A stretch of 64,000 nucleotides of DNA, from contig NIVC01001154.1 in the NCBI GenBank assembly GCA_002269645.1, positions 62,001 through 126,000 of the forward strand, written 5' to 3'. A program made the translations under genes and the position numbers. The notes under the pieces were generated by a model that was given only the letters and a program-made list of their open reading frames with translations, was not told the origin of the DNA and did no database searches. Source of the DNA: Macrostomum lignano (Eukaryota). The stretch's first letter is position 1; each line of letters starts with the position of its first letter. Below, piece after piece: positions 1-64,000 of the stretch.

Positions 1-1799
1 CACAGGGAGATGGGGCGGTGGGTAGAGACACACAGAGAGATGGGGCGGTGGGTAGAGACACAGGGAGATGGGGCGGTGGGTAGAGACACACAGAGAGATG
101 GGGCGGTGGGTAGAGACACAGGGAGATGGGGCGGTGGGTAGAGACACAGGGAGATGGGGCGGTGGGTAGAGACACACAGGGAGATGGGGCGGTGGGTAGA
201 GACACACAGAGAGATGGGGCAGTGGGTGGAGACACACAGGGAGATGGGGCGGTGGGTAGAGAAACTGGGAGATGGGGCAGTGGGTAGAGACACACAGGGA
301 GATGGGGCAGTGGGTAGAGACACACAGGGAGATGGGGCGGTGGGTAGAGACACACAGGGAGATGGGGCGGTGGGTAGAGACACACAGGGAGATGGGGCGG
401 TGGGTAGACACACAGGGAGATGGGGCGGTGGGTAGAGACACACAGGGAGATGGGGCGGTGGGTAGAGACACACAGAGAGATGGGGCAGTGGGTAGAGACA
501 CACAGGGAGATGGGGCGGTGGGTAGAGACACTGGGAGATGGGGCAGTGGGTAGAGACACACAGGGAGATGGGGCGGTGGGTAGAGACACTGGGAGATGGG
601 GCAGTGGGTAGAGACACAGGGAGATGGGGCGGTGGGTAGACACAGGGAGATGGGGCGGTGGGTAGACACACAGGGAGATGGGGCGGTGGGTAGAGACACA
701 CAGAGAGATGGGGCGGTGGGTAGAGACACAGGGAGATGGGGCGGTGGGTAGAGACACACAGGGAGATGGGGCGGTGGGTAGAGACACTGGGAGATGGGGC
801 GGTGGGTAGACACACAGGGAGATGGGGCGGTGGGTAGACACACAGGGAGATGGGGCGGTGGGTAGAGACACACAGAGAGATGGGGCGGTGGGTAGAGACA
901 CAGGGAGATGGGGCGGTGGGTAGAGACACACAGGGAGATGGGGCGGTGGGTAGAGACACACAGGGAGATGGGGCAGTGGGTAGAGACACAGGGAGATGGG
1001 GCGGTGGGTAGAGACACACAGGGAGATGGGGCGGTGGGTAGAGACACACCGGGAGATGGGGCGGTGGGTAGAGACACACAGAGAGATGGGGCAGTGGGTA
1101 GAGACACACTGGGAGATGGGGCGGTGGGTAGAGACACTGGGAGATGGGGCGGTGGGTAGACACACAGGGAGATGGGGCGGTGGGTAGAGACACACCGGGA
1201 GATGGGGCGGTGGGTAGAGACACACAGAGAGATGGGGCAGTGGGTAGAGACACACAGGGAGATGGGGCAGTGGGTAGAGACACTGGGAGATGGGGCGGTG
1301 GGTAGACACACAGGGAGATGGGGCGGTGGGTAGACACACAGAGAGATGGGGCAGTGGGTAGAGACACACAGGGAGATGGGGCGGTGGGTAGAGACACACA
1401 GGGAGATGGGGCGGTGGGTAGAGACACACAGGGAGATGGGGCGGTGGGTAGAGACACAGGGAGATGGGGCGGTGGGTAGAGACACAGGGAGATGGGGCGG
1501 TGGGTAGAGACACACAGGGAGATGGGGCGGTGGGTAGAGACACACAGAGAGATGGGGCGGTGGGTAGAGACACAGGGAGATGGGGCGGTGGGTAGAGACA
1601 CACAGGGAGATGGGGCAGTGGGTAGAGACACAGGGAGATGGGGCGGTGGGTAGAGACACACAGGGAGATGGGGCAGTGGGTAGAGACACAGGGAGATGGG
1701 GCGGTGGGTAGAGACACACAGGGAGATGGGGCAGTGGGTAGAGACACAGGGAGATGGGGCGGTGGGTAGAGACACACTGGGAGATGGGGCGGTGGGTAG
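1..1799. repeat. Minisatellite, 26-30 bp unit (GGGAGATGGGGCGGTGGGTAGAGACACACA and variants), runs off the window start
   Basis: Directly visible tandem units; the ORFs called here (MGRWVETHRE...) are translations of the repeat. Confidence 0.97.
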
Positions 1800-2452
1800 T
1801 TACCATAGCAAAAGACTCAGAACATCAGTTTGCACTAGAATTGATCGAAGGTGACAGCTGGCACAGTGACAATTGATGAGCTGAGTATATTTAGCCGGCT
1901 TATATAATGAAATGACACAAGAGACTGCATTCGCGCAATTAGCGGCAAAACACAATATATAACAGCGGTAAAAAGAGAGATAATTAAGTACACCTGCTAG
2001 TTTGTTATAACAGACGTGCCATTTGAAAATACTTTTACAGCTAAAACAACTGAGAGATACAGGACAGATTAATGGCATTCGATGACGCATTATAACATTA
2101 AAGAGTTTGCCATACTGTTTTGTGCATTTGCTGAATCGCACTTGAATCTTAAAACTAAATAAATATCAAACAAAAATGCGACAGTCTGTGTGTGTATATA
2201 GGCGGGTTATAAGAACAGAGCTGCACTAGACAAGACAGGAGGGCACAGAGCGAACGCATAGCTACATAACTAGCAATTTCGCTAAGGAAATGTGAAGCGA
2301 AGCTATAAATATGCTGCTTTTGCTGCTCAGTTGAGAACAATAATTGGCTTGAATATGAGGATTTCTAACAGGATTTAGATCCACCATTGATGTGCATGCG
2401 AGAGAGGATGGCAATATTGGCTTATTCCATTGCATTGATAATATGAGTTAAT

Positions 2453-3125
2453 GGGGTGGCTGAGGGGCGATTCTATGGGGTGGCTGAGGGGTGATTTTAA
2501 GAGGAGGCTGAGGGGCGATTCTATGGGGTGGCTGAGGGCGATTCTATGGGGTGGCTGAGGGGTGATTTTAAGAGGATGCTGAGGGGCGATTCTATGGGGT
2601 GGCTGAGGGCGATTCTATGGGGTGGCTGAGGAGCGATTCTATGGGGTGGCTGAGGGGTGATCTTATGGGGTGGGTGAGGGGCAATTTTATGGAGTGGCTG
2701 AGGGGCGATTCTATGGGTGGGTGAGGGGTGATTCTATGAGGAGGCTGAGGCGATTTTATGGGTGGCTGAGGGGCGATTCTATGAGTGGCTGAGGGGCGAT
2801 TCTATGAGTGGCTGAGGGGTGATTCTATGAGGAGGCTGAAGGGCGATTCTATGGGGTGGCTGAGGGGCGATTCTATGAGGAGGCTGAGGCGATTCTACTC
2901 GTATGGATGGCTGAGGGGCGATTCTATGGGGTGGCTGAGGGGCGATTCTATAAGGTGGCTGAGGGGTGATTTTATAACGAGGCTGAGGGGCGATTCTATG
3001 GGGGTGGCTGAGGGGCGATTCTATGGGGTGGCTGAGGTCTGATGGCGATTCTATGGGGTGGCTGAGGCCTGATGGCGATTCTATGGGGTGGGTGAGGGGG
3101 CTGAGGCCTGATGGCGATTCTATGG
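2453..3125. repeat. Minisatellite, ~24 bp unit (GGGTGGCTGAGGGGCGATTCTATG), degenerate
   Basis: Tandem units visible directly. Confidence 0.93.
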
Positions 3126-3320
3126 GTGCAGTGAAGGTGCAGTGTTAGAGGCGCTATAAAGAATACGACAGATAAGAACAAAAATATAATTACAAGAAAT
3201 TATTGGGCTTTGAGGTAAATAAATTGAAAACAGCTATTTTGTGAAAGAAGACAGGATGCACAATGCTGAAAAGGACACGAACAGAAATTCAACAGAAGCT
3301 AGTTACTATTGAACCCGGGT

Positions 3321-4056
3321 TCACATTTGGCCGGCCTGCTCTCCAGGCGAGTAGAATCTGCCGCCGGCGCCTCGCACCCTGTTCATGGCGTGCTTGTGCC
3401 GCGACTCGTGCAGGTACTTTTGCCGCTGCTTCGGGATCCGTCCCTCCGCCTCCAGTTTCGCCCTAGTGATGATGTGATGTTGTGGTGCTGGATTCAACAA
3501 TTACACTACAACGTACAACAAATACAGACAGATATGGATCGCATTGATCAATGACTGAGCTCATGGCGTCTGATAAAATAGATCAATGACTGAGCTCATG
3601 GTTACTCTATACCCGCCTTAACAAACCTGGCCGCCCGCCGTTTCAAGATGCGGTGATACTGCTTGGCATTAACATAGAGCGGCTCTTCGCCAGTCGCTGC
3701 ATCGCCTGACGACATCGCCGAGGCTGACTGTTGCTCGTCGCAAGTCAGCGCCGCGTCAGCCGACAACACGGATGCATTGGTGGATACAGACACGGCGGCT
3801 GCTGGCACAGTGTCAGCTGGCTGATGCTTCGGCGAAGCGACAACTGCGTCAGACAGGACTGCAGCACTGGTTGGCACTGAGGCTGCAGTGGCCTGCTGCT
3901 GCTGCTGCTGCAACTGACTGGTCTGGACAACCTGCGGCTGAGGCGCAGGGGCAGCAGCAGTCTGGGATACCACTAGCATTAGCTGGCCATCAGGGCCAGT
4001 TGCACACTGCACAGGCAAGTGTACAATCTGCCCATTAGATGTCTGCAGCGCCAGAA

Positions 4057-4103
<47 letters not shown>

Positions 4104-4195
4104 AATCCAGTTGTGTCAATCTGCATACCACCAGCTGCACCATAAGCCATGGGTAGCTGAATGATCTGCTGCTGCTGTGGCTGTGTGCTCAGCAT
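3321..4195 (-). CDS. NFYA: Nuclear transcription factor Y subunit alpha (CBF-B/HAP2), ~236 aa; exons 4195-3627 and 3462-3321
   Basis: Q-rich N-terminus with a CAG run, then [21 protein letters not shown]; splicing AG|GTTTGT (intron starts 3626) to CTAG|G (intron ends 3463) restores [36 protein letters not shown], the conserved NF-YA core; phase and length check out, TGA at 3323-3321. Confidence 0.95.
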
Positions 4196-5670
4196 TTTAA
4201 TTGGATTCTAAATGAGTAGCAAGCAGCAAAATCAAATGTTAGATTATGCAGCTATTTACCAAAAATGATATTTAAAATAGCTATTAAATATTATGATTGA
4301 ATATTAATTATAAATATAAACATATTCTAATTGTTGCCACTAATAAGAGCTGATATCCTTGCGCAGCCAATGAAACATATAATATGAAAATTTAGTGAAT
4401 CTAGCATTGTCTAAATGCAGAAAGGATGACAATTTTGATAATTGAGTTGTTTTTTTTCATAACCCATATATGACAATCTTGAATATGAAGATTTCGGCTG
4501 GAGCCAATAACAATATACTTTAGCTAGTCAATAGCATACTATAGTCTATTAGGAACCAAATTTGTCAATAGTGCATAGTAAGGTAAACTGAAATTGTCAA
4601 CATAGTTGATAAATTAGATGATAAATGATAAATTAGATGACAAATTTGATGTTGATGAATTCAGTGGTACTCTATGGCTAAATATGCTGTAGAAAAAAGC
4701 ATTGTTGGCAAATCTTAGCAAGAACTAACTTGGCGAGCAATTTGCTTGCAGGCAATTTACTTGTAGGCAAATTGCACTGCAGGAAATTATTGGCGGGCAA
4801 ATTTGTCTATATTGCCATGGGTAATTTCAATGCACTATAAGTAAATCTCAGCAAACAAATCTCTATAGGCAATTTGCTCTTGGGCAAAATGTACTATGGG
4901 CAAATTTAGGCAAGAAAAACTTGGTAGGCAAATCTTGATAGGCAAATAGGCCTTATCTTGCAAGCAAATCTTGGCAGGTATTTGTTTACGGCTATGGGCA
5001 ATTCTTATAGACACTTTATTATTGATAAAATAAGGTAATTAAAATCACTACATTAAATATAAAACTTTTAAAATGTCTAAACAAAAAAACAAACCACAGA
5101 TGATAATTAAATAAGATAGACAAGCTTAATGGCTATCTGTTAGGGTAAAATATCATCAACTGGACAAGAAAGTTATGTTTCATAAAATAAAACTGAATGT
5201 GACTTATATTTTGCAGATATAAGAGCCAAAGAAAAACAAAGTTGTAGAAAACTTTCTCAGCTTTAAGAAAAGTGTTGACTCAAGTATTTTGGTTTAGAAA
5301 AAAATAAATTATTGCCATTTTTATCCAAAACTGGACAATGATATATGTGTATCTACAAACCGGACAGTGCATTTGATGTCTAGTTTTAAAGTTTTAATTG
5401 TAGGGTCTACTAGTAGCTTCTATTTTATTTCTAGTAGCTAATATTTTATAAACTGGATAGATCATAGATAGGCCTAGTCAAGACAACAGTAACAGTGCTG
5501 GGAAAATATTTTTTATAGTTAAATTTACAAATTGTCTAATTCAGATGTCTACTAGGCTAGATTGTTTCAACAATACATTAGACGAGTTAGGCTTACTAAT
5601 ACCTTGGCGCGTTGCGTCAATTTTGTACTACAAGGTAACTAATGGTACTGGTACGTTACATTATTCGATT

Positions 5671-5848
5671 ATTGGTTGATTAAATTGGACTGATTTTAGT
5701 TCGAGAAATCCCTCATGTCAACCACTGCACTTCAGGATCAGTAAATGGGACAAAATCAATTTGGCCTTCACTAAAACAGAGTATTCGCGCAACGCAATGG
5801 GAAATAAGTGCGTGACTTCTCTGATTGGATGGACCTGTGACCAATTGG
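5671..5848 (-). promoter_or_regulatory. CCAAT-box cluster, probable NF-YA promoter region
   Basis: ATTGG/CCAAT at 5671, 5684, 5824, 5841 and 5844, about 1.5 kb upstream of the NF-YA ATG; promoter role is inferred and would need a non-coding first exon. Confidence 0.45.
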
Positions 5849-5883
5849 AGCAATTGCTTGTTGTGGTCATCGAATGAAAAAAA

Positions 5884-6124
5884 TGTAAGACTTGCACTTT
5901 GTCGAGACGTAATTCAAACTCGATTCTGATTTTATATTTCGAGGTGCCGCGTCACTACTCCACTTAAAGTACCAACATGGTCTGATGCGAGAGCGCTTTT
6001 TTAAATTGGGGCGCACTTTCGGAAGTTACAACAAAAACATTATCGATAATATACACTAACAATCCTATAACCCCCAACTAAACAAAAATGCATCCATTGA
6101 AATTCAATGATGAGATTTGCTACA
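5884..6124 (-). repeat. 3' LTR of the gypsy element
   Basis: Matches 12438-12678; preceded on the minus strand by the polypurine tract (+ strand 6125-6136). Confidence 0.96.
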
Positions 6125-7047
6125 TTATCCCCCCCAACGGAAATTGACAATGTCCTCATTGGCAAAAAAACTGCATTACACAAGGAGAAAGTTACATGTA
6201 GTTTACCTCAATTTTACAGTCACAAAGTGCACGATATATGCATATAAGTAGTGAGCACATCAGTACTCGGCTTAATGCTACAGATCGGCGACAGAGGCGA
6301 AGCACCGCACTGTGAGCAGCCAAGACGCATCGCAAAAAAAAACGGGCAACCAATGCTTCCATAACATTTCGGATGCTTGATTCCCCACAGAAATGCACAA
6401 TACAGGGTTATAAACACATGAAAACAGCCCAAAGGGGACTTGCGACATGCCAACTTGACAGTTGAATACATTGAATTGTGCGATTTCAATGGAACCAGGA
6501 ACAGCAATCGGGCGATTTAAGGGTACAATTGCGATTAAATGAACGAATAGTTGGATTGATAGGTTATGCCTTAATAAGAAGCAATAAAAGAATTTTTTTT
6601 AAGTTATGCGATTATTTTGATATTGAAATATTGAGCGATAAAAGCGAAAGAAATATTTGCACAGAAGGCATGAAAATAATAAGTAACACTGAAGTATTTC
6701 GCGAATGCATTAAAACAGCTGAAATAGAGCAGCACAATTAGATCAATAATAAAAACACGACCGTAAATTCCAACAGAATTCTAAAGGGTATGCAGTACAG
6801 CGGCACGGCTGCGCTCAACTAGGGCCAAACTGAACAATTACTAATCCCCACAGTCCACAACCCGCCAAGCATCGACCACCGCCACGCAAAAGAGGACTCA
6901 AGACAGATGGGGCAGCCAAAACGCGAACAAAATTGCGATTAAAACTTAAAACATTGTACATGCTGAACTTCAATTAGAGAAAAATTTTACACTCTGCATT
7001 TTTTTTAGTCCAAGAAACCTCAGCACAGTCCATATCCTCACACTTTA

Positions 7048-10000
7048 TCAAATGACGACCCAATCAGCGTCAAGCACTTCACTGCTGTCGTCGCTGGCCG
7101 CTCCGCTCCGAGGCTGATCTGGGGGCAGTGGCTGATGCGCTCGCTTCAGTTTGTTGACGTGGACCACCCGGCCAGCATCGCCATCCTTGTACTCAACGGG
7201 GCGGACCAGGTAATTGACAGGCGATGTACGCCGCAGAACTCGAAACGGTCCGGTCCACGGTGCCTGATGCTTCGGTGGCAGGCCACTCGTCCGCGACAGG
7301 GCCGACGGCGGCACAAAGAGCCACACCAGGTCGCCTGCTCGAAAACGGCGCCGCGCCGCCTTCTGGTCGTAATAGCGCCGCTGCCGTCTTTGTGCCGCTG
7401 CTGTCGCCAGCCTCACGGATTCGAAGGCGCTGAGCAGTCGATCTCGGTTGTCCGCGGCGAATTGTCCTGTAGTTCTCGGTGGCTCCGGCAGTCGGTAGAC
7501 AATGTCCAGCGGCAAGGTCACCTCTCGGCCTGTCATCAGAAAGTGCGGCGTGAACCCGGAGGTTGCGTTGACACTACTGCGGTAAGCAAGGAGACAGTGT
7601 GGCAACACCTCCTCCCACTCGTCGAACTGGACGGTCTGAAGGTGGCAGCGGAGCATCTGGTGGAGTGTGCGATGGAACCGTTCTACCAGACCGTCACACT
7701 GCGGATGGTAACCAGACGTCCGCGTCTTCTGTACGTCGAGCAGTCTGCACAGGCTCCGGATTATTTTCCCGTCAACGGCCTTGCCACGGTCGGAGTGGAG
7801 GATGTGCGGTGCGCCCCACCGTGACACCCAATTGTCAAACAGCGCCCTGGCAATTGTTGCTGCTTTCTCATCCGGCATAGGCACCAGCTCCACCCACTTC
7901 GTGAAGTAGTCCATGATCGTCAACAGACGATCATTTCCATGCCGAGACACGCCGATCTTAACCACATCGATGCCTATGCGCTGCATCGGGAAACTGCTCA
8001 CTATCGATCGAAGTGGTGCCCGCTGATGGCCGCTGGTTTTGGCGCGCTGGCACACCTGGCATGCTCTGACTGCAACTCTGATGCTCTCGGACATTTTCGG
8101 CCAGTAACACCTCGACTTGAGGCCTGCCAGTGTCTTCGCTTCGCCCAGATGACCAACTTCGTGAATCTCATCGATCAGCTGCTGTTGCTGGCAACGCGGG
8201 ATTACAGGCACGGGCTTCGACTCCACCAGTCTGTGCAGGGCTCCATCAACGAAACATAGTTCTTTGATCTTCTGCGCCAGGATCAGGCTCCCTGGTGGTA
8301 GTCGGGCTCGTTGCTGGTCGCTGAGTCTTGTCTTGCCTTTGGCGAGAAGACGAAATACTGGTCCGATGTCAGCGTCTTTGAGCTGCCGCTCACGCAGCGT
8401 CAGAGACTCGTTCGACTGCATTGCTCTCGCCTGGCCGGTCTCATCGTCGCCATCATCATCCTGGTCATCACTATCGCTGAACTCCTCGCTTTCGCTTGGC
8501 CTCGGCTGCAGCTGCTGCTTCCGTCTAGATGGAGCGCGGCCAGCAGTCCTAGGGTCGTTCTGAGGGTCGGCTGCTGAAGGCGCAGGGTCTGTCGTCGCCA
8601 CGTTGACCAGCGCGAGTTTAGTACCACCAGCTTCCACTTGACAGGGTGTTGATGCCGTTTGCACTGGTGTTTCAGCGAATTTTTCTGCTTGGCAAGCTAC
8701 GTTCGCAGCCGGCCTCGCTGTCTCCGCAATTGGCTCCGTTTGACAAGCTACCGTAGCTGACGGCTTCCGTACTTCAGCTGCCGATTCTGGCCGACAAACC
8801 CGGCACTGGCTCGTACATTTCGATGTCCGGCGTGAAAGTGCATCGGCATTCGAGTGCTGACGTCCAGGACGGAACACTATCTCGAAGTCAAACTCGTCGA
8901 GGATTTGCAACCATCTCGCTAATTGACCCTCCGGTTCCTTGAAGTTCAGCAGGTGCGTCAGGGCTTGATGATCGACTCTGATCGTGAATGGCCGTGCCAG
9001 CAGATAACTTCGAAATTTCTTTACAAATTCGACAACTGCCAGTAGCTCGCGCCGTGTCACGCAGTAATTGCGTTCAGCCCGAGACAGCGTGCGACTTGCA
9101 TACGCCACGACTCGCTCTTCACCAGCCTGAATTTGCGACAAAACAGCACCAACTGCGCAATCACTGGCGTCGGTGTCCAAGATGTACGCTCCGCCAGTGT
9201 CGCTGGTGTCCGGAAAGGCCAGGATCGGCGCGGATGTAAGCACTTGCTTCAACTGGTTGAAGGCCACTTCGGCGGCTGGTGTCCATTCAAAGCCGGTTGT
9301 CAGAGTCAGTCGCCTTAGCGGTTCTGCAATCTTGGCGTAGTCGCGAACAAATCTCCTGTAGTACGATGTCATGCCCAGGAAACTTTTGACGTCCTTTGGC
9401 GAGTGCGGTGTTGGCCAGTCGCGCACTGCTGCTGTCTTCGACTCGTCGACTGCAATGCCAGTCCTGGAGACTCGGTGACCCAGAACGATGATGCTGGAAT
9501 TGGCGAAACGACATTTGGACGGCTTAAGACGCAAGTTGGCTTCGCGAAGACGCTCTAGCACCGCTCTTAGCCGATTGTTGTGTTCGGCCATCGTCCGGCC
9601 CATGACGATAACATCATCTATGAAGACAAGGCACGCTTGCCACGTGAGTCCCCGGAGCACTAATTGCATCAAGCGCTGGAATGTAGCCGGTGCATTGCGG
9701 AGGCCGAATGGCATTACGTTGAACTCAAAAATGCCTTCGTGGCAGACGAATGCCGTTTTTTCTTTGTCTTTCTCATTCATTTCAACTTGCCAATATCCGC
9801 TTTCCAGGTCGAGTGCGGAGAAAAAACTGTTGCCCTCCAGCGCATCCAGCGTGTCGTCAACGCGAGGCATTGGAAATGCATCGGGCTTGGTTACCGAGTT
9901 GAGCTGCCGGTAGTCGAGACAAAAACGTGCCGACCCGTCTTTTTTTCGAACCAGGACAATCGGCGACGCCCACGGTGAAGATGATGGCTGAATGACACCT

Positions 10001-11070
10001 CTGCTCAGCATGTCTTCGACCAGCTCTCTTTGCTGCGCAATTGCCGTAGGAGCTGCACGGCGTAGACCTTGCCGGATCGGTCTCGCATCACCGGTGTCGA
10101 TGGTATGGCTCAGCAGACGGGTGCAGCCCTGGTTGCCAGGTGATGCGAACACGTCGTTGAATTCCAAAAGGAGGTCTCTGATCTGCTGCTGTTCACTCGC
10201 TGAAATTTCGTCGGCAATGTGCACTTCTCGAAGCCATGGTGCATTGCCATCTATTGAGGTTGTCGCTGTTGCCATGCTGGTAGACTGGAGCTGCGTCCCG
10301 CCTTGGCTGCTGAGTGGCGTGAACCATCCGATGGTGTCGCCTTCTCTGACAGCCACCGGTGCATCGCTAGCGTTGATGATTGCGACGCCCATGCCATTGT
10401 TCGATATTTTGGCTACACAGCGAGCAATCAAGACCTTCGATGACCTGCTACCGTTGACGATGCCGGGTGCCTCCGAACTTGTCCATGCGGTCACGTGTAA
10501 CGGTCGGACTGGAACGGTCCAACCTTCACCAGGCTGTAACTGAACTGCTGCTGCCGCCACCAGTTTGCTTGACTGCGCTGCCTGCTTCGACTTCCGCAGC
10601 GGCACTGTTGCTCCAAGGCCATTGAAAACGAGACATCCCGAACCGAGATGAATTGAGCAGTCTTGCTTGTCAAGAAAGTCGCATCCCAGAATTATAGGTA
10701 CATTTAAGTCTGTCACCACCAGAAAGGTGTGTTGAAACTGGACGGATCCGAGAGAGAAGTACAAATGAATCTCACCCAGCACGCTCGCCGGATTGCCACT
10801 CACGCCATAGATGGTAGTTTTGCTGGGTTTGAACTGCCGCCTGATTGATCGCGCGATGTTGAGACTGATACAGGAAACTTCGGCACCTGTGTCGATCAAG
10901 CAGGGCCGACGACGTCTGCAGATGCGCGCGGTGACGAAACGCGCTTGACCGGGCTGGCAGCTGGGGCGTGAGGGCGGGGCCGATTTGCTCAGTGCCGAGA
11001 GGGCCGGTACTGGCCCTGTGGACCAGCCCCCCTGGCGTTTGGGCAGTTCCTTCGAATGTGACCTGGAAGA
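7048..11070 (-). CDS. pol: Gypsy Pol (protease, RT, RNase H, integrase), in the -1 frame relative to gag
   Basis: LIDTGAEVS protease; FCLDYRQLN and CLVFIDDVIV RT; ILDTDASDCAVGAVL RNase H; HEVGHLG...CQVC HHCC; RIGID/HSDRG/GLVERFH DDE core; WTGPF C-terminal motif; frame open from the TAA at 11073-11071 to 7048. Confidence 0.96.
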   Translation of the reverse strand, partial: SSRSHSKELPKRQGGWSTGPVPALSALSKSAPPSRPSCQPGQARFVTARICRRRRPCLIDTGAEVSCISLNIARSIRRQFKPSKTTIYGVSGNPASVLGEIHLYFSLGSVQFQHTFLVVTDLNVPIILGCDFLDKQDCSIHLGSGCLVFNGLGATVPLRKSKQAAQSSKLVAAAAVQLQPGEGWTVPVRPLHVTAWTSSEAPGIVNGSRSSKVLIARCVAKISNNGMGVAIINASDAPVAVREGDTIGWFTPLSSQGGTQLQSTSMATATTSIDGNAPWLREVHIADEISASEQQQIRDLLLEFNDVFASPGNQGCTRLLSHTIDTGDARPIRQGLRRAAPTAIAQQRELVEDMLSRGVIQPSSSPWASPIVLVRKKDGSARFCLDYRQLNSVTKPDAFPMPRVDDTLDALEGNSFFSALDLESGYWQVEMNEKDKEKTAFVCHEGIFEFNVMPFGLRNAPATFQRLMQLVLRGLTWQACLVFIDDVIVMGRTMAEHNNRLRAVLERLREANLRLKPSKCRFANSSIIVLGHRVSRTGIAVDESKTAAVRDWPTPHSPKDVKSFLGMTSYYRRFVRDYAKIAEPLRRLTLTTGFEWTPAAEVAFNQLKQVLTSAPILAFPDTSDTGGAYILDTDASDCAVGAVLSQIQAGEERVVAYASRTLSRAERNYCVTRRELLAVVEFVKKFRSYLLARPFTIRVDHQALTHLLNFKEPEGQLARWLQILDEFDFEIVFRPGRQHSNADALSRRTSKCTSQCRVCRPESAAEVRKPSATVACQTEPIAETARPAANVACQAEKFAETPVQTASTPCQVEAGGTKLALVNVATTDPAPSAADPQNDPRTAGRAPSRRKQQLQPRPSESEEFSDSDDQDDDGDDETGQARAMQSNESLTLRERQLKDADIGPVFRLLAKGKTRLSDQQRARLPPGSLILAQKIKELCFVDGALHRLVESKPVPVIPRCQQQQLIDEIHEVGHLGEAKTLAGLKSRCYWPKMSESIRVAVRACQVCQRAKTSGHQRAPLRSIVSSFPMQRIGIDVVKIGVSRHGNDRLLTIMDYFTKWVELVPMPDEKAATIARALFDNWVSRWGAPHILHSDRGKAVDGKIIRSLCRLLDVQKTRTSGYHPQCDGLVERFHRTLHQMLRCHLQTVQFDEWEEVLPHCLLAYRSSVNATSGFTPHFLMTGREVTLPLDIVYRLPEPPRTTGQFAADNRDRLLSAFESVRLATAAAQRRQRRYYDQKAARRRFRAGDLVWLFVPPSALSRTSGLPPKHQAPWTGPFRVLRRTSPVNYLVRPVEYKDGDAGRVVHVNKLKRAHQPLPPDQPRSGAASDDSSEVLDADWVVI

Positions 11071-12392
11071 TTACAGCTGTAACACACTGGCATTGGTCGT
11101 TGCGACGGATGATGGCCAGCTTGAGCTTGGGCCTGTTGCTGAAGTGGTCTTGGGGTCGCATGCGGCTGTCGATTCAGTGGCTTCCACGATGTCGTTGGGT
11201 CACTCTGGTGCTCACCCCCAGGTCGTTGTCCATGCATTGGCAGAGCTGCTGATCCCACCACGGGTGCCGACGTCGCCGTGCCGCGTTGATGCTGCTGATT
11301 TTGTCCTTGGCCTTCTAGGAATTGCTGAGTCTCGCGGATCTGCTGAGCCCATCGGAGCGCTTGCTCTGTTGTTGTCACTGGCATTGGCATATTAAGAAGA
11401 CGCTCTGTCACATAGCTGTTGTTTAGGCCCTGGATAAACTGGTCCAAGACAGCTTGTTGAAGGAACTCGTGAGCACCTGCATCAGGAAATGCTTTGACAG
11501 CCAGGCGTTGCAATGCAGTGAGAAACTGTTCGAAGGTCTCATCTTTTCCTCGGCATCGACTTCGAAGCTCAAGCCGAATCAAGGCTGTACTCTTTGCTCC
11601 TCCGTGCCGCGCTCGCAGAAACTGTAGCAGTGAGTCATACCGTGCTCCAGGAAGGTGCTCCAGGTTTGAACCAACTGGCAACCCATGCAGGACGCACTGC
11701 TGGTCGAACCAAGCTGCGTACGTGGCAAACGCGGGCCCTAGATAAGCAATTAAAGTTGCAATTTTGCCGTGCTCACCCAATCCTGGGAACCGACTCATGA
11801 ATGCTGACATGCGGCTTAGGAAGTCGTCAAAATTCTCTCGGCTATTGAATGGTGCAGGCTTGGGCACTGGTGGTAAGGGAGGCTGACTGAATTGATGCTG
11901 CACTGGGGCATGCACTGCCTCTGCATAGGTTGGTGTCAGTCGAGCCCCTGGTGTTGGTGCTGCCTGTTGTCCATGGTACAGGTGAGGCATACCTGTGCAC
12001 GGCCTGGTGTTATTGCTGTTGGTTGCTCCTCCTTGCATCGGGAATGCTGTCGTAGGTTGAGGTTGCCTCTCTGACTGTAGTGGATCTGGCGAGCTTGCAG
12101 CTTCACACTGTTGTTGCACTTGCACTCGGTGCTCGGCATAATCAGCAGAAGCTAAATAATCATGGCACCTGTGTCTGTGTCTCCTTACTGGGCATGTCTC
12201 AGCACTGTTGATCGCATCGTCGAGCGTTTCAATTGTGTCAGATTCATGGAGATCGTGGTAACTCTGTTTTCCTCGGTCCTGCTCTGGATGACTGGCTGCT
12301 GCAGCTGCCGCTGCGGCACCGTGTATGGCTGTAGTAGGTATAGGCCTTAGTACATCTCGGCCACGAAGTTGCAGAAAGTCTTGCCTCCACAT
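10989..12392 (-). CDS. gag: Gypsy Gag with C-terminal CCHC zinc knuckle
   Basis: Open frame, first ATG at 12392; capsid-like ETFEQFLTALQRLAVKAFP...LDQFIQGL; CYSCNLPGHIRRNC knuckle. Confidence 0.92.
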   Translation of the reverse strand: MWRQDFLQLRGRDVLRPIPTTAIHGAAAAAAAASHPEQDRGKQSYHDLHESDTIETLDDAINSAETCPVRRHRHRCHDYLASADYAEHRVQVQQQCEAASSPDPLQSERQPQPTTAFPMQGGATNSNNTRPCTGMPHLYHGQQAAPTPGARLTPTYAEAVHAPVQHQFSQPPLPPVPKPAPFNSRENFDDFLSRMSAFMSRFPGLGEHGKIATLIAYLGPAFATYAAWFDQQCVLHGLPVGSNLEHLPGARYDSLLQFLRARHGGAKSTALIRLELRSRCRGKDETFEQFLTALQRLAVKAFPDAGAHEFLQQAVLDQFIQGLNNSYVTERLLNMPMPVTTTEQALRWAQQIRETQQFLEGQGQNQQHQRGTATSAPVVGSAALPMHGQRPGGEHQSDPTTSWKPLNRQPHATPRPLQQQAQAQAGHHPSQRPMPVCYSCNLPGHIRRNCPNARGAGPQGQYRPSRH

Positions 12393-12418
12393 GCTCAATT
12401 TCGCTCCAAGGACTTCGG

Positions 12419-12435
12419 TCCTGGCGTGGTCGCCA
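12419..12435 (-). promoter_or_regulatory. Primer binding site TGGCGACCACGCCAGGA, probably tRNA-Arg(UCG)
   Basis: Starts TGG 2 nt inside the 5' LTR boundary; its complement TCCTGG-CGTGGTC-G-CCA resembles the 3' end of animal tRNA-Arg(UCG); tRNA identity is from memory, not a search. Confidence 0.75.
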
Positions 12436-12437
12436 AA

Positions 12438-12678
12438 TGTAAGACTTGCACTTTGTCGAGACGTAATTCAAACTCGATTCTGATTTTATATTTCGAGGTG
12501 CCGCGTCACTACTCCACTTAAAGTACCAACATGGTCTGATGCGAGAGCGCTTTTTTAAATTGGGGCGCACTTTCGGAAGTTACAACAAAAACATTATCGA
12601 TAATATACACTAACAATCCTATAACCCCCAACTAAACAAAAATGCATCCATTGAAATTCAATGATGAGATTTGCTACA
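12438..12678 (-). repeat. 5' LTR of the gypsy element
   Basis: Matches 5884-6124; followed on the minus strand by a 2-nt spacer and the PBS. Confidence 0.96.
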
Positions 12679-13060
12679 AAAAGCCAGTTTGAATTTCTGA
12701 CATCGGAACAATGTCTAAAGCAACAAAACAAAAGTTTGTAAAAAGGTAATCTACGAGGATTGTTTTAAATTAAAAAGCCTTAATAGTTAGATTGAAAAAA
12801 AACTTTAACTGCACATCTTGATTGGTTTTTATAAGATAAGCTGTAACTTTAAATTTACGAAGTCAACTAATGTCATAGCGAATTAGAGCATTAATTTTGA
12901 CAGACTGAAAAGTTGTAAATAGGCCAAGGGAGTTTTCACCAAAATACGGCCTCCCCTCCGCTTTTGGGGTATTGACCCAATTGCATGATTGACCCAGTAC
13001 CTACGATCCAGCTAGCTGATCGTACATGTACGTAATTACATGTAAATTAAAACCCAGGGT

Positions 13061-13523
13061 CAACTAAAACTACCGGGACGCGAAACAAGCCAAATCATGG
13101 TGAAAAAAGTTGGGGGCTCGTTTGAAAGCAGTGTTCTATGGCCGTTCCAACTGCAACTCTTCAGTCTAAAGAGGTGAGGGCAATTCAAAAGCCCTCAACT
13201 ATTGTGCGACTGTGAAAAATGTCGAGAAAGTGCAGTGTCTTTAACTGCAGATCAAACTATAACTCAGAAGAAAGCCGAACAACGATATTTGCTCTTCCTT
13301 GAGATGCACGAGAACGGGAGCGTTGGAGACAAACCCTACCAAATATTTTTGAGGTAAGAAGGATGCTAATTCTAAGCGATCATGTGGCCTAGCTTAGTCT
13401 TTTCAGCAGCTAAGCTAAATAAGCATTTAATATGCATGAAATATCGGGCGCCCATAGACTCAAACGAGCCCCCAACTTTTTCGCCATGATTTGGCTTGTT
13501 TCGCGTCCCGGTAGTTTAAGTTG
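13061..13523. mobile_element. MITE with ~60-bp terminal inverted repeats
   Basis: AAACTACCGGGACGCGAAACAAGCCAAATCATGGTGAAAAAAGTTGGGGGCTCGTTTGA (13067-13125) is inverted at 13460-13517 with 1-2 differences; no ORF; TSD unclear (TAAA/TTAA). Confidence 0.85.
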
Positions 13524-13537
13524 TCTCTGTTAAAACC

Positions 13538-15719
13538 CATGTGTTGCGCATGATACTCAAAAAAAGTATCGGTAAAAACCGATACTCCGATACCCTTTCT
13601 GAAAAAAGTATCGCCGACACCTGCAAGTCCGATACCCAAATTTGAGTATCGCCGATACCCTAATTCCGATACTTTATTTATATAAATAATCAATAAAATT
13701 ACAAGCATTATTTGTTCACCATTTTTGTAGAAAAAAGCTTCTTTAGAGGATCATAAAAATTGGATACGTATCAAGGACGTTCCTAACAACCAAAAAAGTT
13801 ACGTATCGGAGGCGTCCCACTTTCTATTGGATACGTAATTTTGCTATGCGGGTCTATCCGGCCCTTGGGTCGTCCTTTGAATCTTCACAACAGCAATCTG
13901 GCCCGCTCGATGTCTGTGTCTCTTCTCAGCTCTCTTCCCTCACCTCTCTCTTCTCATACTCTCTCCTGTCCTGTCCTCTCCTCTCCACTCATCTAATCAC
14001 CTATCTCCTCTCCTCTCCTCTCCTCTCCTCTCCTCTCATCTCCTCTCCTCTCCTCTCCTCTCCTCTCCTCTCATCTCATCTCCTCTCCTCTCCTCTCCTC
14101 TCCTCTCCTCTCATCTCCCTTCCTCTCCTCTCCTCACTTCTCTCCTCTCCTCTCAGATTATGGCATTATTTTGGTACCGCAAGAGGGACTTTATTCTTCC
14201 CTGTTGTCTTTGAACACCTTGACCTCCCCTAGGTGAGTTGCTCTGTACAGTTGAGCGTTGTTTGAGAGAGGGCGGTTGCCCCCTCTGACCCCCCTTTTCC
14301 GGGACTCCTGAAAGTGAGCCACTCAGTTGCCCAAAAAATGAATCCATAGGGTGTTACCATGTGCATATTTTAGCCAGTTTCCAATGGTAAAGTGCATTCC
14401 TGCTTCACAAAGATCATTCGCATAGTTTCTATCAATACCATACGTCGTACACGATTTGGCAGCTATATTCTGTCTGCATTGCCTCCCCAATACTTAGTAA
14501 GTCTTAATACAGAGATTTACACGATCAAAACGTTTTGACAGCAACTGCATATTAAATGCATCATATTTTGCGGGGGGGGGGGGGGGGGGGCAATGCAGAC
14601 AAATGCGCTGCAGGAAAAAAGCATTGCGGGCAAATCTCATGGACCCAATCAGAGACTCCTGGGCGCGCGCTTCACTTAGGGGGCCCAGCGAAGCTGACCC
14701 AGAAGGGCAGTCATGCGCTGGGTTCTCAATCTGGCCCTTGAGGTAAAAAGTTTGCTGACCCCTGCACTTAAAGCACTAGGCTTAGACACATTAGATAAAA
14801 ACTGTAGTGGAATGGGATTGAGAACAGCTGATGAACTACATGTATTATATCAGCTTGTACCCTTAGCTTCCAAAATTCAGAAAAGCCAAAGCCGAAAACC
14901 GCCCGACACTTGCTTGAAATTAAAAAAGGGCACTTGCAGGATTATACTAAAAAGTGGGGGGCTCCAGCCCCCCCCCGCGGTTCTGACACCGCTGGTTGGG
15001 TGCACTTACATGTACATGTGGCCAGCCAGCCAGACGGAATGGTCTAAGCCGATGTACAGACTTTAAAGCCTTACCTCTGATTGGGCAACACTTTGCCCCT
15101 CCGCTCTCTATACATGTACATGTACATGTAAAAATAAGTAAATCACGTCACTTCTCTTCCTTTATTCAACTTGGCCTCGCCCAGCAGTATATGCGCCCAA
15201 AATAGTGGATTTATTTATTTATTGCTGACTGTTTGCATGAACGCATCGTTCACTAAGTAATCGTGTATTTACTATTGAAGAAATTGTAGAATCCATCGGC
15301 AATCAGAGTCGGCTGTGACAGTGTTGCAGAACTTGCGGCATGAAAATTGAGTAAATAATACCATTTTGATGATAATTTTTTACTAATCTATATATAAAAC
15401 TAAATTACTACTAACTAATTCATAAGGTATATATGGCCCAGGCAGTTTTAAAAAGTTCTTAAAACCTGTTTTAAGGACGAAAATAATAATAATTTCAGCT
15501 TCATTGACCTAAAAGTGAAGTATTTATCATTAATTTTTGTAAAATTATGCAACTATTTCATTCATTTTAACGAAATTTTGATTGTTTGCATGCTCAAAAT
15601 ATCAATAGTATCGGACTATCGGGAAAATTTGAAAATTGTATCGGAAGTTACCGAAGTCCGATACTGTCAAAAAGGTATCGCCGATAGTATCGGAGTAATC
15701 GAAATTGTGCGCAACACTG
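13538..15719. mobile_element. Degenerate non-autonomous DNA transposon with GTGTTGCGCA ends and CGATAC/GTATCG subterminal repeats
   Basis: GTGTTGCGCA near 13541 inverted as TGCGCAACAC near 15708; dense CGATAC/GTATCG motifs at 13550-13672 and 15605-15695; no TSD found. Confidence 0.55.
13843..14764 (+). mobile_element. hAT (Charlie-like) non-autonomous element lacking its left TIR, with a CT-rich tract (~13920-14152)
   Basis: 13850-13935 aligns by eye to 48945-49030; right end GTTTGCTGACCCCTG at 14750-14764 is the inverted form of the TIR at 48897. Confidence 0.7.
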
Positions 15720-16409
15720 AGCATGTCGACTTCTTGAGTTGTCTCTCAGTCTGTTTGTCAGCCTGTCTGTCTACACACCTCTCTCTATTTACGCTAGGAA
15801 CAAAAATTATGAGCAATTGAAAACGACCCTAAAAATACCTGGTAATTAGCTGTTTACAAAAAGCAAAAAAGTACATGATGTAATAAAAAACAGACACTAC
15901 CGGAATTTTAGCATTTTATCTTTTATTTTCCGTTAAGACCGAAAAGATTCTATCTCTGTTGGTGTATTTTTCGCATACATGTAAAACCATGAAGCTTTAA
16001 AAAAAATTTAAGAAAGGAAATTTTCCGACCGAGAGACATACATGCGTGTACACATATTGCCACTAGCCCAAGAAGAGAATAATATTGAAACGCGGGACTG
16101 GACTGTCCTGCAGGGCAGTCTGCGCAGCTCCGATTGCTGCAGGAAACAGAGATATTGGGGAAAGCAGAAGAGAGGATCGGCAAACAAGGAAATTGGCAAG
16201 CCGGACAATACAGCAGTCACCCTTGCGCCACAGGCCGGCCGCCATCCTGAGTGAGGGGGGGGGGAGAAAATGCACACACTTCACTAACAATGGGAGAAGC
16301 TGCTTATAGGTGACTCTTTCATTTCCCGGTGCGGCAAAATCCATTTCATATAAATACGGCTTGTGTATAACGTATAGGAAACGGAGGCAGTAGGCCGCTG
16401 CTGCAGGCA

Positions 16410-19400
16410 ATGAGGCTGCGGATGTGGCGGCCCCCAGCTGCTGCAGCTGTGGCCGGTATCGTCCTTGCTCAGCTTCTACTTTGCTCGCTACTTTCTGCTA
16501 TCAACAAACGATTCGACAGCCGCGGCATACCGGCTGTCATTCATCAGATGGCAGCCGGGTCCGGCCGCATCCCGGTAGCTTATGCTGATTACGTGACTTC
16601 CTGGCTGTCGGTGCATCCGAGCCACGAGTACCGCCTCTGGACGGACTCGGCCTTGCGACAACTGATTCGAGGCCGCTACCCAGAGGCTGCAAACTGGACA
16701 GCCAGCCTGCTGAGGTCCCGGCTAGAATTCTCCGATGTGTCGCGCTATTTCCTGCTGCTTGAGTTTGGCGGACTCTATGCTGATATGGACGTGAGGGTCA
16801 GGTGCGACCATGTTGTGACATGTGATGCATGTACATGTACATAATACCTGAATTTTTGGAGGTAGCTGTGATGCGCCATTCGACACAATTATGGGCTGCC
16901 ATTAGAGTTAATGAGACGCCATGGTAGCCGACGGTGAAGCGCCAATGGGAGTTAATGAGGCGCCGTGGGAGTTATTGAGGCGCCATGGGAGTTAATGACA
17001 CGCCATAGAAGATAATAAAGCACCATGGGAGGTAATGACACGCCATAAAAGATAATGAGGCTCCATGGGAGGTAATGAGGCGCCATAGGAGTTAATGACA
17101 CGCCATATAAGTTAATGAGACGCCATGGGAGGTACTGAGGCGCCATAGGAGTTAATGAGGCGCCATGGGAGTTAATGAGGCGCCGTGGGAGTTAATGAGG
17201 CGCCACGGGAGTTAATAAGGCGCCATGGGAGTTAATGAGGCGCCATGGGAGTTAATGAGGCGCCGTGGGAGTTAATGAGGCGCCATGGGAGTTAATAACG
17301 CGCCATGGGAGTTATTGAGGCGCCATGGGAGTTAATAAGGCGCCATGAGAGTTATTGAGGCGCCATGGGAGTTAATGAGGCGCCGTGGGAGTTAATAAGG
17401 CGCCACGGGAGTTATTGAGGCGCCATGGGAGTTAATGACACGCCATAGAAGATAATAAAGCACCATGGGAGGTAATGGCACGCCATAAAAGATAATGAGG
17501 CTCCATGGGAGGTAATGAGGCGCCATAGGAGTTAATGACACGCCATATAAGTTAATGAGACGCCATGGGAGGTAATGAGGCGCCATAGGAGTTAATGAGG
17601 CGCCATGGGATTTAATGAGGCGCCATGGGAGTTAATGACACGCCATATAAGTTAATGAGGCGCCATGGGAGTTAACGAGGCGCCATGGAAGTTAATGAGG
17701 CGCCATGGGAGTTAATAAGGCGCCATGGGAGTTAATGAGGCGCCATGGGAGTTAATGAGGCGCCGTGGGAGTTAATGAGGCTCCATGGGAGTTAATAACG
17801 CGCCATAGGAGTTATTGAGGCGCCATGGGAGTTAATAAGGCGCCATGGGAGTTATTGAGGCGCCATGGGAGTTAATAACGCGCCATGGGAGTTATTGAGG
17901 CGCCATGGGAGTTAATAAGGCGCCATGGGAGTTATTGAGGCGCCATGGGAGTAAATAAGGCGCCATGAGAGTTAATGAGGCGCCATGGGAGTTAATGAGG
18001 CGCCGTGGGAGTTAATAAGGCGCCACGGGAGTTATTGAGGCGCCATGGGAGTTAATGACACGCCATAGAAGATAATAAAGCACCATGGGAGGTAATGACA
18101 CGCCATAAAATATAATGAGGCTCCATGGGAGGTAATGAGGCGCCATAGGAGTTAATGACACGCCATATAAGTTAATTAGGCGCCATGAGAGTTAATGAGT
18201 TGCCATATAAGTTAATGAGACGCCATGGGAGTTAATGACATGCCATATAAGTTAATGAGGCGCCATGGGAGTTAACGAGGCGCCATGGAAGTTAATGAGG
18301 CGCCATGGGAGTTAATAAGGCGCCATGGGAGTTAATGAGGCGCCATGGGAGTTAATGAGGCGCCATGGGAGTTAATGACACGCCATAGAAGTTAATGAGG
18401 TTTCATGGGAGTTAATGACACGCCATAGAAGATAATGAAGCACCATGGGAGGTAATGATACGCCATAGAAGATAATGGGGCGCCATGGGAGGTAATGACA
18501 CGCCATATAAGTTAATGAGGTTTCATGGGAGTTAATGACACGCCATAGAAGATAATGAAGCGCCATGGGAGGTAATGATGACTTACTTGACTTAGCTGCA
18601 GGGCTGTCCCGGAGGGGACACAGCGGGAAGGCGCGGGCGCCCATTCCGCTAGTCCCTGAACGGCCGACGCGTCGCTATGGACGGAGGGTTGGCGCCGCCC
18701 AGGGAGGTCCCCCAGTGTCGCCAGCAGCTATGGTGCTCTCTGGAAAGGAGAGTTCAGCCCTGCGGGTGGCCCGAAGGTAGCGCATGAGCTGATTAAAGTT
18801 TTCGGGTTTGCACGCTTCAGTAATAGATGTGTGTGGCCCGAGGTAAGTGAGTCTGGCCCGCGTGAAGGCGGGACAGATGCTGACGAAATGCTCAGCGGTT
18901 TCGTCACCTGAGTTGCAGAAACTACAGGTGGCGTTGGTGGCGTTGCCCTGCAGGTACTGGTGCCTGGAGAAGCAGCCGTGACCAGAGAGGGTCATGGTGG
19001 CAGCCCGGATGTCTCTGCGCGAGAGGCGCAAGAGGAGCTTCCGGAGCTGGTGAGAGGGCTGAGGGACAGCGCCTCTGGATTGCCTGCAGTTCGTGCGGTT
19101 CGCCCAAGTCGAGCGGTGCTGAGTCCTGATCCACGCTTTGATGCGCGAGTCGATGACACAGCCAGGAATCGGGACAAGAGGTTCGGGGCCGAGAGAGGAG
19201 CCGGAGGCACCAACTTTTGCAAGGGTGTCAGCCAACTCATTTCCTCGGATCCCCACATGCCCCGGAACCCACTTAAGGGTAATTTTGTTGGCGGAACCCA
19301 ACACATTGAGGAGTTTGATACAGTCAAGGACTGTAGCAGAGTTGGTGCTGCAGCCACTGATGGCGTGCAAGGCAGCTTGGCTGTCCGAATGGAAAATGAT

Positions 19401-22400
19401 GTTCTTACCAGTAACGCCAGTGGCGAGAAGCTCTGCAGTGCAGGAGCTGATGGCCAGAACTTCATTTTGGAAAACACTGGAGTTGACCCCAGTGTATTGA
19501 GCGTGGGTAGCGATGACCCTCCCGTTCAGAAAGATTCCAACACCAAAGCCGGTGTTGGCTGACTGCTTAGAACCGTCGGTGTAGCAATGAAGCTCACCAG
19601 GGTTCCAATGGTCATTGATGTTATCGCGCGAGTCGATAGCTACGGAGTAGCGCTGTCTCAGGTTGAGCGTTGAGGCAATGCCATCGGTGAAGACGCGATT
19701 GGCCTGACACTCGTTGAGAAAGTTGAGGCACAGATCGCTATGCGGGACAAGGTTCCGCTTAGCAGGTGCTCTCATGTAAATGAATTTGACGCCGGCATCA
19801 ATTAGACGCCGCGTCGTTCTAGCCGCCTCACCCCTGATGAAGAGGTCAAGAGGCGGAAGATTAAGAAAGGCCCCCATGCCAGCAAAGGGCGTGGACCTGG
19901 TGGCGTTGCAGATGAGCCTACACGCTCTGCCTTGGATCGTGTTGAGCAGGTCTGCATGGCTTTTGACCTGGGTAGCGCTAACCCAGACAACAGAGGCGTA
20001 CGTAATGGCAGGTCTAACTACGGAAGTATAGATCCACCAAAGCCGCTTTGGGGATAGACCCCAAGAAGTGCCAAGTGCTCGTCGGAGCTGGGCCAGGATG
20101 GCTGAGGCACGCTTAGCTTTTGCTTTCACGTGGAAGGACCAGTTGAGCCGGTGGTCAAGTGTGACCCCGAGACATCTGGTCTGGTGCGCGAAGGCAATAT
20201 CTCTGCCGTAGAGCTGCAGAGGACGTATGTTCCAGCGTAGTCTGCTGGTAAACATAATGGCAACGGTTTTGGGCTCAGAGAGTTCCAAACCATTGTCATT
20301 GGCCCAGGATTCTGCTTTGCGGATAAAGCTCTGCATCAGATCCCTGAGCGTGCTGGGAGACGGTCCTGCCACAATGGCCGTGACGTCATCAGCATACCCG
20401 ACTTTGAAGACGGGGTCAGGTCGGGAGTCACTCAGAAGAGCGTCCATGACCAGGTTCCAGAGCGTCGGGGTGAGGACTCCGCCTTGGGGTCCACCCTTAC
20501 AGACTCTGGTGGAGGCAGTTTGCCCAAGAAGTTGGGCAGTGACCGTACGGTTGGAGATCATGTACATGATCCACCGTATGAGGGTAGCATGAGCTTTGCG
20601 ATTTTGAAGGGCCCTCTGAAACGCTTCAAAGATAACGTTGTCGAAGGCGCCAACAATGTCAAGAAAGAGAGCCAGGGCGTAACCGTCACCCAGTACCGCC
20701 CGTTCAATCTTTTCGACAATCGCATGCAGGGCGCTGTCAGTCGACCTCCCGGTACGGAAGGCGTGCTGATTATTGCTGAGGGGCATCGCTGTCAGCTCGC
20801 AGGAGAGCAGCCGCCAGAGAATAAGCCTCTCAGTGAGCTTAAGCATTGCTGACGTTAAGCTAATTGGCCGGAAGGCCTTGACGCTTTGGTAGTCACCCTT
20901 CCCAGGTTTGGGAATAAAGACTACTCGAGCTTCAGTCCAGCTTTTGGGAACGTATCCCAGCTGGATAGAGGCCCGCATAAGATTGCGGGTGAGTCTCAGG
21001 AACGAGGGTATCTTGGCTGCTTCACGAAGGAGAACAGGGTAGATACCATCAGGTCCAGGAGATTTGAAGGGTTTGAAGGTTCTGACCGCACGAGCGATTA
21101 GGTCTTCAGTGACAATGCCCGCCGCTAGGGTGGCTCCATCCATCGAATGGTTGGGCTCCGGTCTAGCAGTAGGTACCCTCGGGAAGAATGTGCTAAGCAT
21201 ATGCTGAAGCACTTCTTCAGGGTCTTTAGTAAGAGAGCCATCATCTTTTTTGATCATGGCTAATTTGGACATTTTGTCCATTGTAAGGGCCTTGACAAGC
21301 CTAGAAGTAGGTCTGTCTTGATCCAATTCATTGCAGAATTGGCGCCACTTACATTCCTTGGCCTTGCGCACTTCAGATTTGAAATTGCGGGAGGCTTGCC
21401 GGAAAAGCTCCATGTCCTCCGGGTTTCCGGTCTTCATGGCACGGCGATGAAGGCTTTTGGCCTTCCGCCTGAGTTTCCCCAGCTCCGGGTTCCACCACGG
21501 CGCCGAGGTCTTGCCTCTGTAGGCGCGAGCAGGACAGGCCGCTTCGTAGGCTGCAATAATGCAACCTGTCAGCGTCTCAGCCATATGATCCACATCCTCG
21601 CAGGTCTCAATCGGACGTAAGTCCGTGAGTTCCTGCAGGTGCAGATCAAGGGCAGCCTTGTAGGCCGCCCAATCAGTGTTGCGGATATTGCGTCTCCAAG
21701 TGATCGGAGACTGGGTTTTAGTGTCCGCGATATTAAAGGCAATAAAGCAGTGGTCAGACAGGGAGGGCTCCTCAGACCAGACTCTCCACTCCTTGACTCT
21801 GTCAAAGAGTCTTGGGGTAACGAGTGTGGCGTCGAGGACCTCGGTCCATCTGCCATTATTAAAGGTAGGGGTGCTGCCGCGGTTGCAGAGCATGAGGTTT
21901 GTGTTAGAGATGAGGGCCAGAAGCTCCTCTCCTCTAGTGTTGGTATCTTTGCTGCCCCAGTGCTTGTGGTGCGCGTTGAGGTCGCCCCCTAAGCACAGCT
22001 CAGCGTTCTGGGACTCGCAGTACTGCGCAAGGCGCAGTAAACTCTCGGGAGCAGGGTCTCTGTCGCCTGGGATATAAACCGAGGCAACAAGACACGTACG
22101 CGGAGAGAAATGATTAGATTGGATGACGCAAAGGTCTCCATCAGAGAGATCAGTCCTCAGCCAAGCCTGGAGATGGCTAGCAGCGAGGATAGCCGCTCTA
22201 GGGCGGCTGTTCCCCGGGCCACACACATAAAAATCAGAGTAGCCAGAGGGAATGTTGGGCAACTTACCGTTGCGCATCCAGGGTTCCTGGATCAGGATGA
22301 GGCCTGGCCTGTACAGCTCAGCAATCTTCATCAGATTTACTGACGCAGATACGCAATGCTGTAAATTTATTTGCAGACAGAATGTCGCTCCTTTGGCAGC

Positions 22401-25400
22401 GTGGAGCTTAGTCATACTGTATTAAATGCAATATCTGGCTAGAGCCCAGGGTCATCAAGGAGACTTGGACAACAGATCGTCCTCGTCCCAGGCCGCTGGG
22501 GCTTGACTGGGAGATGGGAGTTGGTCGACGTCCATGGCCTCCTCACCCCCACCGGCCCCCCAGCAGACTCCTCAGGCTCCGATGACAGGATGGAGGAAGC
22601 TTCCTCACCTGCATCTTTACCTTCAGACCCCACCAAGGTGGCCGAGGAGAGCTCGGATTCCGAAGACCCGGCCTCGTCCTCAACTCCTTCTCCGACTGGC
22701 AGGTTTGGTTCCCGGGGCTCGGCCGGAGCCGTTACCGCGGTCGCCGAACTGCTGCTAGCAGAGGGGCGAGATGCAGCTTTGGCTTTGGGATCGGCTTGCG
22801 CCTTTCCTTGGGCCTTAGACTGCGCCCCGCTCTTGCCGGAGATGCCGGGGTTGGCAGTAGCCTTCCCTTTGGCAGACTTTCCTCGGCGCAACTTGAGCTT
22901 GAGGGCACCCAGCTGGAAAGAGGATCCATTAGGGTACCGACTCGCCCAAGTGCTGGAAAGGCCGAGGACAATTGAGTTGCCCGTCTCCCCCCTGCGGACT
23001 TTACGGTGATACACCAGTCCACTAGCAGGGAGGTCGGGGTTCAGACGCAGTAGGACCCGGCGAATAACGTCTGGTCCAGCTGCGGTGCTCTTAGCAGGGA
23101 CGAAAACCACATAGGGTATCGTCTTTGGACGCTGGCCCTCGCGAAGAAAAAGAGCTCCGCCAAGGTCAGCATCCAAGGAGACCGTCGGTAGCCGCTGGAG
23201 CAGCCGCCGAGCGTCCTCCTCGCTGCTAGGAGCAATAAGAACGAATGTGCTTCGCAGCACCATCCGCTCAACGCCGATGGAGATTCCCTCCTCGACAGTC
23301 AGCTCAATCAGATAGGAGTCAACAGCACTCCACACTTTTTGAAGCTGATCAGTGGTCCAGTCCTGGTCGCGACCTTGGATGATCACTCCCGGGATTTTGG
23401 CCTTGGCCTTCGCCGCAAAGGTAGCTCCCGAAGGAACCTCCTTGTTGGCAGTGGCCATTTGTTGCGCCGTGGTTTCGGCCTCAGCAGCCGCGGCAGCAGC
23501 TCCAGGGAGCGCCGCCGCTGAACTACTGGAGCTTCCACCGGCCGGCCCGCCTGGTTGCCTTGGGACTCCAGTCGCTTCAGCATCCATGGTGGACGCCGCC
23601 GCTTTGGCCCCCGCAGCTCCCTTCTTGGCCTGCCTTTTGGCGCGTTGTTTAGCGCGTTTGCGCTCAAGCCGAGCCCGCTGAGCTTCATCGGATCTGCCAG
23701 ATTTGGCCGGTCCTTTAGGCTCAGAGCTCGCGGTTCCCTTAGATCCACCAGCGGAGCTGGCAGGTCTTAGGGTATTTTGAGTTTGGTAGCTCTGGTCGGA
23801 TCTGCCAGCAGAGCCAGCCGGTCCTTCCTTTGCCACAGTTGAATCAGTCGGTTGGGATCTGCCAGCAGGGCCGGCCGGTCCTTCGGACTGAGGTTGGGGT
23901 TTAGAAGGGTCCCCATCCCTAGAAATAGCTTGTTTATCCATAGTCGGCTCGAAGGCCATGATAAAAGGTTGGTGGGCTACCCTCAAAGGGGCGCGGTACC
24001 CACCCGGCCGCTCCACCTGACCGGGCAGTAGGCCAATAGCACCCTCAAGGCTGGCCCGACACCAGGAGGGGGACCGCTTGCGACCGGACTACTCCCCGGC
24101 CTTCCAGCCCATCGGCACGGTCAACACCTTAGGCATTAGAGAGTACGTTGAGCAGTACCACGGCCTGCAGGTTGGCGAGCCAGACCCGCATACCCAAATT
24201 CGGCCGAAGCCACTGGATAGGGTCGCCAGCGCCGGAGCCCAGTCTGTCCAGCAGCCCTAGGGACTGCCTTGAACACACGCGGGGACGAGTACCCTGGGTC
24301 GACTTGCGAGACAGCGTGAGGGGGGGGGTCTGCGGCTGCCAGAGGCAAATAGAGGGTGCAGACCTCCCACCAGCCTTGACCTGCTGAAGATAGGGGCAGG
24401 CGTGAAGCATCGCAGACCTTAGCCCATGGGCCTAGTCTGTCTCATACTTCACTGGCATGCTGAATACGCCTTCGCGTGCGGGAGGTAATGATACGCCATA
24501 AAAGATAATGAGGCGCCATGGGAGGTAATGAGGCGCCATAGGAGTTAATGACACGCCATATAAGTTAATGAGACGCCATGGGAGTTAATGACATGCCATA
24601 TAAGTTAATGAGGTGCCATATAAGTTAATGAGACGCCATGGGAGTTAATGACATGCCATATAAGTTAATGAGGCGCCATGGGATTTAATGAGGCGCCATG
24701 GGAGTTAATGACACGCCATGGAAGTTAATGAGGCGCCATGGGAGTTAATAAGGCGCCATGGGAGTTTATGACATGCCATGGGAGTTAATGACACACCATG
24801 GAAGTTAATGAGGCGCCATGGGAGTTAATGAGACCCAATGGGAGTTAGTGAGGCGACATGGAAGCTAATGACGCGCCATGGGAATTAGAGGTTCAATAAG
24901 GAGTTAATGAGGCGCCATGAAGCTAATGACGCGCCTATCTATAGTGAGGTTCTATGGGGAGTTAATGCATGAGGCGCCATAGGAATTAATGGAGTTCCGT
25001 GGGAGTTAGTAAAGCACTATGCGAGTTAATGAAGCGCCATGGTAGTTGGGTAGTTGGGTTAGTTGGGTTAGGGGGGACTTTAAATAACATATCCATTATA
25101 TTCCAATGCTCCTCAGACGGCCGCTGACCGAGTATCTGGACGGCCTGGCCATTCGTCTCGGCGCTGTTGGCGCCTGCGGTTGCTACCTCGGCCAGGAACC
25201 GAAGGCGCACGCTGTGCTGCTGTATGGCCTGGCCAGTTTGCCCAGCAACGCGCTGATGGCCTGCCAACCTGGGCACGAGTTCATGCTCTACCTGCTGCGC
25301 AAGCTGCCGCTCTACCTGGCCTGGCACGAGTCCAGCCAGGGCAGCGAGGCGGAGAGGCTGAGGCGCAGGCAGGGATTCCACGCCAGCAGGCTGACTGGTG

Positions 25401-26438
25401 AGTTCTCGGCGGCGCCAAGGACTTCTAAAATGGTTTCTAAGATCGAATTTTCTTAGCTTCTTTTCCTTCTTTTTCTTTTTTCTTTTCTTAGAGTCTGGTA
25501 AGCAAGCAAGAAAGAAAGGTTAGTTGAAATTTCTATGACAAAAACCAACAATAGACATTTTCTTGATACTTTACTAGCAGTAAAAATAACAGAATATTAC
25601 TATATAATATTTATTCCAGTATACATGTATTAGCACCAGATGATTATTTAAATCGGCTTTTACAATACTTTACATCAAAAGAATCAAAATGCTTGTTTGT
25701 TTAATTTTTTATATTATATTATTTAATTATAATTTAAGTAAAGTAATATCCTTGAAATATTACTTTATTTGTTTATTCAGTAAAATATTTTATATTACTT
25801 GTTTTATTAATGTTTGTCATATTATTGTTAACATTTTTTCTTAACTACTTAACTACATTCGAAATTGTCTTTCGAATTGCTTTATGAAGCTTGGCCATCT
25901 AATAATTTCCTATCAAACGAGAATATAACGAGAAACGCGAACTTCTAGTAGTCCTTGACTCAAACCGCCAGGCCCGGTCATGCTGCACCGCCTGCTCCGC
26001 CAGTACCAGCGCCAGCCGCCCTGCAATTGGCAGCTAGCCAAGTGTCGAGTGTGCCTAATGGAGCCGGAATACACAATGCCCTACACTGATCCCAGCCAGC
26101 TGAGCCGCATGCGCGAGCTGTGCGACACCGTTGCTAAGCAACCGGTCCGAGTGCCGCTGGTCAGACGGGCTCGCGTTGCCGAGTTCTGCTCCGAGCATCT
26201 GGAAGATATCCTGCTCAAATCGGCGTCCTCAGCGGATAGAACGTCGGAAACGGACAACTGGGTGGTGGCCGAGCACGACTTTCTGCACCTGGCCTACACA
26301 ACCTTGGACGCCGATAGCAGCGACTCAATTCTCAGCAGCAGCAGAACGACGGACGGCGCATCTTCAGAGCAGCGTCAGTGGCTCAATCTGACTAGACTGA
26401 TGTCGCAATTTCCAGGTCGAATCGATGTGCGTTTGTGA
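16410..26438 (+). CDS. GT32-family DxD glycosyltransferase (SUR1/OCH1/A4GALT-like), type II membrane protein, ~379 aa; exons 16410-16801, 25117-25397, 25972-26438
   Basis: N-terminal signal anchor; IPAVIHQ, HPSHEYRLWTD, SDVSRYFLLLEFGGLYADMDV, SNALMACQPGHEF; GT/AG junctions in matching phases rebuild DMDVRVR|RPL and LT|GPVML (TGP motif). Confidence 0.88.
16890..18579. repeat. 20-bp minisatellite (GGGAGTTAATGAGGCGCCAT), left part
   Basis: Tandem units in glycosyltransferase intron 1; interrupted by the non-LTR element. Confidence 0.96.
18675..22415 (-). CDS. Non-LTR ORF2: AP-like endonuclease, RT, RNase H, C-terminal CCHC (1246 aa)
   Basis: QINLQH/IQEPW/GDLNAHH/SDH endonuclease; GPQGGVLTP and YADD RT; YTDGSK/EVLAI/SDSQAAL/WVPGHVGIRGNELAD RNase H; CSFC...EHFVSIC. 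Confidence 0.96.
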   Translation of the reverse strand: MTKLHAAKGATFCLQINLQHCVSASVNLMKIAELYRPGLILIQEPWMRNGKLPNIPSGYSDFYVCGPGNSRPRAAILAASHLQAWLRTDLSDGDLCVIQSNHFSPRTCLVASVYIPGDRDPAPESLLRLAQYCESQNAELCLGGDLNAHHKHWGSKDTNTRGEELLALISNTNLMLCNRGSTPTFNNGRWTEVLDATLVTPRLFDRVKEWRVWSEEPSLSDHCFIAFNIADTKTQSPITWRRNIRNTDWAAYKAALDLHLQELTDLRPIETCEDVDHMAETLTGCIIAAYEAACPARAYRGKTSAPWWNPELGKLRRKAKSLHRRAMKTGNPEDMELFRQASRNFKSEVRKAKECKWRQFCNELDQDRPTSRLVKALTMDKMSKLAMIKKDDGSLTKDPEEVLQHMLSTFFPRVPTARPEPNHSMDGATLAAGIVTEDLIARAVRTFKPFKSPGPDGIYPVLLREAAKIPSFLRLTRNLMRASIQLGYVPKSWTEARVVFIPKPGKGDYQSVKAFRPISLTSAMLKLTERLILWRLLSCELTAMPLSNNQHAFRTGRSTDSALHAIVEKIERAVLGDGYALALFLDIVGAFDNVIFEAFQRALQNRKAHATLIRWIMYMISNRTVTAQLLGQTASTRVCKGGPQGGVLTPTLWNLVMDALLSDSRPDPVFKVGYADDVTAIVAGPSPSTLRDLMQSFIRKAESWANDNGLELSEPKTVAIMFTSRLRWNIRPLQLYGRDIAFAHQTRCLGVTLDHRLNWSFHVKAKAKRASAILAQLRRALGTSWGLSPKRLWWIYTSVVRPAITYASVVWVSATQVKSHADLLNTIQGRACRLICNATRSTPFAGMGAFLNLPPLDLFIRGEAARTTRRLIDAGVKFIYMRAPAKRNLVPHSDLCLNFLNECQANRVFTDGIASTLNLRQRYSVAIDSRDNINDHWNPGELHCYTDGSKQSANTGFGVGIFLNGRVIATHAQYTGVNSSVFQNEVLAISSCTAELLATGVTGKNIIFHSDSQAALHAISGCSTNSATVLDCIKLLNVLGSANKITLKWVPGHVGIRGNELADTLAKVGASGSSLGPEPLVPIPGCVIDSRIKAWIRTQHRSTWANRTNCRQSRGAVPQPSHQLRKLLLRLSRRDIRAATMTLSGHGCFSRHQYLQGNATNATCSFCNSGDETAEHFVSICPAFTRARLTYLGPHTSITEACKPENFNQLMRYLRATRRAELSFPESTIAAGDTGGPPWAAPTLRP
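22439..23959 (-). CDS. Non-LTR ORF1, basic/low-complexity with a central folded domain and no zinc knuckle
   Basis: Open frame, first ATG at 23959 (track starts at GTG 24016); stop 23 nt before the ORF2 ATG; central region ...VFVPAKS...RVLLRLNPDLP resembles the DUF4780 pattern from memory. Confidence 0.85.
   Translation of the reverse strand: MAFEPTMDKQAISRDGDPSKPQPQSEGPAGPAGRSQPTDSTVAKEGPAGSAGRSDQSYQTQNTLRPASSAGGSKGTASSEPKGPAKSGRSDEAQRARLERKRAKQRAKRQAKKGAAGAKAAASTMDAEATGVPRQPGGPAGGSSSSSAAALPGAAAAAAEAETTAQQMATANKEVPSGATFAAKAKAKIPGVIIQGRDQDWTTDQLQKVWSAVDSYLIELTVEEGISIGVERMVLRSTFVLIAPSSEEDARRLLQRLPTVSLDADLGGALFLREGQRPKTIPYVVFVPAKSTAAGPDVIRRVLLRLNPDLPASGLVYHRKVRRGETGNSIVLGLSSTWASRYPNGSSFQLGALKLKLRRGKSAKGKATANPGISGKSGAQSKAQGKAQADPKAKAASRPSASSSSATAVTAPAEPREPNLPVGEGVEDEAGSSESELSSATLVGSEGKDAGEEASSILSSEPEESAGGPVGVRRPWTSTNSHLPVKPQRPGTRTICCPSLLDDPGL
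24237..24479 (-). ncRNA. HDV-like self-cleaving ribozyme at the 5' end of the non-LTR element
   Basis: P1 GCACGCG(24479-24473)/CGCGUGU(24281-24275) with G1-U wobble; P3 GGG/CCC; L3 UACUCGU; P1.1 AC/GU; P4 GCAGUCC-CUA-GGGCUGC; J4/2 CAGAC with catalytic C at 24246; P2 CCCA/UGGG; G1 coincides with the TSD-defined 5' end. Confidence 0.85.
24480..25045. repeat. 20-bp minisatellite, right part of the same array
   Basis: Same unit resumes in register after the TSD and decays towards 25045. Confidence 0.94.
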
Positions 26439-26844
26439 ATTCACTGTACACTACATTTTGCATGTACAGTGCACACTGCCACTCGTGGTTGAGTTCAAGG
26501 ATTGCAAGGACTTCTAAAATGTACGGCTCGTACACATGCATAAGCAACAGAAATTGATGAGCCCTTGAAGTCGGCACAACAACCAATTTTTCGTCAGACT
26601 TGTTTAGTAGAGTAAAACAAACGCCGAAATACGAGTATATTGACCCCAAAATCTACGTTGTATTTGGTGAAGACTCCTGCTAAGACAGTTTAAACTTCAT
26701 TAGACCTATTAAAAAGTTGATACGCTCGTACAAATCCCCGTTTTATCTACCTCTCTCTCTCTTTATCCTGGGACCCTCCCACAAGATCGAAGGACAATAT
26801 TGGCCAGTGGGCTGTGCGATTCACATCCATGAGAGCCACCCGCC

Positions 26845-27005
26845 GTCAGGGCCGCTGTACATCCTGTGTGAGCGCGTGTACGAGTATGAGTGCGCGCCTG
26901 CGTAGTGTTAGCGCGCTTGCATGTGCTCATGAGTCAGCGGAATGGGCTGAATTGCCGTCAGCGCTGGCTGTGGGACATGATGTCGCCGAAGGGATTGCGC
27001 CACGG
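26845..27005 (+). mobile_element. Diverged copy of the central domain of the SINE at 55959-56320, with different flanks
   Basis: Shared blocks GTCAGGGCCGCTGTAC, CCTGTGTGAG, GCGCGCTTG, GAGTC.GCGGAATGGGC, ATGTCGC. Confidence 0.6.
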
Positions 27006-28474
27006 TTTATTATATAAACCGGAGACCGACAACACAAGTAAAGTTCTAGCGAACAGTCGTTATTGAGTTCGCATATAAGAAAGTGATTTTATTGACAAGA
27101 CCGATATAGATTTATCATTAGTTGTTATTTTTATTATCCAACCGTCGAAACAGTGAAATAAATGAATTTATTATTGAATTTGAAGCAGGGACGAGTTTTA
27201 AATTTCTACATTTACATAAGATAACAAAACAGGTTTCGAACAGGACCGCTTAGTTAAAGCTGTCCAACATGCTACGGAATGCAGACAGCTGCCATTCCTA
27301 CTCAAAGATAACTGGTGCAACAAGCGCCTATTGGTATACAATTAATGATAATGAAAAAGGCAAATAAAATACATAATTTTCTGATGCTGCGTGTGTTCAG
27401 TCTGCCCCGACCTTGGCCGTTACTTTAGACACAGTACCTTGTTACGCTTAGTTAGCTACGAGTATATAGATAGGATATATACCTAGTAATAAATAGGGCA
27501 CTGCAACTTATGCATTTTCAGAGTAAGAATGTAGTAAACGATATATATAGTAAATAATAAGTAGTTACAGCGACTGAAAAGCTGCCAATAGTGTATAGAT
27601 AGCAATGCGACCATCTTATCGAACCTTCCAATTTCAAAACTAATAGCGTCAAGAAAAAACAGCATTATTAACCGACTACTATTATTAGTATTATTAAATA
27701 GAAATAAGAAAAAAACAAAACAAAATGCATGCAATGCCAAAACGAACTAAAACGGCTCTGAACTGAACAATTACAGGCCCATAAATAATAATAATAATAA
27801 TAACAATAATAATAATAATAATGCATATTAATTACGAATTCAGCGCTCGCACCGGAGTTGGCTATAGGGAAAAAACTTCAAGCCAAAAAGGGCACAGAAC
27901 TGCAAAACCTCCAGCTTCTTCTGTCGCTTCTATACTGACAAAAACCAATAACGCTCCAAATAATGAAATAAATAAATAAATAATCTATAATACCGATAAA
28001 AGTACAGCCAAAGCGTACGATAATAAACAGCGCAGGCCTTTAAACTCATCTGATCTTTACTTATAGCGCCCGAATCGCTAATGAAACGCCTAGCTATAAT
28101 AAATCATTTTAGAATCAGTTTTATTACTAACAACGAATTAATAAAATTTAAATCGAAAAAACACAGATTATCCAACGCCCCTTTTCACTGCTCACCTTCA
28201 CTTAATATATACTTGTACTACTGGAAATTAAGCAAAAATATAAAAAAAAGACAAATTTTCAAATTTCTGCCCTAAAGCATACCTGCTCAGGACTATAAAA
28301 TTAGCTTGTTTTGGGGGGTAGATGGGTTAAAAACAATGTTACATTCATTTAAACTGTAGCTCGTCTCTTACCACTCAGTTGCAACTGCATGTGACCAAGG
28401 ACCGGACAAAATAACAGTCGCCCCAGTTCTCTTTAACTATTCCTCTTAATAATTGTCTTTGCTTACTGAGCCAT

Positions 28475-28957
28475 TCAAGCATTATCCGGACACTCGCGAG
28501 CAAAATGACCGGGCTTGTTGCACTTGTAGCAGGTGGACTCGGCCTGGGGCTGGTCGCAGTCGCGGGCCATATGGCCCTCGCCATTGCAACGGTAGCAGCG
28601 CATTCCGTACCCGCCGCCGCCGCCGCCGCCGCCGCGACCTCCACCGCGGCCGTAGCCGCCGCCGCCGCCGCCGCGGCCGTAGCCGCCACCGCCGAAACCA
28701 CCGCGGCCGCCACCGCCGCCGCCAGGGCTCTCGGTGCACTCGCGAGCGAAATGGCCGGGTTGGCCGCAGTTGTAGCAAGAGCCGCCTCCGCCGCCGCCGC
28801 CGCCGCCGCCACCACCACGGTAGCCTCCGCCGCCGCCGCCGCCACCGCCACGGTAGCCTCCGCCGCCACCGCCACGGTAGCCTCCGCCGCCCTGCGGACA
28901 CTCGCGCGAAAAGTGACCGGGCTTGCCACAGTTATAGCATGCGCCACCAGAGCTCAT
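28475..28957 (-). CDS. CNBP: CNBP-like CCHC zinc-knuckle/RGG nucleic-acid-binding protein, 4 knuckles, 160 aa
   Basis: Four CX2CX4HX4C motifs with Gly/RGG linkers; single coding exon; symbol denotes family, orthology untested. Confidence 0.85.
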
Positions 28958-29417
28958 ACTCGTTCGCTTTCTCGCTCTCTCACAATACTTTCAAATAAAT
29001 ATCAATCAAATCTTCTCGCAACTGTTTCGCTTACGCTCGCACCAATAGCTCTGCACGGCCTCGCGACCCTGGACATGCATATACAGGCTAAGCTCATTAG
29101 AAAGCACTTTGGTGTAATTTTGTGCGCTTACTACTAGTACTATCTTAGGTATTTATTCTAGTCTCTAGAAAATCTACGCAGACCGGATTGTATGGATAAA
29201 AGGCGAGAGTAAACATCACTTCAGTGAAAGATCAATGACTCAGCTCTTCTGAAGTCTACCTTCGATTCAAGCTGAGAGTTCGTACGAGATCAAAGCATGA
29301 TTCAGACGTTTGCTACCATGACGGGAACACACGGAAAATCTGATGCAGGCCTACGAGAATTCTCCGCCATATATTTGACCGACGGCCCCGAATAACTCGT
29401 AAGGAGCGACAGCTACT

Positions 29418-29975
29418 ATGGAGAAGGCGCCAGCTACAGAGGGGGCGCCAGTTACAAAGGGGGCGCTAGTTACAGAGGATGTGCAAGTTACAGAGGGGGC
29501 GCCAGCTACAGAGGGGCGCCAGTTACAGAGGGGGCGCCAGATACAGAGACGGCGCCAGTTACATAGGGGCGTCAGCTACAGATGGGGCGCCAGCTACAGA
29601 GCGGACACCAGCTACGTAAGAAGCGCCAGCTACAGAGGCGCCAGCTACGGAAGAAGCGCCAGCTACGGAAGAAACGCCAGCTACGGAAGAAGCGCCAGCT
29701 TCAGAGGAGGCGCCAGCTACAGAGGAGCGCAAGCTGCAGATGAGGCGCCAGCTACGGAAGAAGCGCCAGCTACAGAGGAGGCGCCAGCTACGGAAGAAGC
29801 GCCAGCTACAGAGGAGGCGCCAGCTACGGAAGAAGCGCCAGCTACAGAGGAGCGCAAGCTGCAGATGAGGCGCCAGCTACGGAAGAAGCGCCAGCTACAG
29901 AGGAGCGCAAGCTGCAGATGAGGCGCCAGCTACGGAAGAAGCGCCAGTTACAGAGGGGCGCAAGCTACGATTAGA
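29418..29975 (+). repeat. 18-bp-unit GC-rich repeat (GCGCCAGCTACGGAAGAA / GCGCCAGCTACAGAGGAG) holding a 167-aa ORF at 29418-29921
   Basis: Tandem units visible; coding status unknown. Confidence 0.8.
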
Positions 29976-30773
29976 TTTATACTAATTTAAACCAACAGTT
30001 TCACTAACAAAAATAATTAAATTTAAATCAGAACACTCCAAATACCGGAGTAATTTGATTTTAAATTGTCTTTCTTCATTAGTTTATTTGGTTTCAAGGC
30101 TTAGCTTTTCAATAAGTTGAGTAGTGCAGTACTAAGAATATACTCGTAAAAGAGAGTAAGATAATAAAAACAGAATGAGTTTTAACTTACAAAAAGGCCG
30201 TAGCTCATGAGCTAGACATGCCCGAGTCAACATTAACTAATAAGAGCCACACACACTAATTTCTGCCTTAAACAAACAACGCCCAATTAAAACATGGGAA
30301 GCAAACTATTAAACAGTCAGTCAATAAGATCGTAACAGATGTAGAAATCTTAACAAATGTAGAAAGAAAACAATAACACGAACAGCAGCGTGTTGAAAAA
30401 TCCTTATTGAAGAAAGGATAAAATACAAATACTTAGTTCATTCCAATTAAATTAGATTGGTATGTATCCCGCTAGTTTATCAATGGGATTTTTTGGCTTA
30501 CAATCTTTAGGAGAGACATCAATAATGGGTTACATAGTTAGTTTTGCTAACTGTCAATATGTACTAAAAACTTTCAAAAGAAGTCAGTCATTAAGGCAGC
30601 TTTCGAGCTGTTCTAAAATCTCATTGCTCTTACATGCATTATTGTTACTAGTTCGGAGCTCATTGTCCGTTTTCGCCGCCGCAACTTATATAAAATCGCT
30701 ACAATACAGAGCTAATTCTTACTAATTTATAAAAAAGTTTCATTACATAAGAAGCCTTCAGGAAAAACTCCCC

Positions 30774-31370
30774 TCAGGCGTTGTCCGGGCAGTCGCGAGC
30801 TATGTGACCGGGCTTGTTGCACCGGTAGCAGGTGGTCTCAGCCTGTGGCCTGTCGCAATCGCGAGAGATATGACCAATGCCATTGCAACGATAGCAGCGC
30901 GGCCCGCCGCCGCCGCCTCCGCGTCCACCACGACCGCGACTAAAGCCGCCGCCGCCGCCGAAGCCGCCTCTGCCGTCGGGACCGTCGGGGCATTCGCGAG
31001 CAAAGTGACCCGGACGACCACAGTTGTAGCAGGCGCCGCCGCCACCGCCGCCGCCGCCGCCACCGAAGCCAGGGCCGCCAGGGCTATCAGTGCAGTCGCG
31101 GGCATAGTGACCTGGGCGGCCACAATTGTAGCAGGTGCCGCCACCGCCACCGCCTCCGCCTCCGCCACCGCCTCCGCCAGGCATCTCCGTGCACTCGCGG
31201 GCAAAGTGACCTGGACGGCCGCAGTTGTAGCAGGCGCTGCCACCGCCGCCGCCGCCGCGACCACCACGGAAGCCACCGCGGCCTCCACCGCCACCACCGC
31301 CACCCTGAGGACACTCGCGCGCAAAGTGGCCTGGCTTGCCACAGTTGTAACAATCACCACCGGAACTCAT
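30774..31370 (-). CDS. CNBP: CNBP-like paralogue, 6 knuckles, 198 aa
   Basis: Six CX2CX4HX4C motifs; same MSSGG start and CPDNA end as 28475-28957. Confidence 0.85.
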
Positions 31371-33817
31371 TCTTCCAAGGTGTTTTACTTTCTTGTCCTT
31401 CCCCTGACCGTTTTAAATATCGCTCACTGCACTCACGCTCACACTTCTCTCTCCTCACTAACAACCTAGGGTGCTCTTGGCACAGGAAAGGTAAAGAAAC
31501 AAATGCTAAGACTATTGTTATCTGGGTTTTCTAATAGTCAACATTAAAGACAAGGAAGACAGTGAATACAATACATTGAAGACAACAAATGGCATTTGGA
31601 AACAGAGTACTACTAAAGGACAAATCACATTAAAATGATTGGGAAGATTGGCAGCAAGGATATTTGAGAAAAAGCTTAATCTGTTTTAGCTTTACACACA
31701 TTTATAGGAACTTGAAATTTAATTAACCACTATAAAGCCAATAAGTATTTCTAATAATAACAATTTTAGTACTTGCTTTACCTAGTGCTAAGCAATGTTA
31801 TTTACTCTTCATTTTATTATCTAAATGATCAAATGTAAGTTTGATAATGAATAAAAGCTTATCATAATGAGTCATTAAAAATAATAAAAGCATTAAGAAT
31901 TCTAATTTTTAGCAAATTAGAACAAATGGTTTTAATTGACTTAATAATTTTAAACATTTTAAAGAAAAGTATTATAAATTAAAATAAGAGATAATGAATT
32001 TGCTTAAAAATATTAAAATGAATTTTTTTCAAATATACTATACTTTTTCCAAAGTAGTTTTTCAATTTTTCTATCTTATTCTTAGTAATATTCCTAATTA
32101 AAAACTTATTTACCATAGGCTACTAGCTGTTAAAGCCTTAGAAAATTGGTCAAGCTTAGTATTATAATAAATATATAAAACTTTGAGATTTATCTATATC
32201 TATTTCTATTGACATATATGCATATAAGTTGCTATTAGACAAAAAACTATCATAATTATCTTATCAAATAGCAACTTATGTTTATCATCAATAGAATTAA
32301 GTTAAATTATTTTTATATATATGATAATTATAATACAACTAAAAGTATATATATATTAGATTTTTTTCAAGGCCTACACATTTGACATTTAGAACAATTG
32401 GCATATAAATTATTAAACATATAAATACAGGACATATATTTAACAAACATTTAATTTAGACATGCTATACAGTATGTTAGGACTATATCTATGACAATCT
32501 AAAAGATTTAAGACTAATGCATTTACACACTTTTTGTAGCATATTTAATATATATATATATATAGGCTAAATATATAGCTACAGTCTATGGAATATATAT
32601 CTAAAAAATATCCAGACCTAAATCCCTAATTTTCTTTGCAACTTTGCATTGTTTTATTTTTATTAATATTTATAATATTTGTAATATTTAAATGGTCAAT
32701 AAGGCCTATACTACAGAAAGAAAATATAATTAGGCAAAAGATACTGCCCTAGGTCTAAGATTATGTAGCCATAGGCCTAGTCCATTATTTATGAGTAACC
32801 TATATATGTCTATGATTCATTGTCATTGACATCAACAGCACAATTCAACTATGCAATTCATATTAGGTGATTTAGGTCTAGCTTGTTAAATTGAAAGACT
32901 TGTTACAAGCTACAGTACAAAATATGTAACACATTTATTGCAATACATTTATTACAATAGATGGTAAGACACGCCCCTTAATCGTTAATTGGTGCATCTG
33001 GAGTCACGTGACAATTTGAATAGGCCTAAAGAGATGGTAGTAATATGGAATTACACAGCATATTGACAGTATGGATATTTAAAGTTGTTTGAGCGTGAGC
33101 ACTGAAAACATGTTCCACAGCGTATAATAAGCCCCAGTTAATAATAATAAAAAAAGTTGCGCATGCACGATATTAATACACACTGTGCCGGAAGCGTTGT
33201 TGCACGATAATTCTGAAATAAATAAAACTTAAATTCGCGGTGCATACTGATCAAAGCAATCTATATATTAGAAAAACAAATCTGCCTAGCTAATTATTAT
33301 ACTATAAGTTCTTCATTGATTTGCTTCATTAAAATTAATAAAATACGTTAAATTCGTTTTAAAACTTTTCTTAAAGCTTTCTAAAGAGATAAAATAAAGC
33401 GTTGGTACAAATTTCAACGTTTGTAAACTAAATTTTTTAAATCTAATTTTTAATTTTTGATCGATTAGAGAAAAACTGCTCAACCGATTTTCTTCGAACT
33501 CTTATTTACTTTTTACTGCGTGGGTTCAGTTCAGTTGTGAGTTAAGGACATGGTCATAACTACAAGATATTCATGATTTTCGATTATTTGAATATGTCGA
33601 TTTTTTTAATGCCCTTTTTTATTTCTTTTTACTCACCTAGATGTTTATTTTAATTATGATTCTCTGGTGATCTCCGTCTTTAAAGTCTCCTAAAGTTTTT
33701 TAGTATTATTTATGTATTCAAATTAGAAAAATGAAGCAGAGCCATTAAAAATAAAAAGCAATTATAGTTGTTAAATTACGCATTATTTGTTTTTCAGCCT
33801 GGCCGATGTCCTGACAC

Positions 33818-34233
33818 ATGGATTCCATTGTCTACAAAAATGATTCTACAGGTCCACATTCATTATTACAAGAAAAGTGGCAGTATCATTCTCGCCAGTC
33901 AGAACACACAGAAAAATGTCCGAGGTTATTATTAGACGATGGAGTTAAGAGACAACGCTGTTTCGTGTGTGGAATTGAGCTAGCTAGTGAGAAGTACGTC
34001 GAACACATTCAGAGTGCGGCTCACCGAATAAACTTACAGCGATTAGGTGGCGGCGGCGATGGCGCCCACACCAACGCTAAAGACGACGCTGAGAAGGCTG
34101 AAATGAGCTCTGCCGTTGCAGAATACCACAGTAGTGGAGGCTACCGGGGTTACAATGACAATGATTTCGAGGCTAGAAATGCTGAAGGAGAAGCTGAGTA
34201 TTATGGCTCCCTTTGGAAAACTGCGAAGTCCCT

Positions 34234-34276
<43 letters not shown>

Positions 34277-36587
34277 ATGCTGGAGCATCCACGCACGGAC
34301 GCTCTGCTCGCAGAAGCCTTGGCTCAGCTGGCGAGACTGCGCGCCGAACGGGCCGGACGGGGAGAGAAAGCCGAGAGAAACGCTCGTAGCTTCTCTTGGC
34401 GATACCGCAATGAGCTCGAGGCGGAAGTGGAGCCGGTAGAGGCCGCTGAGTCAAGCCGGAGCAACGACGATAGAAGTAGCAACCGGCGGCGACGGCAGCG
34501 AGAGCGCTGCGACAGCGCCACGGAGACGGAGACCTTGATAGTGACCCCGCTGGAGACCTGCCGGACCGATGCTACGGGCGCCGAATTGTTGCTGCACCGC
34601 TCGGCTCGGGACGTCCCCAGCCAAGAAACGACGATGCGGCAAACACGTGACGCTGCTGTGGCCACTGAGACGGACCTCGAGACGGCGACCTCTTCGGCAG
34701 CGACAAAACAACTGTCGGTACCAGCAGCGGTTGAAGTCAAGGAGGAAAAACCTACCGCCGACCGTTTCGACTTTGCCAGCCAGATGCCGACGCCTCGTCT
34801 GGCTGCGTCAACCGACTCGGAGGTGGCCGCCATCAACGGCTTGGCGGACGCGGCAGTTCAGAAGGAGGCGGAGGAGGAGGCAGAGGTGAGCGACCGGACA
34901 GCCTCTCCGCTGCCGCATCGCAGCCGGGAGGTGGAGCGAATGCAGGCTGCCCTGGAGCTGTCTCTGCAGGCCGACCAAGTTGACGACGTGATCGGTGAAG
35001 TTGACGATCGAATTGCCGATCTGCGCCGGCAGGTTGAGGCTTTGAACGAGCAGATCGCGGCGGAGGAGGCCGTGCGTGAAGAGGTACGATCTGTAGGCAT
35101 TCAGAGCCACTGTTATTGAGCATATTGACAGCTACATGTGATCAAGATAAAGCAACTGTACATACTTGTTTCCCCGACTAATATTGCAGCTGCAACAAAA
35201 GCGACTAGAAATTCTGCAGCGCAGAGTGGACGTTCTGAGAGGTGAGTGAAAGCTGCGAGTATTTTTCATGACAGCACCAAGGACTGCTCAATTTGGACGG
35301 GAAACTACGTTTCTTAGATATAGGCTATAGAATTAACATAGAATCCTATTTTTCCTAACAAAAATCTCTACACGAATAGCAATACAGCTACGAGTATAAG
35401 CTAAAAGGCAAGTCATATCAAAACATAAACATTGAGTCCGCCTGCTATCAAAAGCAGTGACAAATCTAGTGCTGAAAAAAGGAAAACCTCCATTCTCCGT
35501 GTTGTATTTTTTTCAATAAGAAATCTGCATATTCTAGGAAAAATATAAATTTCCAAGTAACGTAGTTTCCTGTCCTTCTTGAGTAGTCCTTCGACCGGAT
35601 TCCCTTGACAGCCATCCCCATCTTATCAAACTACTGAACCTGTTCCTTGTCTCCCAATTTCAGGTTGCTTCGAGTTGCCTGTACTTAATGGAGGCGAACC
35701 CTCTTCGGCGAGGTTTGCACGCGACGACTTCTGTGAAACTGAAAACGCTGCGTCGCCTTCGCCACCGCCGCCGCCGCAGCAGCAGCAGCAGTCGTTCCCC
35801 GCCGATTTTGAAACGGATGCAGAGACCGGCCAATCCGGCAGCGAGGTGCAGCGTCAGTCGCTGGTACACCGCGTCCTACTTGACGACTCTGAAGCCTCGG
35901 CAGCTAACGGAGGCGGCCCCCTGGCGGTGGACTCACCCAGAGATGCCGATCTCATCCAGCAAACCCTCGATCGACTATCGGCGCTTTCGCAGCCGCCACC
36001 GCCGCCTTCAAAGCAAGTTCAACAAGGCCGGCGTCGGCCGCGAAAGCAATGCCAGCCCGCGGAGCCGGAGTTGCCGCCGGCCGAGGTGCTCAGCGACGTC
36101 TTGTCGGCGGCGCCGCGCGAACCGCCAAGTCGACCTGCATCGGCTGCTGCACTCGCCGGCGACGATGGCAAGGCGCGCATCAGCCGCCGCACCGCCTCAG
36201 AGACACGGCTTCCGATCGACGAGGCCTGCGCAGGCCGCGGCAGCAGCAACGTTAATAACTCAACAAGTCACCGACGCCCCCGACGCCGGCGGGTCAGCAG
36301 CGGGCGCTCCAGCGCGACGATCCGGCGTTCGCGGCGGCTTTGCGTGAGTATTTGCACGCCACGAGCGGCAGCGGCTCGACTTCGTCAGACGCCGATGCTG
36401 AAAGCTCCGCCGATCGTCCGTCGAAGCGGCCAATCCGACTGGACGCTCATCCAGGAGCTCCAGTACTCAGCGCCGTCAGTCACAACGGGCTGCTCTACAC
36501 CGGCTCGGCTAGCGGCACCGGCGCTGTTCTCTGCCTGGCAACGCGGCGACGTCTGGCCGACTTTCACTGCGGAGACGACGAGCGCGA

Positions 36588-36618
<31 letters not shown>

Positions 36619-37479
36619 ATCATCTGTCTGGCACTGTGCGACGGCTTGCCAAATCGACTGCTCGCCTGCGCTTCGAACGGCGTCGTGTCGCTTCACGACG
36701 CTCGAAGCGGCCGCCGCCTGGCCCAGTGGCGTCTGCCGTCGGAGCTTAGCGCAGCCCGGGCCAGCCACGGCCGGCTTTACCTGGGCCTGGCCGGCGGCCG
36801 GCTGGCCACCTGCGATCTGGCGGCACCGGCGAAGCCGACTGTTTTAACCGGCTTGCCGGCCCTGAACGACGCCGTCACGGCGGTGGAATCGATGCCGGCT
36901 GACAGTCGCGACCGTCAGCTGATCATCGGCTGCGCCAGCGGCTCCATTAGAATGTTCGACGAGAGCACCGGTCGCGAGCTGGCCGCACTGGGCAGCCACG
37001 CGCGTCATGGCTGCGGCGCTGGTGCCGTTCTAGCGATTCGAGCCCCAGACTCCTGCTGGATCTGCAGCCTCAGCGAGTGTGCAGCGCTTGTACACAGCCG
37101 GACTGAGCGGCAGGCCGCTGCCGCCTGCTGGTCCACCCGTCGCCTCCTTGGCCCGATCGAGCCAGTCCGTCTGGCCGCGCTGGAGACGGTCAGCCGTTGG
37201 CTTCTCGTCGGCTGCTCCGACGGCTCCGTCCGCTGCTTTGCCGATTTTAATCGGCGCTCTAACTCTGAATTGGCGGCAACAATTCTGATTGGCTCGCGTC
37301 ATCGGCCAATCACCTCGCTGGCCGTCTGCCAGGACAGTCGGCTGGCCTGCGGCGACGCAGCTGGACAAGTCGAACTTCGCCACCTGCCGGCAGCTGCCTG
37401 CGACGACGACTACGACGACGATGACGATGAAGACACTCCGACGAGGACGACCCCGACGCTGCCACCGATTGCTTTCTGA
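33818..37479 (+). CDS. ZNF106: ZNF106-like protein (N-terminal C2H2 finger, coiled coil, C-terminal WD40); exons 33818-35083, 35190-35241, 35664-37479 with a frame break near 36259-36340
   Basis: CFVC...EHIQSAAH finger; GAG|GTACGA to TTGCAG|CTG gives EEAVREE|LQQKRLEILQRRVDVLR, then phase-1 GTGAGT to TTTCAG; WD40-like NGLLYTGSA, GRLYLGLAGG, QLIIGCASGSIRMFD recall vertebrate ZNF106 (from memory). Confidence 0.7.
35277..35592. mobile_element. MITE in intron 2 of the ZNF106-like gene, ~35-bp imperfect TIRs
   Basis: CCAAGGACTGCTCAATTTGGACGGGAAACTACGTT inverted at 35559-35593 (29/35 matches); interior 35440-35520 resembles 38235-38310. Confidence 0.7.
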
Positions 37480-37768
37480 TTCAGAGAGAGAGAGAGAATA
37501 AAAACACGCGCGTCGAGCTACTTTAAGTAGAAAAATAAGATAAAGATACCGATGGTCGTTTAACAGACCCATCAATAATTGGGGGGGTAAAATCAAGTCA
37601 GCTTGGTTGCTTGACCTGTCTGTTTTATATCGTATCGTGAATGGCTTAGATGCAGTTGTTCTCTATGGAGGTTACTCATGAGTTCGATTGTTATGAAGTT
37701 GTTTCTTTAATCTTACTCGTAGTTTTATCTTATCGGCAATTTCTTACTCTCCGAGCTACACGTTCAAG

Positions 37769-38378
37769 CCAAGGACAACTAAAGCAACGTATAGACAGGA
37801 CGCGACACTCACGTTTCATGGAAAAAGTTTTGAAGGCCACTTTTCGCTGAAAATACACTACGGAGATTGGAAGTTTTCATTTTTTCAGCACAAAAATTGT
37901 TATTGCTTTCGAAAGGAGGCAGACCCAATGTTCATCTTTTGATATGTTGTGCCTTTCTTATTGCTCTATTGATATTCATAAAGCTTTTCGTTCAGAAAAT
38001 TAGGATTCAATGTTAATTTCTTACTCTACGTACCTCATTGGTTTTAGGAGTCTATTTTGTCCTTCTACGCTGACTGTGTAACAATATGCGTAACAGTGAT
38101 GATAAAATAGATTCATAGAACCAAAGATTGGAGCTGTGCCATGCATTTTTTATGTTATTAGGTACAGGAAATGTACGTTGAATAAAAAATTTACATTTTA
38201 TGTAAGAAAGGCACAGCATATCAGGGGATGAGCACTGGATCTGCCTCCTATCAAAAGCAATAACAATTTCTGTGCTGAAAAATGAAAACTTCCTATTTCC
38301 GTAGTGTATTTTTCGACGAAAAGTGGCCTTTTTCCATAGATTTCGGGTGTTGCGTCCTTCTACTTTAGTAGTCCTTGG
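37769..38378. mobile_element. Foldback/MITE with ~190-bp diverged inverted arms
   Basis: 37769-37960 is the approximate reverse complement of 38203-38378; ends begin CCAAGGAC. Confidence 0.8.
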
Positions 38379-38561
38379 TTCAAGCACGTGCGCTGCTTTG
38401 AAGTTCTATTGAAGATGATTCAATCTTTCGTGAATGCTTTGGAAATCTGATCAGGGCCATGAAATGAAGGCTGAGATTTCGTGTAATCACATAGAAAGTA
38501 CGCACCATTGTGAATCTCATGGCGAATTCCTCCCTGAATTTCGACTCATACGAGTAACGTA

Positions 38562-39021
38562 CGAGGGGTGTCCCAGAGGTGGTGTCACTTTTGCTTGCTT
38601 CCCTGAAATTCACGAAAACCTGACCCGCATTCACGGTCCCGATTCCATCAGTCAACGAACAGTTTACAGGTGGATCGAACAGTTCGAGGCTGGCTGTAGA
38701 TATCAAAGACCAACCACCTTTGGGTAAGTTGGCAAAACATACTGCCGGCCAGCCTCGAACTGCTGTCTTGCAACTCTGTGCTTGATGGGCTGTACTTGTG
38801 GCCTTCTGAGTGAGCATAGAAGCACTATGCGGTGTATATTTCTATGCTAAGGGTATGCGAACAAATGCATGCTGCTTATAGCAGGAAGCACTTATAAAAT
38901 CGGACTTTCGTGGCATGAAAGCTAAAATAAGCCGCTAAATTTTAAGGCACATGATTTTTTCGACACACATTAATACTTGTGGAAGCAAGCAAAAGTGACA
39001 CAACTTCTGGGACACCCCTCG
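38562..39021 (+). mobile_element. Internally deleted mariner element (460 bp)
   Basis: TA TSDs at 38560-61 and 39022-23; ~40-bp TIR CGAGGGGTGTCCCAGA.GT.GTGTCACTTTTGCTTGCTTCC; remnant IHENLTRIHGPDSISQRTVYRWIEQFEAG resembles the mariner transposase N-terminal HTH. Confidence 0.92.
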
Positions 39022-39619
39022 TACATATGCACTTCTTTTTTACACACAAGATATTCCTTTAATCTTCCTCTTAGCTGAAACAATTGAACGATTTTGATAT
39101 TAATTCTTTTTGTTTAAAAGTGCTGGTTGCTCAAACAGTTTTTTTCTGAATAGCCATACAATCTTCCCAAATTGTTAATCCACAATACTTTTTCTAGAAT
39201 TAGCAACATACCATGCGATCCGACTTCCTTATTAGTTTAATGCAAGCCGCAGCTGCGTGACAACTGCTGACGCGATGCTATTAAGCTGTTTTTACAATCG
39301 AGTTTATTTTTTATTTTTACCCCGTAGTGAACCCATGAAGACATGAAGACTCGTAATCTCCTGCTTTTTAAGAACTTTTTTATTGATGGAATTTTTTTTT
39401 CCTTTGACATTGTAACAACTTTCATCGCGCTGCTTTATATTAACAAAATTAATATTTTTACAGTATAATTTTTATACTAGCTCGTAAATATTCAATATGA
39501 TAAGTCAATTTAGTAGCGATTCCCATGTGGTCTGATAGAGACAAAAACATGAAAAAGTTGTCGCTAATGCTAATTCTTCCTTAAATTTTAAATTGAAGCC
39601 AAGCCTCTGGGACCGTTAG

Positions 39620-40440
39620 TGATCTGGGATCAGGGGTCAGTGATCAGTGATCAGGGACCAGGAATCAGGGATCAGTGATCAGGGACCAGTGATCAGGGAC
39701 TAGGGATCAGTGATCAGAGACCAGGGATCAGTGATCAGGGATCAGGGATCAGTGATCAGAGACCAGGGATCAGAGATCAGTGACCAGGGATCAGTGATCA
39801 GGGACCAGGAATCAAGGATCAGTGATCAGGGACCAGTGATCTGGGACCAGGGATCAGTGATCAGTGACCAGGGATCAGTGATCAGTGATAAGAGACCAGG
39901 AATCAGGGATCAGTGATCAGGGACCAGTGATCAGGGACCAGGGATCAGGGACCAGGGATCAGTGATCAGTGACCAGAGACCAGGGATCAGTGATCAGAGA
40001 CCAGGGATCAGTGATCAGTGATCAGGGATCAGTGATCAGGGATCAGTGATCAGGGATCAGTGATTAGAGACCAGGGATCAGTGATTAGGGATCAGGGATC
40101 AGTGATCAGAGACCAGGGATCAGTGATCAGGGATCAGGGATCAGTGATTAGAGACCAGGGATCACTGATAAGGGATCAGGGATCAGTGATTAGAGACCAG
40201 GGATCAGTGATTAGGAATCAGGGATCAGTGATCAGAGACCAGGAATCAGGGATCAGGGATCAGGGACCAGGGATCAGTGATTAGAGACCAGGGATCAGTG
40301 ATTAGAGACCAGGGATCAGTGATTAGGAATCAGGGATCAGTGATCAGTGATTAGAGACCAGGGATCAGTGATCAGGGATCAGGGATCAGTGATTAGAGAC
40401 CAGGGATCACTGATAAGGGATCAGGGATCAGTAATCAGGG
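39620..40440. repeat. 7-bp-based satellite (GATCAGT/GATCAGG/GACCAGG)
   Basis: Tandem heptamers visible directly. Confidence 0.95.
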
Positions 40441-40989
40441 ATTTTATAAAAATTAAAAAGCAAAGCAAGAGAAATCGTACAGTTTTCGAGTAAGATTAGT
40501 TGTCAGAAGGAAGAAAGACCCTGCTCAGTCCAAGAGTCAGGGATGCACTCAACAGTTAAGCAGCTAATGCCCTCAAAAGTGCAAAAGTGCGCATTTATTT
40601 CATATCCGATTGCGCAACTCTACAAGGTACACCAAGCGAGCACATAATCATTTGGTTTAAAAGCAAAAGTGCATCAATCAAAAGTAGGAAATTAAAAATC
40701 TTATATTGGAAGTCAGTTCAAAAGCATCGAACGAAATGAATAGAGGGAAATAAAAAAAGACAACAGAATACCTTGTTCAAGCCGAAATAGATTTGACAAG
40801 AATAATGACTATAATGAGAAGAAGGCATTTTAGATGTAAAGCCACAGAGTTAAATGGAGGACTCCTGCTCAATAAGTATATTAAGACATGTATGTACCGT
40901 AAGAAACAAAGCTCATTGTTGATGATGACCAAAGCATGACCGGATTAAATACAAAAAATGGAGAGGGCTAAAGAATAAGAGTTACACCT

Positions 40990-41470
40990 AGCCAGAAGCA
41001 GAAATCTGGACTGTGCTGCTGCATCTCCGTCTCTGCCAGAGTCCGTACTCAGAAAAATTTCACACTGAGGCAGCTCAATCGGCTGTGAAACGTCTTCGCG
41101 TTGCTTTGAGCACATCGCGCAGAATCTGCTGCTGCTGCTGCTGCTGCGATGCATTCTCCAGTTGTTGAACAGCTTCAGCATCCTGTAGCGGTGCTGGTGT
41201 CGACTGCGTCGGCTCCTGCTGCTCCCGGCAGGTGTCCAAAGACATTCTATTCATCTCGTAGAGAACGAAACCGTCGTCTGTGGGGTGACTCCTAGCTGGA
41301 AACTTTGTCGCCGTAGCTTCTCCATCCCTGCTGCCGCTGTTGCTGCCCGCAGCCTCCGCCTGGCCAGCTGGCTCCGCCTGGATTGGCCGCTTCCTACCGC
41401 CAACCAGATAGGGGAAGGAGGCGGGGAATAGGTGCAGCAGCCGGGGATCGATAGCCAGGTCGGGCCTCAT
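40990..41470 (-). CDS. Possible exon of an unknown gene (Q-rich, GC-rich), frame unresolved
   Basis: GC-rich island; ATG at 41470 begins MRPDLAIDPRLLHLFPASFPYL; two overlapping frames each look protein-like; no recognisable domain. Confidence 0.35.
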
Positions 41471-41749
41471 TAAGCCAGCCAGTTTGAGTTTTAAATTGGA
41501 CTCAAACAATACAGAACCAACACAAATGTACATCACTGAATTTATGACGAGATTATTCAAAAATATGAAATTATAAGGCGAGATTAGCGGAGACAGAGTG
41601 GGGAGAAACGAATAGATTGAAAAGTACAGGATGAGAGGAGAGAGTTGAGTAAAAGAAGATAGGGGGGATATACTCGTATGAGTAGGAAGAGAGGTGGAGA
41701 GCGAAGGAAGGAAAAAATGGGGGAGAGGACGAGGGCAGGAAAGAATAGG

Positions 41750-42850
41750 TGGTGGGGGAAGGAAAGAACAGAGGGTGAGGGAAGGAAAGAACAGAGGGTG
41801 AGGGAAGGAAAGAACAGGGGGGTGAGGGAAGGAAAGAACAGGGGGGTGAGGGAAGGAAAGAACAGAGGGTGAGGGAAGGAAAGAACAGGGGGGTGAGGGA
41901 AGGAAAGAACAGAGGGTGAGAGAAGGAAAGAACAGAGGGTGAGGGAAGGAAAGAACAGAGGGTGAGGGAAGGAAAGAACAGGGGGTGGGGAAGGAAAGAA
42001 TAGAAGGTGAGGGAAGGAAAGAACAGGGGTGAGGGAAGGAAAGAAAAGGGGTGAGGGAAGGAAAGACTAGGGGTGGGGGAAGGAAAGAACAGGGGGTGAG
42101 CGAAGGAAAGACTAGGGGTGGGGGAAGGAAAGAACAGGGGGTGGGGAAGGAAAGAACAGGGGGTGGGGGAAGGAAAGAATAGAAGGTGAGGGAAGGAAAG
42201 AACAGGGGTGAGGGAAGGAAAGAACAGAGGGTGAGGGAAGGAAAGAACAGGGGTGAGGGAAGGAAAGAAAAGGGGTGAGGGAAGGAAAGACTAGGGGTGG
42301 GGGAAGGAAAGAACAGGGGGTGAGCGAAGGAAAGACTAGGGGTGGGGGAAGGAAAGAACAGGGGGTGGGGAAGGAAAGAATAGGGGTGAGGGAAGGAAAG
42401 AACAGGGGGTGAGCGAAGGAAAGACTAGGGGTGGGGGAAGGAAAGAACAGGGGGTGGGGAAGGAAAGACTAGGGGTGGGGGAAGGAAAGAACAGGGGGTG
42501 GGGAAGGAAAGAATAGGGGTGGGGGAAGCAAAGAACAGGGGGTGAGGGAAGGAAAGAACAGGGGGTGAGGGAAGGAAAGAACAGGGGGTGGGGAAGGAAA
42601 GAATAGGGGTGGGGGAAGCAAAGAACAGGGGGTGAGGGAAGGAAAGAACAGAGGGTGAGGGAAGGAAAGAACAGAGGGTGAGGGAAGGAAAGAACAGGGG
42701 GTGGGGAAGGAAAGAATAGGGGTGGGGGAAGCAAAGAACAGGGGGTGAGGGAAGGAAAGAACAGAGGGTGAGGGAAGGAAAGAACAGAGGGTGAGGGAAG
42801 GAAAGAACAGGGGGTGAGGGAAGGAAAAATCAAGGGGGTGAGGGAACAGG
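41750..42850. repeat. Purine-rich ~23-bp minisatellite (GAGGGAAGGAAAGAACAGGGGGT)
   Basis: Tandem units visible directly. Confidence 0.95.
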
Positions 42851-43596
42851 GAAGGAGAGAAGTAAAGGCTCAAGAATGGCGGAAAGACAAGCAAATGTCC
42901 CTAACAGCCCACGCAGGCAAACGCTAAGACCATTAGTGTTCTCTAAAAGCGGCACATCTAAAATGTGGATTTTTAGATAAAAATCATAAGCATTACGACT
43001 GCAATTAAGACCTTAAGATTTTTTTAGTAACACAAACTCGATCTCTGAAAATAGTAAAAGTCTGCCTTTAAAAAATGAAAGCCAAAGCATTAGAATCATT
43101 CCAACACAAAGTCATTACGAAAACTCAGACGAACACTCGTAAGTGCTATATTTTTATTTCTAACATTTTTTTATAACCTACTGATTCGAAACGTGAGAGT
43201 TGATACAAAAATAAAATTTGCTAAGAGCTAGATTACTTTAAAGCTAGAGACAATCGATTTACAACATATTCTAGGTTAATATTACTGATTTTTAATGGAA
43301 TTACGAATAATTACTCTAGAAAACCAACAGAGAGAAATCCAATTAAATCGATATTCTGCCGATAAGCAACCACATTTTACGAGGGGTGTACCTCGTACAG
43401 GTGCTATTTTAAGCAACAAAAATAGACTAGACTAACAACAGCAACATAGTAATTGACAATACAACGAATGATTAATCTATGAAACTAGCATAGAGGCATC
43501 AGTTGTGTTGTTTGAAACCATTAAAATAGCTGTACAAACTACTGGGCTTTTATTAATGCCATTTTTGTTGAGCAGAGAAGATCAGCTTATAGTTGC

Positions 43597-44310
43597 TTCA
43601 CAACCCTCAAGCTTTACAATCCTCAAGCTTTACAATCCTCAAGCTTTACAATCCTCAAGCTTTACAATCCTCAAGCTTCACAATCCTCAAGCTTTACAAT
43701 CCTCAAGCTTTAAAATCCTTAAGCTTTACAATCCTCAAGCTTAACAATCCTCAAGCTTCACAATCCTCAAGCTTTACAATCCTCAAGCTTTACAATCCTC
43801 AAGCTTTACAATCCTCAAGCTTCACAATCCTCAAGCTTTACAATCCTCAAGCTTTACAATCCTTAAGCTTTACAATCCTCAAGCTTAACAATCCTCAAGC
43901 TTCACAATCCTCAAGCTTAACAATCCTCAAGCTTTACAATCCTCAAGCTTTACAATCCTCAAGCTTAACAATCCTCAAGCTTCACAATCCTCAAGCTTTA
44001 CAATCCTCAAGCTTTACAATCCTCAAGCTTAACAATCCTCAAGCTTTACAATCCTCAAGCTTAACAATCCTCAAGCTTTACAATCCTCAAGCTTTACAAT
44101 CCTCAAGCTTAACAATCCTCAAGCTTTACAATCCTCAAGCTTAACAATCCTCAAGCTTTACAATCCCAAGCTTCACAACCCTTAAGCTTCACAATTCCCA
44201 AGCTTCACAATCCCCAAGCTTCACAACCCTTAAGCTTCACAACTCCTAAGCTTCATAATCCCAAAGCTTCACAATACCTAAGCTTCACAAAACCTAAACT
44301 TTACAATCAA
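43597..44310. repeat. 16-bp minisatellite (ACAATCCTCAAGCTTT), decaying after ~44160
   Basis: Tandem units visible; abuts the 3' end of the NHA gene. Confidence 0.95.
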
Positions 44311-44416
44311 TAAACATCATAAGCCAATACTATCAAATTTTACAAACCAAATATTATAAGGTTAAAAATAATACTAGTGCCCACATTGCCGATATAACTA
44401 ATGTGCATTGTGCAAC

Positions 44417-47403
44417 TCAAGCAGCAGCGCCTTTATCATAATCGTCGCCATCAACGGGCAAGTAGTTGCCACCGTCTTCAGCCTCGTGCGGCCGCTCGTC
44501 CATCGGAATCGCGTCCGGATCGTTGGCATCCTCAACGGACAGCACCTGACGGCTGAGCAGCCGAGGCGCCAGCAGGGAGATGAGCAGTGCGCCAAGCGGC
44601 GCGGTTAAAACAATGGCTAGCACAGACACCGTTAGTATCTGGGCGCCCATGGCCTGCGCCTCGGGCCCGGCGCCGGTTCTGTAAAAGCAAATATCTAACT
44701 GGTTTGGTTGGGCGTTACTAACCCTCTCCGGGTTTTTGTTGGGCGCTACTAACCCTCTCCTGGTCTTTGTTGGGCGCTACTAACCCTCTCCTGGTCTTTG
44801 TTGGGCGCTACTAACCCTCTCCTGCTGGTCTTTGTTGGGCGCTACTAACCCTCTCCTGGTCTTTGTTGGGCGCTACTAACCCTCTCCTGGTCTTTGTTGG
44901 GCGCTACTAACCCTCTCCTGGTCTTTGTTGGGCGCTACTAATCCTCTCCTGGTCTTTGCTGGGCGCTACTAACCCTCTCCGGTCTTTGTCGGGCGTTACT
45001 AACCCTCTCCTGGTCTTTGTTGGGCGCTGCTAATCCTCTCCCGGTCTTTGTTGGATGCTATTGTACTAACCCTCCCCGGGTCTTTGTTGGGCGCAGCGCT
45101 CTTATGTTCCAGCCAGCGGCCCAGACTCGATTCCAAGTGCAGTCACATTCATTTTGGGGCTAAATTGGAATCTCGGCCTGGCTCTGCTCGTGCAATTAAC
45201 GGCCTTAAGGGCCAACCCCCAAGGCACAGTGAAGTGTGCATGCCTAACGATAAATAAAGTCAGGGCCGCTGTGCACTCCTGTGTGAGTGTGTGCCTGTGC
45301 GTATGACTGCGTACGTATCTGCGCGCTTGTGTGCCTGCTCAGGGGAGTCGGCAGAATGGGCAGCAATGCCTCTCGCCGGTTGTGTGACAATGTCGCTTTA
45401 AAGTGCGCTAGGATGCACACAGCCCCCCTGCTTCTAATAAAAAAATCAACCCTCCCTTGGCGTTTGTGTCGCCTCCTGCCCTCGACCAGCTCCATACGCA
45501 CCTGTAGGCGGTATCCAACACGGCAGGCCCAATAGCAGCCTGCACCGTGGCTTTGGGCAACCAGGCGAATGGGATGAAGAATCGCTCGCGCACGGTGAAA
45601 CCGGCCCCGGTCACCGCGATAAACGAGGCAACCATGCGGAGCAGCAGCCCGATGCCCAGAGCGGCCAAGCTGAGCCCGATTGCGTCTGCCTGCAGGCTGC
45701 CAACGTCAACTTCGACGCCGATCAGACCGAATAACATTGGCTGGGCGATCCACCAGCAGACGTCCACCTAGTGACAAGAATTAAAGTGCACAGTGATTGT
45801 TTCTGGAGAGGAAAAGCTCAAAGAGGGGTAGCGGAGTCCCATCAAATGACCTGGGAGGATCAGGTAGCGGTGCGGAGTCCCATCAAATGACCTGGGAGGA
45901 TCAGGTAGCGGTGCGGAGTCCCATCAAATGACCTGGGAGGATCAGGTAGCGGTGCGGAGTCCCATCAAATGACCTGGGAGGATCAGGTAGCAGTGCGGAG
46001 TCCCATCAAATGATCTGGGAGGATCAGGTAGCGGTGCGGAGTCCCATCAAATGATCTGGGAGGATCAGGTAGCGGTGCGGAGTCCCATCAAATGATCTGG
46101 GAGGATCAGGTAGCGGTGCGGAGTCAAATCGAATGATCTGGGAGGATCAGGTAGCGGTGCGGAGTCAAATCGAAGCGACGCAGCAACCAGCCTAAGGTCC
46201 TTCAAGGGTATTTTTGCAACGCACCGGTGCTAGCAGCGGGTTTTTATCGTCAGTCCAACCGTCGCGAGATCGCCAGCCGATGGCGGCCACAAAAGCGGCA
46301 GTCAGGCAGGCCAGAGCGCCGGCGCCGGGCAGTTTGAGCACAACGGAGCCAAGCAGGGGTGCGAGGCCGCAGGCCACCAGAAAGCAGAATCGATAGAACA
46401 CGAAGCGGCGATGACCGGCCGGCGGCAGGAACCAAAGCAGCAGGCCCAGGACGATGCCAACAACAACGCCTAGTAGAGCTTCGAGCGGTCCGCGGGCGAT
46501 GGTCAGGGCGAGGCTCTCGCCGCTGCCAAACACGATGCTGAGCAGGACGCCGAATCCGGTGATTGCCAGCACATCGTCGACGCTAGCGGCAGCAATCACC
46601 AGCGTTGGAATTCCCTTAGCAACTCCGTAGCCCTCCGAACCGATAGCCAGCATAGATGGCACAACAACGGCGGGAGACACGGCTGCCAGTACGAAGCCTA
46701 ACAGGAATCCCCAAGCCCACGGCAGTTTGAGCAGCAGGTGAGACACGATCCCAATAGTGACAGCTTCGGTTAGGCAGGGCGCGAATGCCAACAGGCCGAC
46801 GTGCAGCGACAGGGCGCGGAGCCGCTTCGGGTCGAGGCCCAGGCCGGCTCGCAGCAGGATGATGCACAGAGCCACGCTGCGCAGAGTTGACGACAGAGTC
46901 TTGTCGATGGCCAGAGCGAAATCGGACAGGAACGGGACGCTGCGCAGGAAACAGCCGGCCAGCAGCATGCCCAGCAGTTTTGGACAGCGGGGAATCAGGC
47001 CAAACAGTTCGCCCGTTAGCATTGACAGCGTGAACACCAGGTAGAGGCCGAACAGGCCGCCAGTGCACTTCTGCTTAATAGTAGATGGCCTGATCGAGTC
47101 AGTTTGATTTGCTGATGATATTGTCGAGTTGCTACTGTTAGTAGAGTCTGGCAGTTGCACAGTTATGCAGGTGCCAGGCACAGACAGTTCGGGAAACAGA
47201 GACCAGAGTGCGGCATACAGGAGCAACACAGCAGCTAGGCCAGCTAAGAGTCTGCCTGTGCGACCATGTGGCGGGCACAGCAGGTCGTGGCGCAGTCTCT
47301 GGGCTGTGCTAGGGTTATCTGGCAGCCTGTGTCTCTCTACTAGACACCATTTGTAGCATGTTCTATTGCAGCATTGTGCGCAAGCATATGATGGGTCAGC
47401 CAT
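44417..47403 (-). CDS. SLC9B2: SLC9B/NHA-family Na+/H+ antiporter, ~568 aa; exons 47403-46225, 45767-45502, 44678-44417
   Basis: CPPHG, IILLRAGLGLDP, AAVSPAVVVP, AAASVDDVLAITGF (paired Asp), AWLPKATVQAAIGP, LTAPLGA motifs; GT/AG junctions in matching phases; B1 vs B2 cannot be distinguished. Confidence 0.92.
44700..45090. repeat. 31-bp minisatellite (GGTCTTTGTTGGGCGCTACTAACCCTCTCCT) in NHA intron 2
   Basis: Tandem units visible directly. Confidence 0.93.
45091..45445 (+). mobile_element. 5'-truncated copy of the tRNA-derived SINE
   Basis: Collinear with 55980-56320, ending CTAATAAAAAAA. Confidence 0.88.
45832..46172. repeat. 41-bp minisatellite (GCGGAGTCCCATCAAATGACCTGGGAGGATCAGGTAGCGGT), ~8 copies, in NHA intron 1
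   Basis: Head-to-tail units with no spacers. Confidence 0.95.
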
Positions 47404-48896
47404 CTCTGTGACTGAACCATTAGGTGACTGTTTGGCTGTCTGGAATGCAAGATTATTTAATACTAAAGCAAACTTTTAAACTAAGAAGGCCTAGCCATGT
47501 ACTTAGCTATAATATTCAAAAGATTAACATATTTAATAAAGCCTCATATTTTATATTAAATGCTTTTTTCCTAGATTTAGATACTTAGCTAATATGTACT
47601 TACTTGGCCTAGAAACTTTATTATAATTATTAGTATTATTGTTATTTATTATTGTCTAAACTATCAATATTATACATTAGATTGGTATATATAACCTAAG
47701 CTATATATTTGTATTGTGCCAATATGGGAATATTGTATAATATGTATAGTAAAATTCTTACTATTAAAATTAGTAGAAAGGCTCGAAAGTAAGCTTAAAA
47801 ATGATAATATTAATGAAGAAAAGAATTAATTTTTAATGGGTTCTTAATAGTATTTTATTATAGCTACAACTAAAAACCTATACTTATAAACTTATTTTGG
47901 CTTATTAGTGACAGAAATATGCAACCATACTGAATAGATTATAGGACAAAAACAAAACAGCCAAGATGCATGAAAAAGAAAATTTTACATTTTTCATATC
48001 ATTATAAATAAAAACCTAGCTACTAACTAAGCAAGCAAGCAAGCACGCAAGCAAATTATATTTGTCAAAAATATAAAATTTCGCTAATGTTAAAACCGTG
48101 CGATTGCAGATTCGTGGGCATCACGAAAAAAAATTCTTCCAGAAAATCTCACAATGTAGATTTACGATAGTGACCTACGTTATTTCTATATCAATATTTT
48201 TATAACTTAGCATAACTGAACTTAATATATACTATGTATTTATTTTAAATTTTAGCTAAACGTCTTAAACTTAGTAACATTTGACTTGCACTGAGCCACG
48301 ATCATGGATGCTGATCGAGCTGAGCTACATTTAATTACTTGTAGATATTCACATGTAGCTATAGCTACTCAGAGTTTCTAATATCTGGAGAACGTACATT
48401 TTCATATAGCTACTTATCTTCAATCCAACTTCTAAGCCACAGGTAATCAAAACGTAGAATTTTTAGTCAGGCTTTCAGCATAAAAGCGGTGCCAAATAAA
48501 CTACATTTATGATGATACTATGTATGAAAGTCTACTCTTCTACACCAAAGGCCCATTAAGATATGCTGCAATCAAATTCAGGAGCACAAGATTTTCTCAC
48601 AGGCGCAGGTTTCCAGCCCGTGTGCCCGCACACACAAGGACATACTAGAATAGTACCATACATTATACTCGTACTTATCTGTGCACACGGAGGTTTTGCT
48701 GTCAATATTTGGTAGTTTGCACACAAGGGATTCGAAAATTTAGGCCCATAAAAGAATCGCCATGTCAACCATGGTTGTCATATATGGTTGTCATATATAT
48801 CAACCATAAAAATAATCATGGGGGAATTATTACTAAGATGTCAAGCTCATAGGGAAATTGCTGAGCTGAGGTGTCAAAGACAAAGATAATATAGAG

Positions 48897-49330
48897 CAGG
48901 GGTCAGCAAACTCGGGCCTGCGGGCCACATGCGGCCCGTGAAGTCTCTCTATCCGGCCCTCGATCGGGTCCTTTGAAATTTCACAATAGCAATATCGGCC
49001 CGCTCGAGTTTTGTGTCTCTTCTCAGCTCCCTTGTCGAATCTCTCCTATTACGTCTCGCTTCTCTCTCTTTACCCAGCTCTCCTCTCCTCTCTACTTCCC
49101 TCCTCTTCTCTTCTTACTCTTCTCTCCTATTCTCTCCTCTTCTCCCCTTCTTATTCTCTCCTCAGCTCTCTCCTATACTAGCTCTCCTCTTCTCTTCTCC
49201 TCTCTTCTATTCGTCTCCTCTCTCCTCTCTGTTCTGCTCTCCTCTCCTCTCTTCTTTTATTCCCTTCCCTTTATTTCCCCTCCTCTTGCCCGCAGTCATG
49301 TGCTACATGTAGATTGTCTGCTGACCCCTG
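48897..49330 (+). mobile_element. hAT (Charlie-like) MITE, 434 bp, CT-rich interior
   Basis: TIRs CAGGGGTCAGCAAAC / GTCTGCTGACCCCTG; flanks ATATAGAG and ATATTAGAG resemble an 8-bp TSD with one inserted base; GGGCC subterminal motifs. Confidence 0.85.
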
Positions 49331-50655
49331 ATATTAGAGGGAACTGTTGAGATGTGAAGATTCTGTGGAGACAATGAATGACCACCAAGAAGTTTCTGTT
49401 GTACACAGATATTAAAAACACAGTATCTATTTGTTGTATGTTTATTATCTATCTATACTGTTGTATCAGGACGACGTAGCTTGCTCAAATATTGCAAAAT
49501 TATTTCAAGGCCGCTTGTTAGCATTACAGCTAAACTTTAAATGCTCATATGTATATAGCTAACTCATATATATATACTGCTCATACAATTCATGCTCATT
49601 GGTCTCAAATGTTTTAGAATAATGTGTTGCGGGGGTGTGCCCCTCTGACGATGACTATGATCGTTGATGTTGCTGTTGAATCAAATAAGTCGGAGGTTCG
49701 ATTTGTTTCTCTCGATCTCTAACCTTCAACAAGATGTTTATTACTAATCAATGTTAGTAGCAATTCCTAATAGGATATTGATCACGCAATTACGCAAATT
49801 TGTTAAGCAATTCAGTGAAAATGGAGCCACAGGCTACTTATCGATATTGTTGCACGAATTGACGTTTGTCCGGATTTATCTCTGTTAAATCGGGATATTA
49901 GAGTTCAGGCCCGATTGTTGGGGCAAGCTAGCGGAGCAGTTGAGGAGGCAAAGAGGCGGAGAGCCGAGAACCGGGAAAAACTGGAGAGAGGCTTCATTCT
50001 CACTGAACGCTAGTATATATATGATTTCTATAACGCATTTCATTGGTGTTCGCTTCACGCAATAGGATCTTTACTGGCGCACAAGCATGTGCTGTACTTT
50101 CCTGATAGAAAAACCTTCTGAAGTTCGCATTAGACTAAAAAATAACATTGGGCATAACATGCTTAAATTAAGATCACTTCAGGTCCTTGGCGACTGCTGA
50201 GTTGCAAAGCGTGAGTTGGGAGTTGTTAAATGGTAAGGCTAAGCATCAAAGAAAAAGTTACGGTTAAGCCATGGATCAAAGGGAGCCAAAGCTCAAATTA
50301 GGGGATGCTGCAATCGTAGACTTATATATGTAGACTGCAGCTGCAGCTTTCAGGGATTCTTCTTGCTTTAAAATCATTTTCAGACAACAATACATAGTGA
50401 CTGTACATGTACAAGTTGAAAAGCTGCATGTAGTTTTATTCAAAAAAGTTACTAATTTTGTCTTGCTTTCCCAACAGAAGCGCAGATTGTTTTAGTCACA
50501 TTCTCATTTTATGATTCTCTCGAGCAGGGGGTAGAAAAAATAAAAGCGGTCCATGGATTCAGGGGCGTTAAAAAGGCACCTGCAAAACCATCGTAGGAAA
50601 ACTTCGCTGCGGGACGAGATTGGGACGAGAGTGAGATGGGGAACGGATGGGGAAA

Positions 50656-50857
50656 TGTCTGTCTTTGAAATCTAGATGTCTTTCTTTGAAATCTAGATGT
50701 CTGTCTTTGAAATCTAGATGTCTGTCTTTGAAATCTAGATGTCTGTCTTTGAAATCTAGATGTCTGTCTTTGAAATCTAGATGTCTGTCTTTGAAATCTA
50801 GATGTCTCTCTTTGAAATCTAGATGTCTGTCTTTGAAATCTAGATGTCTTTCTTTGA
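50656..50857. repeat. 21-bp minisatellite (TGTCTGTCTTTGAAATCTAGA), ~9.5 copies
   Basis: Tandem units visible directly. Confidence 0.95.
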
Positions 50858-51937
50858 AGTCAGGCTTTCTGTTCAGTCTTGATTTTCTGCAATTTAATGG
50901 AGATATTATTGATCATATTGATTTTTTGCAGCTTGACGGAGATTATATTGATAGATTTTTGTTTATCAAAAGGGATTTTGATGAATTTCAGCCTCACGAA
51001 GAGAATTTGATGGAGTTCTATCTCACGGAGAGGATTTTGATGCATTTGGATGATGGGATTAGGGTCATGGGATTCAACTGATTGATTTCAGGGAATGAAA
51101 TTCTGGAGATGGGAGTTCTTTCCCTTTTTGGATTTTGAAGGGTCTCTGTTTCACGGAGAGGATTTTGTTACGGAGAGGATTTTGATGGATTTCGGTTTCA
51201 CGGGAGGATTTTGACGGGTTTCTGTTTCACAGAGAGGATTTTGGTGGATTTGGAGAGGACTTGGTTAATGGGATTCCGGTCATGGGATTGCAGCCGTAGA
51301 CACATAATTACGCTATAATTGACACAATAGAAATGAATCGGCCTTCAAGCTTTTTCTGCATAATCTGAGGCGTTTCCCATCCCCCTTTCTAGTTGTCCTT
51401 GTTCCTCACTTATCAAAAAACTTGTATTCGTGGAGGCTTTTCGTAGGTCACTGATTGCCGCAGTGATTTCTGACATTAGAGTGACGGTTAGGTCATTAGC
51501 AGTGTGAACAAACTGCTCATAAAACTTATCATTTCAATCTTCTGATTTTCAATTCAGTGTTTATATGTTATATGTTTATATTAAAAAGTATGTGGTGAGA
51601 GCGCTCTTGTCTGCAATTGACCAAACCTGAAAAATTTACTGACATTTTAATAAAAATTTTAAGTAAAATTCCTTTTTTCCTTGTTGATCATAACGAACTG
51701 ATAACTTATTTTACTTTGAAGTTTTTACCCAGAAGAAGAATATAGTAAGAGGGAGTAATGACCGCTTTATAAAATCGTTTCAATCGATCCTGTCATAAAG
51801 TTAGAAAAAGGAGAATCAAGTTACAGTTCCTGGATAAATTATTGACGTTATTATTGAGCTATTATAGAGCCTCTTCTATTGCCGATGTGCAGGGGGTGAT
51901 TCTATTGGACACAGTCGACCCGCTGCCTACATGCTTG

Positions 51938-52040
51938 CCAGTGTGTTGATGTGACCGCACCGCTGAGCACAGGCTAGCCAGTGTGTTGATGTGACCGCAC
52001 CGCTGAGCACAGGCTAGCCAGTGTGTTGATGTGACCGCAT
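51938..52040. repeat. 40-bp tandem repeat, ~2.5 copies
   Basis: CCAGTGTGTTGATGTGACCGCACCGCTGAGCACAGGCTAG repeated. Confidence 0.9.
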
Positions 52041-52752
52041 CGTAAAATCGAACTTTTGAGCTGTGGCTGAAATTCAATTGAAGCTCCAGATTCCGCAGAA
52101 TTCCCCCATAATCCTCTTGTCATCCCAATAACATCTTCCCTAGGCTGCACTGCCGAGTTCGCTGATCCACAGTGATTTTTAAATTATTTTAATAAAAGAT
52201 GCAAAAAAGAATGAATTTAATTGACAGGCAAATTAATAAGCGCCTTGTTGTGTGTTTTTTGCCTGAGAAAGAAAAAATGATTATTGAATACACATGTAGC
52301 AGAATTCAGGCAACAAAGAAAACAGTCTGGTTAGAATGCTGTACAAGCGAAAAAAAACCAAATGGATTTTGACGAGACCCTAGAATGGAGGCTGTACTTC
52401 AGACAGCGAGGAGTTCAAAGTAAAATACAACAGGGTCATGAGAAGGTCAACACAAGAATTTCCTCTTTTGGCATGGAAGAACGGTTCATTGATAGACTTA
52501 TTTGCAGAGTTTTGCAAACAGGTTTTGTTCCGCTCGAGTTTTTGTTCTTTTCGTTTAAAAATACTTTGGAGAAAAAACAGACTTGCACGCTCAACTCCTA
52601 TTTGTCCTTTGATAAGGAGAACAATTCTTCTGATTGTTAAACGACCAAAGTTTAGCTTTTACACTGTCTGCAAAACAGGCCCGAATAAAAAGTTCTTGCA
52701 TTCGAGCATCCATGCTTTTAGTTAAGCCTGCCTGACAGTTCTATGCAGAGCC

Positions 52753-54171
52753 TCATCTGGCCCGGTCCTCAGCCTCGCTGGACACCGCAGCGCCGCGGCC
52801 AGAAATTCGGTTGAACAGGCGAACAACGCCGTTCTGCTTCAGCCGAACCTGCAGCGGTTGGCGACGGCTTACCGACGGCGGACGCCGAGACGACGGAGGA
52901 TTGGAGGACGCGGAAGACCGGTTGGTCGACTTTCCAGCGCTGCCGCCGTTCCGCTCCGGGCTCGCTTCTGGCGTCGGCATCGGTGTCGGGGCCAGCTCCG
53001 GCTCGATGGTCGAGTGCTCCAGGCGGGCTGTCGAAGTTAGCGCAGTTTTTGTCCGCTGCTCAATGTTGCTGCTATCAGCTCTATCCGTCTCTGACGGCCA
53101 GCAGCCTACAGCTGACGAACTGCCGTTGACGATTTCCACGCCTTTGCCGCCACCGCCGCCGCTGCCGCCAGTCTCCAACGGTTGGAAAAGACTGTCGACT
53201 TCCCGACAGAGGTTGGCCAGCAGCTTCTCAATGTCGGGCGGAGGGGCGGAAGTTTCGGTGCCAGCAGCAGCAGGAGCGGCGTCGGCAGCGGTGGCGGCTG
53301 TGGCTGCGGCGGCCTGCTGTTGCTGGCGCCGCTGCGACGATGTCCGCGGCGGCGGCGCCAGCGGTGGCTCGACGCGCATTCCGTCGCCTTCACCGGCGGC
53401 GCTTCGCATCAGGCCGGCAACGTCTTCGGAGGCGGCCACCATGTCGGAGAGGTCGGGCACGTCCGACAGGCTGGTGGCATCGCCGCAGGTGCCGCGGTCC
53501 TCTGGGCTGGCAGCCCTGGCTCCGCTGTCAGCCTGATCGGCTCCGTACTCCAAGCTGGCGGCCAGGCTGACGTTCTCACTGTAGGTGCCGGCGTCGGTGG
53601 CAGCCGAAGATGCGGCTGCGGGAACTGCTCCTGTCGCCGACTTCTTCGGCTTGCGCTGGACTCGGGTGTAGGTCACAAAGCAGCTGTTAGTGTTGCTCAT
53701 GTTGCTTTTGTTTTTGTTTTTGCCCTTCTTCGGCGGTACGGTTGGCGTCTTGCCAACCTTGAATCGGAGCTGCATCTGCGGAATGCCGGCCACAATTTGC
53801 AGCATCTCCTTGTCGAGGAACATCCAGGCCTCTTTGCGCGAGTTGAACTCTTGAATGATGCCGAATTTGATGTCCTCGAATTTCTGCGCCAGATAGGGAT
53901 TAAGCGGGAAATTGCTGTTGTTGGGCGAGAACGGCGGAAAGTCCGACCGGATGAAGTCGACAAGGCCCTTGGTGTGCAGCAGCAGCGTGGTGAGCACGCC
54001 GACCAGCTTGTTCATGTACAGGATGCAGGCCGTCTTGCGGTTCTCCAGCTGTTTGTGCTCCTCTAGGTGGGCGAATTTCTTCACGCCGGACTTGATTTTC
54101 TCCACAATCCGGTCAACTTTGCCCTGCGGGTTGATTGGTTTCAACGATGAATTATCGTTTGCCATAGACAT
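52753..54171 (-). CDS. Unknown protein, ~470 aa: helical N-terminal domain plus long low-complexity tail
   Basis: Long GC-rich open frame in AT-rich flanks; first ATG at 54171 (track starts at TTG 54189); no recognised motif. Confidence 0.7.
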   Translation of the reverse strand: MSMANDNSSLKPINPQGKVDRIVEKIKSGVKKFAHLEEHKQLENRKTACILYMNKLVGVLTTLLLHTKGLVDFIRSDFPPFSPNNSNFPLNPYLAQKFEDIKFGIIQEFNSRKEAWMFLDKEMLQIVAGIPQMQLRFKVGKTPTVPPKKGKNKNKSNMSNTNSCFVTYTRVQRKPKKSATGAVPAAASSAATDAGTYSENVSLAASLEYGADQADSGARAASPEDRGTCGDATSLSDVPDLSDMVAASEDVAGLMRSAAGEGDGMRVEPPLAPPPRTSSQRRQQQQAAAATAATAADAAPAAAGTETSAPPPDIEKLLANLCREVDSLFQPLETGGSGGGGGKGVEIVNGSSSAVGCWPSETDRADSSNIEQRTKTALTSTARLEHSTIEPELAPTPMPTPEASPERNGGSAGKSTNRSSASSNPPSSRRPPSVSRRQPLQVRLKQNGVVRLFNRISGRGAAVSSEAEDRAR

Positions 54172-54257
54172 AAAATTAGCAGTTGGCAAGTTTTTGGGTG
54201 AATGTATCTAGCTTGGGTCCATGAAATTCAACTTCAATTTGAAAAATGTCCACAAAT

Positions 54258-54912
<655 letters not shown>

Positions 54913-55188
54913 GCTATGCCTGCTTAATGAAGAATGCACAAGACTTTACCTGTTCCCGCTGTATTAAATTCAACATCAGTGCCGCCGTGTTGCGCGCGTC
55001 TCTGGCTAGCGAGCTGCCGGGTTCGGGTTTCGAAGATTGCAGGTAAAAGCCACGGCGCAGCAGCACACAGAATGCCTCCATGCACACCTGATAGCAGTTT
55101 AATAAATATAGAAATCACAGTAAAGTAAACAGATAAACCTTGGTTTTACTAGAGATGAAAACACTATTAGATTTGCTCAAGTGAGGCA

Positions 55189-57665
55189 CTGTTAGACACC
55201 GATAGCCTAGTATTTCTAATGTCCCTGTTGGACACGGATAGACTGTCCCTGTTAGACACGGATAGACTGTCCCTGTTAGACAGGGATAGACTGTCCCTGT
55301 TAGACACGGATAGACTGTCCCTGTTAGACACGGATAGACTGTCCCTGTTAGACAGGGATAGACTGTCCCTGTTAGACACGGATAGACTGTCCCTGTTAGA
55401 CAGGGATAGACTGTCCCTGTTACACACGGATAAATTTGGTGTTCCTGTTAGACACGGATAGACTGTCCCTGTTAGACACGGATAGACTGTCCCTGTTAGA
55501 CACGGATAGACTGTCCCTATTAGACAGGGATAGACTGTCCCTGTTACACACGGATAAATTTGGTGTTCCTGTTAGACACGGATAGACTGTCCCTGTTAGA
55601 CACGGATAGACTGTCCCTGTTAGACAGGGATAGACTGTCCCTGTTACACACGGATAAATTTGGTGTTCCTGTTAGACACGGATAGACTGTCCCTGTTAAA
55701 CACGGATAGACTGTCCCTGTTACACACGGATAAATTTGGTGTTCCTGTTAGACACGGATAGACTGTCCCTGTTAGACACGGATAGACTGTCCCTGTTAGA
55801 CACGGATAGACTATCCCTGTTACACACGGATAAATTTGGTGTTCCTGTTAGACACGGATATACTGCCCCTGTTAAACACGGATAGACTGTCCCTGTTAGA
55901 CACGAATAGACTGTCTCTGTTAGACTCGAATAGACTGTCCCTGTTAGACACGGATAGAGGGGGGCCGTAGCCCAGCGGTAGCGCAGCTGCTCTGATGTGC
56001 CAGCGACCCAGGCTCGATTCCAAGTGCAGTCACATTAATTTGGGGTTGAATTGGAATCTCGGCTTGGCTCTGCTCGTGCAATTAACGGCCTTGAGAGCCA
56101 ACCCCCCAAGGCGCAGTGAAGTGTACATGCCTAACGATAATATAAAGTTAGGGCCGCTGTACACTCCTGTGTGAGTGTGTGCCTGCGTACGTATCCGCGC
56201 GCTTGTATGCCTGCTCAGGGGAGTCGGCGGAATGGGCAGTAATGCCTCTCACCGGTTGTGTGACAATGTCGCTTAAAGTGCGCCAGGGTGCACACAACCC
56301 CCCTGCCTCTAATAAAAAAATAGACACGGATAGACTGTCCCTGTTAAACACAGATAGACTGTCCCTGTTAGACACGGATAGACTGTCCCTGTTAGACACG
56401 GATAGACTGTCCCTGTTGGACACGGATAGACTGTCCCAGTTAGACACGGATAGACTGTCCCTGTTAAACACAGATAGACTGTCCCTGTTAGACACGGATA
56501 GACTGTCCCTGTTAGACACGGATAGACTGTCCCTGTTGGACACGGATAGACTGTCCCAGTTAGACACGGATAGACTGTCCCTGTTAGACAGGGATAGACT
56601 GTCCCTGTTAGACAGGGATAGACTGTCCCTGTTAGACAGGGATAGACTGTCCCTGTTAGACAGGGATAGACTGTCCCTGTTAGACAGGGATAGACTGTCC
56701 CTGTTAGACACGGATAGACTGTCCCTGTTAGACACGGATAGACTGTCCCTGTTAGACAGGGATAGACTGTCCCTGTTAGACAGGGATAGACTGTCCCTGT
56801 TAGACAGGATAGACTGTCCCTGTTAGACACGGATAGACTGTCCCTGTTAGACAGGGATAGACTGTCCCTGTTAGACACGGATAGAATGTCCCTGTTAGAC
56901 ACGGATAGACTGTCCCTGTTAGACACGGATAGACTGTCCCTGTTAGACACGGATAGACTGTCCCTGTTAGACACGGATAGACTGTCCCTGTTAGACACGG
57001 ATAGACTGTCCCTGTTAGACACGGATAGACTGTCCCTGTTAGACACGGATAGACTGTCCCTGTTAGACACGGATAGACTGTCCCTGTTAGACACAGATAG
57101 ACTGTCCCTGTTAGACACAGATAGACTGTCCCTGTTAGACACGGATAGACTGTCCCTGTTAGACACGGATAGACTGTCCTGTTAGACACAGATAGACTGT
57201 CCCTGTTAGACACGGATAGACTGCCCCTGTTAGACACGGATAGAATGTCCCTGTTAGACACGGATAGAATGTCCCTGTTAGACACGGATAGACTGTCCCT
57301 GTTAGACAGGGATAGACTGTCCCTGTTAGACAGGGATAGACTGTCCCTGTTAGACAGGGATAGACTGTCCCTGTTAGACACGGATAGACTGTCCCTGTTA
57401 GACACGGATAGACTGTCCCTGTTAGACACGGATAGACTGTCCCTGTTAGACACGGATAGACTGTCCCTGTTAGACACGGATAGACTGTCCCTGTTAGACA
57501 CGGATAGACTGTCCCTGTTAGACACGGATAGACTGTCCCTGTTAGACACGGATAGACTGTCCCTGTTAGACACGGATAGACTGTCCCTGTTAGACACGGA
57601 TAGACTGTCCCTGTTAGACACGGATAGACTGTCCCTGTTAGACACGGATAGACTGTCCCTGTTAT
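55189..57665. repeat. 24-bp minisatellite (GACACGGATAGACTGTCCCTGTTA) interrupted by a SINE
   Basis: Tandem units visible; the SLLDTDRL, SNRDSLSV and CLTGTVYP ORFs are repeat translations. Confidence 0.97.
55959..56320 (+). mobile_element. Full-length tRNA-derived SINE (362 bp)
   Basis: A-box TAGCCCAGCGG and B-box-like GGCTCGATTCC in the head; A-rich tail; 14-bp TSD TAGACACGGATAGA at 55945-55958 and 56321-56334; second copy at 45091. Confidence 0.9.
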
Positions 57666-57878
57666 AGACACGGTCAGACACAGACACAGACACAGCAGAG
57701 AACCTGATGTTCTTGTTGCTAGACGCTGATATCTCTGTACTATAGAAAAGTAATACAAATCGCCTGGCCCTAATTCTTAACGTGAAATTGGCCTAATGCA
57801 CTTGTATATTCGCAATACTTAGCGACAGAATGATACAAGATACGAGCTATACGCATATTTGAATAGGAAGAGTTTTAG

Positions 57879-59847
57879 CTAACAAGCCCACAGTGATCCA
57901 ACCTGCATGCTTTTGCCGTGCGGATCCCGGTTCAGCGCAAAGTGCAGAATTCGACAACCCTCCGACGCGTACTGCGGATCCAAGTCTTCCTTCTGCTTGG
58001 CGCTGGTGTTAACGTTTAGCATGACATGCCGCTTGGCCAAGTCATCCGGCAATTCGGCCACGCTGCTGTTGTTGACGCCCAGCTCGACGTTGCTATTGTC
58101 CGTCTGCTCGGCGGGAATGGCACCGCCGTCGAAATCCTGCGCCTGAATCATCAGCACCTCCGGATTGAGGCCGACGGCTGAAGCCTCCTTTTTCAGAACG
58201 GCCACGTCGCGAGCGCATTGGCGCATCTGCAGGTAGCGATCGTAGTGCTCGGCCATGTCCAGAAGGGAGCGAACGCCGATCATCTGCACACCTGGCGGCA
58301 ACTCGTCTACGTTAATCAGACCGATCGGCGGCGCCTCGGCCGGGTTGGGTGGCAGCAGCTGCTTGAGCGGCATCTTCAACGGGGCATAGTCGCTGCCTTT
58401 AGTGATCTCGCGAATCAGCACCTGCAGAGGGAACATCGGCCGGGTGGTCAGCACCGACAGGCTGACGTCCAGCCAGTCTCGGTAGTAGATGACGCGACGC
58501 TCAAATTTGCGACGCATCGGCATAGCAACGGGCTGGCTTGGATCCCAGCCGGCTTTGAGCAGGTTTTGAGCGCAGCTAAAAAAATTCCTACGCAGCATGA
58601 TTACGTATGGCGGAAACGAATGAAAATCGCCGGCCTCGTTGTCCTGCAGGTGAGTGGCGTACTGCGGCTCCAACGGGTCGCATAGGACTTCGTCGTAAGT
58701 GTCCTTGTAGGTCAGGAACAGCTCGGTCATGGCGATCTGGGGCGAACAGTGTGGTCGGACAAGACTTGTGTGCTGCATGGTCTTACTACTTGACAAGAAT
58801 AATTGTCAACTTAGGGGGCTCTGGAATGGAGCCAGAAGCAAGGCGATCAGGACCAAACCGACTGCAATCGATAACTTGCTGGACCAGCCTACTAGAGCCA
58901 TCCCATCTACAAGTGCATGTCACTTCCTTTGGGTTACCATAGGGTATCGGTTCCTACAGAGCTTCATTCCCTCCCGATCAGGGACTACATGTACACTTAC
59001 GTTTGCGTTTTAAAGCAAACTGAAAATAAGAAATATTGAGCTGAACAGACTATATTGAGCCTCATCCAATGACAAAAAAGTTATGCTAATTTTAAGCTTT
59101 TTTTAGCGTCGTTTATTACAGCCCACGGCTATGCTCTGTGGCGCACGGAGGAATTTTAATTGGAGGGGCCGCAACCCTAAGGAGTATCTTGGTGACCGTC
59201 ACATCTTCTAGAAGGGGCGCCCTGTGTACCCCAGAACAGTGGATGCCTCGCCATGTCTTTTCCCGAGCTTGGTTACCTCTTCCATTTAGTTTTCTTGAGT
59301 GCGTACGCCTCTGTCACATGTACACGTAAATGTTCCCATGATGAGGGTTCAGCTGAGGGTCGCCGAGGGTTCAGCGAAACATGCTTAACTACATGCACAT
59401 GTCTCTACATGTATTTACAATTGCACCCATGCAAAGGCTGGCTGCGGCTCGACCGTTGGCTTGATTTGCAGCATGAATTTTGTCAAAAAATGAAATAACA
59501 GTTTTAAAAATCCTCACGTTAGCTAAGTACATAGCCATGCCCAACGGACTCAGGTAGACTACTGCTTGCCGTTTGAACATCGGCGAAGCGGCCACATCCT
59601 CGGGCATATACAACTGCGGACAGTCCATCATCTGATAGTACACTCCTTTGAATGCGCCGGGACTAATCTCCATCTTGTGCTTGAGCCGGTCGCTTTCGTT
59701 GTTGCGTATCATAGTAATCAGCCAGCGAGTGTTCGGATGATTTAGGCCGAAGAATTTCGGCACTGCGTAGTAGTAGCATTGCTCAATCTGGGTCAGCGGG
59801 TCCAGGAACGCTGGCGGACACGGTACGCTGATAATTGCCGGGCTCAT
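57879..59847 (-). CDS. Unknown protein with weak ankyrin-like segments; at least two exons (~59847-59420 and ~58737-57879), junction unresolved
   Basis: Two GC-rich ORFs on the same strand; SPLGMAMYLANVRIF and FSCAQNLLKAGWDP recall ankyrin halves; candidate acceptor CCCCAG|ATC near 58738. Confidence 0.55.
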
Positions 59848-60769
59848 GACGCGGATTTTTTCAGTGAAAGTCTTGAGAAAGATAATTTACTACCAGACGA
59901 TTTGCCCTGAGCTTAATATCCCTCCCGCCACAGTATTTATTAAGCTTGCTCTCGCAGCCTAGGGAACAGTTCTCTCGCGAGCGGATATGGTTCGGTCATA
60001 GACAGATTGGCGGTCAGACTGACCCATCAAGTAGCCATTCTAGAGATCGAAGCAGAATTTCGCTGTCAGGACTACCTAACATTAGGACCTAACATTATAG
60101 AAATTCGCAACAGCGTGTTCATAGTCACCTGATGCCACCTGTTGAAGGTCCAGAAGCTCCGCCTGGGTGAAGGCCAGTGACCAATTGGAGTCAGCTGATG
60201 CAAATACATGTGGCCGACGTGCTGATAAAATTCGGAGGCTTGGCAAGGCTGCAATGAGGCGCAGTGCTGATTGGTGCACAGGGGGTGTATTGAATACACT
60301 GGCGCTTATGGGAAAAATCTGACCCTCTGGCGGAATCGCTGAATATCTCGATGGTCCGGCAGGCGCGAGGGTTCAGGCGTAGCAAAAAATTGTCAGGGGA
60401 AAATCCCCCTTTTGTTAGTTCGACGGGCGAAAAATGGCTTGGTATTCCTACTGTTAAGGACGCTATCATGAATTAAAAGAACTTTCGTATAAGTATTCTG
60501 ACGCTTATACACAGGCTCGAAATTTCACACCTTCAAAGTCTTGCTAGTAATTTCCGCTATCTCACAACTTTAAACGATTTCGACGATGTGCTTGAGCTTG
60601 TAAAAGTTTCGCTCCAGTGAAATTAACAAGCAAGATTATTGGACGATGTAAAACTTCGATCTTATGATGTTTCCGCATTGTTTTACGAGCGTAGAGGGAT
60701 CAACAATACTTTTCCGATGATGTGAAAGCAATCATATCCCAAAAGCTCCCGGAATCTGCCTATTATAGA

Positions 60770-61490
60770 CAAAAAATGGGCCAATCGGGGTTCCTGTTCG
60801 TCCTGGTGCTTGACTGGGTGCTGCAGACCGCTCTTCCAAGGGACGATGGCTTCCTGCTACAGCGACGCGTGGGTCGACGCCAACCGGAGAGGCGTCGCAG
60901 CGTGCTTGACTACGCCGATGATCTGCAGTTGCCGAGGCGCTGACGGGCAGGTCTGCACTATCAGCGTCTGCCGATGGTTGTTGCGAGGATCTGTGACACC
61001 GCCGCGGACTTGCCTGGGCTGCCTCTCGTTTCTAGAAGGCTGTCCTGCAGTCCGAGGCCCTGCCTGCAGGACCGCCCGCGAGGGCGGCGCTGTTCCAGGC
61101 GGTGATCGAGACCGTCCAGTTGTACAACGCCGAGACCTAGACGCTGACGGAATCGCTCGAACTGCGGGTCGATGCGACGCACGCTGGCCTGCTGCGTGCC
61201 GCCTTCAAGATAGGCTACGAGAGAGTCAACGCGGCACTCTATCGCCGCACCGGCGTCCCGTCTCAGCGAACTGTTGCGCCGTCGGCGACTCCAGCTAGCA
61301 CATCATCCGAGCCGATCGTCCTACTGCCAGCAACCGGTGCAAGAGGTGATGCTGCTGACGCTAGGCACCTTACCGTACCGGCGGGGACAGGCACGCACTC
61401 AGTGTATCATCGACTGCCTGCTGGCTGATGCCGGCGCCTTGGACACTGCCGGCGGTGCCGGTGCGGCCTACGCTCGCGCCATGTGACGTC
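60770..61490 (+). pseudogene. Decayed RTE-clade retrotransposon fragment
   Basis: FLFVLVLDWVLQ...RRVGRRQPE...LDYADDL matches the RTE RT pattern, followed by stops and frameshifts. Confidence 0.7.
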
Positions 61491-61529
61491 TTTGCCTCGA
61501 TCATGACTCGCTTGACTGGCTGACAACGT

Positions 61530-61829
61530 ATTTTGTTGTTGATTACACCTTGCCCTGATGGCAGATGTGCAACCGACAGCTCAACCGAGGCTATTGCGTG
61601 GCGCATCTGATGAAGGCTGCGTACGGCTGTTCAGTCCAAGGACTGGGGGGTCGTCACACACACCCTCAATTACCCCAGCTAATGCTGGCACCCATTTTAC
61701 AGCTGGTTGAACTGAAGCAATGCAGAGTAAGTGGATTGCTCAAGGACACATTGTTCCCGGGACGACGAGAATCGAACCCCCGACCTTTCAGTCGAAAGTC
61801 CGACGCTCTAACCTCTATGCTACAAACCA
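61530..61829 (-). mobile_element. tRNA-derived SINE with a CORE-like central domain
   Basis: Head TAGCATAGAGG...GGTTCGATTC; GTGTCCTTGAGCAATCCACTTACTCTGCATTGCTTCAGTTCAACCAGCTGTAAAATGGG resembles the MIR CORE consensus; (CAA)-like tail. Confidence 0.75.
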
Positions 61830-62445
61830 TGGAGCAAAGAATTTGCATCGAGGGACACCAGCAGCGCAAATTCACCAGGAAATTTTTAGGCTTACGGATC
61901 GCAGGTACTATAAGTTGAACAACTGTTTTTAGAAATGGTGTCAGACGTCTTCTACAGTTCATGCGCTGACATTCCCTGTTCGACTGTGCTGAAAAAACCA
62001 GCTTAGTTGTCGTCTGCACAGAGAGTATGGGATCAGCCCTACAACAAAAATCTGGCTTCGCCTGTCTGTCGGTCTTAAAAAAAAATTTAGCTTGATACTC
62101 GTAAACTATTAATCAAACGTAAATCTGCATCATTTAAGATCTGTTATTAAATACAACAATAGATTAAAGGAATCCACAATTTGTTTGTGCTCGTAATCTA
62201 GTCTGTGACGAGTTTTCAAAAATAAATCAGATAAGTCAAAGGCAAACAAAAACATTTCCAAGAGAGCACATTTCACTTGCTCAGATTAGAATTTGCTGCA
62301 ACTCGCTATATTTTCGATCGTATTAGGTTTCAAAAAAACTAAGCAATCCACCTTGTTAACAAACCAGGCTAGGAAACACATAATCAACAACTACCATGAA
62401 CTTGCTATTGAAGACGTCAAGTTCTCTCTCTCTCTCTCAATTAAT

Positions 62446-63003
62446 TCATTCGCCGCGCAGCTTAGCCTTCTTCAGCTTCTTCTTGCTTTCTTTCTTCTTC
62501 GCGGACGTCTCCTCTGTGTCGGCGGCGCGGGCGACCACCTGCTCCTTCTCGTTCAAGATGACCTCAACGTGGCATGGCGAGGACATGTAGGGCCCGATGC
62601 GGCCGTGGGCTCGGTAGGTCCTGCGACGCATTTTGGGCGCCCGGTTGACCTGGATGTGATCAATAACCAAATGATCGGCGTCGAGGCCTTTAAACTCGGC
62701 GTTGCTTTCGCAATTCTTCAACAATTGTAGAAGAAATTCGCAGGACTTTTTCGGCCAACGACCGGTGGCTGTGCCCCAGACCTTGGACTGCGCGTGCCGG
62801 CCAGTGCCGCCCATGAACCGCCTGAAGGGGACAATCTCCTTCTTGGAGATGACGTTCTTTAAAAATCGCTGCGCCCGTTTTAGCGCCATGCCGCGCACAG
62901 CGCCGGCGGTTTCGCGGGTATTTTTAAAGTGCACGCGCAAGTAAGAGCCGCGCGCCTTGGCGCATTTTGCGGCGCTCTCTGGCTTAACGCTGTACCGGCC
63001 CAT
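62446..63003 (-). CDS. RPL17: 60S ribosomal protein L17 (uL22), 185 aa, uninterrupted coding region
   Basis: [57 protein letters not shown]; acceptor-like CTTCAG 16 nt before the ATG. Confidence 0.98.
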
Positions 63004-64000
63004 CGTTCAGAAAGGTCACTGAAGTTGGAGGTATGCAGGCTTACATGGGAGATGGCATGAATTAAAAATGGGGCATAATGCCTTTAAACTGAATATGCGC
63101 AGATAGGAACACGTAAATAATCTAGATGAGTTAAAGATACATTGTGAAGAATTAACAAAAGAGCTTAACAGATTTTTAGGCTTTAGCTAACTACCAACTA
63201 TAAATTGATGTTTTTACTATAGATAAGAGAAAGCAATTTTTAAAGAGAAGCATCAATATAGCTGCTACCATAATCTGAGACAAATTGAAGGACTTTTTTA
63301 TGCTTAATAAAAAATTTCAAGACAGTTGTGTGTGGTTGGAGAAAATGACAAATATTATGACAAATTTGACAAAATTTCCTATTTTTTAGTAAGTGTCTGG
63401 ATTTGTTTTTTTGCTTTGATTTGACTGTGACCTAGACAAATTATTGTAGGACAAATTAACTCCTATCAGGTTTTTAAGTGGTTGAAATGGTCAAATATTT
63501 TTTTCTAGAAACTGTTTGCTTTATTAGACTAGTGACAAAAATATTTTTTTAAACTGCATGAGAAAAGTCTTATACTTTAGGAAGATAAAATTAATGATAA
63601 CAAATTATAACATTATTTTATCTGCGGGACACATTATATGTTTACATGTACAAAGGGCTGTCCCAGAAATAGTGGGAAAAACCAGTACAGAGGCTGACTG
63701 TGATATTTAAATTTGATGCAACTTGTTTCATAAGTAGAAAAAATCCAACAGTTGTTTTGCTTTTTAAATGGGGTAAAAATGTCAGTTTATTTAAAAGTTA
63801 TGCCTATAATTAGAACAAGGGGTAGGGGGTAGAGTTACACCAAGTCGAGCCTACTATGCTGGCCATAGATTAAACTTTTGATGTTTAGTCAGAGCCATCA
63901 AAAGCAAACAAAGAAGCTGAAGAGAAACAAAAGAGCACATAAGCTCTCAAAAAAGCAGAAGCTAATCTGAAGTAGAAGCAGAAGCAGAACAGCTGCAGGC

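Follow-up and report, generated by a model that had tools for sequence, protein, structure and literature searches.

The window analysed here is the whole 64,000-nucleotide stretch of a contig from Macrostomum lignano, a worm used as a transgenic model, whose genome is very rich in repeats. On its minus strand lies a non-LTR retrotransposon of 5,900 bp, which starts at G24479, carries two intact ORFs and is surrounded by a 20-bp minisatellite. The element is bounded by two identical copies of a 13-bp target site duplication (TSD), ATCATTACCTCCC, at 24492-24480 (5′ copy) and 18579-18567 (3′ copy) on the minus strand. The 5′ copy breaks the phase of the 20-bp repeat and ends with C24480, which stands at position -1 relative to the proposed cut. 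Because the repeat phase is restored once the element and one copy are removed, the TSD is real and not an artefact of the repeat, and the claim of a first-pass annotation of this DNA that it sets the element end at G1 is sound. The host intron in which that annotation placed the element is conjectural; the surroundings seen are those of the minisatellite. The first 242 nt are followed by the rest of the 5′ UTR (23960-24237, minus strand), which has further blocks conserved in a relative designated L001, and then by ORF1 (22439-23959, minus strand; 506 aa from the first ATG), for which no Pfam match was found. ORF2 (18675-22415, minus strand; 1246 aa) encodes an AP endonuclease, a reverse transcriptase, RNase H and a C-terminal Cys/His motif, a domain order compatible with several clades (I, ingi, LOA, Nimb and Tad1), so that the first-pass label ‘LOA/R1-type’ is provisional; the Drosophila element Baggins belongs to the LOA clade. 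The 3′ UTR (18580-18674, minus strand) is conserved in L001, has no poly(A) and ends in ...CUGCAGCUAAGUCAAGUAAGUC. The intactness of both ORFs, the perfect TSD and the existence of M. lignano proteins 87-98% identical to ORF1 make the element look recently active. No further copies of it are present within the window, and the second large element there (7048-12398) is an unrelated Ty3/gypsy retrotransposon.

The first 242 nt of the element (minus strand 24479-24238) contain all parts of a hepatitis delta virus (HDV)-like double pseudoknot in the correct order, P1-J1/2-P2-P3-L3-P3′-P1′-P1.1′-P4-J4/2-P2′, an order found in both the window and L001 by descriptor scan and by hand reading. The parts and their order had been proposed in the first-pass annotation, and a descriptor scan run here recovers exactly the same arrangement. 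With RNA numbering from G1 = 24479 on the minus strand, the P1 5′ strand GCACGCG (nt 1-7, 24479-24473) starts with the element's first base, immediately 3′ of the proposed cleavage site, and is partnered by CGCGUGU (24281-24275), whose U24275 forms a wobble pair with G1. The G1-Y rule of the published descriptor (PMC6326823) is therefore kept at the predicted cleavage site, by G24479-U24275 in the window and by G1-C194 in L001. Between the two P1 strands lie the J1/2 insert of 174 nt (24472-24299), the P2 5′ strand CCCA (24298-24295), and the P3 hairpin, made of GGG (24294-24292), L3 UACUCGU (24291-24285) and CCC (24284-24282). L3 retains U1, C5 and G6 (HDV U20, C24 and G25), the bases conserved in the published descriptor, where the U and G form a reverse wobble (PMC6326823, PMC3774820), and its bases 2-3 (AC) make P1.1 with GU (24274-24273) through a C-G and an A-U pair.

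Between P1.1 and P4 stands UCAA (24272-24269), the equivalent of which in L001 is GCAA. Genomic HDV has G40-C41-A42-A43 in this position, which the NCAA here matches, and the 5-nt J4/2, as the first-pass annotation pointed out, resembles the antigenomic form. The P4 hairpin (24268-24247), assigned by sequence reading and a constrained fold, comprises a G·U pair, GCAG/CUGC, a bulged U, CC/GG and the loop CUAG, and is followed by GGA; outer U-A and C-G pairs with 24272-24271 are possible. J4/2 is CAGAC (24246-24242), with C24246 as the candidate catalytic cytosine (HDV C75). Wider surveys give C-N-R-A as the J4/2 consensus. The window sequence, read as CAGA(C), fits the C-R-R-A of the published descriptor plus one base (PMC6326823), and the core ends with the P2 3′ strand UGGG (24241-24238). 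P2 had been named as the weak point, and at 4 bp (-4.1 kcal/mol, possibly longer past bulges) it is indeed short compared with the ~7 bp typical of HDV-like ribozymes (PMC4908430). A P2 this weak is peculiar to the present copy or its family; in L001 it has 6 bp (-6.5 kcal/mol). P1.1 includes an A-U pair in both the window and L001, not the canonical two G-C pairs. In this copy, C24480 could moreover pair with G24274, giving a longer P1 in competition with P1.1, an extension that is reported to reduce the activity of R2 and L1Tc ribozymes (PMC3185411).

L001, a contig from another sample, is the only relative found with a 5′ UTR and the same fold. Its ORF2 is 57% identical to that of the window element, the ORF1 core (the central 179 aa) is 39% identical, and the contig (sequencing run ERR14788467) begins at the G homologous to G1 and runs on for 500 nt past the 3′ end of the element. 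Its parts are P1 GCCUGC/GCAGGC (6 bp, with a G1-C pair), P2 CUCAGA/UCUGAG, P3 GGG/CCC, L3 UCUCCGU, P1.1 CU/AG and a 10-bp P4 with a C immediately after it; in the J4/2, CUGC, the opening C and the G are conserved, while position 4 is C instead of the usual A. MAFFT misaligns the ribozyme core of the two sequences. In an alignment of just these two, assembled by hand from the proposed helices, the 15 comparable pairs are 100% paired in the window and in L001, and sliding the 3′ partner by 1-3 columns lowers pairing to only 21-54%. In six pairs, two from each of P1, P2 and P1.1, both partners differ, although with two sequences the covariation statistics are thin. Both pairs of P1.1 are exchanged in a compensatory way, AC/GU in the window standing against CU/AG in L001.

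Other relatives were also examined. A full-length homology search with ORF1 gave only three matches, all chimeric M. lignano UniRef models, a profile search with the conserved ORF1 core gave none, and an exact look-up of the window ORF2 found no record. The ORF1 of more distant relatives carries DUF4780. The contigs of three ORF2 relatives with 43-44% identity (P0006, P0007 and P0008) end inside ORF1. No convincing HDV-like motif was found in the metagenomic ORF2 relatives L002-L021, and no such motif in L085, L086 and L087, which have complete 5′ UTRs and ORF2 sequences 35-36% identical. A candidate at 67-149 of L002 was taken as a chance match, being rich in A+T and lacking a P4, with a P3 that is weak.

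The J1/2 insert is predicted to form a closing stem around three hairpins (~24452-24402, 24401-24379 and 24376-24319), with short single-stranded linkers, AAG on the 5′ side to P1 and AAGUCGA on the 3′ side to P2. The inserts of the window and L001 each fold alone into this same three-hairpin domain in independent predictions, and hairpins 1 and 2 contain pairs that covary between the two. Within hairpin 1 lies the best-conserved block of the entire 5′ UTR, GUAUGAGA..GAC.AGGCCCA.GGGCUAAGGUCU.CGAUGC (24447-24407, minus strand), which as an exact pattern has no match in the genome-contig and viral-contig collections. Of the two J1/2 pairings proposed in the first-pass annotation, one, that of GAGACAG (24443-24437) with CUGUCUC (24314-24308), is not conserved. 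These segments are complementary, yet neither of the minimum-energy folds contains the pairing and L001 has no counterpart of it; GAGACAG belongs to a conserved J1/2 hairpin instead. There are also two copies of GGUCUGC in J1/2, the second of which pairs with GCAGACC in the fold common to the window and L001. A structured J1/2 joined to P1 and P2 by short linkers has been shown to activate large HDV-like ribozymes (PMC4908430).

Judged from the sequence, the 5′-terminal 242 nt are likely to be a true HDV-like ribozyme that cuts read-through transcripts back to the element's 5′ end, a reading strengthened by the diverged L001 with its compensatory changes in P1, P2 and P1.1. The predicted cleavage site does fall, as had been claimed, exactly where an intact non-LTR retrotransposon begins at its 5′ side: the start of P1 matches the base fixed by the TSD, and the fold recurs in L001. 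The location of the strongest 5′ UTR conservation in a J1/2 hairpin, and not in the catalytic core, would also suit a structured 5′ UTR that functions without catalysis, as an internal promoter, a binding site for the element's own protein or a means of cap-independent translation, with the HDV-like layout as an inactive relic or look-alike and G1 set by transcription initiation. Many LINEs initiate transcription at their first base, and the weak P2 of the window, a P1.1 that is not G-C/G-C and the departure of the L001 J4/2 from C-R-R-A could all be read in the same way. For R2, binding of the element's protein to a structure in the extended ribozyme is documented, and an IRES-like role has been proposed (PMC6765202). 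We nevertheless consider a purely structural role unlikely, because it leaves unexplained why, in two diverged families, P1 has base 1 as its exact start, why the pseudoknot helices P1.1 and P2 covary, and why the NCAA, the C immediately 3′ of P4 and the L3 bases U, C and G are retained. The structural and catalytic roles are in any case compatible, both being present in known retrotransposon ribozymes.

The fold was also compared with chance expectation. Rfam gave no HDV-type match in the whole window at the gathering score, and none with the limit set to E = 10 in three shorter stretches (24100-24600, the 3′ core 24228-24302 and 164-248 of L001); such a result is expected when 174 nt are inserted within P1 and the conserved core is tiny, and argues little against the fold. 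P1 is absent from the plain minimum-energy folds of both the window and L001. Forcing P1 and P3, however, costs only 5.3 kcal/mol (window) or 1.3 kcal/mol (L001) relative to the nested minimum, before P2 and P1.1 are added, which makes the fold thermodynamically plausible. A relaxed descriptor (any L3, G-U permitted in P1.1) proved useless, producing a flood of matches. The strict descriptor gave 56 background matches in 930 kb of DNA, among which NCAA directly follows P1.1 only in the window site and at base 1 of L001 (0/54 of the others). Among dinucleotide shuffles, matches with P1 at base 1 arose in 3/20,000 for the first 300 nt of the window element and in 4/20,000 for L001. A chance match of a permissive descriptor, in a 5′ UTR that is rich in G+C and highly structured, accords with the great frequency of loose matches, the strict rate of ~1 per 17 kb and the lack of an Rfam match, but is highly improbable given a base-1-anchored rate of ~2 in 10,000 per sequence and the recurrence of the match at the homologous place in L001, where six pairs differ yet still pair.

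For the self-cleaving ribozyme favoured here, we infer catalysis and co-transcription with upstream sequence; any further role, such as protein binding or cap-independent translation, would likewise be inferred. In the proposed mechanism, the element would be transcribed within a longer RNA whose start lies upstream, either in a host gene or in the minisatellite, and this RNA would fold as a nested double pseudoknot of P1, P1.1, P2, P3 and P4, with the structured 174-nt J1/2 domain keeping P1 and P2 together. C24246 and a bound Mg2+ would then catalyze attack by the 2′-OH of C24480 on the C24480|G24479 phosphodiester, yielding an element RNA that starts with a 5′-OH G1, and its full-length reverse transcription would give new copies beginning at G1 and adjoining the TSD. 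A more tentative suggestion, which we hold to be possible but rather doubtful, is that the J1/2 insert (165-175 nt) is a conserved three-hairpin module that goes beyond a passive ‘pinch’, in which hairpin 1 binds element proteins or the ribosome, so that cleavage, translation of uncapped RNA and template recognition would be coupled in one domain; together with the P1.1 swap, this might define a distinct flatworm subclass.

HDV-like ribozymes at LINE 5′ ends have been described for R2, R4, Dong, L1Tc, Baggins and RTE (PMC3774820, PMC6765202). The closest parallels in organization include L1Tc/ingi of trypanosomatids and Drosophila Baggins, in which the ribozyme likewise occupies the first bases with cleavage (predicted here) at the first nucleotide of the element, and which share the AP endonuclease, RT and RNase H and a TSD of ~12-13 bp (PMC6765202, PMC3185411, PMC3774820). 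Further shared features are a weak P1.1 and a proposed role in release from read-through transcripts, and the L1Tc ribozyme L1TcRz is active with a single-pair P1.1 (PMC3185411). L1TcRz is compact (77 nt), whereas the ribozyme predicted here has 242 nt with a structured 174-nt J1/2; the host, unlike those of L1Tc and Baggins, is a free-living flatworm, and ORF1 has no recognizable domain. With the ribozymes of R2 (in Drosophila, silkmoths and many other animals) and R4/Dong it shares the double-pseudoknot fold, conserved L3 core bases and a P1 that covaries between species. A very long J1/2 is also an R2 feature, the published silkmoth loops being 216-498 nt and in part required for activity in S. 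cynthia (PMC3774820), and structured J1/2 ‘P1.2’ domains are known as well (PMC4908430). R2 differs in having a restriction-like endonuclease, a single ORF and insertion only into 28S rDNA, whereas the present element is of the APE type, has two ORFs and lies in a minisatellite; many R2 ribozymes cut upstream, in 28S sequence, while here the whole ribozyme is internal to the element. In the mosquito RTE ribozyme drz-Agam-2, from a different LINE clade, P1.2 is a single helix and P2 is 12 bp long, in contrast to the three-hairpin J1/2 and the P2 of 4 bp (6 bp in L001) here. HDV itself shares the helix order, the G1-U wobble, the 3-bp G-C P3, the U...CG in a 7-nt L3 and the C that opens J4/2, but has a J1/2 of a few nt, a P1.1 of two G-C pairs and a P2 of 7 bp, and its ribozyme processes rolling-circle replication products, not retrotransposon RNA.

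The novelty originally claimed for this ribozyme was thus overstated, since 5′-end LINE ribozymes, long or structured J1/2 and weak P1.1 have all been published (PMC3774820, PMC6765202, PMC4908430, PMC3185411). The arrangement of an HDV-like ribozyme at a LINE 5′ end is already known from other LINEs, of which this is a solid new example, and it leaves the understanding of retrotransposon ribozymes unchanged. In flatworms, the twister variants of Schistosoma (PMC8501958) and the planarian R2 ribozymes (PMC3774820) are among the LINE-associated ribozymes known so far, and the present case adds a well-supported predicted HDV-like ribozyme to the phylum. The natural exchange of both P1.1 pairs with pairing kept gives direct comparative support for the two-pair pseudoknot, and shows that G-C identity is not required of these pairs. 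In M. lignano, the element marks a LINE family that is probably active and that may depend on read-through transcription.

The 5,900-bp non-LTR retrotransposon (LINE) on the minus strand (24479 to 18580) comprises a 520-nt 5' UTR, an intact ORF1 (506 aa counted from the first ATG), an intact 1,246-aa ORF2 (AP endonuclease, reverse transcriptase, RNase H and a C-terminal Cys/His motif) and a short 3' UTR without poly(A). ORF1 has no match in Pfam and is 87-98% identical to Macrostomum lignano UniRef proteins, which assigns the window to this flatworm and indicates a young family. The element interrupts a 20-bp minisatellite array of about 2.2 kb (16935-18578 and 24480-25047; plus-strand unit GGGAGTTAATGAGGCGCCAT); the window holds at least 12 other minisatellite arrays, with periods of 16-41 bp. 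It is flanked by a 13-bp duplication, ATCATTACCTCCC (24492-24480 and 18579-18567), which is genuine, since excision of the element with one copy brings the array back into its 20-bp phase. The element therefore begins exactly at G24479 (G1), where P1 also starts, as the first-pass annotation had concluded from this duplication.

That annotation had also proposed a complete HDV-like ribozyme, and sequence reading of 24479-24238 (minus strand) finds every part in unchanged order. With G1 as RNA position 1, these are the P1 5' strand GCACGCG (24479-24473), a 174-nt J1/2 (24472-24299), the P2 5' strand CCCA (24298-24295), P3 GGG (24294-24292), L3 UACUCGU (24291-24285), P3' CCC (24284-24282), the P1 3' strand CGCGUGU (24281-24275), the P1.1 3' strand GU (24274-24273), UCAA (24272-24269), a P4 hairpin followed by GGA (24268-24247), J4/2 CAGAC (24246-24242), with C24246 as the candidate catalytic base, and the P2 3' strand UGGG (24241-24238). 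Scanning the window with a structure descriptor, written for this analysis from the published consensus, returned exactly this arrangement. Weak points are the P2 of 4 bp and the A-U pair in P1.1; the L1Tc ribozyme is active with a single P1.1 pair (PMC3185411). A further one is that C24480 could pair with G24274 in this copy, lengthening P1 at a cost to P1.1, and such extension is reported to lower activity in R2 and L1Tc (PMC3185411).

Public assemblies contain many relatives of the window ORF2, and only one of those retrieved is both close and equipped with a 5' UTR, namely L001 (contig of 6,492 nt, run ERR14788467; 57% identity in ORF2 and 39% in the ORF1 core; its ORF1 likewise reaches no Pfam model). 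Another M. lignano protein shares 68-69% identity with L001 ORF2, so that L001 represents a sister family whose source is probably a related worm. Its first base is the homologue of G24479, and from contig base 1 it presents P1 GCCUGC/GCAGGC, a 163-nt J1/2, P2 CUCAGA/UCUGAG, P3 GGG/CCC, L3 UCUCCGU, P1.1 CU/AG followed by GCAA, a 10-bp P4, a G, J4/2 CUGC (the usual final A being absent) and P2'. The pairing of G1 with U or C and the U, C and G of L3, which published descriptors hold fixed (PMC6326823), are kept in both copies. All 15 comparable pairs are formed in both, and six are changed on both sides (two in P1, from A-U to C-G and from C-G to U-A; two in P2; both in P1.1), whereas shifting the 3' partners by 1-3 columns gives 21-54% pairing and 0-2 double changes; the alignment joins the proposed helices by hand in two rows, and these figures represent consistency, not statistical proof. 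Three more distant relatives with complete 5' UTRs (L085, L086 and L087; ORF2 35-36% identical) contain no HDV-like motif, and the ribozyme may be confined to Macrostomum-type families, or these elements may use other 5' ends. The 5' end structure of L087 is of a different kind, lacking an HDV-like core: right after a T-run, a 9-bp stem (CCGGGCUGC/GCAGCCUGG) encloses about 87 nt of structured sequence (113-217). ORF1 of L085 (927-2582) and L086 (759-1916) carries Pfam DUF4780. The 3' UTR of the window element (18580-18674, minus strand) ends in AAGU-type repeats (...CUGCAGCUAAGUCAAGUAAGUC), and its motif UAGCGGAAUGGGCG...CUGCAGCUAAGUCAA, kept in L001 (5849-5965), is likely the reverse transcriptase recognition site.

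Loose HDV descriptors match everywhere and are uninformative. A strict one, requiring a P1 of 6-7 bp, a P2 of 4 bp or more, three Watson-Crick pairs in P3 and two in P1.1, U and G in L3 and C in J4/2, still gave 56 matches in 930 kb of DNA scanned, so that the fold alone is weak evidence. The fold placed at base 1 of the element exceeds chance expectation: with P1 fixed there, dinucleotide shuffling of the first 300 nt of the window copy produced a match in only 3 of 20,000 trials, and shuffling of L001 in 4 of 20,000. In addition, NCAA lies directly 3' of P1.1 in both copies and in none of the 54 other strict matches; genomic HDV has G40-C41-A42-A43 at this place. Rfam yielded no HDV-type match, even for the 3' core searched alone, as expected from the 174-nt insert inside P1. 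P1 is missing from nested minimum-energy folds, as is usual for the HDV pseudoknot. Forcing P1 and P3, with the P2 and P1.1 strands left free, costs only 5.3 kcal/mol in the window copy and 1.3 kcal/mol in L001, and P2 alone would give back 4.1 and 6.5 kcal/mol, respectively; the double pseudoknot is therefore competitive.

Folded alone, the two J1/2 inserts share a closing stem and three hairpins, with linkers of 3-4 nt to P1 and 7 nt to P2 (AAGUCGA and AAGCCGC) and covarying pairs in hairpins 1 and 2. A previously suggested GAGACAG/CUGUCUC pairing is absent from the predicted folds and has no L001 counterpart, while that of GGUCUGC stands with a corrected assignment, the second of its two copies pairing with GCAGACC. 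Hairpin 1 holds the best-conserved 5' UTR block (41 nt; 24407-24447, minus strand; L001 33-73), which is more strongly conserved between the two families than the catalytic core and may thus serve a separate purpose, for example as a binding site for a protein or the ribosome. Downstream of the ribozyme (23960-24237, minus strand), further blocks conserved in L001 include CCGGGGAGUA.UCCGG, UUGGC.UACUGCC and, just before ORF1, GCGGC..GGUGGGUAC; they could be part of a translation-initiation structure for uncapped RNA. The main rival is a structured 5' UTR acting without catalysis, but this leaves both the covariation of two pseudoknot helices and the anchoring at base 1 unexplained, and such a role is compatible with a ribozyme.

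Beyond the observed anatomy, position, compensated conservation and stability of the fold, we infer catalysis, a read-through transcript source and extra roles for the fold. The best reading, by analogy with what is established for other LINEs, is trimming of read-through RNA by the predicted 5' ribozyme. The element would be transcribed within a longer RNA and cleaved 5' of G1; the trimmed RNA, 5'-OH and uncapped, would be translated and reverse-transcribed, and new full-length copies would begin at G1, adjoining their duplication. The L001 contig starts at G1 and runs about 500 nt past the 3' end of the element into unrelated sequence (5966-6492); if ERR14788467 is RNA-seq, these are the ends expected of a 5'-cleaved, 3' read-through transcript. 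Elsewhere in the window, minus-strand ORF 46192-47403 (Pfam Na+/H+ exchanger) and plus-strand ORF 36340-37479 (weak WD40/beta-propeller match) are probably host exons; the former lies 22 kb upstream of the LINE on the same strand, and the host-intron setting suggested in the first-pass annotation is putative. The LINE has no relation to a second element at 7048-12398 (minus strand), an apparently intact Ty3/gypsy LTR retrotransposon whose pol includes protease, RT, RNase H and integrase and whose gag has a zinc knuckle.

HDV-like ribozymes are known at the 5' ends of R2, R4, Dong, baggins and L1Tc (PMC3774820) and of RTE elements (PMC6765202, PMC4908430); L1Tc resembles the present element in its APE-RT-RNase H layout and has a 12-bp duplication (PMC6765202). 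Silkmoth R2 J1/2 loops span 216-498 nt, part of which is required for activity (PMC3774820), and structured J1/2 with short linkers makes Agam-2 ribozymes almost a thousand-fold faster (PMC4908430). The novelty initially claimed thus does not hold, 5'-end LINE ribozymes, long J1/2 and weak P1.1 having all been published. Among the papers searched, none connects Macrostomum with ribozymes apart from one passing mention. Of modest interest are the occurrence in this host phylum, a J1/2 domain built of three hairpins and the fact that both P1.1 pairs have been exchanged in nature.
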